Below are positions 1 through 64,000 of a stretch of 64,000 nt of DNA, in pieces. This stretch comes from Nemertoderma westbladi. Taxonomy: Eukaryota; Animalia; Xenacoelomorpha. The stretch is taken from contig JAUCBJ010002429.1 of assembly GCA_032718475.1 (NCBI GenBank), positions 1 through 64,000 on the forward strand. The letters are read 5' to 3'. The notes beneath the pieces are model-generated. The model did not search any database. It was given only the letters and a program-made list of their open reading frames with translations, and was not told the origin of the DNA. A program made the position numbers and the translations under genes. The first letter of the stretch is position 1. Each line of letters starts with the position of its first letter.

Positions 1-169
1 AAGTTTTATTTATGTATTTTATCAATGTAAATATATTGTATTGTTTGCTAATCTAAATATACAATTAATAGATGACCTATAAATTCCATCCCCCGAATGA
101 TATAAAGTTTTTTTTTTACTATAAAATTATAATAATTAATTGTTTTAATTATGGGTATTATTATGTAAT

Positions 170-238
170 ACTACTAGGATCGGCATGCTGCATTGCAGCT
201 GCATTTTTAAGAATGCTGTGCCGGCTTAACGACAAAAA
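170..238 (-). mobile_element. Short 3'-end fragment of an RTE-clade LINE with (TAG)n tail
   Basis: Near-identical to 7790-7860 and to the reverse complement of 14040-14118, which directly follows an RTE ORF C-terminus and ends in TAGTAGTAG. Confidence 0.6.
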
Positions 239-366
239 AAATTGCACTGCCACAACTCCCCTATTTTAGTTTAGTTTAGTTTAGTTTATTTCGCCACACA
301 TGTTAAAATACATAAATACAACAAATAATTATACCTGGCATCAACTTATAAATACGCTACTGCGTG

Positions 367-690
367 TTACACGGGATTGTTGCTAAATAATAATACTCCA
401 CCACCTGATAGATTACGGTCACATCTAAATAGGTGGTAGGGCCCCAGGGATAATGCTTCGTCACAAAAACTTTCATCTACCCAAGTTTCAGTTATTGCAA
501 TAATATCCAGTTTTTGCATTCCCACTCTAACTTTTAGTTCGTTTAGTTTATTACGTACACATTGAGCATTGAGCATGTAATAGTCTTCTTCAAATTGTAG
601 CAGATGGGGATGAATATTATTGTTGCAATCAAAATTATACCTCTCCAGGGTAAAATCGACATGCGTCGACCTGTATTCTGTGTTCAGCAT
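367..690 (-). mobile_element. CR1/L2-group LINE AP-endonuclease N-terminal fragment
   Basis: ORF has LNAQCVRNK...DIIAITETW...YHLFRCDR...GGGVLLF, the typical start of a LINE APE domain; truncated. Confidence 0.8.
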
Positions 691-996
691 TACATATTGA
701 TATAATACATATTACTATACATATTACTATACATACTACAGATAGATATTATACATATACACACTACATATTAAATTTCCTGGTTACTTGCAATATTTTT
801 AATAGGATTTTGTTGAATTATATAACATTGTAGTAATTTATATATTAATTTGGTTAACATTCAATACTACGCCTACTCTATCCTATCTCTAATCCTACTC
901 TAGGCTTAGTCAATTTATTATCTGATGATACAAACATGAATTGATTATTTAAAAATGGTCTCAAAGTCTTTCACCACGGGCACTCAGGGAAATGCC

Positions 997-1510
997 GGGG
1001 TTTGGGGGCGGCAGCCCCCAACTAAAGACGCAGGGTTTTGGGGGCGGCAGCCCCCAAGAAAAGAAGCAGGGGTTTGGGGGCGGCAGCCCCCATGAAAAGA
1101 AGCAGGGGTTTGGGGGCGGCAGCCCCCAACTAAAGAAGCAGGGGTTTGGGGGCTGCAGCCCCCATGAAAAGAAGCAGGGGTTTGGGGGCGGCAGCCCCCA
1201 TGAAAAGAAGCAGGGGTTTGGGGGCGGCAGCCCCCAACTAAAGAAGCAGGGGTTTGGGGGCGGCAGCCCCCAAGAAAAGAAGCAGGGGTTTGGGGGCGGC
1301 AGCCCCCATGAAAAGAAGTAGGGGTTTGGGGGCGGCAGCCCCCAACTAAAGAAGCAGGGGTTTGGGGGCTGCAGCCCCCATGAAAATAAGCAGGGGTTTG
1401 GGGGCGGCAGCCCCCATGAAAAGAAGCAGGGGTTTGGGGGCGGCAGCCCCCATGAAAAGAAGCGGGGGGGGGGGGGGGGGGGGGGTTGGGGCGGGGGCGA
1501 CAGCCCCCAC
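997..1510. repeat. 36-bp G/C-rich minisatellite (~13 units) ending in a poly-G run
   Basis: Unit GAAGCAGGGGTTTGGGGGCGGCAGCCCCC+ATGAAAA/AACTAAA/AAGAAAA; internal GGGGG...CCCCC hairpin. Confidence 0.95.
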
Positions 1511-2143
1511 TTAAAAGAAAAACAAACAAAATTGTACAATAAAGATGTTTCTTATAATTTTGAAAAAACTTGACTAGATATAACATGTCCTGTAACCATT
1601 TTTAACTTTTGTTTATTTCTTTGATGCACCCAGATTAATTTTAACACTTTAATGGGGGGGAAGTGTCCGGGGGGGAAGTGTCCTACTTGGGCGGGGGGGA
1701 ACTGTCCGGGGGGGGGGGAGTGCCCTAGATCCACTTAAATGTATATTTACATAAATATTTCCATATCTTGCCTGGCACTCTGGCTTTGGTCTCTTTCAGT
1801 TGGTGCTGTTTAGTACGTAACTGCATACGTATACTGTATGTAGATATAACTACTTCAATTCATTTAATTAATATTTTATTAAAAACTGGTTTAAAAAAAT
1901 TTTAATCAAACACTCAAATATTAGAATGTTAAGGAATATCAGAATAAGAAATCTCCCGATGTTTTCTGAAGTCGATAATTTCTAAGCAATAATTGAATTC
2001 CAGCCCGGAAAATGATGTCTTTATACCGTGATGGAATTTTGACCTCCGAAGCTTAAAGTGGGCTGTTGTTATTGTAATAAATAATAATTTATTTCTAGAA
2101 TTTTAAAGAAAAAAAGCAAATTAAATGTATTAAAATAAATTAC

Positions 2144-5100
2144 CTTGGATGCAACGATATCTTTAATGATCTCTATGTTACTATCAGTTAACATATCGTG
2201 GTATATAATTATTGGAGTCGGTTCTGGATGTATCAACTCCTCTTTAAGTGGCTTTAACAACAACCTCGGGTTGTTTCCTTTGTTGTTGTATCGGCAGATT
2301 TGGAATCGCTTTACTTCGTCTGACTAAAAATAAATATATTAATTATTATTTAATAGTGTTTTATATATACGTTATGTTTAATAATATTAATATAATATTT
2401 ATTTATTTAAATGCATAGAAACTTACCACTTTGTAGTCCGGGTGACCTTGGCAACCCATTCTGTACAGTCTATGACCCTGATACGGCTCATATATTGTGT
2501 AGTTTTTGGGATTTGGGTTCTGTTTAGCTCTGGCGACGTTACCCAACACAACTTCGTTGTTGGGTTCTAAATAGGATGTAAATACATAATAATCAGTGTC
2601 AGAATAATAATTTATATATTTCATTTGATTTTGGCATTGACATATAGCTTACTATGTTATTAATAAGGGTTTGTGCATATCAAATATAGCCTACTACAAT
2701 GTTATTAATAATAAGATTTGTGCATATCAAATATAGCCCACTACATGTTATTAATAATATTGACACAAATATTATTATTATATCTACATAGAATTGGAGG
2801 GAATATTATCCAAATCCATAAAACCAAAATTAAATATAAAACTGCACCAGCAACCCACCACCAATCAGAACAAAACAATTAAGACAATAAAATTTAACAT
2901 ACAATTAAAAATGGTGCACCGTGAATTAATAATGGTCTGCGAGGTCATTCCCCCGCAGACCCGCACCATCTCCAAAGCCCAGCGCCCTCCAGGGACGCCG
3001 GCCACCACGCAAACAGAGGGAGTTGGAGCGGAGGAGCGCGAACTGAAGCCGCCTCCGAACTCCGAACTTAATTGTTATTAATAATAAGATTTAATGGTCA
3101 TGTTTTAATAGTCTGAATTAATTTTTATTTATCTATTTATTCTTAGTTTTACTGTAAATTATGTACGTTTTATTGCTCCAAAATGGTTTGGATTAAAGAA
3201 ACAATATTCAATAATAAGATTTGTGCCTATCAAATAGTCTAGTTTTGTTAATATTTCAGAAATATTCTTACTTACTTTTGAAAAAAATAATTATATATGG
3301 TTTAAGAAGGAGGTAGGTTAAACTAGTATCTCTGTTTCTAATTTCATGTAATAGTAGAATGGTTGTAGAGAAATGGGGGCGGTGGGCATGTCACTGAATT
3401 TATTACATCCACCAATCACTTTCTGCAAATTCTTGTGTCTCTAGATGGAAGTTTATCATTTCTCGCGGTTTTATTTCTGATCCTAGGAACAGTCCTTCAT
3501 CCGCGCTCACTATGGAACACCCCCATATATTATTTGTTTTCATCTACCTGGTCCTTAGGGGTGAAAGTATATGTTTCAGTGGTATTTCCTTTAAAACCGC
3601 AGAGGTTCCAACCCATTATAGTCGCATCCACTTAAAGGGCATCTTCTGGTTTCATGGATGAAACTGTATCACCTATTTGTAAGTGGAGATCTGGCCTATT
3701 ATGGGGCTATTCTTGTTGACATCTATAAAACTGGGCATCTCAAATCTACATTTTTGCGATCGAATGTATGAGGGAGGGGTCCACCTGAATTCCAGTTGAC
3801 ACGCATGTCTTGGTCGCAGTTGTTGTTGGTGGGGGGAATGGTTGAAGTACTCGGATCAAGTGGAATACCGGCGCCCGAGTCCTTTTCAGGTTCACGCACC
3901 TCCATTCGCTCGATAATTGGATCTGCACCACCTTCTGAATACCTTTCCTTATCGTATTGCCCATACTGACCATGAAAATGCACAGGCATCCCTTCCGAGT
4001 CCTTTTCAGGCTCATACCGGGCACCATGACTTCCCTGGCTGATCTCCAATGGTCCACCGGAAGGTATTTTATGATGGGAAATCCGACTGGGAAAGTGCAT
4101 AGGCATCCTTTCCGAGTCCTTTTGGCTCGTACCTGGCGCTATGACTTCCCTGCTTGTTAGCGCATTTGATAAAAAATATATTTCTTTCCATCTCAATTTC
4201 TAAAAAATGTGACTCCTTGCCAATTTCGCTGAAAATACATGCAGGTAGGTTATAACTGTCTAGTCTGATACAATGAACGGAATGGCGCTAGTATACCTTC
4301 AACGAAGGGCCGTTCACTGGATCGATTTATTTTACCCTTATTCCTTTTCGTGTATTGATTTGCTCTATATTTCACTTAGTTGAATACGGTATTTGATCAT
4401 CTATTATATTTAACTGAGATAAGATACCGGGGAGGGTGTGGCAACACAGTATAACAAGCAAATAACTGACTAATTAATTCTGTAAGGACTCAAGTCTGGC
4501 AATTGTTTTTCCCTTTAGAGGAAACGTATTGTAACTTGTCTTTAGTCTAATTATATTGATATCGCTACAGTAATCAATTTGTGACAACTTTCAATCGTGA
4601 TATAGTTAATAATAAGAGCTTTGCTTACAATAATGGTCTGAAATATCGCCATATATTAATTATTTAGTGTAAGTCAGAGGTACGACGACACACAAATCTG
4701 ATGCAATTGTCCAGATTATCACTGATACTTCATTATAGTGACCCACCTGTTGTGGCGCGTGTAAAACTTTCTTAATTCCATAATATCGGCGATATATTAA
4801 GCAAATAATGACAGCAAATTGAGTTTAACAGCAGAATATCAGATATAACAATACGTAAACACTGGTCCTCTTCTGGGATGGATTCTAGGGATATGGGCGA
4901 GAGGTTGGAGATTTGGAGGGTAGGTTTCTGGGTGGCGGGTTCCTCGAAGGGAAGGGTTTTCTCCAACTCGGGGATAGGGATGGGTTCATATTCCCTTTCG
5001 ATCCCTTTTTCCTAATCTTGCCCCCAATGATACTTCGTCTGTTCTTCTGCTTCTTGTTTTAGCATCTTAGTATGTGGTTGTGGTATGTATTCATCATCCA

Positions 5101-8100
5101 ATCTAGCCCTCATAGATTTGACTTTCCGTGATTCTGCCTTCCTCCTATGACGCTTCGCCTGTTTTTCTGCTTCCCTTTCCTTTTGGTTTGTTTGTATTCT
5201 GATTAACGTGTTTTCCACAATATCTAGGTCACTGTTGAACTGTGTGAATGCATTCTCTATTCGCACCCGAAAAGATTGGACTTTCTTACTCCATTCTGAA
5301 CCACTTGTCTTTGAGGTATCTGAGCTCCTGATGCTGTACACTGAGGATTCCATACGACAGTCATTCCGACTGGTTGTAGGTGTGTCGCTGTATATCATTC
5401 CAGTGCTGCTCGTACCGTGGCATAGAAGCGTTCCTCGTAGCTCTCGTATTGGGATTGGATGACTTATAGGATGATTCTAAACTGTCCCAGATTCGTTCCC
5501 TGTACCTCAACTTCGATGTTCTAGATTCCTTCCTTGACTTGGGTTAACTCGATTGGTGTGATGGATACTTCCATTCGTTGTTGAAATTGTTAGATAATAG
5601 ATGTAGTCGACTAGTGTCTGTAGATAAATTAGATTATAGTTTAAACACTCTTTACCAAACTTGTATTTTCACCAACTTTCCTTTGTGTTTACGTGCTGGT
5701 GAATCATGGAAGTTTTGTTGCTGTGTTCGAAATTCCGCTGGTTTATCCTTATTGGAATATTGATTCGAATCAATATCCACCTCTAATATTTGGAATTTTG
5801 TTGTCGTCAATTCTCAATCATGAGAATGACGCTGATGTAAGTTCAAGAGGGTTTGCGATCTCAAGAAACTTTTCACCAGTATTCGCTGTTGGGGTGAATG
5901 TTGGATAATGCAGGTCGAAAAGAAAAAGAACGAGTTGGGTTGAACATCAATTTTATTCGTAATGATCTAGTTCTCTTAGCTGATTATTTTCTGATTCGGT
6001 TCTCCCCATATACATAGAATATACACAATTAATGGAATAATAATAATAAACCTACAGTACAAAATAATTTAAAAGGGCAGCTGAATTTACTTTTAGATGG
6101 TATTTTACCCCCCAAACGTGATACCCGTCTGTCCAGTCCTCGTCTATCAGAAGTCATTCTGAAGTCCGTCGAGAGTCTGTCAGGTTGGCGAGGGAATGCA
6201 GCAGCTATGCTGCATACCGCTCAGACGGGTTGGCGTCTGTTGGGTGTCTGTCCATCGTGTCATTGTGGGAATGCAATAGTTGGGCTCCATACCACTCCAC
6301 CGGGTTAGCGGTAGGTCGGCCCGCTGTGTACCACTCCGTCCCTCGCAATCCCTTTAGGAGTTGGTCCTAAGGCAAGTCAAGCGGCTTAGCTCGGGGTCTG
6401 TCAGTCCCTGACGGTGCCTTTTGTCAAATGAACTGCAATGCATTTTCAGGCTCATACTTACACTAACCAGCGCACCGTTCGGGTGGTCCAAAGTCCATCC
6501 GTGCATTCTAGTCCTCTGACGCCTTTTCAGGCTGGTACTTACATCAACCAGTGCACCACTCATATGTTCTGAAGTCCCTGTCCCATTCCCTCGCGGTGCC
6601 TAGCGTCGCCTAGCCCTGAGTCCTTTTTAGGCTCATGACACTCTAACCGCCACCATTCAGGGTTCACGCCCTTACAGTGACTATTGTCAAACGTACTACA
6701 ACTCCTTTTCAGGCTCGTACTTATGCCGACCAGAGCACTCCTCGGGCAGTTGTCCCTTCGCACTAGCCTAGGCTTGGCGGTCAGGAAATCTACCTGAAGA
6801 CACTTGTACTTGTTTCTTGGAACTTCAAGCCCTTTTTTAACCTTGGGGTTCTGACGGTTTGTCAGTCAGTTGTCCGACAAAACCGCCATAAAGTCAGTAA
6901 TTTTCATTTTATGAATTTCTAGATTTTTGGCATGTGGTGCCTGGGACTTTTTGGATTATTCATTGTAGTGTTTATTAATTTAATATATTCCCGGCACCAA
7001 AATGTGAAATAACGTGAAAAAGCACCCTGTATATATACATAAATACAGTTACACTAACAGTGTATTGCGTATTGGCTACTGGTATCAATATTAGGCCTAC
7101 TTGAACTTTGCCTACAACAGCCACCACCCCGTATATACACTAACAGTGTATTGGCTACTGGTATCAATATTAGGCCTACTTGAACTTTACCTATAGCCAG
7201 CAGAAGATTTGCATAGTAGACACCTTCCTTATTCTGCCCGTTCTGGAAATAACTGTATTGCAAGAAATCATATAAGACTTTTTTATCAATAGTTGCCTCT
7301 TCCATTGTAGCTTCCTCCATTATCTGTTTCCTTAATCCTTCTTTCAACCATTCAATCTCTTTGTTATAATATAATCTCGCTTGGGCTGTTTGAGCAACTT
7401 GGAATAAATCATTAGCTGAAATATATATACAATATATTTAATTATAATTTTGTATTATTAATGACTTAATTATTTAGTTTTAGTTAGTTTAGTTTATTGA
7501 CGATATAATTAAAATATCACCAACATTATTATAATTGATCTCAAACAATTATACAAACTCTAAACCAATACAGAAACTGTATGGGATGGAAAATCGTAAC
7601 AAATTTGAAACCCTTCCAATGTGGGCCAAGACACGAAAGTAAGCGAGCTTATCATACGGGTACCACGAACTCAATCGGTGTCTCAGTTGTTATGTCGTGT
7701 CCAATTTTAAATATTGTACAGTACATTGTACAGTGTGCATTGTACTTGACAAAGTGAACTGACGTAGCTTCTTAAATACTACTAGTACTGTACTACTAGG
7801 ATCGGCATGCTGCATTGCAGCTGCATTTTTAAGAATGCTGTGCTGGCTTGTCGACAAAATTGCCAGTAAGTGGAGCCAGTAGGTGGGGTTACCATCACCC
7901 CATCAATATTATGATGATTTGCATAGAACATAGTCAACAACAATTATGAACAAGAATGGTGCATAGGTGCAAGTGTGTCTCCTTGGAGGACTCCCCATAA
8001 TACTTAAAATGGTTCTGTGTCACCATCAACAGTAGACACAAATGTTGTCGAACCATCGTATACTGATCGGATTTCTGCAATAATTTCTTCAGGAATCCCA

Positions 8101-11100
8101 TATAATGAAAGTATGCTGAACATACGTGAGCGAGAGACTGAATCAAAGGCCTTGAAGAAGTCAACAAAGATAACAGCCAGCCTGTCTTTCTTTTTGATAA
8201 AACTTCAATTAATTTAAGTGCCAAAATGTGCTCCATGGTCCCACGACCTTTACGGAACCCATTCTGATTTCCACGGAGCAGTCTCTCAATGGGATCCCTG
8301 ATGCGATTTAATAGAATTCTATTGTATAGCTTTGCAGCAATCGAGATCAATGAGATTCCACGAAACAAACCATAGAGTATTAGGTTGCCCTTCTTCGGAA
8401 CTGGCACCAACTTAATTGTTTTCATTTCTTGTGGGACTCTTGTTGTTATGTACATGTCTAGTATGATGGGATAGATGAGCTTTAAAAACTCAGGAATTTT
8501 AAACACCTCAGGGGGAACACCATTTACTCCACTGGCACGATTGGTCTTCATGCTCTTTGCAGCAGCCTTCACTTCTGCAAAGGAGATATCACCAATGGGA
8601 ATATCTGGGAGTACAGACTCAGACACTTTTACTTCTATAAAGTTATCAGGCAATACCCTGTCATTATTGAGGAGCTTTTCAAAGAGGGCCTTCCAACCAT
8701 TGAGGCGATTGGCTGGTGATTCAGCTTTAACCTTGGTAGTTGGTTGGCATTTCCACCCAGTAAGCAGATTGATCGATTTCCATGCCTGGGATGATTGCCT
8801 GCTGTCGTCAGCATCATTGATGGCATCAACCTGTTGGTTTATTAGCTCCTGTAGATTAACAGAGTACTGCCTGTTAAGGGACCTAGATGCAGTCTTAACT
8901 GCGTGGCCGCTGTAGTCTGTTTGAGTCGGGACTCTTTCTGCGCCTTATGTAGAGGTCATTTCGGCACTTCTGAATTTTGTGGTCAGTCCAGCGGGCCCTT
9001 TTCCTGTTTCGAGGGTATACAGGAACTGTTTCTGCAGCTGCTAACTTAACTGCTTCTGTGAAGGCAATATAGCCCTTCTTATTCTTGAATAAGTGCCATC
9101 CAGAGATTTTGTATTCTCTTCAGTTAGAGCCCAGAATGCACTCCCATAAAGGAGTAAGCCTACTTTGGTTCTATTTCTGACCTAAATAATTGAACCTGGA
9201 GATACCGTTTTATTCTATGAGTTTTCCTTCCTAATCCAGGACCGTCCGCTGCTTATTTCTTTCCCTTACGTATCCAAAACTGTTGAGCCGTTGAGCTAAC
9301 CCACCCCCCCCCCCCCTCCCACCCCTCCCAATTATCTAATCTACAAAATATCTACCGAATATTAAAAAAATAAAATCTCTATATCAATGATTCTTGTTAC
9401 ACAAAATGAACTCGAATTGGTTACCTGTTAGTCCTTGAGCAGCTGATTCACCAAGGACTGTCCCCTCAGACAGCTGTTTAACCGGTATATCGTACACCTC
9501 GTTGATTCTCATTAGCACGTAGGCCGCTTTCTCAACTTCTTTAGCACCAGGAACTTGATTTCGGTAAAATTCAGGTAATTCCATAAAAAAATCTAAAATA
9601 ATTATACAGCACAATAATTAAAAAGCAATTGTACTCAAACTACTACTACTAGGTCGAGCGAACTCGGACAGTGGAAATGAGATCTTTCCAGGCTTCCCGA
9701 TTCTCCAACTACTACTAGGTCGAGCGAATTCGGACAGTGGAAATGATATCCTTCCAGGCTTCCCGATTCTCCAACTACTACTAGGTCGAGCGAATTCGGA
9801 CAGTGGAAATGATATCCTTCCAGGCTTCCCGATTCTACTACTACTACTAGGTCGAGCGAATTCGGACAGTGGAAATGATATCTACTACTTCTGCGATCTT
9901 GAAGTGTGAATCCCAGATCTTCACCCTTTGTGGCCATCCTCATTGCGTAATCCAGCACAATTACAATCACAATTACAATTGTATTCTTAAATTGTTACTT
10001 TTTGCTTGAAAATACCCCATAATCGGGAAAAAATAAGTTATCATCATGATTTTACTTTTTTCCTTGCGAAAAAAGTAAAATAAAATATTTTTGGTTGAAT
10101 TTTGTAAATTTTATTACTTGTGTTGACGGAGTTTTGACGTAGAAAAGTCTAACAAGTAATTTGAGTCCACATCTGTCTCCACAGGAGTTCTGTGATGGTC
10201 TGGCAGTGCGGTACGGTAGACCCCTCCTGGGAGTGCCGAGCCGTTGTGATGGGTGCGGGGCCGCATTCGACCTGAACCATGGGTTGAACTGCAAGAAGGG
10301 CGGCCTCGTGATCCAACGTCACAATGAGTTGCGGAACACCGTTGGCGACCTCACTGTGCTCGCGTTCGGGCCACGCAACGTCACGTTGGAGCCCGTGGTG
10401 CAGGAGCAGCTGGAGGGGGGAGACGTGGCTGGGCTGCGGTGTGACGTGGGGGTGCGGGGCGCGTTTAACATACAGACTCAGGCGTTGTTTGATATTCGAT
10501 CAACCAATCTTGACGCCGGGTCGTACGTTAACCGCGCCTCCATGTCCGTGTTGGAATCCGCGGAAGACGAGAAGAAACGGCTTTATTTGGCCGCAGTAAC
10601 CACTCGTCGTGGAGACTTCTCGCCTTTCGTGGTTTCCTGCGATGGTGTGTTGGCCCCGCAGGCGAACAGATTCCTGCGGATAATCGCGGACAGATTGCAC
10701 CGCTCGTGGGGTGAGCCTTACTCGTCCGTTATGGGTTGGGTACGCTCGCGAGTGCTGTTTGCGGTTGTCCATGGGACCTCCCACTGCCTGCGCAGGTCGC
10801 GCACCAAGTGGGGCAGCGGCCTGGACTGGAGGGTGGTGCCGGCCTACCTTCACAGCCGTAGCCAGGTAGCTGGTCGGTTGGTTGGGTGTGTAGTTGTAGG
10901 TCTATAGGTTGGACAATATGTTTTACAGTTTAAATTTCCCAAGTCAAATTTAAATTGTCTGTCCGTTATATATACTGTATTTCATTTGATAGGTTGTTCT
11001 GGTGGTGGGATTTTTAGAGATTCTTGATTAATAAAAGAGACAGGTTTAGCTTTTATCAGCACATTGTAAATAAAAAAAAAGTAATTTGAGAAAAATCCAT

Positions 11101-14100
11101 TCACACACTCAAAAGTTATTACAACTTTAGTGTAGGTAAGGCGTCGGGGCCAACTCCAAAACGGAACTCAATATCCAATATTGGTTTATGTAGTTAAGAG
11201 GCTCTAATTATCGGTTACGTAATAAATGTTCGAGAACATTAAATTATTTAACATTGAGTAAGGCAGCATCAAGAGTTGGAGAGTGAAATAATTAGAATCG
11301 CATTAAAACTATGGAAGCAATAGTAAAATATTTCAGTTGAATCAACTTTGTAACACTATATCGCTCGCTATCTTTTATTAGAGAATTGAGCAACAAAAGA
11401 GTACCAATTTTAATGTACATATGTTTACGTATTACATAACGTAGATTTTTTCAATATTCTTCTTGTGAAAAAGTTATACTTTTTTCCCAAGTAATAAATT
11501 CAATTATTGAATATTGATATCTACAAATCGTAACTGTGTAAAAACTGTGTGCTCACACAGTGCAGTATGTACTTTACTGTAGATCTATCTATTTATATGT
11601 CCGTAACATAAAGTAAGAAGCCATGTGAATTAAAATTTGTGTGATCATGTTAATAATGCAAGTGATTAATGTAATACAGTAGTGGACTCCTAAATGTTGC
11701 AGTTCGCGGTTTTCAATTTGGTACAAACTAGACAAAGTGAATGTTGCTACTGATTCAAAATTACATAATACAGGGGAAAACAATTGAAGCTAATTACTTG
11801 TGTGCTGTCTTATATCATTAGGCCTACTCTAGTAACCAAATTCACATGCATTGTATTACACGAAGTGGGGCCTTCGCGCAGCACGTGACTTAAATTTAAT
11901 TTAAGTACTAATTCGAAAGTATTACTGTATTAGCAAATTTTAAGCAGATTTCGCCTAATCACTTTTTACCTCTTTCATTTCTATTCATACATTTCTGACT
12001 CTAGCGGTATAATGAGAACTGAAGATGGATTAGGGTCTCCAGCCCCACAAAGACACAGCCTATGGATGAATAGTACATACGTACATCGGCCAAGTTTCAT
12101 CTTGAATAACGGATAACGAAATGAGAGACGGATCTCACTTTCAGAAATTTCGTCGTATAGCGGCAGACCGATTAAATCTCTCCCCCCCCCCCCCCCCCCC
12201 CCCACAAAGACGCAGCATGTGTTCCAGAATATATGGCAAGATTCAGCTTAAACTGATTAAAATCAATGAGACGGGAGAATCTATTCACTTTCAGGCATAA
12301 AGTAGTCCTATAGCGGGTGACTGTTGAACTGATTTTCAACAAAACAAATTTTAAACTTGGCAGCTTTAAATTCGACAAAGTTATAAGCATGTCAATATCA
12401 TAACGACGACAACGATTTCACTTTCAGACATTTGGCCCTCTAGCGGCAGACTGGAGAACTGCAGATGGATTCGCCTCCTTTGAAAGTCACAGCTAATGGT
12501 CTAATACATATCTGCCAAGTTTCAGCTTAAACAGATTAAAAGCAAAGAAATGGGAGGGCGTTTAATGTTTAGACATGTGGCCCTCTAGCGGGAGACCATT
12601 GCACTGATGATGTCTGAAAGTCTCTCAAAAATCTCAACTTTAGCTCATATTGATACCTACAAATTTTCAACTTGGCAACTTTAAATCCGACAAAGTTATT
12701 AGCATGTCAAAATCGTAACGACGACAACGATTTCACTTTCAGATCTTTGGCCCTCTAGCGGCAGACTGGAGAACTGCAGATGGATTCGCCTCATTTGAAA
12801 GTCACAGCTAATGGTCTAATACATATCTGTCAAGTTTCAGCTTAAACGGATTAAAAGCAAAGAAATGGGAGGGCATTTAATGTTTAGACATGTGGCCCTC
12901 TAGCGGGAGACCATTGCACTGATGGTGTCTGAAAGTCTCTCAAAAATCTCAACTTTTGCTCATATTGATACCTACAAATTTTCAACTTGGCAGCTTTAAA
13001 TCCGACAAAGTTATTAGCATGTCAAAATCGTAACGACGACGACGACGACGACGACAACGACGACGACGACGACGACGACAACGACGACGACGACGACGAC
13101 AACTATTTGCATAAATTGACCCACCCCCTAACAGTGTCAATTCGCTAAGGCTCCGCCAACTTCGTGGCTCGCCCCACATGGTCTTTGGCTGATATTTAAT
13201 TACTTGGGTTTTGCAGTATTATCTCAGATAATGATCCCTTAATTAAATTAGTTTAATTTAATATATTAGTAGATCTTCAGATGTTGTTTGTTACCTTCAG
13301 AATGCAGATGCAATAATTATTCTTTAGTTTTATTATCTAATTTTTTATTGCTCTATCACGCTTTTATAACTTACCTACATTATTCTTTACCCTCATGGCC
13401 TCTCTCAACTGTTGCCATGGTTTCTCAGCCAACCTCCGCACCAAATGCAGCAACCTAATTGGATGATTCCAATAGTCTGCCAGATCCCCGTCGTATGATT
13501 TCGCCCTTTCGTGATCTTTACTGATATCCGCTGCTGTGATTTTCCTGATTACGAAATAATAACAAAATTATCAGCGTTTCTGGCTCACGTATTCCCAACC
13601 TTACAAGGAACAACTCTTGAACTCAATGTTGGAGTTCTGTAGGTTTTTGGAAAGTAAAATTTTGTAGGAAGTACAGTAGTTTATCTATTGAGTAAAACTT
13701 ACCAGGAATTTCCAGATAGACCATATTGCACTTGTGGACTGTTACTACTTCCTGGAGAATTGTTAACGCCAACATTCATGTAATGTATATATTTCCTGGG
13801 ATAATTAAAATATTAAATAATAATGTCTCATTGGTTCCACGAAGCTTGACACTAGAACAAAATTTGCTTTCGCCGTGAGGACCAGCCAGTGCATAATCTT
13901 GTACTTTGGCAGCCTCATGGAGTGAATAAGCATGGTGGACAGCCCATGACTTTCTTGAGACGCATCTTAAAGGACACTGGCCTTGAAGATGCGGATGATC
14001 TAGCAAATGTCATGGGTGATAGGGAGTTGTGGCGGCGCAATTTTGTCGACAAGCCGGCACAGCATTCTTAAAAATGTAGCTGCAATGCAGTATGCCGATC

Positions 14101-17100
14101 CTAATTGTAGTAGTAGTAATTCCTTTGAGTTATTAGTTGGCCTAAATATGATATCCCACTCCATAGCGCATTCTTCATCCTTTCTGGTAGCTCAGTAAGC
14201 AACCCCGGCTGATGATAACCAGAAGTTTGAAACCTAGGTACCGGGTTCGAGCCTCAATTGGGTAGGTTAATATTTTTCGCTATGGAGAGCATTATTATAT
14301 TGTCATATTACATTATAATAGATTTGTAATTGACCCCGGTAGCAAACGTTCTCTTAACATATTAATCAGCTGTACTAGAAAGGTTATTTGTTTCCCATGT
14401 ACTCAATTGTTTTGTTTTTATTGTTAATAATATTGTCCTAATTTACCGTTATACAGAGGCTTTGACTCGGCGGTAAATTATATAGACTAATTCCCAATAA
14501 GGCAAATATATTACGACAGGTAAGACTCTTACAAACAACTGGAAATTGTGTTGGTTTGGTTATTGAGGTTGTGATCCTCCATAGTAAACCCTTCCACTCT
14601 GTTTCCCAAAGGAATGCCTGTTCACAACCATGGCTGATCTTCCACAGTAAACCCCTCCACTCTGTTTCCTAAAGGAATGCCTGTTCACCACCATGGATGA
14701 TCTTCCACAGTAAACCCTTCCACTCTGTTTCCTAGAGGAATGCCTGTTCACCACCATGGGTGATCTTCCACAGTAAACCCTTCCACTCTGTTCCTTAAAG
14801 GAATGCCTATTCACCACCATGGGTGATCTTCCACAGTAAACCCTTCAACTCTGTTTTCTAAAGGAATGCTGGTTCACCACCATGGTTGATCTTCCACAGT
14901 AAACCCTTAAACTCTGTTTCCGAATGGAATGCCTCTTCACCACCATGGTTCATCTTCCACAGTAAACCCTTCAACTCCGTTTTCTAAAGGAATGCCTGTT
15001 CACCACCATAGGTGATCTTCCACAGTAAACCCTTCCACACTGTTTCCTAAAGGAATGCCTGTTTAGCACCATTGGTGATCTTTCACAGTATACCCTTACA
15101 CTCTGTTTCTCAAATGAATGCCTGTTCACCACCATGGGTGATCTTCCACAGTAAACCTTTCAACTCTGTTTTCTAAAGGAAGGCTGGTTCACCACCATGG
15201 TTGATCTTCCACAGTAAACCCTTCCACTTTGTTTACCAAAGGAATGCCTGTTCACCACCATGGCTGGTCTTCCACAGTAAACCCTTCCACTCCGTTTTCT
15301 AAAGGAATGCCTGTTCACCACCATAGGTGATCTTCCACAGTAAACCCTTCCACACTGTTTCCTAAAGGAATGCCTGTTTAGCACCATTGGTGATCTGTCA
15401 CAGTAAACCCTTACACTCTGTTTCTCAAATGAATGCCTGTTCACCACCATGGGTGATCTTCCACAGTAAACCCTTCAACTCTGTTTTCTAAAGGAATGCT
15501 GGTTCACCACCATGGGTGATCTTCCACAGTAAACCCTTCCACTCTGTTTCCTAAATGAATACATGTTCTCCACAATGGGTGATCTTCCACAGTAAACCCT
15601 CCACTCTGTTTCCTAAAGGAATGCCTGTTCACCACCATGGGTGATCTTCCACACTGTTTCCTAAAGGAATACCTGTTCATAGGTGATCTTCCATAATAAA
15701 CCATTCCACTCTGTTTCCTAAAGGAATACCTGTTCACCACCATGGGTGATCTTCCACAGTAAACCCTTTCACACTGTTTCCTAAAGGAATACCTGTTCAC
15801 TGGCGGTCTTCCACAGTAAACCATTACACATTGTCTCCCAAAGGAATGCCTGTTCACCACCATGGGTGATCTTCCACTGTAAACCCTTCCACGCTGTTTC
15901 GTAAAGGAATACCTGTTCACTTGTGATCTTCCACAGTAAACCATTCCACATTGTCTCCCAAAGGAATGCCTGTTCACCACCATGGATGATCTTCCACAGT
16001 AAACCCTTCAACTCTGTCTCCCAAAGAAATGCCTGTTCACCACCATGGGTGATCTTGCACAGTAAACCCTTCCAATCTGTTTCCCAAAGGAATGCCAGTT
16101 CACCAACATGGGTGATCTTCCACAGTAAACCATTCCACACTGTTTCCTAATGGAATTCCAGTTCGTTGGTGATCTTCCACAGTAAAACCATTCCACTCTG
16201 TTTCCCAAAGAAATGCCTGTTCACCACCATGGGTGATCTTCCACAGTAAACCCTTCCACTCTGTTTCCTAAAGGAATACCGTTCTCCACAATGGGTGATC
16301 TTCCACAGTAAACCCTTCCACTCTGTTTCCTAAAGAATACCTGTTCACCACCATGGATGATCTTCCACAGTAAACCCTTCCACTCTGTTTCCTAAAGGAA
16401 TACCTGTTCACTGGTGATCTTCCACAGTAAACCATTCCACTCTGTTTCCTAAAGAATACCTGTTCACCACCATGGGTGATCTTCCACAGTAAACCATTCC
16501 ACTCTGTTTCCTAAAGGAATACCTGTTCACTGGTGATCTTCCACAGTAAACCCTTCCACTCTGTTTCCTAAAGGAATACCGTTCTCCACAATGGGTGATC
16601 TTCCACAGTAAACCCTTCCACTCTGTTTCCTAAAGAATACCTGTTCACCACCATGGGTAATCTTCCACAGTAAACCCTTCCACTCTGTTTCCTAAAGGAA
16701 TACCTGTTCACTGGTGATCTTCCACAGTAAACCATTCCACTCTGTTTCCTAAAGAATACCTGTTCACCACCATGGGTGATCTTCCACAGTAAATCCTTCC
16801 ACACTGTTTCCTAAAGGAATACCTGTTCACTGGTGATCTTCCACAGTAAACCCTTCCACTCTGTTTCCTAAAGGAATACCTGTTCACTGGTGATCTTCCA
16901 CAGTAAACCCTTCCACTCTGTTTCCTAAAGAAATGCCTGTCCACCACCATGGGTGATCTTCCACAGTAAACCCTTCCACTCTGTTTCCTAAAGGAATGCC
17001 TGTTCACCACAATAATGCGGGATTTTCCACAGATTCAGGAATGGTTGTTAACCCAAGACTACATCCCAATACTACTTCCTTAAACATCAGCTGGAGACAA

Positions 17101-17586
17101 CACATGACAAACACCGACCTTTATGGTACAATAACCACCTGTATCAACCACCCTCCGTGAATGCTGACTAAGATTCAGTGGGCACTGCTAGAGAAGTAAA
17201 CAAGAGGTCATACCAGAACTACACTTTTGAAAACCACCACAACCGGCTACCGGCTGCTGAATGACATATGTAGAACAACTTGAAAGGGATACTGTAGGGC
17301 CTACTGGACTTATGAGAAACGAAATTGCGACAATTATGGAGAATCGGGAACCCTCGATGGATCTCATTTCCACTGTCCGTGCTCGCTTGCTCGATCGTGT
17401 AGTTGTAGTAACACTAGAAATTACTTTCAATATACTGTAGTAAATCTCTTCCTACCTGTATATTTTAACCAACTCCACTTCCATATTGGCCAGTCCCAGA
17501 GCGTCTTTGGACGAACCAGAATAATGACCACATTGAGACAAATTAATAAACCATAGGCCAATTAAAAATATTATAGGCGGTACCAT
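2144..17586 (-). CDS. P4HA: Prolyl 4-hydroxylase alpha subunit-like gene, copy A (partial; coding exons 17456-17586, 13703-13795, 13375-13544, 9425-9592, 7191-7415, 2427-2566, 2144-2323)
   Basis: All exons are GT-AG flanked, the same length as in copy B and phase-compatible. Protein has a signal peptide, YWNHPIRLLHLVRRL, EKAAYVLMRINEVYDI, LYDFLQYSYFQNG and CRYNNKGNNPRLLLKPLKEE...IIIYHDML, which are P4HA N-terminal/TPR/pre-catalytic motifs. Downstream catalytic exons not seen in the window. Confidence 0.88.
3330..7052 (-). mobile_element. Degraded LTR-retrotransposon remnant (BEL/Pao-like) in P4HA intron 5, shared with the right arm
   Basis: Reverse complement of ~34509-36160 plus extra blocks; ...TTTCACA followed by TTTTGGTGCCGG (LTR end plus tRNA-type PBS) and a gag-like coiled-coil ORF 5012-5398. 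Confidence 0.5.
7773..9080 (-). mobile_element. Rearranged RTE-clade LINE fragment (RT region plus 3' tail)
   Basis: ORF 7934-8653: ASGVNGVPPE, PVPKKGNL, RGISLISIAAKLYNRILLNRI, NQNGFRKGR; absent at the matching site in the right arm (~33320). Confidence 0.85.
9635..9960 (-). repeat. RTE RT fragment followed by four ~66-bp tandem copies of an RTE-like 3' terminus, each with a (TAG)n tail
   Basis: IVLDYAMRMAT...GFTL...RRSSRY RT motif; unit is related to the element end at 17335-17410 / 29060-29140. Confidence 0.7.
10166..11078 (+). mobile_element. 5'-truncated CRE-type non-LTR retrotransposon (zinc finger + restriction-like endonuclease), A-tail, 12-bp TSD
   Basis: ORF: CDGCG...H...CKKGG...RHNELR...RCDVGVRG...FDIR...EDEKKRLY; TSD AAGTAATTTGAG at 10154-10165 and 11079-11090; empty site present in the right arm (~32612). 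Confidence 0.85.
11900..13175 (-). mobile_element. Non-autonomous repeat with 315-bp internal tandem duplication, (ACG)n microsatellite and terminal hairpin (DINE-1/HINE-like)
   Basis: Sequence near 12433 recurs at 12748; (ACG)n at ~13033-13100; hairpin-like end at ~13140-13173; absent from the right arm. Confidence 0.45.
13850..14118 (+). mobile_element. RTE LINE 3' end
   Basis: HNLVLWQPHG...LKDTGLEDADDLANVMGDRELWRR C-terminal motif, short UTR, TAG repeats. Confidence 0.75.
14183..14400 (+). mobile_element. Possible tRNA-derived SINE head
   Basis: A-box-like TAGCTCAGTAA (14188) and B-box GGTTCGAGCC (14244); no tRNA cloverleaf. Confidence 0.4.
14570..17010. repeat. ~60-bp minisatellite, ~40 units with 51-60 bp variants (two further units at 17737-17850)
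   Basis: Unit GTGATCTTCCACAGTAAACCCTTCCACTCTGTTTCCTAAAGGAATGCCTGTTCACCACCATGG. Confidence 0.97.
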
Positions 17587-20044
17587 TCTGTTATCACTAA
17601 AAAATAAAGCTATATTTAGATATTTTAGTAGATCTAAACAGAAAACAAAAAAAATGTTGTTTTACACAACTTTGAGTGCCGTTTTATGCGTTCAATCTAT
17701 ATGAATGGGAGAATCTTTTAGGCTCGTTAAGCCAAGGGATGCCTGTTCACCACCATGGGTGATCTTCCACAGTAAACCCTTCCACTCTGTTTCCGAAAGG
17801 AATGCCTGTTCACCACCATGGGTGATCTTCCACAGTAAACCCTTCCACTGGTGTGTTCACATATGAATGTGGTATAAGGGTACGTTAATGTGGAGACACT
17901 GCTAGCAACCCGATGTACAACGCTGTCGCCACATATGCGACCCGTTAAACTGCTGAATAAATAAATCAATACGCGGACAGCCACATGTTACCGTCAATAT
18001 CCTTGCAGCCTATCACTACTATTCGCTATTAAAATAATAATGCACAATAATTAATTATTACTACCAAAAATGCTTTCCTTTCAGTGGATCAGTAACCTTT
18101 TTTGCACATTTTATCATTGCATTGGTTATCATCAATTCACAAATAATCTCTCAATTAAGTTTTATGGGATGTATGCAAATATTGATTAACCATTAACCAC
18201 TTGAAACCAAGTATGGTTGGAGCCAAGCACGCCGCCTATATGGGTTTCAAACTACTGTATATAGACTTACGGCGCAAAATTTACTTTTCGCCTCTACTGT
18301 AATCTACAGTATTACATCCACAGTATTATACTATTTACTTCCTTGGTCAAAAAGCAGCACTTTTCAGGGTGGTGCATCAACATAATATTACGCAACAAAT
18401 TATTTACACCTAATTACTGTAGATAGGCCTAACTTTTTGCACCAAAAAAACGTTGAGAGTGATAAATCGAAGAGTTGTCCGAAAAAGGTTTTACTACTCC
18501 CCACCCTTAAGTTCAATAATACTGAAGTAGGACCAGTGTACAGTACAGCACTTTAACATATATAATTGTTTATCTTTGGTTAGGGTTAGTTGGTCAGGCA
18601 GGGCCAATGGTAAGGGTCCAAAATTCAACAATGAGTGAATTAAGTGAATGGACAATGAATTACGGTTAGGGTTACATGACAGTTTTAATTAGGGGTTCGG
18701 ACCGCCATTTCACTTTGAATTAGGGTTTCGGAACGCTACTCTCGAAATCTGGGGCGAAATGCTCTGGGGGTGATTTGGTGTTAGGCGAAAATGCCCGCGA
18801 ATTCCGCGCGCATCTACTGTATGAGATCAACTCCAAGGAGGGAGACGCTGATTTGTGATCTAACTATTCAGACGAGTATTTGGGAGTCGTGGAACCTAAA
18901 TTCGGGTATTTTCGCCTGTGACACGGCGGTCCCGCCGGAATATACAGTAGGGGCGCAATACAGAACCCCAACCCCCCCCCCCCCCCCCCCCCCTCCCTCC
19001 TTCATCGCAAAGCAAAGCTTAATGTAATTACATTTAATATCTGGAACAGAGAGAGTTTCGCCTCTTTTCACCTCCTTACTTACAGCTAGTCTAACAGCCT
19101 AGACTGAGAACACTCACCTTAGGCAGAGATGACTCTCGCACATTAATTACGAAAAATCAAACAAATAGTTATTTATTACATTTTATTCAGTATTTAACTA
19201 TTTAAGTTAAATCCTGATGCTGCCTTCCTCAATGTTACATAATTATAATAAATATTTAGAGAAAATACGAAAGAATACCTGAATACTGCTAGCCATAGTT
19301 CCAAGGTACAGCGGAAAGTAGTAGCGGAAGATAGGCTCGCGCAGGTGCATAACCATGCAACATTTGAACGCTCATATCTCAGCTATTTTTTAACGAAATT
19401 CAAATTGCGTTACATATTTGAAATTCTTGCAGGGCCAGCTTTCCATTGGTACCAACAAACAGCTATAACGTATAAGAACAACTGCGGTGTAACTGGTGTA
19501 ATATCGCTGGAGACACTTTTTTTAAACGCTTGTAGCTAAAGATTGAAAGCAAAAATAAAAATTCTGGCTCACCCAGTCAGTGGTCGGGAGGTGAAACTAT
19601 CTCTGTTTCAAATTTCATGCAATCTCATTACGATTTGTAGAAAAATTAGGGGGGGGGGGGGGGGGGGGGGGGGGGTGTCAATGAATTACGACACTACAGT
19701 ATATTCTGGGACATTATGTAAATGTGTATCCAATAATATTGATCACTGGGGTCAACACTTATTAATTGTGAACAAGACGATTTAATTAATTGTGAACAAG
19801 ACGAGTTAATTAATTGTGAAGACGAGTGAACAAGACATGTCTGGGGGGGGGGGGGGCAGTGGAACTTGTCTGGGGGGGGGGGGCAGTGCCCGCAAAGCCC
19901 CTCCCCCCCCCCCCCCCCCCCCGCACGATACGGGCCTGCTACGGCACCAGAGCCAGCACATCAAATTTCTATATTCCCAATTGTAAATCCTTTCAAAGCG
20001 AAACCTTTTTCTTTAACGGAATAAAAAATTGGAATTCCCTACCG

Positions 20045-23000
20045 CCCAGTGAAAAATGCGCATGCGTATCGCAAGTGATTTTAAAGCGTCATGCGTTTTT
20101 ATTGCGGCTCAATAAATAGCGATAAAACTCTTGTGATTCGCATGTGAATCACATGTAAAATAGGGAAGCGATTCCACGCATGCGATTCACAACTTATTTT
20201 ACGCATGTGATTCCGTGCATGAAAATCGCATGCGAATCACACCTCATTTAACGCTTATTTTACGCATGTTTTACACCATGAGATTCTCAAGAGTTAATTC
20301 CCATGCGAATCGCATGTTTTTAATTACACTAAAGATTATTAATTAAAATAAAGTTGCCTATCAAGAAATAAATAGTTTTAAAATATAAAATGGATGAATA
20401 CGAATTATCTAATATGGCTGTCGAATACAGAGATTATATTAATATATTTTATAGAATTGAAAATTATAGGGAATAGTTAAAAGTGTATCATGGTTGTTCT
20501 AATCTATTTGTATTATCCTCTATATAACCAACCATTTCTAGTATTGATTCATACAGCATGTCTAATGTTCTAAGTCTAGAGAGTGAAATGTAAAGTAATG
20601 TAAGGTAAGTACAGTAGGCAGATGATACGGAAGCCCATAGTATCAAACAGTAGTGGAATAATCAACTACTGTATCATATTTTCTGTCACAAAGGTCTCAA
20701 TGTATTACACAAAAATCACAACCAGTAGATTTTTGCGATATTTATGCGTCATGACGCTTGAAAGTCGCAAGTGAATCGCATGTGAGTTTTATGCGACTGA
20801 ACGCAAGTTGTTGTGATTTTTATGCGACTTAAACGCAAGTTGTTGCGATATTTATGTGACATACTATTATGTGATTAACCTTCCTGGGTATGTAACATTC
20901 AATGTTCCCTGTGATAAAAACGAGACAGGCCGTCCGTCTGGTGGAATCGCAATCTCAGTGAATTCGAAATACAATGTTAACTGTAAAGAAATTACCTCCA
21001 GCAGTTCTACCATTGCTATAGCCTGCGGTGACTATGTCTTTATGGCGTGTTATTACACTCCACAGACATATGTATCAGATATTTTACTAGAACTCATACC
21101 TATGATCTCAGATGTTCGAAAGAAGACAGGAAAACCAATAATTGTATATGGTGATTTTAACTGTAGAATAGACGCTTCAGGTGAAAGGGGCAATGTATTG
21201 TGTAGTGGGCTTATGGGAGCAAACCTTCAGTGCATTAATGATCCTGTAATACCGACCTACTATTGTTGGAATGGAAGCAGTGCAATTGATTTATTCTTTG
21301 TTGATGCGTCACTGATAGACATGGTTGATATAAACGTGCAACCAACAGTTAACACAAAGCATCAGCGTGTTCGAGTGAACCTTCAATGTAATGGATTGAA
21401 AACAAAGATACCGCGCACTACAGCGATAAAGAAGGTCGACGTAGACAAACTCTCATATGAGCTTAACCTGAATAAATGTATGGACGCAGCTAACAAGGGT
21501 GTAACCGATCTCAATGAGTACATAACGAACGCTATTAGGATATCTGCAACCCCAGCGAGACCTAGAAAATTAAACCGGTGGTTTGACGTTGAATGCCGAA
21601 ACACTAAGAATGATGTATGTAGCAGTCTCAGGTCTATGAAAGAAAATCCAAACGAAGAAACTCGCTTACTATATCGGGAATTACAATCACGCTATAAGAT
21701 ACTGCTTAAACGTAAGAAAAAACTATTTCTACATAACCAGGAGACCAAAATAATTCTGGAATGCGAAAATGACAGATCAAATTTCTGGAATATTATTAAA
21801 CATCAGCAGCAACAAAAACCCACTGCTCAACATGTATCAGCAGAATCCTGGAATGATCATTTCGCCACATTACTAGCAGCGAATGAATCCTTGTCTCAAC
21901 CAACAGTTCCAGAACAACCCAATAACTATTTAGATCAGCCAATAGAAAGTGAAGAAGTTGCGGACACAATCAGGAAACAAAAGTCAGGGAAAGCGCCGGG
22001 GCCAGACGGTATAACAAATGATGTGATCAAGCAGATATCGGTGGGTGCGCTCCCATATTTATTAATGCTAATCCAACTGTGTTTTACTACAGCAACTTGT
22101 CCTGCAGCATGGCTATATGCCTACCTTATACCATTATTCAAAGGAAAGGGGGCTAAGTCTGAGCCTGGAAATTACCGTGGGATTGCCCTCCTATGCTGTA
22201 TGTTGAAAGTGTATACGTCGATTCTCTGTGGACGATTATACTGCTGGGCCGAATCTACAGGAATCCTGCCGGATGAGCAATTTGGTTTTCGCAAATCCAG
22301 ATCAACCATTATGGCGGTACGGCGGCTATACGAATACATTAACTCCGTCCTCAGCAACTCGGGTGGGCATGTATACTGTGTGTTCGTAGATTTCACAAAA
22401 GCCTTCGATTCGGTTGATCGTCAGCTTTTAATGAAGAAGCTATCAATATGCGGGGTAAGCAGAAAGTTCATTACCATTCTGTGGTCTATACTAGCGGTAA
22501 ACTATGTATGCATATGTGTCGGAAGATATGTAATAAATCCCATAGCACAGACCATTGGAGTTCTCCAAGGGGATAAGCTGTCACCATTACTGTTTAGCAT
22601 ATTTGTATATGATCTACCAGCAGCAATCGCATTAGCGTCATGTTATGTACTTATGTACGCAGATGATTTAGTAATATATGGAGAATCAATCAACGACGTG
22701 CAGGCCTCTCTTAACAAACTTGCTGAGTTCTGCTTGTTAAATAAATTATCAGTTAATCTCACAAAGACTAAAGCTGTGAAATGTAGAAACGGAGGACGTT
22801 TTTCAAACGATGATATTTTACTATTTAATGGAAAACAAATACAATTCGTAAGAAGTTTCGAATACCTCGGAGTAGTTTTGTCAACCCAAAATGGTCCATC
22901 GGCTCATTACCAACACCTATACAATAAAGGAATAGCATGTTGTGCTCGCTTGGCTTGTAAAGTTAAGTTGACCTCGATCTCGATGCGTTCAGCAAAGAGG

Positions 23001-23721
23001 TTGTGGCTAGGCATTGTCCGACCTACAGTGACTTATGGGTGTGAGATATTTACGACAGGTGATCTTGACGGCTTGGATCATGTGAGACGGACCCGCGCGT
23101 TTTACTGGAAGATGTGGGCGGGTATCTCAAAGTACTCCTCTTCAACGGACTTACTCGAAGTTATCGATAATAACGGTACGGGCAGCACTGGCCTAGACAT
23201 CGAGCCCCTATACGGGTTCAGGCGTCGCGCGGCCGCTCAGCTGATCGTTAACGGCTGCCACCAACGATGCTGCGACACGCCAAAATGCTGGCGACCGACT
23301 GATACCTGCATATGCAAACTGTGTCACCGCGCTGCGGATACGAACTTACATTATACAATCTGCGAGGGGATCCCACCAAACACCACATCGTTACGGAAAG
23401 CAATATTTTTAATGACCCTGGAACTCTAATTCTTTTAATAATAATATGCAATAATAATAATAATTTTAATAACTTTATTTATTTTAATAATTTAGTAAAC
23501 CACCTCTTAACAACCTACCTAGTTTGTGCGCTACCAACAGTATATTCAACATGCATATTTCATCTTATTTATCCGAATGTTTGGATGATAATTAAATAAT
23601 TCAATTATGTGACATAACTCAAGTAGATCGCTTGCGTAAAGGTCGGGCCATAACTCTTGGGAATCACATGAGATACGCCTGCGTTGCACGCTTGCGATAC
23701 GCTTGCGCACTTTTCACTGGG
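20045..23721. mobile_element. Non-autonomous CMC/EnSpm-like DNA transposon (CCCAG termini, 2-bp CG TSD), itself interrupted by a LINE
   Basis: TIR CCCAGTGAAAAATGCGCATGCGTATCGCAAG vs CTTGCGATACGCTTGCGCACTTTTCACTGGG; CG flanks both ends; many internal CGCATG(C/T)G subterminal motifs. Confidence 0.75.
20875..23603 (+). mobile_element. 5'-truncated LINE with open EN-RT-zinc finger reading frame to 23429 (RTE-X-like), 9-bp TSD
   Basis: GDFNCR, KAPGPDG, NYRGIAL, QFGFRK, FVDFTKAFDSV, GVLQGDKLSPLLF, YADD, C-terminal CKLC...H...C; TSD ATTATGTGA at 20866-20874 and 23604-23612. Confidence 0.9.
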
Positions 23722-24611
23722 CGAATAACATTAAAAATATTAAAAAAGAACATGCCTTTAAGTCTGCAGTAAAATCCTATCTCCAAGACCATTGCAAATT
23801 CTTATATAGCAGTAAGTAGTTAGCAGTATTGTTCAATATTAAATAGGTGGATGTGCAATAATTAGTGATAATGATCAATTTTGTATTTCTTGTATCTTCT
23901 TTAGTTTAAATTAGATAATTAGTCTATATACTGTAGTTAGTTTAGTTTGTATTGGTAACCAAGTAACTTGAAGGACCCCCTTGGAAATAAGCTGCAAAGC
24001 TTTAGGGGTAATCCTATATGTTATGTTGGACAATACCTTTATACCAGTACATTGTTTGGTGTATTTGTTATTGTTTTGACATAATGTATAAATAAATCTA
24101 TCTATACTGCTATAGGTCTGCAGGTTGATGTACCGTATTGAACCGTGGAGATCAGAGATTTCCATTACATCCTGATTGTCGACCCTGTGGGACTAAACCT
24201 ACCTACATTCACCCTACACGTGCATCTACATGTAGGCTACACATACCTACAGCTACAGGAATACCTCTACACAAAAGATATACCCAAATAATAATAATGA
24301 AATAAATAATAAGCCAATAAGTTGTTTAGATGGCCTTGGTAGTAGGCCTACTCAACTCATGAAATACTGAAATATCAGAATAGAGTAGCCTATGGTAGTT
24401 ACAGTCAGACGTAGTTGCCGCCTGGACTGTCTGTCAGCCTGCTGGCCTGTTGCCGCTACGGCGCTACTGCGTTACCTACTGCAGTACTGCTTCAATTAGG
24501 CTACAGAAATAGGCTGCACCGGTCAGCCGCTGCGCGATTGCTGCAAAATCATCAGTGTACCTGGTACCGGCTGACGGTATCCAACCAGTATCAGTGTTCC
24601 GGCTGTCCGGT

Positions 24612-25118
24612 ATGGCTGGTTCCGCTCTTAAACGTCTTATGTCCGAATACAAGCAACTGACTCTCAACCCCCCGGACGGCATTATAGCCGGGCCTTTGGA
24701 GGAAGACAACTTTTTCGTCTGGGAGTGTCTCATTACGGGACCGATTGGGACTCCATTCGAGGACGGGGTATTCCCAGCTATCCTAACATTCCCAACAGAC
24801 TATCCCCTATCTCCCCCAACAATGCGGTTTAACTGCGAGATGTTCCATCCCAATGTGTACCCCGACGGATTGGTGTGTATATCGATCCTTCACCCACCTG
24901 GGGACGACCCGTTGGGGTACGAGAGAAGCGAGGAACGTTGGTCTCCAGTGCAGTCGGTAGAGAAGATTCTTCTATCCGTTGTCTCCATGTTGGCCGAACC
25001 GAACGATGAATCCGGGGCCAATGTTGACGCCTCGAAGATGTGGCGGGATGATAGAGAACAGTTTATTAGGTTGGCTAGGAGACTGGTCTGTAAGTCTTTG
25101 GGGTTGCCTGCCGATTAG
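24612..25118 (+). CDS. UBE2G2: Ubiquitin-conjugating enzyme E2 G2 (Ubc7 ortholog), intronless, 168 aa
   Basis: [21 protein letters not shown]...[17 protein letters not shown]...acidic loop GDDPLGYE...[37 protein letters not shown]; catalytic Cys intact. Confidence 0.97.
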
Positions 25119-25934
25119 TTCAATTTGTAGGGAATTTTTTAATGTTTGTATTTGTCATATAATATAAAGATTAATTTTATGTTCTGGTGAATAATATTAT
25201 CGCTGTATGTTTTCATTATTTAACATTTAATAATTATTATTGTAGTAGAACTTTATCCCCCACCAGTCCCGATCCCCAATGTGTACACGAACGATAGAAT
25301 CTAAGGATGGATATAAAAACGTTTTATAAATTATGTTTTTATATTCAATTCAACTAATGAATCCTTATCTATTAAAACTTTTTGAACCTAAAATAACCTA
25401 ATTAACTTAAAATGCTGTTAAAGTTAATAAATACTGTAGGGCCTAATCATTAAAGTTATCAATGCTGCAGCTGATATGTATTGTATTGAATGTGTTGGCG
25501 GCTTTGTAACAGAATCCATGAACCAGAATTAATATAAATTAACTTTCTATTTATTTACTTAAATATCATATCAACTTACGACTTAATTAATAATAAAAAA
25601 ATTTAATTTATTAATAATTATTAACCAACATAATAAACTTCCAGATCGGTCCATTGGATAAATACATAATCCACAGTTTTGGAAGATTGATTGGATATTG
25701 TCCACAAATGCGGACATAAACAGAAAAGCTAACAAAAAAGGGGATATTTTAAAGAAAATGACCAAAAGAAATGACTGACTATGTAAGGTACTTTATTTTT
25801 ATTTTTTCAACTTTTTTAGTTCACTTAAGTAGTTACTAATGCAACCGTAACTGCGATAAAATTATCTGTAGGGCGCCGGTATCTAAATTAAAGTAAGAGC
25901 TGTGGTTGGGATCGGGTTTAAGAATAGCTGGACT

Positions 25935-27253
25935 TTAACCCTATTATAACCGGGGGGGGGGGGGGGGGGGTCATATAAAATCTATCTAAAATCTACAAAT
26001 TTTAATGAAAACGTCTTATTTTTTGTTTGTACATAGATTTCACTGTCCGAATCCGACTGAAAAAAAATTTCAAAAAATGTACTGGGGTGGTTATTTTGCA
26101 GCACCAAAATTACAATAAGTAGTGAACAATTTTCATAAAATTTGAAAATTACAATTTTCGGCTAATTGTTTTTCAGCACAGGTTTTCTGGGGCGCAAAAC
26201 CCAATGGAAAATGTTTAAAAATGATCTGATTACTGTAAATGGCTGTTTTAGTCCTCTTAAAATTACAAGTTAACCAGAACTTTTCAGTTTGAACACAAAA
26301 TTTTTAATTCACTTATACGTTGCTCTAAATTTAGGTTTTCTGGGGCGCCGATTCTAATCGAATACCTTTCTAATTTGCCAGATCATTGCTACTTCGTGTT
26401 TTTCGGTGCAATATGGTAAATTTTAATGCTGACACCAAATTTCGTACCCATCATCAAAAAGTACAAGTTTGAAATGTCCACTATTGTTGTTATTGATTCC
26501 ATCGGATTCAGGACCCTCACAAACCCGTATAACGCAAGAAACAAGATGACACAATCAATTGATATATTTGATGGTTTTCAAAATTTGGTGCTAGCACCAA
26601 ATTTTGCACCTACTTCAGAAAAATACGAGTTTGAGATGTCTAGTTAGATAATTACTAATTCCATTGAATTCAGAACCGCAATAAACCTCTAAAACGCGAG
26701 AAATAAGTTGTCACAAGCAATTGATCTATTGAATGGATATTCAAAATTTCGTGCTGGCACAAAATTTAGCACACATCACCGAAAAATACAAGTTTGAAAC
26801 GACTGGTTTAACTCGTTATATTCCATCGAAACCAGAACAAAAAAAAAACCCTATTGCGTAAAAACAGGTTTAAACAATCAATTTACAAAATTGACATTTT
26901 AAAATTTGGTGCTGGCACCAAAATTTGGCACCCGTCGAGAAAAACAAGTTTGAATTTTCTAAATTAATTTATATGAATTCCATCTAATTGCAAACACCAA
27001 AAAACGGTGTAAATAAATATTTTTCAAATCATATTTCATGAAATGTAATTTTCAAAAAACGTCTCAAGAAAGTGCCAAAAGTAGGGTTAACAAATGGTGC
27101 TATAACTCGAAAACTTCCCAATATTTTTGAAAACCGTTTTCACTATTAGGAAGACAAAATATTTTTAGGAAAAGTCATAAAATTTCAGATTCCCAACTTC
27201 GTTTGTTTCAGATTTATAACAAAAAAACCACCCCCTGGGCTTTTCCGGTTTAA
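25935..27253. mobile_element. Probable non-autonomous DNA transposon with ~160-bp degenerate internal repeats
   Basis: TTAACCCT...poly-G start, C-rich/TTAA end; four diverged units starting near 26428, 26591, 26753, 26911. Confidence 0.4.
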
Positions 27254-27259
27254 TGGCAA

Positions 27260-27760
27260 ATGTACAAAATTTCACATGTAGTATTGGATGTGAAACGGTA
27301 ATATATTGTGTTACATCAACACCCGACCTAAAAGCAAGAATTAGAAATTATAAAAGCAAGATAAGTAAACAATAATCCTATAACTTCAATTGAACGTCAT
27401 TTCTATGAACAGATTGGACACAAATTTGCGGACTTCAAAATTACACCGATTGAGGACGTCAAATTTTAATTGAGAAACAAAAAATATCACACGAGCGAAC
27501 TAAGGAACAGGGCGGGCTTTTGGCAATGTACTCTGCTAACAGTGAAACCATTCGTGTTGAACACCATCAATGAGGCTGTAGTAAATGATTTCTATGTAGA
27601 TTTATTCAACCCGTAGTTAAATCGGTTCGCCTGGGAAACACGAAATAGGAATTCGAGAATTTTTAATTGTGCTTAAATTTTTAATTTAATCATTTTATAA
27701 ATAGTTGGTTTTCAACACTTGAAAAATATATACATATTATTATATCGAAAGCTAGTGATA
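27260..27760 (+). mobile_element. Degraded Penelope-like GIY-YIG C-terminal fragment
   Basis: Frameshifted peptide IERHFYEQIGHKFADFKITPIE...LRNRAGFWQCTLLTVKPFVLN resembles the PLE endonuclease end (HF...H...E.FWI..L.T..P.GLN). Confidence 0.55.
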
Positions 27761-28805
27761 AAGTAATATGAATTTTTCTGAAGTCGATCTAGGTTTATTT
27801 AAAGTAATATTTTATTTATTTATTATTTTATGCTTACAAATATGATATTATCTACATAATATTTGTAAATTATATATATGTTAAATTAAATTGCCATTTA
27901 ATAAAATAGTCATTTCACCCTTCGGGTCAAATTGGCTTTAATTGGCCACATTGGCCCCAGGTAGGGTTGAAAACCAGTTTCCAGCTAGGTTTAGGGTTGA
28001 AGACACTTTTTGTCTACAGTAGCGTTTCGACAGACCTAACATTTGGTGGTAAGTGAGCCGTTTTTGGTGGAAAGTGAGTTTATTTGGTGCAAAAAGGTAT
28101 CTAATTAGGTGTGCAAATAATTTGTTGCGTAATATTATGTTGATGCACCACCCTGAAAAGTGTGCTTTTTGACCCAGGAAGTAAATAGTGTAATACTGTG
28201 GATGTAATACTGTAGATTACAGTAGAGGCGAAAAGTAAATTTTGCGCCGTATGTCTATATAGTTTGAAACCCATATAGGCGGCGTACTTGGCTCCAACCA
28301 TACTTGGTTTCAAGTGGTTAATGGTTAATCAATATTTGCCTACATCCCATAAAATTTAATTGAGAGATTATTTATGAATTGATGACAAGCAAAGCAATGA
28401 TAAAAAGTGCAAAAAAGGTTACTGATCCACTGATCCAAAGCATTTTTGGTAGTAGGCCAATAATTAATTATTGCGCCTTATTATTTTAATAGCTGTAGTG
28501 ATAGGCTGCAAGGACAGTATAGAGAGGGATGGGACGGTGACATGTGGCTGGCCGCGTATTGATTTATATATTCAGCAGTTTAACCAAGTGGAAACCCCCG
28601 CATCTAATACGGGTCGCATGTGGCGATAGCGATGTACATCGTGTTGCTAGCAGTGTCTCCATATTAACGAAACCCTTATACCACATTCATATACATTGAT
28701 CGCATAAAACTCCATTCAAAGTGGTTTAAAACAATATTTTTTTTTGTTTTCTGTTTAGATCTACTAAAATATCTAAATATAGCTTTATTTTTTAGTGATA
28801 ACAGA

Positions 28806-31800
28806 ATGGTACCGCCTGTAATATTTTTAATTGGCCTATGGTTTATTAATTTGTCTCAATGTGGTCATTATTCTGGTTCGTCCAAAGACGCTCTGGGACT
28901 GGCCAATATGGAAGTGGAGTTGGTTAAAATATACAGGTAGGAAGGGATTTACTACAGTCTAGTGATAAAATATACAGGTAGGAAGAGATTTACTACAGTA
29001 TATTGACAAATTTTTTCAAACTGCAAAACATCATATATAATAATACTTTTCTACTATGGTGCTACTACAACTACACGATCGAGCGAGCGAGCACGGCCAG
29101 TGGAAATGAGATCCATCGAGGGTTCCCGATTCTCCATAATTGTCGCAATTTCGTTTCTCATAAGTCCAGTAGGCCCTATCCCTTTCAGGTTGTTCTACTG
29201 TCATACTGTACGTTGTCATACTGTAGCCGGTCGTCCATGTGAACACATAACTTGTGGTGGTTTTCAAAAGTGTAGATCTGGTATGACCTCTTGTTTACTT
29301 CTCTAGCAGTGCCCACTGAATCTTAGTCGGCGTTCACGGGGGGTGGTTGATACAGGTGGTTATTGTACCATAAAGGTCGGTGTTTGTCATGTGTTGTCTC
29401 CAGCTGATATTTAAGTAAGTAGTATTGGGATGTAGTCTTGGGTTAACAACCATTCCGGAATCTGTGGAAAATCCCGCATTATGGTGGTGAACAGGCATTC
29501 CTTTAGGAAACGTAGTGGAAGGGTTTATTGTGGAAGATGTGAGAGTGCAGAGAGAGTGCGAATGCAATTCAAGTGTGTGGGAGGAATAAGAGGCTGAGTG
29601 AGGGACGGGGAAGTCCGAGAGTTGGAGCGGTAGTGAGGAGAAGTAGAGGAGAGTCAGGGTGAGAACAGAGTAGAGTTAAAGTGGCGAAGTGTTGGGGAAA
29701 CAAAAGTCGTGTGAGGAGCGCACGATCGGCCCGACATGGGACGCCAGGCGAAACGGGTAGCGATATCATACCCATAGGGAGCGGCCTGGAAAGCCGGCTC
29801 CGAAAGAAAATAGTTTCACCCCACACCCGATAATAGATCGGGATCCAGCGGAAATGTAGCGCACTTTAAGGTGGATGCTATCTTCTCACCGGGAAGATAG
29901 CATGGGGGGGGGAGTGTTAGCTTATTCAATTCCGCTAACACAAACCCATAAAGTCAACCGTTAAGCAATATTGGGGGCCACGAGATTGGGTAACCAATAA
30001 CTCGTGTCACCCCAACAAAGTGGGAAGGAGAAACACACAATAAGGGTCAGGGACCAAACCCCTAACAGAGGGAGAATAGCTGGAGTGAACGGGAACACTC
30101 CAAAGGGCGCCAACAGGGACATTAGCCAATCAGGGGGGGAAGCATCGGCTAGGTACTGTAGCAAGGCCAAACCGTGCAATATATCATTAGGTACCAGCAA
30201 TTAGTTATTCAGTTATCTCAGTGTGTTATTGGTGTTAGTTAGGTTAGTTTAGCTAGGGAAGTACCGGGACTTCAATCACCGTATCCCGCCTTCCATATAC
30301 CATACATTATTAGCCATTCATTATACGTTGAGTCTATCTATATCTATCTATATACCCGAACATTATATACGACGAACAACGCAAACTCTTTTTACCTTCA
30401 CACACACGGCGGGGACGCGTAGATCGACAAACCGGATAAATCGGGATCCTTCGTGGATCCCGTCACATTTACCAAGTTCGGTTTAATTTCTTCAACCAAA
30501 CTACATGTGTACCAAGTTCTGTTTAATTTCTTCAACCAAACTAAATGTGTACCAAGTTCGGTATAATTTCTTCAACCAAACTACATGTGTACCAAGTTCG
30601 GTTTAATTTCTTCAACCAAACTTCATGTGTACCAAGTTCTGTTTAATTTCTTCAACCAAACTAAATGTGTACCAAGTTCGGTATAATTTCTTCAACCAAA
30701 CTACATGTGTACCAAGTTCGGTTTAATTTCTTCAACCAAACTTCATGTGTACCAAGTTCGGTTTAATTTCTTCAACCAAACTACATGTGTACCAAGTTCG
30801 GTTTAATTTCTTCAACCAAACTACATGTGTACCAAGTTCGGTTTAATTTCTTCAACGATTGACTCAGAGCTGTTTTAATATGTCGAGCCGATATGACAAC
30901 CAACTATAGTACTTTAGAACCTCTTATGGATTTAGTAAGGATGTTAAGAACAACACAAACTAGGATAGGGGGTGTCACTTGCCTCACACCATTTGATATA
31001 GAGAACACTGAAGATGCAACGCTATTCCATCGAACTGAACAAACCTGTCCCTGATAGATATACAGTAAACACCCCAGGAAGAATGCTGAGGCCCCTTTCT
31101 TAAGTAACTCCAAGAACAACTTTGTCCCTTCGATGAGATCGAATACTTTGGTTAAGCATCCATATACTGCCGACGAGTATAGTGAATAGTAGCTTATGTC
31201 GTCCGATGCTGTACAAGTACACATTACGTTGGTAGACTTGGGGCAAAACCCAAACTGAAGATCGTCCTAATCTAGCTTGTCCCCCTGAGAAAACCCCCAT
31301 TACTTGCGAAAAAGTCTTAATCCTTACAAGTTATTGTGTCGTCGCTTAAGGAATTAATTTGCTGCAGTTTTTAATTAACGTTTTAGTTTCATTTCGTTAT
31401 TTACTTACTTACATTCCAAAAATTTTGTTATTTGTGATATATTTTGTTAAAATGAAAGAAATTTGCATTATCAAATAATATAACATATATAGGCCTACTG
31501 TAATATATTATTTAATATTTTAATTTTCCCAGGAAATATATACATTACATGAATGTTGGCGTTAACAATTCTCCAGGAAGTAGTAACAGTCCACAAGTGC
31601 AATATGGTCTATCTGGAAATTCCTGGTAAGTTTTACTCAATAGATAAACTACTAGCTGTACTTCCTACAAAATTTTACTTTCCAAAAACCTACAGAACTT
31701 CCATAAAAAATATAATTTTTATACTCAAACATTGAGTTCAAGAGTTGTTCCTTGTAAGTTTGGGAATACGTGTGCCAGAAACGCTGGTTCCTTGTAAGGT

Positions 31801-34800
31801 TTGGAATACGTGTGCCAGAAACGCTGGTTCCTTGTAAGTTTGGGAATCGTGTGCCAGAAACGCTGGTTCCTTGTAAGGTTTGGAATACGTGTGCCAGAAA
31901 CGCTGGTTCCTTGTAAGGTTGGGAATACGTGTGCCAGAGATGCTGGTTCCCTGTAAGGTTGGGAATACGTGAGCCAGAAACGCTGGTTCCTTGTAAGGTT
32001 TGGAATACGTGAGCCAGAAACGCTGGTTCCTTGTAAGGTTTGGAATACGTGTGCCAGAAACGCTGGTTCCTTGTAAGGTTGGGAATACGTGTGCCAGAAA
32101 CGCTGGTTCCTTGTAAGGTTTGGAATACGTGTGCCAGAAACGCTGGTTCCTTGTAAGGTTGGGAATACGTGTGCCAGAGATGCTGGTTCCCTGTAAGGTT
32201 GGGAATACGTGTGCCAGAAACGCTGATAATTTTGTTATTTTTTCGTCATCAGGAAAATCACAGCAGCGGATATCAGTAAAGATCACGAAAGGGCGAAATC
32301 ATACGACGGGGATCTGGCAGACTATTGGAATCATCCAATTAGGTTGCTGCATTTGGTGCGGAGGTTAGCTGAGAAACCATGGCAACAGTTGAGAGAGGCC
32401 GTGAGGGTAAAGAATAATGTAGGTAAGTTATAAAAGCGTGATAGAGCAATAAAAATGTAAAATAATTTAGTATTCTCGAATATTTATTACGTAACCGATA
32501 ATTAGAGCCGCTTAGCTACATAAACCAATATTGGGTTCCGTTTTGGAGTTGGCCCCAACGCCTTGCAGACACTAAAGTTGTAATAACTTTCGAGTGTGTG
32601 AATGGATTTTTCTCAAATTACTTGTTAGCCTTTTCTACGTCAAAGCTCCGTCAACACAAGTAATAAAATTTACGAAATTCAACCAAAAATATTTTATTTT
32701 AATTTTTTCGCTGGGAAAAATGTAAAACATGACGATAGCATATTTTTTCCCGACTTTGGAGTATATTCGAGCAAAAAGTAACAATTTAAGAATAAAATTG
32801 CTATTTAATTACTGTGCTGTATAATTATTTTAGATTTTTTTATGGAATTACCTGAATTTTACCGAAATCAAGTTCCTGGTGCTAAAGAAGTTGAGAAAGC
32901 GGCCTACGTGCTAATGAGAATCAACGAGGTGTACGATATACCGGTTAAACAGCTGTCTGAGGGGACAGTCCTTGGTGAATCAGCTGCTCAAGGACTAACA
33001 GGTAACCAATTCGAGTTCATTTTGTGTAACAAGAATTATTGTATATAGAGATTTTATTTTTTTAATATTCGGTAGATATTTTGTAGATTAGATAATTGAG
33101 AGGGGGTAGCTCAACGCTCAACAGTTTTGGATACGTAAGGGAAAGAAATAAGCAGCGGACGGTCCTGGATTAGGAAGGAAAACCCATAGAATAAAACAGT
33201 ATATCCAGGTTCAATTACTTAGGGCAGAAATAGAACCAAAGTAGGCTTACTCCTTTATGTGAGTGCATTCTGGGCTCTAACTGAAGAGAATACAAAATCT
33301 CTGGATGGCACTTATTCAAGAATGCTACGTCGGGTTCACTTTGTCAAGTACAATGCACACTGTACAATGTACATTACAATATTTAAAATTGGACACGACA
33401 TAACAACTGAGACACCGATTGAGTTCGTGGTACCCGTATGATAAGCTCGCTTACTTTCGTGGCTTGGCCCACATTGGAAGGGTTTCAAATTTGTTACGAT
33501 TTTCCATCCCATACAGTTTCAGTATTGGTTTAGAGTTTGTATAATTGTTTGAGGTCAATTATAATATTGTTGCTGATATTTTAATTATATCGTCAATAAA
33601 CTAAACTAACTAAAACTAAATAATTAAGTTATTAATAATACAAAATTATAATTAAATATACTGTATATATATTTCAGCTAATGATTTATTCCAAGTTGCT
33701 CAAACAGCCCAAGCGAGATTATATTATAACAAAGAGATTGAATGGTTGAAAGAAGGATTAAGGAAACAGATAATGGAGGAAGCTACAATGGAAGAGGCAA
33801 CTATTGATAAAAAAGTCTTGTATGATTTCTTGCAATACAGTTATTTCCAGAACGGTCAGAATAAGGAAGGTGTCTACTATGCAAATCTTCTGCTGGCTAT
33901 AGGTAAAGTTCAAGTAGGCCTAATAGGGAACCAGTAGCCAATACACTGTTAGGTGTGTACTGGGTGCTGGCTATTATAGGTAAAGTTCAAGTAGGCCTAA
34001 TAGCGATACCAGTAGCCAATACAATGTTAGTATATATACGGGGTGGTGGCAATTATAGGCAAAGTTCAAGTAGGCCTAATAGGGAACCAGTAGCCAATAC
34101 ACTGTTGGGTGTATATACGGGGTGCTGGCTATTATAGGTAAAGTTCAAGTAGGCCTAATATTGATACCAGTAGCCAATACACTGTTAGGTGTATATATGG
34201 GGTGCTGGCTATTATAGGTAAAGTTCAAGTAGGCCTAATAGTGATACCAGTAGCCAATACACTGTTAGGTGTATATACTGGGTGCTGGCTATTATAGGTA
34301 AAGTTCAAGTAGGCCTAATAGTGATACCAGTAGCCAATACACTGTTAGGTGTATATATGGGGTGCTGGCTATTATAGGTAAAGTTCAAGTAGGCCTAATA
34401 GTGATACCAGTAGCCAATACACTGTTAGGTGTATATACGGGGTGGTGGCTATTATAGGTAAAGTTCAAGTAGGCCTAATAGTGATACCAGTAGCTAATAG
34501 AGTGATAGTGTAACTGTATGTATGTATATATTCAGGGTTCTTGTTCGCGTTATTTCACATTTTGGTGCCGGGCATATATTAAATTCATAAACTCTATAAT
34601 ATGAATCATACAAATAGTCCCAGGCACTATGTGCAAAAATGTAGAAATTCATAAAATGAAAATTACTGACTTTATGACGGTTTTGTCGGACAACTAATCG
34701 ACAAACCGTCAGATCCCCAAGGTTAAAAAAGGGCTTGAAGTTCCAAGAAACAAGTACAAGTGGCTTCAGGTAGATTTCCTGACTGCCAAGCCTAGGCTAG

Positions 34801-37508
34801 TGCGAAGGGACAACTGCCCGAGCAGTGCTCTGGTCGGTGTAAGTACAAGCATGAAAAGGAGTTGTAGTACGTTTGATAATAGACACTGTAATGTAGGGCG
34901 TGAATTTAGGTTAGAATCATCCTACGAGTCATCCAATCCCAATACGAGAGCTACAGGAACTCTTATACGCCATCGCTTACACCACGGTACGAGCAGCACT
35001 GGATTGATATACAGCGACCCACCTACAACCAGTGGGAATGACTGCCGTATGGACTCCTCAGAGTACAGCATCAGGAGCTCAGATTCCTCAAAGACAAGTG
35101 GTTCAGAATGGAGTAAGAAAGTCCAATCTTTTCGGGTGCGAATAGAGAATGCTTTCACACAGTTCAACAGCGACCTAGATATTGTGGAAAACACGATAAT
35201 CAGAATACAAACAAACCAAAAGGAAAGGGAAGCAGAAAAACAGGCGAAGCGTCATAGGAGGAAGGCAGAATCAGGGAAAGTCCAATCTATGAGGGCTAGA
35301 TTGGATGATGAATACATACCACAACCACATACTAAGATGCTAAAACAAGAAGCAGAGGAAATTGGTATTGGTATACCTATATCTCGGAGATAAACCGAGA
35401 AGATCGATAAATTTGTTACAAATGTAAATCCGACAATGCATACATGGATGCGTGGAAAACAGTGAATAGGTGTTATAGATCGGATAACACAGTCATCAAT
35501 AAGGACTTCACTGAACAACTCAGACTTAAGTAGGAACTGAGCAAACAGCCCATACAAACGATTACCAATTATAAAGAAGTTGAGTCAGGCGAAGTGGAAC
35601 TATAGAAGTATATGAAGTATTGTTATAGTTAGTGAAGTTATATGAAGTTTATTGAAGTATATGAAAATGGAGGTCTCATTATTTCCAATACGTTGGTACA
35701 TACTGACCTGAAAGTACGATTCACACAGGAAAATAGACATTAGATTGCGAAAATGTAGATTTGAGATGCCCAGTTATAGATGTCAACAACAATAGCCCCA
35801 TAATTGGACTGGACACACCAGATCTCCACCTACAAATAGGTGATACAGTTACATCCATGAAACCAGGAGATGCCCTTTACGAGGATGCGACTATCTTTGG
35901 TTGGAACCTCTGCGGTTTTAAAGGAAATACCACTGACACATACCTTCACCCCAAAGGACCAGGTAGATGAAAACAAACATTATATGGGAGTGCTCCATAG
36001 TGAGCGCGGATGAAGGAATATTCCTAGGATCAGAAATAAAACCGCGAGAAATGACAAACTTCCATCTAGAGACACAAGAATTTACAGAAAGTGATGGATG
36101 GATGTAATAAATTCAGTGACATGCCCTCCGCCCCCATTTCTCTACAACCATTCTACTATTACATGAAATTAGAAACATAGATACTAGATTCACCTACCTC
36201 CTTCTTAAACCATATATAATTAATTTTTTCAAAATTAAGTAAGAATATTTCTGAAATATTAACAAAACTAGGCTATATTTGGTATGCACAAATCTTATTA
36301 TTAATAACATTGTAGTAGGCTATAATTGATATGCACAAACCTTATGAATAACATTGTAGTAAGCTATATCAAAATATAAAATAAAATATATAAATTATTA
36401 TTCTGACACTGATTATTATGTATTTACATCATATTTAGAACCCAACAACGAAGTTGTGTTGGGTAACGTCGCCAGAGCTAAACAGAACCCAAATCCCAAA
36501 AACTACACAATATATGAGCCGTATCAGGGTCATAGACTGTACAGAATGGGTTGCCAAGGTCACCCGGACTACAAAGTGGTAAGTTTCAATGCATTTAAAT
36601 AAATAAAAATTATATTAATATTATTAAACATAACGTATATATAAAACACTATTAAATAATAATTAATATATTTATTTTTAGTCTGACGAAGTAAAGCGAT
36701 TCCAAATCTGCCGATACAACAACAAAGGAAACAACCCGAGGTTGTTGTTAAAGCCACTTAAAGAGGAGTTCATACACCCAGAACCGACTCCAATAATTAT
36801 ATACCACGATATGTTAACTGATAGTAACATAGAGATCATTAAAGATATCGTTGCATCCAAGGTAATTTATTTTAATACATTTCATTTGCTTTTTTTTCTT
36901 TCAAATTATAGAAATCAATTATTATTTATTACAATAACAACAGCCCACTTTAAGCTTCGGAGGTCGAAATTCCATCACGGTATAAAGACATCATTTTCCG
37001 GGCTGAATTCAATTATTGCTTAGAAACTATCGACTTCAGAAAACATCGGGAGATTTCCTATTCTGATATTCCTAAACATTCTAATATTTGATGTTGGATT
37101 AAAAATTTTAAACCAGTTTCTAATATTTATTTTATTTTATATCCATTATACTGTTAAAATAATATTGATTTTACCGAATTTCATTTACCCCGTTGGGGAG
37201 TGTATATTATTATATTATTAATAAAATATTAATTAAATGAATTGAAGTAGTTATATCTACATACTGTATACGTATGCAGTTACGTACTAAACAGCACCAA
37301 CTGAAAGAGACCAAAGCCAGAGTGCCAGGCAAGATATGGATGCATTTATCTAACCTAAGTAATTCAAATTAACAATAAGTGCTTAACTAACAGAATAAAA
37401 ACATAAACATATTATATTATATTTCCAGATGAAAACATCACTCTTGGCTGTTCAGTCTGCGTTGAAGTTTGGTGGGGCAGAAGATGTGAAAAGTAGATCT
37501 GGTAAATT
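28806..37508 (+). CDS. P4HA: Prolyl 4-hydroxylase alpha subunit-like gene, copy B (partial; coding exons 28806-28936, 31533-31625, 32253-32422, 32834-33001, 33678-33902, 36439-36578, 36682-36861, 37429-37508)
   Basis: Spliced open frame MVPPVIFLIGLWFINLSQCG...KIYR/KYIHY...W/KITAAD...HPIRLLHLVRRL...D/FFMELP...LTA/NDLFQV...LAIE/PNNEV...DYKV/SDEVKRFQICRY...VASK/MKTSLL...RSGK; GT-AG junctions phase-consistent; 2OG-Fe(II) catalytic exons not found in the window. Confidence 0.9.
30470..30857. repeat. 40-bp minisatellite (~9.5 units)
   Basis: Unit GTGTACCAAGTTCGGTTTAATTTCTTCAACCAAACTACAT. Confidence 0.95.
30904..31224 (-). mobile_element. Degraded LINE RT fragment
   Basis: LTKVFDLI...LF..LL.KG...Y..Q...VRWN...S..F.ISNGVRQ RT motifs. 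Confidence 0.7.
31746..32225. repeat. 40-bp minisatellite (~12 units) in P4HA-B intron 2
   Basis: Unit GGTTCCTTGTAAGGTTTGGAATACGTGTGCCAGAAACGCT; single copy at the matching position of the left arm (~13572-13615). Confidence 0.95.
33890..34500 (+). repeat. ~80-bp tandem repeat (8 units) that reiterates the exon-5 donor of P4HA-B
   Basis: AGGTAAAGTTCAAGTAGGCC at 33901, 33978, 34057 (GC variant), 34136, 34216, 34296, 34376, 34456; only 2 units in the left arm (~7055-7200). Confidence 0.93.
34509..36160 (+). mobile_element. Degraded BEL/Pao-like LTR element remnant in P4HA-B intron 5
   Basis: ...TTTCACA then TTTTGGTGCCGG PBS-like at ~34560; gag-like ORF 34800-35393; IIGLD...TIFGWNLCG matches the end of the BEL protease region. 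Confidence 0.5.
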
Positions 37509-38002
37509 GTAAGTATATATGTTCGAAATTTTACTTGTAGGGAAAAAAGCTATTTATTCTTCATGTAATACGTAATTCTTGTATCACCTCCTCATTGTAC
37601 ACCAGGAAAGGGTGGGGAAGGGGAGGGGGGGGGGGGGGGGGTGGTGGTGGTGGTGGTGTTGTGTGATGCAGAATATAATTCTGAGTCATAAAATGACCTT
37701 TATTTTAAATTTCATCAAACTATATCCTGAGTCATAGCGGTGACCATGTCCAGAGGTCTGTCTGGTCCGAATGTTATATATATCTTGCAAGGATATCAGA
37801 ATGTACTTACTACTCGTTAATGGGCTTTCAGTAGTGCTATGACATTCATTTTGGGCTCATTGGAAACGCAATGGTCGATTTAGTTGGGTTAGAGACATTT
37901 AAGTCCAAATTATTAGTACTTTTGCACTTATGGGTGCATGGCCTAATTCATATTCCAAATCATTGATATAAGTGTTATGAGATATTTATGTAAGAAATAA
38001 TT

Positions 38003-41000
38003 AATAATAATAATAATACTTTCTTTTATTTCCATAACCCAAATATATATATATATATAAATGAGGCAGCACCGTAATGAATTACTTTAGCTGATAATAG
38101 CTGGAAATAAGTGTCAAGTAGGGCTTGCAGGGGCTCGCCTGCCAAGACTACAGTGGAGTTGAACTAATACACAAAATTAGCTAATTAATTAAGTAAACAG
38201 TTGCCGGTAATATATAATTATCATCACAGTCACCCAGACACAATAATTTCGTGACACATCCCGAGGCAGGATAGCGGCACGAAAATAAATGTCAACAAAT
38301 AATGCATCCCTCATTGATCCTTACACACATAATTGGTTTTATGTTATGCCGTCGTATCGATGATATTGGCTGAGGAATTTTTTTTTAATTGAATTGAGAA
38401 ATGATTTGTAGTCCTTTTGTAGTTTAGTTGATTTATCTAAAGAGTTCCAGATTTTTATTAATGATACAATTATACTTGAGAAACCATAATCATTATTTGT
38501 ACTTGGTATTTTAATATTTCCTGTTCTAGAATTAATAATTTGATCGGCAGTAGTGTTTCTAATAGTTTTGTTATTAGTAGTATAATGTGGGTTTCCCTGT
38601 ATTCTAATGTTGTTTGTATGTAGAAGTGGTAGTTGTAATTGTTTGAAAGGGCGTGATAGTTTATTTACATATTTATAAAAAAATTTTAAACCAGTGTACT
38701 CTCTAAGTGAGTATAGATTTGGTAATTTAGCTAAGGTGCGTAGCTGCGTGCCAGTCAGGTCACGTATTTTTTTACTGAAAACTATGCGAAGGCCGTAATT
38801 TTGTTGTTTATCTAGGTTGTATAATAGTTCTTTATATCCATGTTTTTTATGTAGGGGCGCTAGTAAATTACTACAGTAATTGTGATGTGGTAAAACTGTT
38901 GCCTTAAATATATTTAATTTAGTTTTAACAGATAACTGGCCCTTGATTCTCCGCAAACAGGAGTTCGCCAGTCCCATTTTATTAGATATGGATTTAATTT
39001 GGCACTTCCAATTCAATTTATTATCTATATAGACGCCCAAATATTTTATATTTTCAGATTGTGGTATTATGGTATTTTTTGTTGTTAGTTTTATATCGTC
39101 AGTTTCAGGGGAGCGACTGTGCGGGGATAATAGTAAGAATTCTGTCTTGTCCGTATTAAGGTTTAGGTGTAGGTTTGCAAAAGTAGTCTCTAGGTCATTT
39201 ACTTGTTTTTCTAGTGTCGCCGTAGCTATTTTTGGATCAGTATGTGAAAAAAATATCAGAGTGTCATCAGCGTATTGCACAAGATCAAGATCAAAGAAAG
39301 TTTTTAAATTATTTACATATAAAAGGAATAATAGTGGTCCTAACTGCGTTCCTTGAGGTACCCCCCTGTTTATAGTTTCCCATTTTGAATAAGTCTCATT
39401 TATTTTAACACGTTGTGGCCTGTCCCTTAAGAAATTTTCTAGCAGTGTAATGGCGGTCCGATGTAATCCCAGGCATTTTAGTTTTTTAAGCAGAATCGCG
39501 TGGTTTAAAGAATTGAAGGCCTTAGAGAGATCCAAAGCAGCTACAGCCACAAAATTATTTTTATCTACTTGTGCTCTCCATGACTCTGTGGTATAAATAA
39601 TTGCATCAGATGTGGAATAGCCCTTTTGGAAACCAAATTGTTTTTTATTAATCAATTTATGCTTATTTATGTAGATGTATAATTGGTTTATTATTACTTT
39701 TTCGAAAATTTTCTCAAATGTCGATGTTACAGATATTGGGCGGTAATTTTCGGGGTCTAAAATGTCACCTTTTTTATATACAGGAGTTATATCACTTAGT
39801 TTCAGTTTCTGAGGGAAGACTGAAGTGGTTAGACATTTATTGATAATAAGTGTTAATGGAGTAACTATTTGGTATCTAACAAGCTTAATAATTTTAGGTG
39901 GCATACTGGATGGACCATTTGGTTTATTTATATTTATTTTGCTTAGGATATCAAATACTTCCATGTCACTAACGTTGAAAAATGCAAATTCAGGCCTTGA
40001 CTGCATCTGCGATTCTTCATTGTAAGAAGTGGTATTATTAGACCAATCCTTATTGTAGTGCTGGGGAGTATTTGATGTTTTGAGTCCTAGGTTTAAAAAT
40101 ACCCTATTGAAAATCTTAGCGATACTGGATTTAGTGTTGTAAATAATATTGTCCATATCCCTTAAGCGATTAATTTTGGTTTGTGCCTTTTTTTTTATTT
40201 AGAATAGAATTAATTATATTCCACCGCAGTTTTGGATCCTTCGCAGTGCCAAATTTATCCCGCATGTGCTGGTTTTTCATATACTTATTTAGATTATTAT
40301 ATTTGTTACGTGCACTTTTGAAGGCTTTATAATAAAAATCCTGTTTTGTGGATCGCCATTGTTGTAGTTTGTTCATTTTTTCTTTACGTAGTTCTTCAAG
40401 CTCCTTCGTCCACCATGGAGTATTGATCGGCGGTTTTTTGTTCTCGACAATCAATATTCTCCTGAATGGCGCATGGATATCAAGAACGGCCTCCATTTTC
40501 GCTTCCAAATAGTCATAGCAAAAATTTACGTCCGGACTGTGATACAATGGCGACCAATCAATTTTGTTAATGTCCTCAATGAATTTTGATTCCGAAAATT
40601 GTTTGAAGTTTCTAATAGTTTTCCAACTTTTTTCATTATTTTGGTTGTCCAATTTGTAATTTATATTTGTATTTAATATTACAGTTTCGTGATCAGAAAA
40701 ATCGCAAAATAGAGTAGATGTGTTAATTATTGGTAGATTGTTATCTGAGGTGATAATGAGGTCAAGTAAGGAGTTTTTTGTTTTTCCAAAACGAGTCGGT
40801 TCGCTGCTATTAATTAATTTCAGGTCGTATTTAGAAAGCATTTCATGGAGATCCCTTGTTTTAATGTTATTTTTATCAAGAATATCGATATTAAAGTCAC
40901 CTCCCATTATAATCTCGGTCGATGGATTGTTAATAGCATTCTCGATTTCCTCACTGAAATCTGTTATGAAATTCTTTGAGTTGGGTGGGTTATAAGTAAC

Positions 41001-41636
41001 ATTTATAAGAAATCGATTATCTACTTCAACCCAAAGCGAGTCGTACGGTACCTTCTTATTTTTTATTTTGATGTCAGGACGTATTTTTTGAGACATGTTG
41101 TCTGGTATATACAATAATACCCCACCTCCTCGTTTCCTCCTGCGATCGCAGCGATGAACGTTGAATCCCGGCAGAGCAATGGAGCGGTTCGAGTGTCTTT
41201 GTTTCAGCCAAGATTCTGTGATACCTATTATTATATTGCTTGAAATACCAGACAAGATATCCTTTAGTTCGTCATAATTTTTTACTAAGCTACGGGTATT
41301 TAAGATCATATATTTCAGATTGTTTTGATTTATAATTAAGTGTTCTCGAATATTATCAGTATTTTTACTATTCCTCCTACGTTCTGACTGTTTATTTAAT
41401 TTAATATTTATTTTTTTTAGGATTGGTCCTGGGTTTAGGTGTATATCTCCACATCTATGAATTAGCTGAGAGATTATTAAAGCATGTATTATAGATATTT
41501 GTATAAGGATAGGAGTTAACAGTGCAATTATGTCTATAATTATATTTGCTTTGGAAGTTAATTTAGAAGTGTTATTTATAGAGCATATTGAGTTATTGTT
41601 AGTGGTAGTTTTATTTTTATTTGGTGATTTATGAGA
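38003..41636 (-). mobile_element. Near full-length ORF2 of a CR1/L2-group LINE (2A-like peptide, APE, RT), one frameshift, AATAAA and (TAT)n tail
   Basis: ORFs 40170-41309 (ILNTRSL, GITESWL, GDFNID, SDH) and 38339-40156 (NYRPIS, QFGF, LDLSKAF, GVPQGTQLGP, YADD, WNSL) join with a 1-nt indel in the 9-nt homopolymer at 40188-40196; frame open upstream through GDIHLNPGP (41424-41450). Confidence 0.93.
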
Positions 41637-43087
41637 TCACCAAAATTAAATAAGAAGACTTGTTTTAATGAGAAAATATTCAAATACAGCTATAAATAAA
41701 ATATTTATAAAATTGTGCTGGTTTAGGGATGCAAATCTCCCTGACTTGCCAAATTTTCAATTAAGATAACTTTTCCTGCAGCCTTTGTTCAACTGAAAAA
41801 AATGTCCAGTCTTAAAGCTCTGCCGCGCCACGACGTCAATGTGATGCAGGAGGGCAGAGGTTGGCTTTTTCATGGTAATGCTGGAAGCCATATAAACCCG
41901 GTTTGAAAGATCAGATACAGATGACAATGTTGGCTTTTTGTCAAACAGAAGTCATATAAACTGGTTTATTTATATTTTTTAAATTATTCTCTAGTGAATC
42001 AATCAGAATACTTATTGAGACATAGTTCTTTAATTTGAATATCATATATCTGATGTTGGATATTTCCCAATAGCCATCAAATGGGCAAGGAAATACTTTC
42101 TCTGGAAATACCGCAGTAATATCTTTTACTTCAGGCTATTTCCACCTTAAGTTAGAGGTTTCATGAAATCTCGAAAGATGGTCAAAATTGAAATTATCCT
42201 AAACTTCTTCATTTTTATCAATACAGTATCCTAGATACCATTTTCTCAAATCCTTCTCTTCCCAAAGACTTATATAGGCCTACATTTCATTTACAGTGAT
42301 GGTATTAGTACAGTCACTGCTGGAAGGGAGAACAAGTAGGATCATTGGTCAATATTCTTATCTGAAAGAAGCACACACAGGTTTTAAAATCTTTCTTTAT
42401 GGCTGATCTTTATTAACTTAAGTAGTTCTGGTCTTGGAAAATTTCTGCCCTACAGTATGTGTGTTTCTATAGTAATTGAGTTCAGTTTTTACAATTTTTT
42501 CTTCAATCAATGGATTTTTGACAATGATGCCAAGCAGCGCTTCAACATAAACTACTGGCTCTCCCCAAAATTTGTATAGTTCCAACAACTTTGTAGTACC
42601 GGTATTTATCTTAAGGGCGGTTGCTTTTTTAGTTTTTTTTAGTATCTGGGATACTGTATTGATAAAAATGAAGAAGGTCAGGATAGTTTCATTATGGACC
42701 ATCTTTCGAGAGTTCATGAAAACTCTAACTTAAGGTGGAAATATCCTGAAGTGAAAGATATTACCACAGTATTTCCTTACCCAATTGATAGCTATTGGGA
42801 AATATCCAACATCAGAAACATGATATTCAAATTAAAGAACTATGTCTCAATAAGTACTCTGATTGATTCACGAGAGAATAATTTAAATAATATAAATAAA
42901 CCAGTTTATATGACTTCTGTTTGACAAAAAGCCAACATTGTCATCTGATGAATTATTTCACTATAAGATAGCATTTGTAGTTTAACTTTAACGTAAAAAC
43001 TTTCGAAAATCCGACGTATTTTGATTGAGTTACAGTAATGTAATATGCCTATTCATATTTGTACACATAAAACCCTTAGGTACTCTC

Positions 43088-43170
43088 GTGGCGTAGTGGT
43101 CAGATGGTTAAGGCGTTGGTTACATTACATAGGTTACGAGTTCGAATCCCAGTCGGGAAATTTGTATTTT
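43088..43170 (+). promoter_or_regulatory. tRNA-like Pol III A/B-box cassette inside the LTR (second copy 59447-59529)
   Basis: A box TGGCGTAGTGG (43089-43099), D-arm-like GTCAGATGGTTAAGGCG, B box GAGTTCGAATCC (43138-43149), T-run at 43167-43170; anticodon and acceptor stems do not pair. Confidence 0.6.
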
Positions 43171-43199
43171 GGGGCCATTTATTTTCGTTTGGTGCTAAT

Positions 43200-43480
43200 T
43201 GGTAGGCCAATGAGAAGCGTACAACGTAGCGGATGATGAGCCAGGCCAATCATAGGGCATAAATTATCTTATTGCTCAAATGTGAGGCAGTGGAAAATTC
43301 TGTTAGGATTCCATGTCCCAGATTAGTGTAAGGGCCGGACTGCGTTGAACGATGAGCTGGGCCAATCATAGGGCACGAAGCACTTTATTGCTCAAATGTG
43401 AAGCTGTGGAAAATTCTGTTTAGTTTCCATGTGCGATATTTAGTATAAAAGGCCGGTTTGACTTCTTATCACTTCTTATC
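43200..43480 (+). promoter_or_regulatory. Putative LTR Pol II promoter: three GGCCAAT boxes, ~115-bp tandem duplication, TATAAAA and Inr-like TCACTT
   Basis: TATAAAA at 43444; ATCACTT with A at 43471 (27 nt downstream); duplicated block ~43235-43350 / ~43351-43456. Confidence 0.55.
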
Positions 43481-46169
43481 ACCTTATAACCCCTTATAAC
43501 GTTATTCAAAATTGTTATTAGTTTATTTTCGGTTTCTTGTTGAAACTTTATTTGATAAATCCTTTGTAAAACTGTAAATAGACTGCAAATTCCTGAACAT
43601 GTTTTCTTTTGGTCCAACTTTGGGACAGCCAAACATCAGGGAGATGGCAGCCTAGACCGTTAGGCCGTAAGCAATGCAGGGAAGAGATGTCCACAACACG
43701 CTAGCGCCCACATTGGGTCGACCGCGCACCCCCTTTGCCCCTTCGAAATACTCCACTTGCCATGCAGCGCCCGCTTTGTGAGAAGGTAAGACTTTGTTCG
43801 ACGCCCTTGCCCGCCGTAAGACCTATAGATCAGGGTAAGCGTGACGCCGTACTGGACGCCGCAAATTTAGGATCAAATAATTATATTCAGACAGAAACAC
43901 CCCCCCTTTGTCATGTCCTACGAACCCCTGGGTTAACCTGTACTTCCTACAGGTGCGAACTATTGCCATTCGTCAGTACGCGAGTACATATTAGGTACGG
44001 ACAGCATATGTTCCATAATTTAGTGATTCGTAGCACTGACTGTTTGGTACCGGTTCGCTTTGTAGAACGTACATTAGTACCCCCCCCCCCCCCTGTCTGG
44101 AGTTAGCTATTTGATCAGGCAAGGAGCATTTCTGCTACCGGCACACTGCTTGGCCTAGGGAGGTTTATTAATATCCTACCGCGCCTTGCCACGTACTGAT
44201 AGGTATTGCTGCTAACTACCGCAGCAACAAAGTTCTAGAATTAAATTAGTATACCAGATCAGCTAACGTACGGTAGCAATAAACCCCTATTCTTATCTTA
44301 CAACCAGAATCTGGTATTAGTGCCGATCACGGGTGTAGTTACTAACACCGTGGTTGCCCATTGGGTTGTGGATAGGAAGGAGAGAGCTTTGACGTCATTT
44401 GTGAGTATAAAGTTCTACAAAACGCGACTAGTTTATTTTAGTAGCTAGCGCACGGTATCATTTAGTCAGAAAATCACTAAAACCTAGTAAAGGAATTACA
44501 CGAAATTGTTTTATTTGTAACACACCCACACACACATGCCCTAAAACAAATTGCCCTTAAAGTTCTACTAGCTATAGCGCACTATACATTACTTTAGGTG
44601 GAAATTATCTGTATTTGTAAAATTAGGATCTGATTTAGTTGCGGCAAGAGAGAGTATTTCATTTTCGTTATTAAACTGTTGTTTTCTGTCCAGCAGTTAT
44701 TGTTACATTTAGGCCTGACCCTTTAGACTGATTTCGTACAGGGGGATCAGTTATCGTTACATTTAGGCACGACTTTAGGCTGATTTAGACAGGGGTAATC
44801 AGCATTGTTACACTAGGTCTGTTAACCACCTAGTTCGTATATAAACCATATAAATCACACCGCGGCAAGTTACTGTATTTATGACTGTCAGTGATAGTTA
44901 GGATTCGCTGCGCAGGGATTGTTTTCCCGTGAGTTTGGTCTGTTACTGTAACTGTACATCTGCCTCACCTGTTAGAGGACAGGTATCCTTCTGTCTAGTA
45001 CGTAGGCATTAGACCCGCTCACGTACATAAAATAGATACTAGGCTCTGTTCCTCGCCAGTAGTCGTTTGTGTATTGTATCTGTTTGTTTAGATATCCTGG
45101 ACTGGGATTTGTTGTCAGATACTGTACGAGCCCGTATACATTACTAGAGTCTCATAGTAAGATACATCGTTACTAGGATCTGGTAAGCGGTATACTACTG
45201 GACCCTTACAGTAGGAAGTATTTATATAAATTAGTATATAGTATTTCCGCCGTAGCATACAGTATAGTTTAGAACTGTTAGCTATTGAAAGTAGGAGATA
45301 TTTAAAATTTAAGGTTAGTAAATTTAGTAATTTAGAACGTCCCCTGCTTCAGTAGGCTTTTAGGGTAGCTAGTACTTTCGTATTTAATATTTGACTAGCT
45401 AACAGTTAGTTTGTAGCACTTTGTTTTACGCCGTGTGTGTGCGGTGTTACTTTTCGGTACTTGAAAAGGTTCATAGGGTTTAAAGACCAATTTGTATCGG
45501 TACCTAGGAAGATTTTTCGTAAGCGTAGAAGTAAAACTCTCACCTTCGACCTTTTCAGGACTCAAAGACTCATTTCTGGACCGCTTCGAGGATTAGACCG
45601 CTTTTCGCAAAGTTTGGGCGACAATAAATTCGTCCGCGCCGCCGAAAAACGGAAAGACCCACGTCCGGTTTGTATTTGGGAATTTGTACGACTGGAAGAT
45701 CAAAGGAACGTAAGTTTTACGACTCGCGTCGTTCAAACTTAAGAAAGCACAGTAGTACTCAAAATTTGTGGGTTTCACTGTCTATTAGTAGTGTTGTTGG
45801 TACGTATTTTCCCGTTAGACGTTGCTGTTTGGCCTATTGTTTGTACTTGTTGATCTATATTTTGTTAACGTATACCGTTATCTCATTTATTCGTACAAAT
45901 TTAGCCGGTAGGCTAGATTACTACTTATTTTATTATATACCTTGTTAGTTTTATTTGTACCGGTTAGGGTATATATATGATATATATATATATCAAGGTA
46001 AGTTTGACATTTGTACATTTCGACATTTTGACATTTCGACATTCTGACTTGTTGATTTATTTGTACCGGTTAGGGTATATATGTACTATATATACCAAGG
46101 TAAGTTTGACACTTCAACATTCAGACACTTTGACATTTTATTACCCGTACTTGACGTATATAATAAGAC

Positions 46170-49100
46170 ATGAGTGACACACCCCATTCGACGAGATACC
46201 CACCTACCGACTATGACTTGTGCGACCCGTACAGATCGACAGTAGACGAACCAAGAAGGAGAACCCGAGATTCCACCGATGTCACACCGCTTGCGTCGCC
46301 GGTACCCCGAACGGAAATACCGGAAGCCGCAACGCGTGGCGACGGCAGAATCGAAGATTTCCTTACCGTCCCGCAGACTAGATCACGGGAACCGGACATG
46401 GTAAGTTCGACTGGAAGCCAGGAGAACGTTATTAGAAGTATAGGAGGACACATGGCCCAGATTACTCGGAACCTCGGAGAAGGTTTTCGCGTTTTACGCG
46501 AGTTAACCGCCCCGATGTCGAGATACGAGTTCTACACCTTACAGGTAAGGATAGAAAGTAGGGTACATGCCTCCGTAGATAAACTTAAAGGTTTGCACGA
46601 ACTTGCAGAGTTGCGTGGCGACAACTTTACTCAGGTAAAGATAGTAGATAAATTAGTAAGTGCGAGAGAAAGCATTATCCAGTTTAAGTCAGTAATAAGA
46701 TTGGCTCAAAAGGAGCAGTTTGACCAACTGCTAGGTGAGTCAGTTTCGGACGCGTTGTTACAACCCGAAGAGGAAGAAGAACTCTACTGCCTGGACGGAA
46801 GGTTGGAAACGCTGACCAATTTTCTTCGTAGATGCGGCGTACCGATCGACGAACCGGAAGTCGAACCGCGAGGGACGACGGAAGTTCTCACTACGGAAGG
46901 CTCGCGAGCCTACCAACATCCACCACTGGATAGATCGTTCGTTAGCGTACGGAGCGACGTTGGCAACGTTGGCGACGTTAGTAGAACAGCGTCTGGAATT
47001 ACTCGACAACAACAGGAGGTTGCACGCCGACAACAAGTCGCTGAGGAAGAAGCGCAACACCAGATGGCACAGATCGCCATCGAAGGAGAGAAACAACATA
47101 GAGAGGACGAGGCAAGAATTGCGCAACTCAAGGCGCAAGCCGAATTTGAAGCTTCGGAAATGCGCAGACTAGAGGAAAACTTAGCGCAAGAAGCGGCCGC
47201 GGCAGCAGCAGCGGATGAGTTAGCATGACAGACGGCAGCCGACGAGTTAGCACGGAAGAAAGCAGCATCCGACGCTCGCGCTAAGTTGGAGGCGCGACAA
47301 ATAAACGCACGTTTAGCTATACAGGAAGCGGAGTTAGCGGCACAACAACAAGTAGCGGATCGACGCGAAAGGGAGATGCAACTACAGTTCGAATTGAATC
47401 GTAGATCGCGCGAGACAGCGAACGCGCAAGCGGACCTCGAACTCGACGCGAGAGATAGATCTATAAGATCGCGAACTGGACACGACTTGTCTGCCCTGGA
47501 TCGTATGGAAGCTCGATATCGCGGAATACAGAAGCGGATCGAGGAAGGAAGTGTGGGAGCGATAGATCGAGGAGAGGAGTTCGTCGAGGATTACTGTAAA
47601 CGTTTTCCCCAAGTTATTCCTATGCTCAAACCCACGACTCCGATAAAACCGGTCTTCATTACGAAACCTAAGGAAATAACGCCTGTGCGTTCGACGCAAA
47701 GCAACAGGTTTGTTGTGACAGAAATACCGCAACCTAGGGCGACTTCATCGCCAATTTTAGCAGGTAACGTAACTAGTCCACCTACAGTAAGTCGTAGTCT
47801 ACTTGTAGGAAGAGAGGAACCTGCGTTTATGACCATTAAACAGGTGAGTAAACCATTACAAGTTAAACCTGTGACGTGCTGTGCAAATCCAGTTATTTAC
47901 AGACCGACTACGAAACCCGACTATTTCACTCGACCGTTGACACAATGTTCGACGCAACCTACGACTTCATGGAAGGCTTGCGAGCCTACCGAACTACGGA
48001 GGAGGATGGATGTGGGTAGTACCCACGGGATCGGACAACGTATAGCGAAACCTACGACTTCGTGGAAGGCTTGCGAGCCTACCGAACAACGGAGAGCCGT
48101 AGATTCCAGACCACAACGGACGAGACCAAGAATAATACGCCGGACACGAACCCGCCAACCACCTTATCCGGACGACGGCGATTCATCCAGTGACTCGGAG
48201 TCGACGGAACGGGAAATATTCCGTACTGGAGCGGCGGAAGATTATAAACGAGAGGAACGATCGACGAACCCCTATATCGACAATCCTCCACGAGAAACAC
48301 CCCAACAGAAACCCACGTTGCAACCAGCGGAAGCGATTAGCACCAACAGACTCGCCGAAATAATGCGACCTGTAGCGGACCGACTAGCTCAGATAGAAGA
48401 GCGACTCGAAGCGCAACCGTCGGATCGATCACGAACCAGCGTGGAGTTGGAACAACCTAGACAACATCGGCCACCGAGGAGAGAACAGGAGACTAGACGG
48501 ACTCCGACACATCGAGAAGAAGATCCCGTTAATAATTCCTACCGACGAACAACGCGCGGAAGGGAATGACTGGACGACGCCGCCGAACAGGGACGCGGAC
48601 AGTTGGATTTAGTTAGCGAGATTGCGAAATTCGCGGCTAGACACGGATTACCGGCACAGCAACCGCCGAAGTTGTCTGGCAACGCGAAACACTGGCGCAC
48701 ACTGGTAGACTACGTAGAGTCCCAGATCGCTAAGTGTGCTTTCACCTCGACGGAGAAGTTTAATTACTTGCTCCAAGTCCTGTCTGGTGAGCCGAAACGA
48801 TTAGCGGAAACCTTTATTGGTGTTCCCGATGCCTTTGAGTTGGCATACGACCGTTTGTATTCAATTTACGGCGGTAATGTCGCCATGGCTAAATCCATCA
48901 TTGAAGACCTCTGCAGAGGAGGCAACATTTCGAGACCGATCGACCTTTTACGACTCGCGGACGAAATAAAGAACGCTATAGGGACTTTACGGTCCATTGG
49001 ACAACTCGAGTACGCTAACGCACCGACGGTTCTCATTCGAATAATCGGTCGACTTCACCATCGACTACGAAGAGAATGGCGACGCATCGAGTACCAGCGC

Positions 49101-49439
49101 GAAGAGGCCGGAGGGTTATTAAAACTCACCGATGTCTATCAACTTATTTCACGGGAGGCCATGATCGAGACTCGATCGAACTATACCGATCACCATATCG
49201 CGGCGGAAGGGATAGCTGTTTCTGCGCCGACTCGGACAAAACCGTTTCCGACGAACGCGAAAGCCGTTACTTACGCCACCCCTACTGAGACTTCTAAAGT
49301 TCTGACGCCTATCGGCACCACGCAGCCACGACAACAGTTGCCGGCGGACTTTGTGGGATGCTCATACTGCGAGCGGAACGGCAGAAACCATAGCGGACAT
49401 AAACTACGTGGATGTCGCGCTTATAGGTTGGTATACTAG
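46170..49439 (+). pseudogene. gag: BEL/Pao gag (long coiled-coil N-terminus, DUF1759-like core, one Cys/His knuckle) with in-frame TGA stops ending at 47228 and 48569
   Basis: Three consecutive same-frame ORFs; LSGNAKHW...EKFNYLLQVLSGEPK...AYDRLYSIYG core; CSYC...H...C. Confidence 0.85.
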
Positions 49440-52400
49440 AGCACCAATACGTTCACTAGAGGTAAGTGACCAGGAGGACGACGTTTTGAGTACGTGTAGT
49501 TTATTGACTAACACGATAGATAATTCTCCTTCACACTCCTGTGGTCCAATTGTACGGACGGCATTACGACAGACTTGCGTCACTAACGCAGACGCCACCG
49601 ATACTGACGTAACCGATCTGGACACGACCATACGGACCTCTGACTTACAACTACTTGCAGTAGACCAGGTTGTATTGACTACTGAAGACCAAAGGGTTGT
49701 TGCCGTGGATGACTCGATGAACGAGGATTTTGGAAGGCTTGCGAGCCTACCGAAAAATCTGAAGGTCATTGACCCCACCCACCAGGCTTCGACACCGGTC
49801 GTTGATCTTGGAAGGCTTGCGAGCCTACGGACAGGTCAAGAAGTTGTCAAACCGCCGCACGACGATTCGACGCCGACTAGTGACACCGGAAGGCTTGCGA
49901 GCCTACCAGACGCATTGACACTAGCCACTGCAGCGGACGAAGACGTGGACGAGGACCATGGCGCAGTGCAAGCAGCGCTTGACCGACTGCTGACTGAACG
50001 GACCATACAATGGTTGGAACAGGACTCAGCAGAACCCGGTAGTTACGAGACCGCTATGTCAGAACAGGAAAAACGGTCATTAAATATTATGAGAGATACC
50101 ATTCGCCAGACCGCGAATGGCCACTATGAGGTTGGTATGTTGTGGCGCGATGGACAACCTAAGCTCGTTAACAATTACCCGCTTGCTTTGAGGCGACTCA
50201 AATCAATAAGGCAGCGATTGTTGCGAGACGAGATGGCCCATATGCAATACAATGCACAACTTCAGACGTATCTCCAAAAGGGATACGCCATTAGGATGTT
50301 AAATCCCGAGGTAACCACAGACCAGACATATTACCTGCCACATCATTTTGTTTGACACCCGGACAAACCTGGCAAGGTGCGTGTAGTCAACGACTGCGCT
50401 GCGCTTTACCAAGGGATGTCTATGAACAGCGAACTGATGGACGGGCCGAATATGAATAATTACCTCATGGGAGTCCTAATGCGTTTTAGACAACGCAAAG
50501 TGGCTTTCACCTGTGACGTAGAGGCCATGTTTCACCAGGTTAAGGCTTTGGAGCGGGACAGGGACAGTTTGAGGTTTCTTTGGTATCCGGACGGAAACTT
50601 ACAACTTCCGCCAGAAACTTACCAAATGCAGGTAAGAGTATTTGGAGCCAGGGACAGCCCCAACTGCACCATGTACGCATTGAAGCAGACAGCATTGGAC
50701 AGACGAGACCAATTTGACCCAGAAGTAGTTCGGACCGTGGAACGAGACTTCTACGTGGATGACGGCCTCAAGAGTTGTGACACCTTGGAGCGCGCTACAA
50801 CCGTAGCACACCAACTCCAGGATTGTCTCGCTGAGGGCGGATTTCACCTGACGAAGTTCGCTTCCAATGAACCCGAACTGGTGAACTCATTTGACCCGAC
50901 GGATCGTAGCGGAGGTGACTTAGACTTAGACCTAGAGCCTCTGCCGACGACCAAAGTATTAGGACTTAGTTGGGACCCTAACACCGACAATTTTAGGGTA
51001 CGTGTAAGGTCCAACGACCAGACTAGACCTCTCACTAAGAGAACTTGCTTATCGACCATGAGTCGATTGTATGACCCATTGTGTTTCATTAGTCCAGTGA
51101 TCCTACATGCTAGGATCATACTCCGCAGCATTTGGCAAGCCGGACTGGAATGGGACGATCCCATCCCAGAAAAGTTAGCTGAGCGATGGAGGGACTGGGA
51201 AGCCCAACTGACGTTCCTACAAGATTATACCATACCAAGGGTATACTTTCCTTTGCAAACCACCTTTCCTGCCGATTTAGAGCTTCACAGCTTTAGTGAC
51301 GCTAGCAAGGACGGATTGGGGGTTACCTTAAACCTTAGACGACAAGTGACATCGGACAGCTACGATGTATCTCTCGTTACTTCAAGGGCTAGAACAATGC
51401 CATTGAAGTATATGACTGTACCTCGTGGGGAGCTGCAAGCCGGGACGATATCCACCGATATTGTCAGTCTAGTTCAACGCGAGCTGGAGGCTAACTTGAA
51501 GGTCACATATTGGACGGATGCGACGTTGGTACTTTGGTACATAAACAACGAAACATTTGAGTTCAAGACTTTCGTAGCCAACAGACGGGCTGAAATACTA
51601 GACCGGTCGCTCAAACAAGATTGGCGTCACTGTCCAGGGAAGCTGAACCCAGCTGACATCGCGTCACGGGGGATGCAACCGCTTGACTTTTGTAAACCGG
51701 ACAATAAATCCTTTTGGTTTAGAGGACCCGATTTCCTACAGCGACCATCAGACGAATGGCCACCGTTATTCGACGCGACAACCAACACCATACCAGAGGG
51801 CGCCGAGATAAAACTCGACAAGGTTGTCAAGTCTAAAGCGAAAGCCAACGCCAAGGTCAAGAGGAAAAAAGGACGGACGAAATCTGATGACCTGGACGCC
51901 AGACCTGACATTACGCCAGACGTCTCGCCAGACACTCGACCAGACGCTTGTACGAATCCTTCGCCGGATGTTCCGCGGGAGATTACACCAGACGTTTCGC
52001 CGGATTGTTCACCAGATTACTCGCCAGATTATTCACCAGAAGCGACACCAGATTGTTCTCCGGATTGTACGCCAGATTGTTTGATGGAACTCTCGACAGA
52101 ATGTCTACCGGACGTCTCACCAGACTTTCCACCAGACATCTCGACAGACTGTCCACCAGACTTTGAACCAGACTTTCTGACAGAAGTTACGCTAGACAGA
52201 CTTTGGGACCGACGACAGGACATTTCGCCGGATGTTCCGCGCTATGTCTCACCAGACGTCTCACCAGACTGTTCACCAGACGCTTCACCAGACTGTCTAC
52301 TAGACACTCCATTAGAAGACCCATTAGAGCGGACTTTTAGAAACTTACCAAATTTGACTTCTTTGGACGACAAAGGTGTGGCCACAGGGATTACACTCCG

Positions 52401-52650
52401 CTCGAAGAAGGTACTTGACTTACCTACAGGTAAAGTGGTGACTAAGGTTAGGAAGCTTACAGGCTCACAGGAACACACTGACACTGTAGAGTTGAAACCA
52501 TTACTGCCAGTCGACACATTAGGTGCGGACGGCAAAGGTAAGACCGTAGAGATTGACGTACTTGGGGACTTAGACAAACCTACCGGGAAGGCCCGTGGGC
52601 CTACCAAGTCCAGACAAGTATACACACTACGACTACACCTTACCCGATGA
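49420..52650 (+). pseudogene. pol: BEL/Pao pol: RT and RNase H, in-frame stop ending at 50355, protease core apparently deleted
   Basis: GHYEVGMLWR, YYLPHHFV*HPDKPGKVRVVNDCAA, DVEAMFHQV, FGARDSP, FYVDD, KVLGLSWD, LYDPL, LHSFSDAS, YWTDAT, FVANR, NPADIASRG. Confidence 0.93.
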
Positions 52651-54172
52651 CGTCACTAACACTTACGTTGACAGGATAGTGAACCTAACTAGATCATGGA
52701 CTGACGCGTGCCGCAAGTTAGCATGGCTCAAACGATTGAGACAATATGCCAGAGGCAAACGCGACTTTCCTAGAAGACTTACCTTAAAGGAAATTGGCCA
52801 CTGTGAAGTTGATATCATTAGACATTATCAATTGCGATATTTCGCACGAGAGTTCACAGCGATCAAACAAGGTAAACAGATTAAGTCTTCACCGATTTTG
52901 AGTTGGAGTCCGATTATTTACCGGGGCTTACTTTGTCACAAGTCCAGACTCCAAAACATCGACTTTGCACTTGACTTTAGGTATCCTATCATCATACCGC
53001 AACACCATGAGTTACAGCGCGCTATGATACTGGACGCACATGTACAACTCAAACACGTAGGTAGACACCACTGTCTATCACACTTACGTTCGAGGTTTGT
53101 ACTGATTAGACCTAGTAAGGCACTGAGTTCGGTAACACGGAACTGTATTATTTGTAAGAAGGTGCACGCGAGGATAGGACACCAAGAAATGAGTGAACTA
53201 CCACTAGCTAGATTACAGGCGTTTAGACCCCCTTTCACTGAGACAGGGATAGACTGTTTTGGACCCATAATCGCGAAACGCGGAAGGGTACAGGTAAAAC
53301 GTTGGGGATTGATCTTCACTTGCATGGCCAGCAGAGCTGTCCATATAGAGCGAGTGACAGACTTGACCACCAATGCCTTTATCCTAGCCTTACGGCAATT
53401 TATCGCTAGACGTGGATTGGTCAAATCCATATACTGCGACCAAGGGACAAACTTTGTGGGTGCACGGAACGAGATAACCAGAGCTTTGAGAAAATTGGAC
53501 CAAAACCAGATTTCCGAGGAACTACGTCCTCACCGTATTGTTTGGTTTTTCAATACTCCAGACAGTCCGTGGAGAGGCGGCGTTTGGGAAAGGTTGATTG
53601 GCTCAATAAAGACAGCTATGGCTAAAGTCGTACCGACGCAACACATCTTGACAGACGACCAACTAACGACGTTACTAATAGAAATTGAAGCAATCTTAAA
53701 TACTAGACCGATCGCTTTGATCCCAGACAATAACGACGTACAGTTTGCCTTGACACCAGCGCACCTGCTTATGCAGGCGCCGATGACATTGTTGCCCATT
53801 TCGGTACCCGTTGATGGTGACGGATACGGCAACAAGGCTTGGAAAATCACTCAATTGCTTGCAAATAAATTCTGGGAAATATGGCAGAAATATTATTTGC
53901 CCTCTATTTCGACCAGAACCTCTTGGTATCTAAATACCCGATGTTTAAGACGTGGTGACCATGTTTTATTAGCTGAAGCCAATCTGAAAAGACGGTTTTG
54001 GCTGACTGGAGTCATTTTGACCACGCACCCTACATCTGGTGTAGTGAGGACAGTTACTGTACGGACTATCGACGGACGTACTGTAGATAGGCCTGTACAA
54101 TGTCTCGTGCTCCTTGAGGAGACTAGAAACGAGACGGGAGACTACAAATCTCCACCCAATATTAGTAAATAG
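52595..54172 (+). CDS. BEL/Pao integrase (HHCC zinc finger, DDE core, C-terminal domain), +1 frameshifted relative to RT/RNase H
   Basis: H..LKH.G...CIIC; GIDCFGP; IYCDQGTNF; GGVWERLIG; IEAILNTRP; LTPAHLL; FWEIWQKYYL. Confidence 0.95.
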   Translation: MGLPSPDKYTHYDYTLPDDVTNTYVDRIVNLTRSWTDACRKLAWLKRLRQYARGKRDFPRRLTLKEIGHCEVDIIRHYQLRYFAREFTAIKQGKQIKSSPILSWSPIIYRGLLCHKSRLQNIDFALDFRYPIIIPQHHELQRAMILDAHVQLKHVGRHHCLSHLRSRFVLIRPSKALSSVTRNCIICKKVHARIGHQEMSELPLARLQAFRPPFTETGIDCFGPIIAKRGRVQVKRWGLIFTCMASRAVHIERVTDLTTNAFILALRQFIARRGLVKSIYCDQGTNFVGARNEITRALRKLDQNQISEELRPHRIVWFFNTPDSPWRGGVWERLIGSIKTAMAKVVPTQHILTDDQLTTLLIEIEAILNTRPIALIPDNNDVQFALTPAHLLMQAPMTLLPISVPVDGDGYGNKAWKITQLLANKFWEIWQKYYLPSISTRTSWYLNTRCLRRGDHVLLAEANLKRRFWLTGVILTTHPTSGVVRTVTVRTIDGRTVDRPVQCLVLLEETRNETGDYKSPPNISK

Positions 54173-54979
54173 ATGTGGGACCTTTGTTGGCCGCCACATA
54201 GACCTACTGTATTTTAGTTATTTGTATTTGTATTACTGTACGTGCATTTGTAATCCTCTTCACTGTAGATAGAGACAGCGGTGGAATTCCATTGTCTTTA
54301 TACGTGAACATGGAGGGTAGTACCCTTATGTATCACATAGGAGCGGGATTGTGTGTACAGTAGGAATGGAATTCCACTTGGAACCCACAAGTGAGACAAT
54401 TTTCAAAAATTATTAGACAAATCCATTTATTTGGATTTAAATTTAAGAAAACGATTCTCCAGTGAAAGCAAATTCTAGAATACAGCTAGATAAAATTAAA
54501 ATTGGGGAGGACAAGAGCGGATGGAAGGCTTGCGAGCCTACCGATAAATTTTTTTTGGAAAAAGAAAATCGGCCTTGTTCTACGTAGTCGTGTCTACTAT
54601 TATTTAGACCAATTAATTCTCGACTGCACTATTTTTCTTGGGAAACGTAGTTTGGGAAATTAAAAGGTGAGTATTTTAGACTCGCGGCTAGTTTACCCGG
54701 AATTCGTTTTTTATCGGCACATTTTTTGGATTAGGAGCCAGTGCGAAATCACGCGAACCCGAAGTCATTAGGCAAATGGGTTGGGGTTTAGAGCAGAGTT
54801 GAGCCAAAAGCCGACAAACTCTAAGTCACCTCACATCTAACCTCTATTTTGTGCTTCATCTAGTAGAAACGTAACGATATGTAACCGCATATATTCATAT
54901 ACGATGGCGGAGAAGATGTATAAAGAGTTACGTCAAGGGTTTACGCAAGAACAAGAGCACCAGGCGCCATTCAATCGTT

Positions 54980-57880
54980 ATGGTATCGATTAGTGTGTTT
55001 GGAGTGGAGAGTATGGCTAGGAGTACGGCCAAGCTCGCTAAATCCAAGGCGGACCCGAATGTTACGCGACAGCGGTTGGACGCATACAACAAAAGAACGG
55101 AGGAATTACGCGCGGAATACAATGCGTTATATCCCTACGATGCGTTATGCGACGCTAGCGACATTTGCGAGGATCCAGACACCGAAATACGCCGATTGTA
55201 TCATACGCTGCAATATTTGACGGTAAACGAACTCTTACCTGCAGCTAGAGACGAATTTGAAGGAATGCATCTTTATAGACGCGCTCGAGGAGCGGATCCA
55301 GAGACCAAGGACGCGTTTTCCGTATACAAACTGTTTTATAAATGTGGAGCGTGTATGCGCGAGCAAGACAACGCGATTCCTATGCGGTTGAACTCGGAGA
55401 ACCCCGAGCCGATATTAGCGCGATGTTCACACCACCAAAGTCTACGTTACCAAGAAGGCGGATACCCTTTGACAAATCCGTATCATTCATTTAAGATGAG
55501 TGGACCGAACGCGGGTGAGATCGTTATTTACGAACCTAAATTAGTCGAACCAGACGTCTACAGCATGGTAGTGGACGAGTCTAATAAGTCGACACAAGAG
55601 AAACGGGAAGCTTTGAGCCTCTACAGGGCGTACAAGGCGTACGAGAAAGGTGAGATCGAGGAGTTCGGCGGAAGGCTCGCGAGCCTACCATTCTATTGGA
55701 TATCCCACGATCAAACCGAACCCAAGGAGATGACACCCGAGCTCTTCGATAGTATCACCTTTGCTCAGCGTTTGTCGCAGAGACTACAGATACCTCATGT
55801 CGAGATGACGCGAGAACCTCAACCCCATTCTACTGGAGCGATAGTACCGGTTGCGAGACCAACTAGTTTTCCTATTAGTATACCGACCCGGAAGGAGACA
55901 ACTTACGAGATCCCTATAGTTGAACACCCGGAGATCATCTCGAACCTGGATTTCCTCCCATCGGTTACCTTCGGTGATGTGTTAGAATCAACCGAGTTGC
56001 GTAAAGTAATAGTTCAAAAAATCGTACGCAACGTGCCTCCACATATCACGGACTTTAAGGAAGTGGATCGCGCGGGGACGGATATCGCACCTTGTATCTT
56101 GCGAGGATATCTGACGAAAACGATTCGATTATGGATCGGAGTTGGGACGTTTGAGACCGACACCGATATCGCGACCAATTGGACCGGTAAACCTATTAGT
56201 TTCGATGACGAAAAGTCGATCGGGAGAATTTGGAAACCTACCGACGATTTACTCGACGATTGGGACGTGACTAGCCGATCTCTGAAAGAGAATGGATATA
56301 TGTTTTATGATAATGAAGGAGGAAGCCATCAGCAAAGCCTCACTTCAAAGACTATACAGATTAGAGCACCAGATGGCGTGTTACATGTCTTCAGCCGACA
56401 GAGGAGTGATAGGAAGATGCCTATGCCGGAAGGAACGACGCAAAGACACGCGATGATAAAACGGATAGTTAAATCCATGGACCTGGCTTGTAGCATAGAA
56501 GCTAGGATGTTGCCAAAGGCCGTGCGAGACGTTGTGTTGGATAAGAGCATCGTCAAGATCGGATCCGGTGTACGGGATGACCTCATTAGCGACTTTGCAG
56601 GGATGCCCACGGAAGAGGACCGATTGCCTACGCCATACGTGGATACTAGACCATTGTTGCTTTGGGCTATTGAGCAAGGATACTTTAGAGAGTATAACAC
56701 GCTAAAAACTGGAACGGGTTATATCTCATATCTGATGTTCAGTTGGGATTACAAGGAGAGTAAGAGGAACAAATACACGGACGTATACGGAGAGGGAGAT
56801 ACCCCCGGCGTAAACGAGTTTGATTCACAGTTGAAGTGGCGAGGTTGCGTGTATTGGGCGATTACTTCACCTCCGCGGATAATCTTACAATACTATTTAG
56901 CGATAGAATCTTCGGTTAACGTTTGTTTCATCGCGGACGTAGTATCCAGAACCTTAAAGCGACACCCGTTATGTCTTGGCGAAGGACATACCTTTTACGA
57001 TGGAGGAAGGACGCATACCGATGTATTCCGACGATTTCTCCAACCCTTTTATAACACCGATGCGCACTGCGAAGTTTTCACGCGAGCGGGACTTAGTGTT
57101 TTCAGGGACGTCTATCTCACTCACGCGGGAAGTCTAGTCGACAGACCGTCGATGTTAACGTTAGTACCCTATGACGGGGAACGCCACGCGGAATTCGAAC
57201 GCCCGGAAGGATCCTGGAAGGCTCGCGAGCCTACCGCCCATCATGACGATGTGGATCCGACCGAGTTGGCGCTAATAGACGAACCGTTACGGCAACTCAT
57301 AGAAATAGAGGAGAACCTTCCGAGGAAGATGCGAACTGAGATACGCGAGTTAGAGAAAAGCGATGCCATGGTTTGTGTACAACCTACGGAGACGAACATA
57401 CCGACTGACCCGGATGATGAGAATTATCACGTGGACGGTAGCGCTCGCCCCATCGGAGATCTCATCTATGAGCGAGTTTGGTATCCTGCCAACACTATTT
57501 GTGGCAGATGTGGAGCAACTGGCCATAACGCAAAGAAGTGCGGAGCGAAGCACATATCTCTACCGGATTTAGTATGCAACTGGTGCGGGGATCAACGTTC
57601 GCACACTTTCTACACTTGCTGGCGTTTCGTGGCGCAGTGTACTTATTGTAATATTAAGGGCCATAGGGCATCCGAATGTCAACTTAGAGACGTCCCCTAT
57701 GAGCACATGTCAGTTAAAATCGTTCGACAATTATTCGACCATTGGGAGGATCTAGCAGATGAGCATGTATCGACGCAGCGACGCCGCTTCCCTATGAGAG
57801 CACATTTGGGATTTTGGGCCGTAAACCCTCTCATAATGTCAAAGGAAGGATATGTATCGGCTATGCCTCAGTACAAATGA
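54980..57880 (+). CDS. Extra retrotransposon ORF3: DEDD-type 3'-5' exonuclease-like domain plus three CCHC zinc knuckles, 966 aa
   Basis: TIQIRAPDG.LHVF, LPKAVRDVVLDKSIVKIGSGVRDD, YVDTRP, LQYYLAIES resemble WRN/EXD2-type exonuclease motifs; knuckles at 57500-57541, 57575-57619, 57638-57679. Confidence 0.7.
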   Translation: MVSISVFGVESMARSTAKLAKSKADPNVTRQRLDAYNKRTEELRAEYNALYPYDALCDASDICEDPDTEIRRLYHTLQYLTVNELLPAARDEFEGMHLYRRARGADPETKDAFSVYKLFYKCGACMREQDNAIPMRLNSENPEPILARCSHHQSLRYQEGGYPLTNPYHSFKMSGPNAGEIVIYEPKLVEPDVYSMVVDESNKSTQEKREALSLYRAYKAYEKGEIEEFGGRLASLPFYWISHDQTEPKEMTPELFDSITFAQRLSQRLQIPHVEMTREPQPHSTGAIVPVARPTSFPISIPTRKETTYEIPIVEHPEIISNLDFLPSVTFGDVLESTELRKVIVQKIVRNVPPHITDFKEVDRAGTDIAPCILRGYLTKTIRLWIGVGTFETDTDIATNWTGKPISFDDEKSIGRIWKPTDDLLDDWDVTSRSLKENGYMFYDNEGGSHQQSLTSKTIQIRAPDGVLHVFSRQRSDRKMPMPEGTTQRHAMIKRIVKSMDLACSIEARMLPKAVRDVVLDKSIVKIGSGVRDDLISDFAGMPTEEDRLPTPYVDTRPLLLWAIEQGYFREYNTLKTGTGYISYLMFSWDYKESKRNKYTDVYGEGDTPGVNEFDSQLKWRGCVYWAITSPPRIILQYYLAIESSVNVCFIADVVSRTLKRHPLCLGEGHTFYDGGRTHTDVFRRFLQPFYNTDAHCEVFTRAGLSVFRDVYLTHAGSLVDRPSMLTLVPYDGERHAEFERPEGSWKAREPTAHHDDVDPTELALIDEPLRQLIEIEENLPRKMRTEIRELEKSDAMVCVQPTETNIPTDPDDENYHVDGSARPIGDLIYERVWYPANTICGRCGATGHNAKKCGAKHISLPDLVCNWCGDQRSHTFYTCWRFVAQCTYCNIKGHRASECQLRDVPYEHMSVKIVRQLFDHWEDLADEHVSTQRRRFPMRAHLGFWAVNPLIMSKEGYVSAMPQYK

Positions 57881-58655
57881 ATTGTTGGAGTTATTGGATA
57901 TATTGCCGTTGGACAGTGGATTCAAAGTTGTGCGGGACTATTTCTTACAAGTGCACCCCGACAACAAGAATACTTGGAACTTTCAAACTGTGGTGAACAA
58001 GATTACCGCCGGAGAATTCGATAAACTGCGAGTTGAACAGCGGAATCGAGGAGCCTGGCATTCGATAGCTTGGGCATACCGGAGCGCATTTTATCACAAA
58101 CGCGTAACCTCGTGCATTCTGGACGAGACCGACGTTTTGCGTGAGACTGGCTTCAAGGCCACGCCGTTAGCGGAGAAGACGCGTCACCCACAGGATGATC
58201 AGCAATTTCGTATACTCAAAGCCCAGAAGGCCGGACAAGAGATTAAGAAGATAGTGAATGTCGCCGAGAGGACGACATCGAAGTCGCAAATCCGGATGAC
58301 TCGGGGCACGGTTTCCCTTGCTAGAGAACCACGCGGAGGGACAGGATACGCTTTGACTGAACCCATTAGGATTCAAACGACGTCAGAGAGCGAGGTGTCA
58401 ACGGACGGAACGGTCCTACCTTTTCGACTTCCTCCTAGCATTGTAGAAACTCGATCCGATGTTAAGCCAACAGTTGGAATCGGACGAGGATTTAGAGGAT
58501 TAAGCGCACGACGGATGTGCGAAACTCCCGTCGTCCCCTTTCCTAGCGTTTTGGAACCACCGACGACTCGACGCCGAAGTCCGAGCCCAGTTCGACCTCG
58601 ACCACCCCCCAATCGCACTAGAGGACGTGGACGAGCCCGTTCAGCGAAGGAATAG
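57852..58655 (+). CDS. ORF4, 267 aa, overlaps the end of ORF3 in the +1 frame (possibly its frameshifted C-terminus); basic Arg/Pro-rich tail
   Basis: Open frame overlapping ORF3 by 29 nt; ends RRRSPSPVRPRPPPNRTRGRGRARSAKE; no recognised domain. Confidence 0.5.
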   Translation: MYRLCLSTNELLELLDILPLDSGFKVVRDYFLQVHPDNKNTWNFQTVVNKITAGEFDKLRVEQRNRGAWHSIAWAYRSAFYHKRVTSCILDETDVLRETGFKATPLAEKTRHPQDDQQFRILKAQKAGQEIKKIVNVAERTTSKSQIRMTRGTVSLAREPRGGTGYALTEPIRIQTTSESEVSTDGTVLPFRLPPSIVETRSDVKPTVGIGRGFRGLSARRMCETPVVPFPSVLEPPTTRRRSPSPVRPRPPPNRTRGRGRARSAKE

Positions 58656-58689
58656 AAAGCGAGTGGAAGGAAGGCTTGCGAGCCTACCG

Positions 58690-58790
58690 ATTTGGATATT
58701 ATATTTGGATATTATATTTGGATATTTTATTTGGATATTATATTTGGATATTTTATTTGAATATTTATATTGGACATTATGTTTGAATGT
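58690..58790 (+). repeat. Short tandem TTTGGATATTAT(A) repeat bracketed by two copies of the 20-nt hairpin
   Basis: About 7 units of 12-13 bp between the hairpins at 58669 and 58819. Confidence 0.85.
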
Positions 58791-59304
58791 TGGGTTTGGA
58801 AGGAGCGAGATATGGAAAGGAAGGCTTGCGAGCCTACCGTTAGCAATTGGTGCTCAGGAGAAGATATCCAGACCAGCAGGACGAACTATTAGATCGTCAG
58901 GAGGACATTATTGAAAGTTATTAGCGCATTATGTTTATATTATATTTGGACTGATTTAATTTGGTGAAGGTTTATTATGTATATTTACAATATATAAAGA
59001 TTTATCGAAAGAGTTTGATTTATTTGTTTGATTTGTTTGATTTATTTGTTCTGATTTGTTTAATTTGCTTACCTTGATAACCGAAAGCCTTTTTTGTATT
59101 TTAGGCACTAAAGTTAATTCGTAAATTTGTATTTGTATGTACGATCGATTGTATTTACGCCGTATCTGCAATATTAAGTATGCAATAATTAGATAGTGAT
59201 TATATTTTATATTTTAGGCCCTACCAGTAAATTTAGAAATAGTTTGTAAATATTTTATATTTCGATTGGTGAAAACAGTCTTACTTACTGTTTTCATGGA
59301 GCGG

Positions 59305-61569
59305 TGATGAATTATTTCACTATAAGATAGCATTTGTAGTTTAACTTTAACGTAAAAACTTTCGAAAATCCGACGTATTTTGATTGAGTTACAGTAATAT
59401 AATATGCCTATTCATATTTGTACACATAAAACCCTTAGGTACTCTCGTGGCGTAGTGGTCAGATGGTTAAGGCGTTGGTTACATTACATAGGTTACGAGT
59501 TCGAATCCCAGTTGGGAAATTTGTATTTTGGGGCCATTTATTTTCGTTTGGTGCTAATTGGTAGGCCAATGAGAAGCGTACAACGTAGCGGATGATGAGC
59601 CAGGCCAATCATAGGGCATAAATTATCTTATTGCTCAAATGTGAGGCAGTGGAAAATTCTGTTAGGATTCCATGTCCCAGATTAGTGTAAGGGCCAGACT
59701 GCGTTGAACGATGAGCTGGGCCAATCATAGGGCACGAAGCACTTTATTGCTCAAATGTGAAGCTGTGGAAAATTCTGTTTAGTTTCCATGTGCGATATTT
59801 AGTATAAAAGGCCGGTTTGACTTCTTATCACTTCTTATCACCTTATAACCCCTTATAACGTTATTCAAAATTGTTATTAGTTTATTTTCGGTTTCTTGTT
59901 GAAACTTTATTTGATAAATCCTTTGTAAAACTGTAAATATACTGCAAATTCCTGAACATGTTTTCTTTTGGTCCAACTTTGGGACAGCCAAACATCAGGG
60001 AGATGGCAGCCTAGACCGTTAGGCCGTAAGCAACGCAGGGAAGAGATGTCCACAACACGCTAGCGCCCACATTGGATGGACCGCGCACCCCCTTTGCCCC
60101 TTCGAAATACTCCACTTGCCATGCAGCGCCCGCTTTGTGAGAAGGTAAGACTTTGTTCGACGCCCTTGCCCGCCGTAAGACCTATAGATCAGGGTAAGCG
60201 TGACGCCGTACTGGACGCCGCAAATTTAGGATCAAATAATTATATTCAGACAGAAACACCCCCCCTTTGTCATGTCCTACGAACCCCTGGGTTAACCTGT
60301 ACTTCCTACAGGTGCGAACTATTGCCATTCGTCAGTACGCGAGTACATATTAGGTACGGACAGCATATGTTCCATAATTTAGTGATTCGTAGCACTGACT
60401 GTTTGGTACCGGTTCGCTTTGTAGAACGTACATTAGTACCCCCCCCCCCCCCTGTCTGGAGTTAGCTATTTGATCAGGCAAGGAGCATTTCTGCTACCGG
60501 CACACTGCTTGGCCTAGGGAGGTTTATTAATATCCTACCGCGCCTTGCCACGTACTGATAGGTATTGCTGCTAACTACCGCAGCAACAAAGTTCTAGAAT
60601 TAAATTAGTATACCAGATCAGCTAACGTACGGTAGCAATTAACCCCTATTCTTATCTTACAACCAGAATCTGGTATTAGTGCCGATCACGGGTGTAGTTA
60701 CTAACACCGTGGTTGCCCATTGGGTTGTGGATAGGAAGGAGAGAGCTTTGACGTCATTTGTGAGTATAAAGTTCTACAAAACACGACTAGTTTATTTTAG
60801 TAGCTAGCGCACGGTATCATTTAGTCAGAAAATCACTAAAACCTAGTAAAGGAATTACACGAAATTGTTTTATTTGTAACACACCCACACACACACGCCC
60901 TAAAACATATTGCCCTTAAAGTTCTACTAGCTATAGCGCACTATACATTACTTTAGGTGGAAATTATCTGTATTTGTAAAATTAGGATCTGATTTAGTTG
61001 CGGCAAGAGAGAGTATTTCATTTTCGTTATTAAACTGTTGTTTTCTGTCCAGCAGTTATTGTTACATTTAGGCCTGACCCTTTAGACTGATTTCGTACAG
61101 GGGGATCAGTTATCGTTACATTTAGGCACGACTTTAGGCTGATTTAGACAGGGGTAATCAGCATTGTTACACTAGGTCTGTTAACCACCTAGTTCGTATA
61201 TAAACCATATAAATCACACCGCGGCAAGTTACTGTATTTAGGACTGTCAGTGATAGTTAGGATTCGCTGCGCGGGGATTGTTTTCCCATGAGTTTGGTCT
61301 GTTACTGTAACTGTACATCTGCCTCACCGGTTAGAGGACAGGTATCCTTCTGTCTAGTACGTAGGCATTAGACCCGCTCACGTACATAAAATAGATACTA
61401 GGCTCTGTTCCTCGCCAGTAGTCGTTTGTGTATTGTATCTGTTTGTTTAGATATCCTGGACTGGGATTTGTTGTCAGATACTGTACGAGCCCGTATACAT
61501 TACTAGAGTCTCATAGTAAGATACATCGTTACTAGGATCTGGTAAGCGGTATACTACTGGACCCTTACA
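59305..61569 (+). repeat. 3' LTR, 2265 bp
   Basis: Direct repeat of 42946-45210, preceded by a short purine-rich GGAGCGG. Confidence 0.97.
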
Positions 61570-61934
61570 TCATCTGTATCTGATCTTTCAAACCGGGTTT
61601 ATATGGCTTCCAGCATTACCATCAAAAAGCCAACCTCTGCCCTCCTGCATCACGTTGACGTCGTGGTGTGACAGAGCTTTAAGACTGGACATTGAACAAA
61701 GGCTTGTAGGAAAAGTGTATCTTAATTGAAAATTTGGCAAGTCAGTGAGATCTGCATCCCATAAACCGAGTTACTAGCTAAGAACTAGCTAGATTCTGTA
61801 CTGCTGAACTGCACTACCGACTGCACTATCCAAATGCTGATACTGATAATTCTACTGCCTACTGGTACTGCTGTACTGTGTTCTGGCTGAACCCCGAAGC
61901 CTGAACGCTAACGCCCCTGCACTCATAGCTAGCT

Positions 61935-64000
61935 ATGGGCCCTACAGTTGATAGTTATATTGAGAATGGGGTACTCTGTTACTCTTTTCTGCGTTTGCAG
62001 CGAGGGACTCCATACAATGAATTGGTCGAAACACTTATATGTTGGCCGGGGTTTTCTAATGCAGACTATGAAGAAGCCAGATCGGTTCTGATCGAGGTTC
62101 TGGGATCCGACCGCGAAGTAAAAAAGTGGTTTGGTCAGAAACACACAGGTGATTTAAAGCGCCGTCGATAAGTCATCGACATTCTGGGTATTCTTGAAAC
62201 GCCGGATTTCTGTGGCCTAGATCCAATGCCAAAATTCGTTGTGGAGGACTTTACCCGACTCCCTCCAGTGACCACCGCAGGTTCGATTCTAACAACCCTG
62301 TCAGCGGATGTAAACTCCCTAAAGGAGCGCCTGGCGGTTCTCAAATCGCGACCGCCTCCTCTGCCTTCACGTGGGGCTGCTCCTGTTCCATCCCTGGTAT
62401 GAATTACGCGGTGCCGGTATATGTACTGGTAAACAGGCCGAACCCGAGTAACCAGTCGGTTCCAGTTCAGCTTGTCGACCTCAGTAGGGAGGATGCTGCT
62501 CACAACAAGGTAGCCAGCTGTGTGGCTAATCCACAGCTTGCGCATTCAGCTCAGGAATCAGACCACGACTCCGTCACTTTGGGCATCAGTTGTGGGTGCG
62601 GCTTCGGCGCAACACCAGACGCTGCAAGGTGCCAGCCTCGTCGATGGGATGACAACAATTGGGAATCGAGGCCGTCCAGTAAAGGCTGTCAATAAATTGC
62701 CCAATAGTAGCACCGGTAGTACAAGACAACCACGGCAGCCGCAAGTCGTTGGGACTGGCAACGGATTGGCCCAACACGACGGAGCGAGTTCGATCTGCAA
62801 GTTGTACATATCCCATATCGACATGGAGGAGACAGCGGATAGGTTGGTTGCCTATATAAAGGGGACCTTCAAATACCAGGTCAAATGTGAAGAAGTTAAT
62901 AATAAGAATACTATCTACAAATCATTTGTTATCACCTGCAAAGGCGCAGAAGCTGATGCAATTAAAGCAGAAGGCGCAGCCGCCTACTGGCCGCCACGTG
63001 TTCAAGTTCGTGACTGGTTCGAGCGGAGGGGATACTCGGGTCTGGGCATGGTGACACAGGCGCCGCTCGGACCTCCACAGCCACAGGGATCTCTACGAGG
63101 ATCGACGGAAAGTGAAACACAAAGCAATAATGATGGCGACAACAAAACATCTGAAACTGTCGTCGTATAATGCAAACTCAATACGAACGGCAAAGAGTCA
63201 ATACGTGATGAATAAACTGTTTGAAGGTTTGGATATAATCTTTGTCCAGGAGCATCTTCTTCCCAAACAGGATATCCCCTTCTTAGATTTTCTTTCTAAG
63301 GACTTTGGTGTACGCGGAACCTCGCCGGTGGATCTCTCTAATGGTCCACTCCTTGGTAGACCCTATGGAGGACTTGCTGTGTTCTGGAAGAATGAACTGG
63401 TGAAATCGATCGAAGTAATCGACTCATCAGATCCTCGGTACCTCGCCATTAAGATATCCGATGAATTCGGAGATGATATAGTGCTAATTAATGTATACCT
63501 CCCTTATGAATGCCAAGGGAACTATGACGAGTACATCGAGTTTCTGGGTAAACTCCAAGCTCTTATCGACACACTTCCTTTTAGTAAAATTTTTATAAGC
63601 GTTTAAGCGTTTATAGGCGACCTTAATGCCGACCCGTCAAGGGCATTTTATACTTAATTAATGGATTGGTTCATTGAGAATGGATTTGAGGTTCTGGATA
63701 TATCATCATTGCCCTCCAACATGTTCACGTACGTAAACCCGCTGTACAAGTGCACTTCCTGGTTGGACCACTGCATTGCATCCCTGTTGCTGAAGCCATT
63801 AATTGGCGACATAACTGTTAGCTACGACGCGTCTTTTTCAGACCATATGCCAATTTCATTGGAACTGGATATTAAGTGCGACACTTCTACAGGTCCAGAA
63901 TGTGGGACCCACACAAATCCAACACATAAACCTATCTGGGAAAAGGCGTCCAGCGCTGACTTGGCGAACTACAACTGGGTTGCTGCTGAGAAAATCGCGG
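61935..64000 (+). mobile_element. 5' part of a two-ORF LINE (ORF1 with RRM-like domain; ORF2 AP endonuclease), mutated, runs off the window
   Basis: ORF1 motifs IENGVLCY..., MPKFVVEDFTRLPPV, LYISHI...YKSFVI...YWPPRVQVRDWF; ORF2 SYNANSIR, FVQEHLL, GRPYGG, INVYLPY, GDLNAD, WLDH, SDH; small TAAGCGTT duplication near 63600 breaks the frame. Confidence 0.88.

Follow-up and report, generated by a model that had tools for sequence, protein, structure and literature searches.

Single-stranded RNA viruses such as MS2 carry multiple dispersed packaging signals, which are variable around a motif and graded in affinity (PMC6281560). In Rous sarcoma virus (RSV), the UGCG tetraloop of muPsi is bound by a CCHC knuckle of the nucleocapsid (PMC8833184, 10.1101/2023.11.30.569461). 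Among retrotransposons, fungal GalEa Copia elements, which have no tRNA primer-binding site, contain a Conserved Hairpin Site with a strictly conserved A/A mismatch (PMC5445492), and the Juno and Vesta LTR retrotransposons of bdelloids encode a DEDDy ORF3 (PMC5408684, whose main text mentions neither a hairpin nor a stem-loop). In Arabidopsis, VANC, the anti-silencing protein of VANDAL DNA transposons, acts with a 9-bp non-palindromic DNA motif that is mainly non-coding (PMC5735166).

The locus described here, a BEL/Pao element with 12 copies of a 20-nt near-palindrome, lies in a 64-kb window, i.e. the whole stretch of Nemertoderma westbladi DNA that was analysed. As in MS2-type systems, numerous short stem-loops sharing one motif (here predicted, 12 copies in 8 clusters) run through coding RNA, and the proposed reader is the element's own structural protein. 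However, MS2-type signals belong to ssRNA viruses, vary in sequence and span a range of affinities, whereas the motif of this LTR retrotransposon is invariant in 15 of 20 columns and shows no graded variation. The likeness to RSV muPsi consists of the UGCG loop, found in 8 of the 12 copies, and of element-encoded CCHC knuckles; it covers the loop, not the stem or the A.A mismatch, and RSV is described with one such loop in its 5' leader signal, in contrast to 12 dispersed copies and none in the leader. The GalEa hairpin also combines an A/A mismatch with a location inside an LTR element, but it is single, directly follows the 5' LTR and has a variable loop of 12-41 nt, instead of 12 copies inside the element, all with a loop of 4 nt.

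With VANC/VANDAL, the element shares a family-specific motif in many same-orientation copies, an encoded accessory protein and spread by local duplication, although here the motif is a 20-nt near-palindrome, 9/12 coding, in an LTR element. Like Juno and Vesta, it has a third ORF downstream of pol with a DEDDy-like exonuclease region; those are different LTR lineages, the likeness is one of ORF position and putative exonuclease type, and ORF3 here adds three CCHC knuckles. Finally, retroviral dimer initiation sites are likewise self-complementary hairpins able to form an intermolecular duplex (here a cofold prediction). They are described as single leader sites with the palindrome in the loop (PMC5445492), whereas in this element the near-palindrome takes up the entire 20-mer and recurs along the genome, and instead of lying near the primer-binding site in the 5' leader, the first copy is 1.7 kb inside the element, within gag.

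Host element and motif copies

The host is a young LTR retrotransposon of 18.6 kb (the median for BEL/Pao is 7.4 kb), with LTRs 99.3% identical and a 5-bp TSD. Pfam domains follow the Pao-type order of gag (DUF1759), RT, RNase H (Peptidase_A17), integrase and DUF5641, and PF05380 is present in all of the best 120 relatives listed, at 33-47% identity. Together with the ORF3 knuckles and exonuclease-like region, these features uphold the initial annotation of a BEL/Pao host with a knuckle/exonuclease-like ORF3. A family-specific insertion of ~270 codons lies between RNase H and integrase. Pfam gave no aspartic protease match between gag and RT, where this element copy is broken and relatives align only from 49954. 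The gag-like frame of this copy is interrupted by in-frame stops at 47226-47228 and 48567-48569, and pol by a stop at 50353-50355 and a frame change near 52574-52650. The element also holds many other short tandem repeats.

Table 1. Features of the BEL/Pao element and positions of the motif copies in the window
Feature	Position	Strand	Remarks
5' LTR	42946..45210	+	2265 bp, TG...CA ends; TSD TCATC just upstream; no motif copies
gag-like frame	46167..49439	+	DUF1759 in last part; C-terminal end has one partial knuckle-like Cys/His stretch
Copy 1	46895..46914	+	loop CGCG; gag (EGSRAY)
Copy 2	47971..47990	+	loop UGCG; gag; local duplicate of copy 3
Copy 3	48064..48083	+	loop UGCG; gag
pol region	49306..54172	+	three pieces: RT, Pao RNase H (Peptidase_A17), insertion, integrase, DUF5641
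Copy 4	49732..49751	+	loop UGCG; before RT (GRLASL); opens 78-nt-period triplet; extended lower stem predicted
Copy 5	49810..49829	+	loop UGCG; last base G
Copy 6	49888..49907	+	loop UGCG
Copy 7	52586..52605	+	variant, closing pair C-G, loop CGUG; at end of RNase H-integrase insertion; hairpin disfavoured in context
Copy 8	54523..54542	+	loop UGCG; non-coding, between pol and ORF3
ORF3	54875..57880	+	1001 codons stop to stop; orphan
Copy 9	55670..55689	+	loop CGCG; ORF3, upstream of exonuclease-like region
ORF3 exonuclease region	~56225-56953	+	DEDDy-like, from ESM Atlas lead and motif reading
Copy 10	57216..57235	+	loop CGCG; ORF3, between exonuclease-like region and knuckles
ORF3 CCHC knuckles	~57497-57682	+	three
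ORF4	57837..58655	+	272 codons; different frame from ORF3, whose end it overlaps; C-terminal tail basic; no family
Copy 11	58669..58688	+	loop UGCG; non-coding, after ORF4
Copy 12	58819..58838	+	loop UGCG; non-coding, before 3' LTR
3' LTR	59305..61569	+	15 mismatches, 0 gaps to 5' LTR; then TCATC; no motif copies

A motif scan recovered all 12 copies at the positions and with the letters first reported, including the G that ends the copy at 49810 and the 52586 variant, and agreed that they share one strand and are absent from the LTRs and the rest of the window (12/12 sense, 0 elsewhere in 64 kb). All minus-strand matches are these 12 sites seen from the opposite strand, and no further site within 6 mismatches of the commonest copy occurs on either strand of the window. 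Dinucleotide shuffles gave a mean of 0.02 matches and reached the count in 0/100, in a post hoc test with a pattern built from the copies themselves and a very large margin. Of the 13 plus-strand YGYG loops in the 64 kb with at least 4 Watson-Crick closing pairs, 12 are motif copies. Eleven of the 12 copies have at most 2 letter differences over 20 nt, and interior variation is confined to the loop pyrimidines (C/U) and one symmetric pair. The loop G's are invariant in 12/12, a strand-asymmetric pattern though both are CpG sites, and the A.A mismatch is kept in every copy.

Outside the element, the motif is absent from the LINE ORFs of the window and from 13/13 distant BEL/Pao loci, and its signature peptides are absent from 120/120 of the Pol relatives listed. 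Rfam returned 4 chance-level matches, none on the motif. Scans of IMG/VR (4 and 22 loci) and of metagenomes (101 loci) gave a single match per locus; tblastn found no BEL/Pao protein in 105 motif-matching loci, and there were no BEL/Pao relatives in IMG/VR. No published description of such a dispersed-hairpin system in BEL/Pao was found in a search of literature mostly outside the subscription journals. An assembly artefact was rejected, since the copies have different flanks and several studies contributed runs with contigs that cover the region. None of the public runs listed as carrying it is an RNA run, which says nothing about expression. Internal tRNA primer sites were likewise discarded (a T precedes just 6/12 copies, and a T-arm complement is absent by eye), as were tRNA genes (0 found).

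Predicted folding and pairing

Folding prediction reproduces the proposed isolated hairpin, with its A.A mismatch, stem and tetraloop, at -7.6 kcal/mol (-9.6 for the variant). In context (span <=60 nt), the predicted hairpin probability is 0.82-0.96 for 9/12 copies and weaker at 47971 (0.35), 49810 (0.61) and 52586 (0.04). The variant at 52586 does have the closing pair changed to C-G, as first reported, but it carries three changes and a CGUG loop, and the hairpin is unlikely in its context. As a covariation signal, the compensatory change is not statistically significant, being a single event matched by shuffles in 274/500, and a DNA palindrome would be kept by it equally well.

The loops had been assigned to the UNCG or YNMG tetraloop class, whose extra-stable form has a C-G closing pair. 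UNCG fits 8/12 copies and YNMG 11/12, while CGUG falls outside YNMG; the closing pair is U-A in 11/12, and the sole C-G closes the CGUG loop. All loops (UGCG in 8, CGCG in 3, CGUG in 1) are YGYG, so that any two copies can zip into a 20-bp duplex, and all three types are self-complementary on sense RNA via G.U pairs. Cofold predictions favour the sense-strand duplex of common copies over two hairpins by 15.5-19.7 kcal/mol, compared with 7-10 kcal/mol for the variant with other copies and just 7.7 kcal/mol for antisense UGCG pairs. At equilibrium, neighbouring copies are predicted to cross-pair (P=0.99) rather than to stay hairpins. This predicted inter-copy pairing ability is absent from the initial annotation and is added here. 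The shared orientation of the copies does not prove a role at the RNA level.

Coding context and spacing

As originally read, the copies occur in all three frames (EGSRAY, WKACEPT/WKAREPT/GKARGPT, GRLASL) and in non-coding DNA (9 and 3 copies, respectively); a protein-level repeat is rejected by the use of three frames. Frames stay open across the coding copies although a length of 20 nt is not divisible by three, and the 6-9 synonymously changeable sites per coding copy are nearly all unchanged. Local duplications gave 47971/48064 and 49732/49810/49888, and probably 58669/58819 too; the 12 copies form 8 clusters, amount to ~8 independent sites and are spaced at ~1.7 kb. In four neighbouring pairs, the motif is identical at 19-20/20 positions against 27-37/60 (45-62%) in the flanks, a difference with nominal P from 6e-5 to 1e-7 that assumes homologous flanks. 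Gaps between clusters (1122-2776 nt, CV 0.33, the largest spanning RT/RNase H) are more even than random (P=0.004, or 0.008 given the merging rule). The use of three frames, the poorly conserved stretches in which the copies sit, the motif outlasting its flanks and the even cluster spacing point to selection at the nucleotide level, and the claim of nucleotide rather than protein constraint is thus supported, the unchanged synonymous sites included.

Some family members are without copy 47971 or 58669, as judged from low-depth joints. Among the family-copy differences, no motif copy is hit by the 40 listed of 1265 substitutions (~0.7 expected by chance) or the 12 listed of 64 indels, and none of the 15 listed of 194 joints has 20 letters fitting both sides.

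The ORF3 protein

ORF3 appears from its sequence to be an orphan DEDDy-like, three-knuckle protein. Its middle part scores 0.93-0.94 in ESM Atlas, with 24/30 matches in the PF01612 set (recognition 2710), while Pfam, NCBIfam and PDB gave no sequence match for it, and AlphaFold single-sequence models have pLDDT 33-34. DEDDy exonucleases are defined by the acidic motif patterns ExoI, ExoII and ExoIII. Candidates picked by eye are FYDNEG, KIGSGVRDD and QYYLAIE, the last acid being E rather than D. Homologue searches found one match (E 2e-4), confined to the knuckles, and otherwise none, phages included.

Interpretation of the copies

The reading to which we give roughly even credence is that the copies are dispersed RNA tags, presented as predicted hairpins to an element-encoded CCHC knuckle protein. 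The 20-nt tags would fold as small hairpins with an A.A mismatch and a YGYG loop, and binding by the zinc-knuckle protein would cause the long element RNA to be marked, compacted and either packaged or protected. The reader may recognise the A.A and the two loop G's, all of them invariant; that a protein reads the mismatch is suggested because a pure pairing role would tolerate, or even favour, loss of the mismatch. Under the tag explanation, the knuckles of the Gag nucleocapsid would be the slightly more probable reader, with the three ORF3 knuckles close behind. Given the 5 copies downstream of pol, tagging would distinguish element RNAs from host RNA more than full-length RNA from the ORF3 message. 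New copies would likely come from short local duplications, retained only where the protein tolerates them. The tag explanation draws on the sense orientation of all copies, their absence from the LTRs, the frame use, even spacing and motif persistence set out above, the invariant loop G's, the predicted local hairpins of most copies, an unusually long element that itself encodes knuckles, and the precedents of the RSV knuckle on a UGCG loop and of dispersed ssRNA virus signals. Against it, covariation is no better than in shuffles, the variant fold is unlikely, two other copies fold weakly in prediction, some family members are missing a copy and neighbours are predicted to cross-pair; shared orientation is also seen in VANDAL21 DNA motifs and follows from direct-duplication spread. 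Furthermore, retroviral packaging signals usually lie in the 5' leader, which has no copy here, the copies are near-identical whereas viral dispersed signals vary, and the independent sites number only ~8, with no conservation across families in the distant BEL/Pao loci.

Pairing could itself be the function, the copies being dimer-linkage or compaction sites at which nucleocapsid-chaperoned hairpins refold to a 20-bp duplex within the same or a sister RNA. Self-complementary loops, the predicted duplex gain and cross-pairing would all fit, and a need to pair with any partner would account for the near-identity; this is nevertheless quite unlikely, as such pairing is expected of any near-palindrome, the A.A mismatch persists although pairing would be stronger without it, the variant is a poorer partner for the other copies, and dimer initiation hairpins are described as occurring once, in the leader, with a palindromic loop (PMC5445492). 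It is also rather improbable that the copies are DNA sites, in which GGWAGGC half-sites in inverted repeat with a 6-bp spacer would be bound by a dimeric host or element protein, e.g. a VANC-like anti-silencing factor as in VANDAL transposons, on integrated DNA or single-stranded cDNA. All interior variation does fall in that spacer, and VANC21 motifs likewise belong to one family, occur in many copies of a single orientation and have spread by tandem repeats, but they are described as mainly non-coding, against 9/12 coding copies here (PMC5735166). The LTRs have no copies, the spacer G's are invariant while the opposite-side C's vary, the spacer change is symmetric, and domain searches recognised no DNA-binding domain in ORF3 or ORF4. 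CpG observed/expected is high in gag, ORF3-4 and the UTRs (1.35-1.47 vs 0.74 in window positions 1-42945), yet the window's LINEs are not CpG-depleted either (0.92-0.99), which leaves little sign of methylation to counter.

It is very unlikely that the hairpins recruit a host RNA-binding protein through which element RNAs would be exported from the nucleus, localised to the germ line, stabilised or translated: host proteins are known to bind stem-loop zip codes (PMC11499389), and with copies in gag, pol, ORF3 and 3' non-coding sequence each likely message would carry some (candidate splice donors considered), but the motif has no Rfam match and is missing from other elements, i.e. the distant BEL/Pao loci and the LINE ORFs, in which such a signal would be expected. 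Very unlikely, too, is a neutral micro-repeat: slippage or template switching of reverse transcriptase would have copied a small palindrome within the element, and conversion would have homogenised copies that only linkers tolerate. The initial annotation had listed a tiny spreading palindrome as its alternative. Local duplications account for at least 4/12 copies; copy number varies between family members, other short tandem repeats abound in the element and placement in unconserved stretches is equally expected of neutral inserts. It is weakened by the open frames, by the decayed flanks of duplicated units whose motif did not decay and by the even spacing, and a comparable dispersed repeat is absent from 11 BEL/Pao loci of >=5 kb. 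Nor do the copies look MITE-like, with a 3-bp direct flank repeat at 1/12 only, one orientation and 0 copies outside the element in the window.

Significance

How LTR retrotransposons choose and compact their RNA is known mainly from a few yeast and fly models, and we know of no demonstrated target for non-envelope ORF3 proteins, e.g. DEDDy exonucleases. With a defined, near-invariant 20-nt signal in 12 copies and candidate reader domains in one element, both questions become open to direct tests. An unlikely but specific extension is that ORF3 reads the 20-nt address to shield or licence the RNA of the element, with addresses able to switch to 20-bp inter-copy duplexes that fold or dimerise the genome; if true, this would be a self-marking system new for LTR retrotransposons, in a genome over twice as long as usual. 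If the tag explanation is true, animal LTR retrotransposons would join ssRNA viruses in using dispersed-signal RNA recognition, with signals far less degenerate than the viral ones, and this would hint at the way in which retroelements manage genomes of such length.

Distribution and sequence of the motif

A degenerate-pattern scan of the window recovers twelve plus-strand copies of the 20-nt near-palindromic motif, the same set that the initial annotation had reported. There are 23 pattern matches in all, 11 of which are the same places seen from the minus strand, and the expectation from shuffled sequence is 0.02 matches on average. No further site lies within six mismatches of the commonest copy, which bears out the reported absence of copies from the LTRs and the rest of the window. 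When structure alone is sought (a YGYG loop and at least four Watson-Crick closing pairs), 12 of the 13 plus-strand sites in the 64 kb are motif copies. Of the 20 columns, 15 show no change; the first loop position is U in 8 copies and C in 4, the third is C in 11 and U in 1, the closing pair is U-A in 11 and C-G in 1, and the last base also varies. The motif edges are sharp, since the mean pairwise identity of the flanks is 0.28. The bases just outside the copies never form Watson-Crick pairs (U.G 6, C.A 3, A.G 2, G.A 1), which is not significant with so few independent copies.

Features of the element and its insertion site (positions in the window)
Feature	Position	Remarks
Foldback inverted arms	41918-42097/42768-42947 and 41801-41924/61570-61693	
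5' LTR	42946-45210	2265 bp, TG...CA
Motif copies (starts)	46895, 47971, 48064, 49732, 49810, 49888, 52586, 54523, 55670, 57216, 58669, 58819	plus strand
ORF3 + ORF4	54875-58655	downstream of pol; ORF4 overlaps ORF3
3' LTR	59305-61569	2265 bp, TG...CA

The host element

The likeness of the LTRs (15 mismatches) and the TSD TCATC identify the BEL/Pao element as a recent insertion of 18.6 kb, at the long end of a range with a median of 7,382 bp and a largest LTR of 2,427 bp (PMC3118150, supplement 9). DUF1759, Peptidase_A17 and DUF5641 are above the Pfam cut-off, the RT and integrase zinc-finger matches are weak, and no protease domain is detected in the element. Among the best 120 listed, Pol relatives are 33-47% identical, the named ones coming mostly from marine invertebrates. 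This copy is broken: stops interrupt it at 47226-47228, 48567-48569 and 50353-50355, and the reading frame changes around 49306-49439 and around 52574-52650. Runs belonging to four studies yield contigs over the element region; their numbers (18,003 in run X1, 8,313 in run X4) and wide identity range are consistent with a large family, depth not being equivalent to copy number.

CpG is enriched in gag (46167-49439) and in ORF3-4 with the UTRs (54875-59304; observed/expected 1.35-1.47), with 0.97 in pol and 0.88 in the LTR. BEL/Pao Pol is also encoded on 13 contigs filed in prokaryotic genome bins, which look like animal host contamination. The element sits in a foldback-like repeat (41801-42947, 61570-61693). 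Elsewhere in the window, a large inverted duplication (~1700-18400/28100-37400; many blocks 86-99% complementary) encloses two ORFs, one of a LINE (20817-23429) and one, without introns, for a ubiquitin-conjugating enzyme (24513-25118).

No tRNA-type primer-binding site lies directly 3' of the 5' LTR (45211-45260). The internal region opens with a 10-mer whose exact reverse complement is LTR 43941-43950 (~0.003 expected per LTR), resembling the Tf1 self-priming layout; at equilibrium this pairing has a predicted probability of only ~0.01, a long A/U-rich hairpin being predicted immediately after the LTR instead. The LTR stretch also resembles a 3' splice site, and there is one identical 10-mer beyond the element, at 31659.

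Probable constraint on nucleotides

Nine copies lie in coding sequence and together use all three phases; each has 6-9 sites open to synonymous change, so that protein cannot account for motif identity and the constraint is probably, as initially proposed, on nucleotides. The proposed linker placement stands where relatives align, no copy falling inside the conserved cores of gag3 (the last, DUF1759-bearing gag part), RT/RNase H or integrase; in the gag N-terminal parts and ORF3, to which no relatives align, it is putative. The triplet (49732/49810/49888) is upstream of the aligned part of pol. The variant copy, 52586, lies at the end of a ~270-codon insertion without counterpart in 82 relatives and just touches the start of the integrase-frame piece, a place that 17 of 120 alignments reach. 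This insertion, between RNase H and integrase (51850-52650), carries 12/24-nt Pro-Asp-Cys-Ser repeats; the median length of this stretch in the 82 relatives is 0 residues.

The gaps between the eight clusters of copies measure 1122-2776 nt (CV 0.33), a spacing more even than random at P=0.004 if the ends are fixed and at P=0.008 once the merging rule is allowed for. None of 13 distant BEL/Pao loci, 115,670 bases in total, has the motif within five mismatches, no comparable dispersed repeat occurs in 11 such loci of at least 5 kb, and IMG/VR and metagenome scans return single matches only. As a control, 59 long loci were compared irrespective of their kind, and 2 of them have a 12-mer at four or more well-spaced places.

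Competing explanations

A neutral repeat would find support in four neighbouring copy pairs whose flanks are identical at 27-37 of 60 positions, above background, indicating local duplication (58669/58819 is the weakest case, and composition may contribute). Low-depth joints in run X4 also show that copy 47971 or copy 58669 is missing from some family members; single copies within a pair are therefore dispensable. However, the motifs have kept 19-20 of 20 positions beside these diverged flanks, and we regard neutrality as very unlikely. A DNA-level site is improbable, if somewhat less so. The isolated hairpin has a modest predicted stability (-7.6 kcal/mol), the same for either strand, so its energy cannot choose between RNA and DNA. 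The C-G pair annotated as compensatory is present in 52586, but it is a single event, does not beat shuffles (274/500) and would equally preserve a DNA palindrome. Nor does the single orientation prove RNA, since VANC21 DNA motifs are also arrayed one way (PMC5735166) and direct duplication preserves orientation. RNA is favoured by the absence from both LTRs, the coding location and the asymmetric loop change, in which C's change to U and G's never change.

Within a 60-nt pairing span, local hairpins are predicted for 9 of 12 copies (P 0.82-0.96), with weaker folding of 47971 (0.35), 49810 (0.61) and 52586 (0.04). One RNA reading of the loop asymmetry is an RNA-RNA zipper, as YGYG would let any copy pair with any other through G.U. 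The predicted duplex of common copies is 15.5-19.7 kcal/mol better than two hairpins on the sense strand (7.7 for UGCG pairs, antisense), and neighbouring copies are predicted to cross-pair at equilibrium (P=0.99). The invariant A.A mismatch argues against pairing as the sole constraint, and the zipper seems to us no likelier than the DNA site. The likeliest explanation, to which we give an even chance, is that the copies are dispersed RNA tags for a knuckle protein encoded by the element, either Gag nucleocapsid or ORF3; a host protein as the reader is about as doubtful as neutrality. Tag and duplex would be compatible, the hairpin acting as a protein tag on nascent RNA and the duplex forming after chaperoning.

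Candidate readers and known systems

In the other RNA reading of the loop asymmetry, the two exposed loop G's may be what zinc knuckles read; in RSV, a nucleocapsid knuckle is reported to bind a guanosine of a UGCG tetraloop (PMC8833184). ORF3 has three CCHC knuckles (weak Pfam matches) and no significant relatives except over them. Its middle region is grouped with DNA_pol_A_exo1-type 3'-5' exonucleases (ESM Atlas 0.85 for the whole protein, 0.93-0.94 for the domain), and exonuclease motifs are discernible by eye against the expected patterns, making a 3'-5' exonuclease-like region a lead. The ORF4 tail is basic and Arg/Pro-rich. The literature searched has no DEDDy-type ORF3 in any BEL/Pao element; such ORF3s are described in the rotifer Juno and Vesta elements, where the main text does not mention hairpins (PMC5408684).

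By membership criteria, the motif fits neither a leader dimer initiation site, nor a MITE-like insert, nor a canonical UNCG/YNMG element, the loop type to which it had been assigned. The motif would work in the manner of dispersed packaging signals (PMC6281560); the present copies are far less degenerate and their binding is putative, and the motif is not filed as such a signal. Like the motif, the GalEa Conserved Hairpin Site keeps an A/A mismatch and goes with the lack of a primer site; it is single and LTR-adjacent, unlike the multi-copy motif (PMC5445492). In agreement with the initial annotation, the literature searched describes no repeated signal of this kind in BEL/Pao, a matter on which subscription journals and the PMC3118150 sequence supplement may bear.

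Because five copies follow pol and there are candidate splice donors upstream, the tags would not tell genomic RNA from an ORF3 message; they would mark, and compact or protect, an element RNA of 16 kb or more.

Follow-up and report, generated by a model that had tools for sequence, protein, structure and literature searches.

A selected, non-envelope third gene with a likely exonuclease-like domain and three zinc knuckles in a BEL/Pao-type LTR retrotransposon of Nemertoderma westbladi

An LTR retrotransposon in the genome of Nemertoderma westbladi carries a long reading frame between its integrase and its 3' LTR, the position of env, and the question is what kind of protein this frame encodes and what that protein may do for the element. 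The locus lies in a 64,000-nucleotide stretch (positions 1 to 64,000 of contig JAUCBJ010002429.1, assembly GCA_032718475.1; hereafter the window), and all features described here are on its + strand. The first-pass annotation had read the frame as a WRN/EXD2/Mut-7-type nuclease or pseudo-nuclease followed by zinc knuckles, left intact in a copy whose gag-pol has decayed.

The element is 18,624 bp (18.6 kb) long and has the 5-bp target duplication TCATC on both flanks. Its 5' LTR (42946..45210; 2,265 bp, TG...CA, TCATC directly upstream) and 3' LTR (59305..61569, followed by TCATC, with a short purine run just upstream) differ at 15 positions (99.34% identity). Between them lie a gag region with DUF1759 (46167..49439) and a pol region with RT, a Peptidase_A17/RNase H region and an integrase with H2C2 and DUF5641 (49306..54172, of which 52574-54172 is integrase); the Pfam matches are DUF1759 (1e-9), RVT_1 (0.019), Peptidase_A17 (3e-38), Integrase_H2C2 (6e-5) and DUF5641 (8e-18). 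DUF1759 and DUF5641 are domains that we take to be typical of BEL/Pao, the domain order gag-RT-RH-IN is Pao-type, and direct TG...CA LTRs with a short target duplication are also what BEL/Pao elements have. The aspartic protease motif D[ST]G[AS] was absent from the three frames of 49150-50400 and may have been lost in the present copy. Judged by these domains and termini, the element is a BEL/Pao-type LTR retrotransposon (Belpaoviridae), but an atypical one: it shares with the family the gag-pol domain set and order, the TG...CA LTRs and an optional third gene (PMC8742986; PMC3118150, in its available text), whereas Belpaoviridae are typically 4.2-10 kb long with LTRs of 0.2-1.2 kb (here 2.27 kb) and an 18-nt primer site matching the 3' end of tRNA-Arg/Gly (PMC8742986), which the present element does not have, and its third gene is not env-like. 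An RT query against viral contigs found no relatives, and ARAGORN and Rfam gave no matches inside the element.

A 966-codon frame, ORF3, is indeed present between integrase and 3' LTR (54980..57880), with an N-terminal part without an assigned family, an exonuclease-like domain, an acidic linker and a triple knuckle, and a second frame, ORF4 (57837..58655), finishes with a tail rich in Arg and Pro (17% R, 14% P). On the point that the first-pass annotation had proposed to check, other copies do read through the junction, ORF4 being the C-terminal continuation of ORF3 there; they also differ from the window near 54984-54990, and the 966 residues therefore represent the central part of a gene that is longer and broken. 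The present copy of the gene is broken at the ORF3/ORF4 junction and, as comparison with the other copies suggests, probably at its 5' end, where a 29-codon frame (54904..54993) stops at the point of divergence and may be the true start. The proposed contrast between an intact ORF3 and a decayed gag-pol accordingly fails. The decay itself is real, with in-frame stops at 47226-8 and 48567-9 in gag and at 50353-5 in pol, and with the frame shifting twice, at about 49.3-49.4 and 52.6 kb; finding 0 of 5 breaks within a stretch of ORF3's length is unremarkable (p 0.33), and the idea that this copy has preferentially kept ORF3 is rejected.

In ORF3, 14 of 19 differences are synonymous, and in the ORF4 frame 6 of 8, against 22-31% expected; the gene is under purifying selection. 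Contigs less than 90% alike, from three studies, span the ORF3 region. Purifying selection and diverged sister copies together dispose of a neutral, one-off capture, which the first-pass annotation had named as fatal to its proposal; its other fatal outcome, a lack of any likeness to DEDD exonucleases, did not arise either, given the remote homology described below, though an unbiased model matched no fold. Deleted copies that omit most of ORF3 also exist (joints 55461-58525 and 55776-58945), indicating that a copy can dispense with the gene in cis.

We scored a WRN/RNase D block profile across the 952 positions of ORF3, with shuffled sequences as control. The candidate DEDDy-like domain occupies aa 405-665 (56192..56974), and its strongest part is the ExoII-like LPKAVRDVVLDKSIVKIGSGVRDD block containing D534 (56579), which, like the YVDT block, ranks first among ORF3 positions, as had been anticipated; the ExoII block was matched by 0 of 300 shuffles. 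Its hmmsearch E of 5e-5 against WRN/EXD2-like rows is that of one comparison, with a profile family picked after the motif had been noticed, and is the best among the window's frames; against RNase D-like rows the match is weaker (E 0.023). With hhalign the same block scores 36.3 against a shuffle maximum of 20.4 (0/60), while the N-terminal (ExoI) and C-terminal (ExoIII) halves alone do no better than shuffles. For ExoI, the GTFETDTD segment chosen in the first pass has to be rejected, since its three registers rank only 105, 790 and 833 of 952; YMFYDNE (D444/E446; 56309 and 56315) ranks first instead, and was matched in two shuffle tests 13 times in 300 and 25 times in 1500. With ExoII fixed, the order of the ExoI and YVDT blocks is the correct one, an arrangement equalled by 9 of 1500 shuffles. 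A 43-row MAFFT alignment places D444 and E446 on the invariant ExoI columns, its invariant columns as a whole corresponding to D444, E446, K526, D534 and K595. The candidate ExoIII, YLAIE (Y639/E643; 56894-56908), lacks clear support: it ranks 24 of 952, the best ExoIII block in ORF3 is equalled by 228 of 1500 shuffles, and MAFFT leaves YLAIE unaligned to ExoIII, although in the guided structure model the YLAIE helix has pLDDT 78 versus 37-42 for the aligned alternative. Taken alone, no stretch other than one block of 28 residues reaches significance by hmmsearch.

Wider searches give a mixed picture. In the ESM Atlas a score of 0.92 was reached, PF01612 appearing in 23 of 30 and 29 of 30 matches for two queries to this one source; the rank-1 matches share 160 and 166 features, fewer than the 170 that genuine members of the family typically share, and a score of 0.9 is also attained by 4-10% of shuffled proteins. 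Pairwise BLAST gave a Bacteroides WRN-like protein at E 0.011 and a Mollivirus exonuclease at E 33. Pfam returned no match up to E 10 for whole ORF3 or three sub-stretches, the PF01612 gathering score not being reached, and NCBIfam and PDB sequences held no match for the domain. Nor was a homologue of ORF3 found by phmmer over 1.84 billion representatives or by word searches with aa 330-900 (3,897 candidates) and among shorter proteins (2,288 candidates); tblastn against phage sequences gave a single match at E 4, and of 29 pattern matches in metagenome contigs none was confirmed. The unguided structure model (pLDDT 33) matched no fold; the guided model matches EXD2, RICE, RNase D and Nibbler (E 6e-5 to 6e-4, Z up to 9.5, rmsd 4-5), a result that is circular. 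The domain resembles PF01612 (WRN/EXD2/Mut-7(Nibbler)) in its ExoI D-x-E and ExoII K-x-G-x5-D blocks in the same order, and differs in lying below Pfam detection, in an ExoI-ExoII spacing longer by about 30 residues, and in a displaced ExoIII, where Glu would take the place of Asp should YLAIE be the motif. It is thus likely a remote homologue of PF01612 rather than a member, and on the sequence evidence we have good confidence in a DEDDy fold in which D444, E446 and D534 occupy catalytic positions; the first-pass assignment stands as remote homology, but not in the catalytic register it had proposed.

The remaining parts of the protein are more readily identified. Three CCHC knuckles (57500..57679; aa 841-900, at aa 841, 866 and 887) have exactly the spacings reported, C-X2-C-X4-H-X4-C, C-X2-C-X5-H-X4-C and C-X2-C-X4-H-X4-C; shuffled ORF3 yields three knuckles in 0 of 5000 cases and one in 3 of 5000. 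An envelope glycoprotein is rejected, as the first pass had concluded, for want of a signal peptide and transmembrane anchor: the best 19-residue Kyte-Doolittle mean is 1.48 in ORF3 and 0.84 in ORF4, with no hydrophobic segment in either, and the Pfam search gave no env family match.

Two features of the element's nucleic acid bear on what such a protein might do. A 20-nt hairpin, GGAAGGCTYGCGAGCCTACC, occurs 12 times within 46895..58838, always on the sense strand (at 46895, 47971, 48064, 49732, 49810, 49888, 52586, 54523, 55670, 57216, 58669 and 58819), against 0.00 copies expected, and is absent from the LTRs and from the window outside the element. The hairpin fold is the minimum-energy structure in 12 of 12 copies, and at 52586 both sides of one stem pair are changed. 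The copies occupy all three frames and non-coding DNA, so a protein motif is rejected and a nucleic-acid signal indicated. A scan of viral contigs gave 0 matches, and one of metagenome contigs gave 2 single matches without element similarity, taken as chance. The second feature is the primer-binding position, GTAGGAAG (45211..45220), directly after the 5' LTR, which is not a canonical tRNA 3'-end site because it lacks the initial TGG; no 18-nt tRNA-Arg/Gly-type site was found there. A perfect 10-nt complement of these bases, a candidate self-primer, lies within the LTR (43941..43950), with the best TATA box some 500 nt upstream of it, and weaker 9-nt complements (7 pairs plus 2 G-U pairs) lie at 43461 and 43471, just past TATAAAA at 43444. 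Self-priming of the Tf1 type would need a transcript whose first ~11 bases pair with the primer site, for which these complements are candidates. Outside the element the decamer is present once, duplicated.

Given these features, we tentatively propose, as a reading somewhat short of probable, that the selected, non-env ORF3 protein, with its knuckles and likely DEDDy domain, binds and 3'-trims element RNA, possibly at the hairpin. The protein would be expressed from a spliced RNA in the manner of env genes, possibly using one of a pair of consensus donor sites that precede gag (45995 and 46097, within 45995..46105) and a candidate acceptor with branch point, pyrimidine tract and AG (54837..54866), a pattern whose frequency in the window is at chance level and of which this is the only + strand match. 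The knuckles and Arg-rich tail may hold the RNA and hand it to the exonuclease-fold domain, much as a zinc finger assists TbRND, and the hairpins could act as an address label, offering many docking sites on element RNA. Such docking would serve RNP assembly, export or end processing, for which CERV in Cer1 and Egalitarian with its stem-loops offer parallels. Against this reading, what joins protein and hairpin is their co-residence in one element, the binder could instead be Gag or a host protein, the predicted spliced RNA would keep 4 of the 12 hairpins, and the deleted copies manage without most of ORF3.

The same domain might instead be an active 3'-5' exoribonuclease directed against host piRNA/siRNA or their precursors, with the hairpins serving Gag or something else. 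The closer match of ExoII to WRN/EXD2-like than to RNase D-like rows agrees with this, the fold is also that of Nibbler/Mut-7 and EXD1, which function in small-RNA pathways (Rodriguez, Kenefick and Arkhipova 2017, PMC5408684, in the text available), three acidic residues apparently in register would make catalysis possible, and action in trans fits copies that lose the gene. The fourth acidic residue is uncertain, however, the available text of the same paper reports no clear link of DEDDy ORF3 to copy number or silencing, and our results do not favour an anti-silencing role over others; we regard it as rather unlikely. A role inside the particle at reverse transcription, making or trimming a non-tRNA primer, polishing cDNA ends or proofreading, we consider unlikely to a slightly greater degree. 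The missing tRNA site, expected from the family profile (PMC8742986), and the perfect LTR complement, which resembles the self-priming arrangement of Tf1 (PMC7175516, available text), speak for it, as do the ability of WRN/EXD2-type domains to act on DNA and the 3'-end processing proposed for DEDDy domains of Dada transposons (PMC3706591, available text). Yet the Tf1 primer is freed by RNase H, not by an exonuclease (same text of PMC7175516), the complement lies far downstream of the TATA box, the decamer also occurs outside the element, and it is not evident how the product of a separate ORF would enter the particle.

It is also conceivable, though we think it improbable, that the motif likeness is chance or a decayed remnant, ORF3 being either a nucleic-acid-binding accessory protein with a different fold or a passenger that was captured. 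The single significant block and the fruitless protein searches would be expected on that account, but the ordered ExoI-ExoII-YVDT blocks and the independent language-model signal argue against it, and purifying selection across the ORF excludes a neutral passenger.

The RNA-binding and trimming proposal matters because DEDDy ORF3s have been without a function since 2017, and if another LTR superfamily has captured one independently and holds it under purifying selection, the arrangement would be shown to have served retroelements repeatedly. The element supplies what the rotifer cases lacked, a candidate RNA target in the 12-copy hairpin together with an odd primer site, so that binding and trimming can be assayed directly; should protein and hairpin turn out to be cognate partners, they would form a compact, sequence-specific RNA tag-and-reader system. 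A bolder version, which we offer as speculation with little expectation that it is right, is that this BEL/Pao lineage swapped env and the tRNA primer for an RNA-handling kit: self-primed, with a hairpin every ~1 kb and a cognate reader, the exonuclease-fold triple-knuckle protein, that would sort, protect or process element RNA. Hairpin and protein would then resemble pairs such as Rev/RRE and Egalitarian with its RNA; in the literature searched, no such pair was found described for any LTR retrotransposon.

The literature searched turned up no DEDDy ORF in BEL/Pao; an exonuclease domain has reportedly been noted in a nematode Cer element, and a BEL/Pao precedent may exist, for instance in Repbase Reports. 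Among cellular and retroelement proteins, likenesses are of several kinds. TbRND, a DEDD exonuclease whose C-terminal zinc finger boosts RNA binding and cleavage (PDB 7C42; PMC7797062, available text), is likened to ORF3 by domain layout, not by sequence similarity; it is a cellular enzyme for guide RNAs, whereas ORF3 encodes a transposon protein with three knuckles 175 residues past the domain. The exonuclease-homology domain of Drosophila Egalitarian contacts RNA stem-loops without catalytic residues (PMC13186709, available text), a functional analogy for which no homology is claimed, Egalitarian being a host protein with LOTUS-like domains that binds longer stem-loops. CERV, the accessory protein needed for Cer1 genomic-RNA export (PMC10309623, available text), is likewise a functional analogue, of unrelated fold. 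Closest are the DEDDy ORF3s of the Juno/Vesta bdelloid LTR retrotransposons and Athena/Terminon retroelements, for which the available text of Rodriguez, Kenefick and Arkhipova 2017 (PMC5408684) describes a DEED variant and suggests that they may process RNA 3' ends or take part in silencing. As in Juno/Vesta, an extra DEDDy-like ORF without a transmembrane segment lies here between pol and 3' LTR, a likeness drawn from that published description, not from sequence; theirs come with a dUTPase and LTRs of 159-551 bp, the present one with a BEL/Pao element and 2,265-bp LTRs, and the present domain is far more diverged and forms part of a ~1,200-aa protein that also bears a triple CCHC knuckle and is under purifying selection. 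A DEDDy ORF3 in the env position, already published for rotifer LTR elements, is not a first; new in the present element are the fusion of an exonuclease-like domain to triple knuckles, the 12-copy sense hairpin in all frames, and a missing tRNA primer site alongside a 10-nt self-complement in the LTR.

The element that carries ORF3 is an LTR retrotransposon of 18,624 bp (42946-61569) with a TCATC target duplication on both flanks; its LTRs, 2,265 bp each, start with TG, end with CA and differ at 15 sites (K 0.0066), indicating a young insertion. The Pfam matches in gag-pol order (DUF1759, RVT_1, Peptidase_A17 or 'Pao retrotransposon peptidase', Integrase_H2C2, DUF5641) identify it as BEL/Pao-type, although its length is about twice the 4.2-10 kb of the ICTV profile, which gives LTRs of 0.2-1.2 kb (PMC8742986). 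Gag-pol of the window copy has three in-frame stops and two frame changes, and no aspartic protease motif was recognised in this copy over the stretch from the first gag knuckle to RT (49300-50355), reflecting either a deletion or a family trait. The stretch from the RNase H region to integrase includes, at 51912-52304, repeats of 12-bp period coding Pro/Asp-rich tetrapeptides. Each LTR contains RNA polymerase III A-/B-box-like (tRNA/SINE-like) motifs (43089-43148 and 59448-59507); ARAGORN and Rfam gave no match in the element, these boxes included.

The element has inserted into an inverted-repeat sequence of MITE- or foldback-like type, within one of its arms (41720-42947 and 61570-61767). 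Elsewhere in the window is a large inverted duplication (~1700-18400 and ~28100-37400) that includes several tandem arrays and whose arms are 93-99% alike in many segments; between these arms lies an intronless ORF (24513-25118), perhaps a retrocopy, that resembles a ubiquitin-conjugating E2 enzyme gene. Three ORF sets resemble non-LTR retrotransposons in endonuclease/RT features (20817-23429, 38339-41636 on the minus strand, and 62514-64000, the one covered by the domain scan).

ORF3 (54980-57880, 966 aa) and ORF4 (57837-58655) have the coordinates and extent described in the first-pass annotation, and we likewise recover the three zinc knuckles (the triple set arose in 0 of 5000 shuffles) and find no TM or signal-like segment. 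The contrast drawn there between an intact ORF3 and a decayed gag-pol does not hold: in the contigs of three studies, nearly all depth over the ORF3/ORF4 junction (4395/4395, 224/322 and 5028/5061) shows a difference that shifts the frame, so that ORF3 and ORF4 form one frame in other copies, the fusion that the annotation had suggested looking for, and the break at this point belongs to the window copy. It is probably broken at the 5' end of ORF3 as well, since near 54984-54990 the summed contig depth drops from tens of thousands to some 950 (X1) and some 110 (X4), the contigs still covering the spot differ from the window sequence, and a 29-codon frame with its ATG at 54904 terminates there; we infer that this frame is part of the ORF3 gene. 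Even with these breaks set aside, zero breaks in the 2.9 kb of ORF3, given five in 8 kb, has p 0.33. Contigs of other samples join 55461-58525 and 55776-58945 across most of ORF3, so internally deleted derivatives exist.

Judged from sequence, ORF3 is a real accessory gene under selection. Among the 40 of 576 single-letter contig differences listed, leaving aside those beside both breaks or in non-coding DNA, 14 of 19 in ORF3 are synonymous (P 2e-6 to 1e-4) and 6 of 8 in ORF4 (P 0.004 to 0.014), against 22-31% expected. Contigs less than 90% identical over the region occur in all three runs used (648/5906, 30/179 and 543/2895), and diverged pieces across ORF3 differ at roughly 13-20% of letters, indicating that diverged sister copies carry the gene; its linkage to pol in those copies is assumed, because ORF3 and pol never share a contig in the three runs. 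A second organism yielded 11 short records, and word searches, phmmer on 1.84 billion representatives, PDB, phage tblastn and metagenome contigs detected no ORF3 relatives beyond these runs. Consensus splice donors stand upstream of gag, and a branch-acceptor pattern, at chance level window-wide, upstream of ORF3, consistent with the predicted env-like expression of ORF3 from spliced RNA.

ORF3 probably has a DEDDy exonuclease fold; three of the four expected acids fall in register, and for the fourth there is a candidate. Pfam and NCBIfam returned no exonuclease-domain match in ORF3. ESM Atlas, counted as one source, ranked PF01612 clusters top at 0.92 (23/30 hits for aa 360-720, 29/30 named hits for aa 405-665), where 4-10% of shuffled proteins also reach 0.9. 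Profiles were made of 36 bacterial WRN/EXD2-like and 14 RNase D/NrnC-like domains, supplemented by E. coli RNase D and a domain from Mollivirus. The WRN-like profile matched aa 508-535 (single-comparison E 5e-5; next window frame 0.02), and the RNase D-like one hardly matched (0.023). The hhalign probability was 64% over 84 columns (score 36.3; shuffle maximum 20.4, 0/60), with the N- and C-terminal halves separately no better than shuffles. As ungapped blocks, ExoI at SRSLKENGYMFYDNE (D444, E446; of 952 positions), ExoII at D534 (equalled by 0/300 shuffles) and PYVDTRPL each rank 1 and stand in correct order; with ExoII held fixed, ExoI plus YVDT is equalled in 9/1500 shuffles and ExoIII in 228/1500. 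The GTFETDTD originally read as ExoI ranks only 105-833. MAFFT independently places D444, E446, K526, D534 and K595 on invariant columns. An unguided AlphaFold model (pLDDT 33) drew zero Foldseek hits; one guided by a 43-row alignment (pLDDT 59, core 82-89) matches EXD2, RICE, RNase D, Nibbler and polymerase exonuclease domains, a circular result that shows compatibility only. Evidence on the proposed ExoIII, YLAIE, is divided: it ranks 24 and MAFFT leaves it unaligned, yet that circular model gives its helix, unaligned in the input, a pLDDT of 78, where the aligned alternative has 37-42. The profile family was chosen after the motif was seen, which somewhat inflates these support figures.

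What may be the element's most unusual feature is a 20-nt motif with 12 copies within 46895-58838, all on the sense strand (0.00 expected), and none in the LTRs or in the window outside the element; it is the sole dispersed over-represented 12-mer family and spans the whole internal region. Two groups of local tandem repeats account for five of the copies, so the independent sites number about nine. Each forms a hairpin (5-bp stem, tetraloop, A-A mismatch, two more pairs), the minimum-energy structure in 12/12 copies, with most single z-scores weak. Because copies occupy every reading frame, overriding codon choice, as well as non-coding DNA, and one is altered on both sides of a stem pair, selection acts on the nucleic acid; constant orientation and the A-A mismatch suggest that the hairpin acts as RNA.

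As the most likely of the readings considered, we tentatively propose that the ORF3 protein may serve the element's own RNA: knuckles and Arg-rich tail would bind that RNA, the exonuclease-fold domain would bind or trim it, and the hairpins would be docking sites. All steps past anatomy follow by analogy with TbRND (PMC7797062), Egalitarian (PMC13186709) and CERV (PMC10309623). Against this own-RNA role, protein and hairpin are tied by co-residence alone, the hairpins could as readily be bound by Gag, and derivatives deleted for ORF3 exist. A silencing suppressor seems rather unlikely, processing of primer or cDNA ends somewhat more so, and chance resemblance or another fold distinctly improbable.

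The primer position (45211-45220) lacks an initial TGG and no tRNA-type site is present; a perfect complement of its first 10 bases lies in the LTR at 43941-43950, with weaker ones directly after the TATA box, recalling Tf1-type self-priming (PMC7175516). This decamer is not confined to the element, however: unrelated duplicated DNA contains it at 13664 and 31659.

What is new in the element is its domain combination and the unexplained hairpin array, which renders ORF3 function testable. A nematode Cer element is reported to carry an exonuclease domain. PMC5408684 describes DEDDy ORF3s in the env position of the bdelloid LTR elements Juno and Vesta and in Athena elements, PMC6338049 and PMC6431247 cite DEDDy ORF3 as a known accessory domain, and PMC3706591 reports the domain in Dada DNA transposons. 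A literature search (Malik 2000 and Repbase lying outside its scope) and the available portions of PMC3118150, PMC9094657 and PMC11662393 yielded no printed case of a DEDDy ORF in BEL/Pao. Compared with rotifer Juno, Vesta and Athena, ORF3 here stands apart from the rotifer lineages in respect of its carrier.
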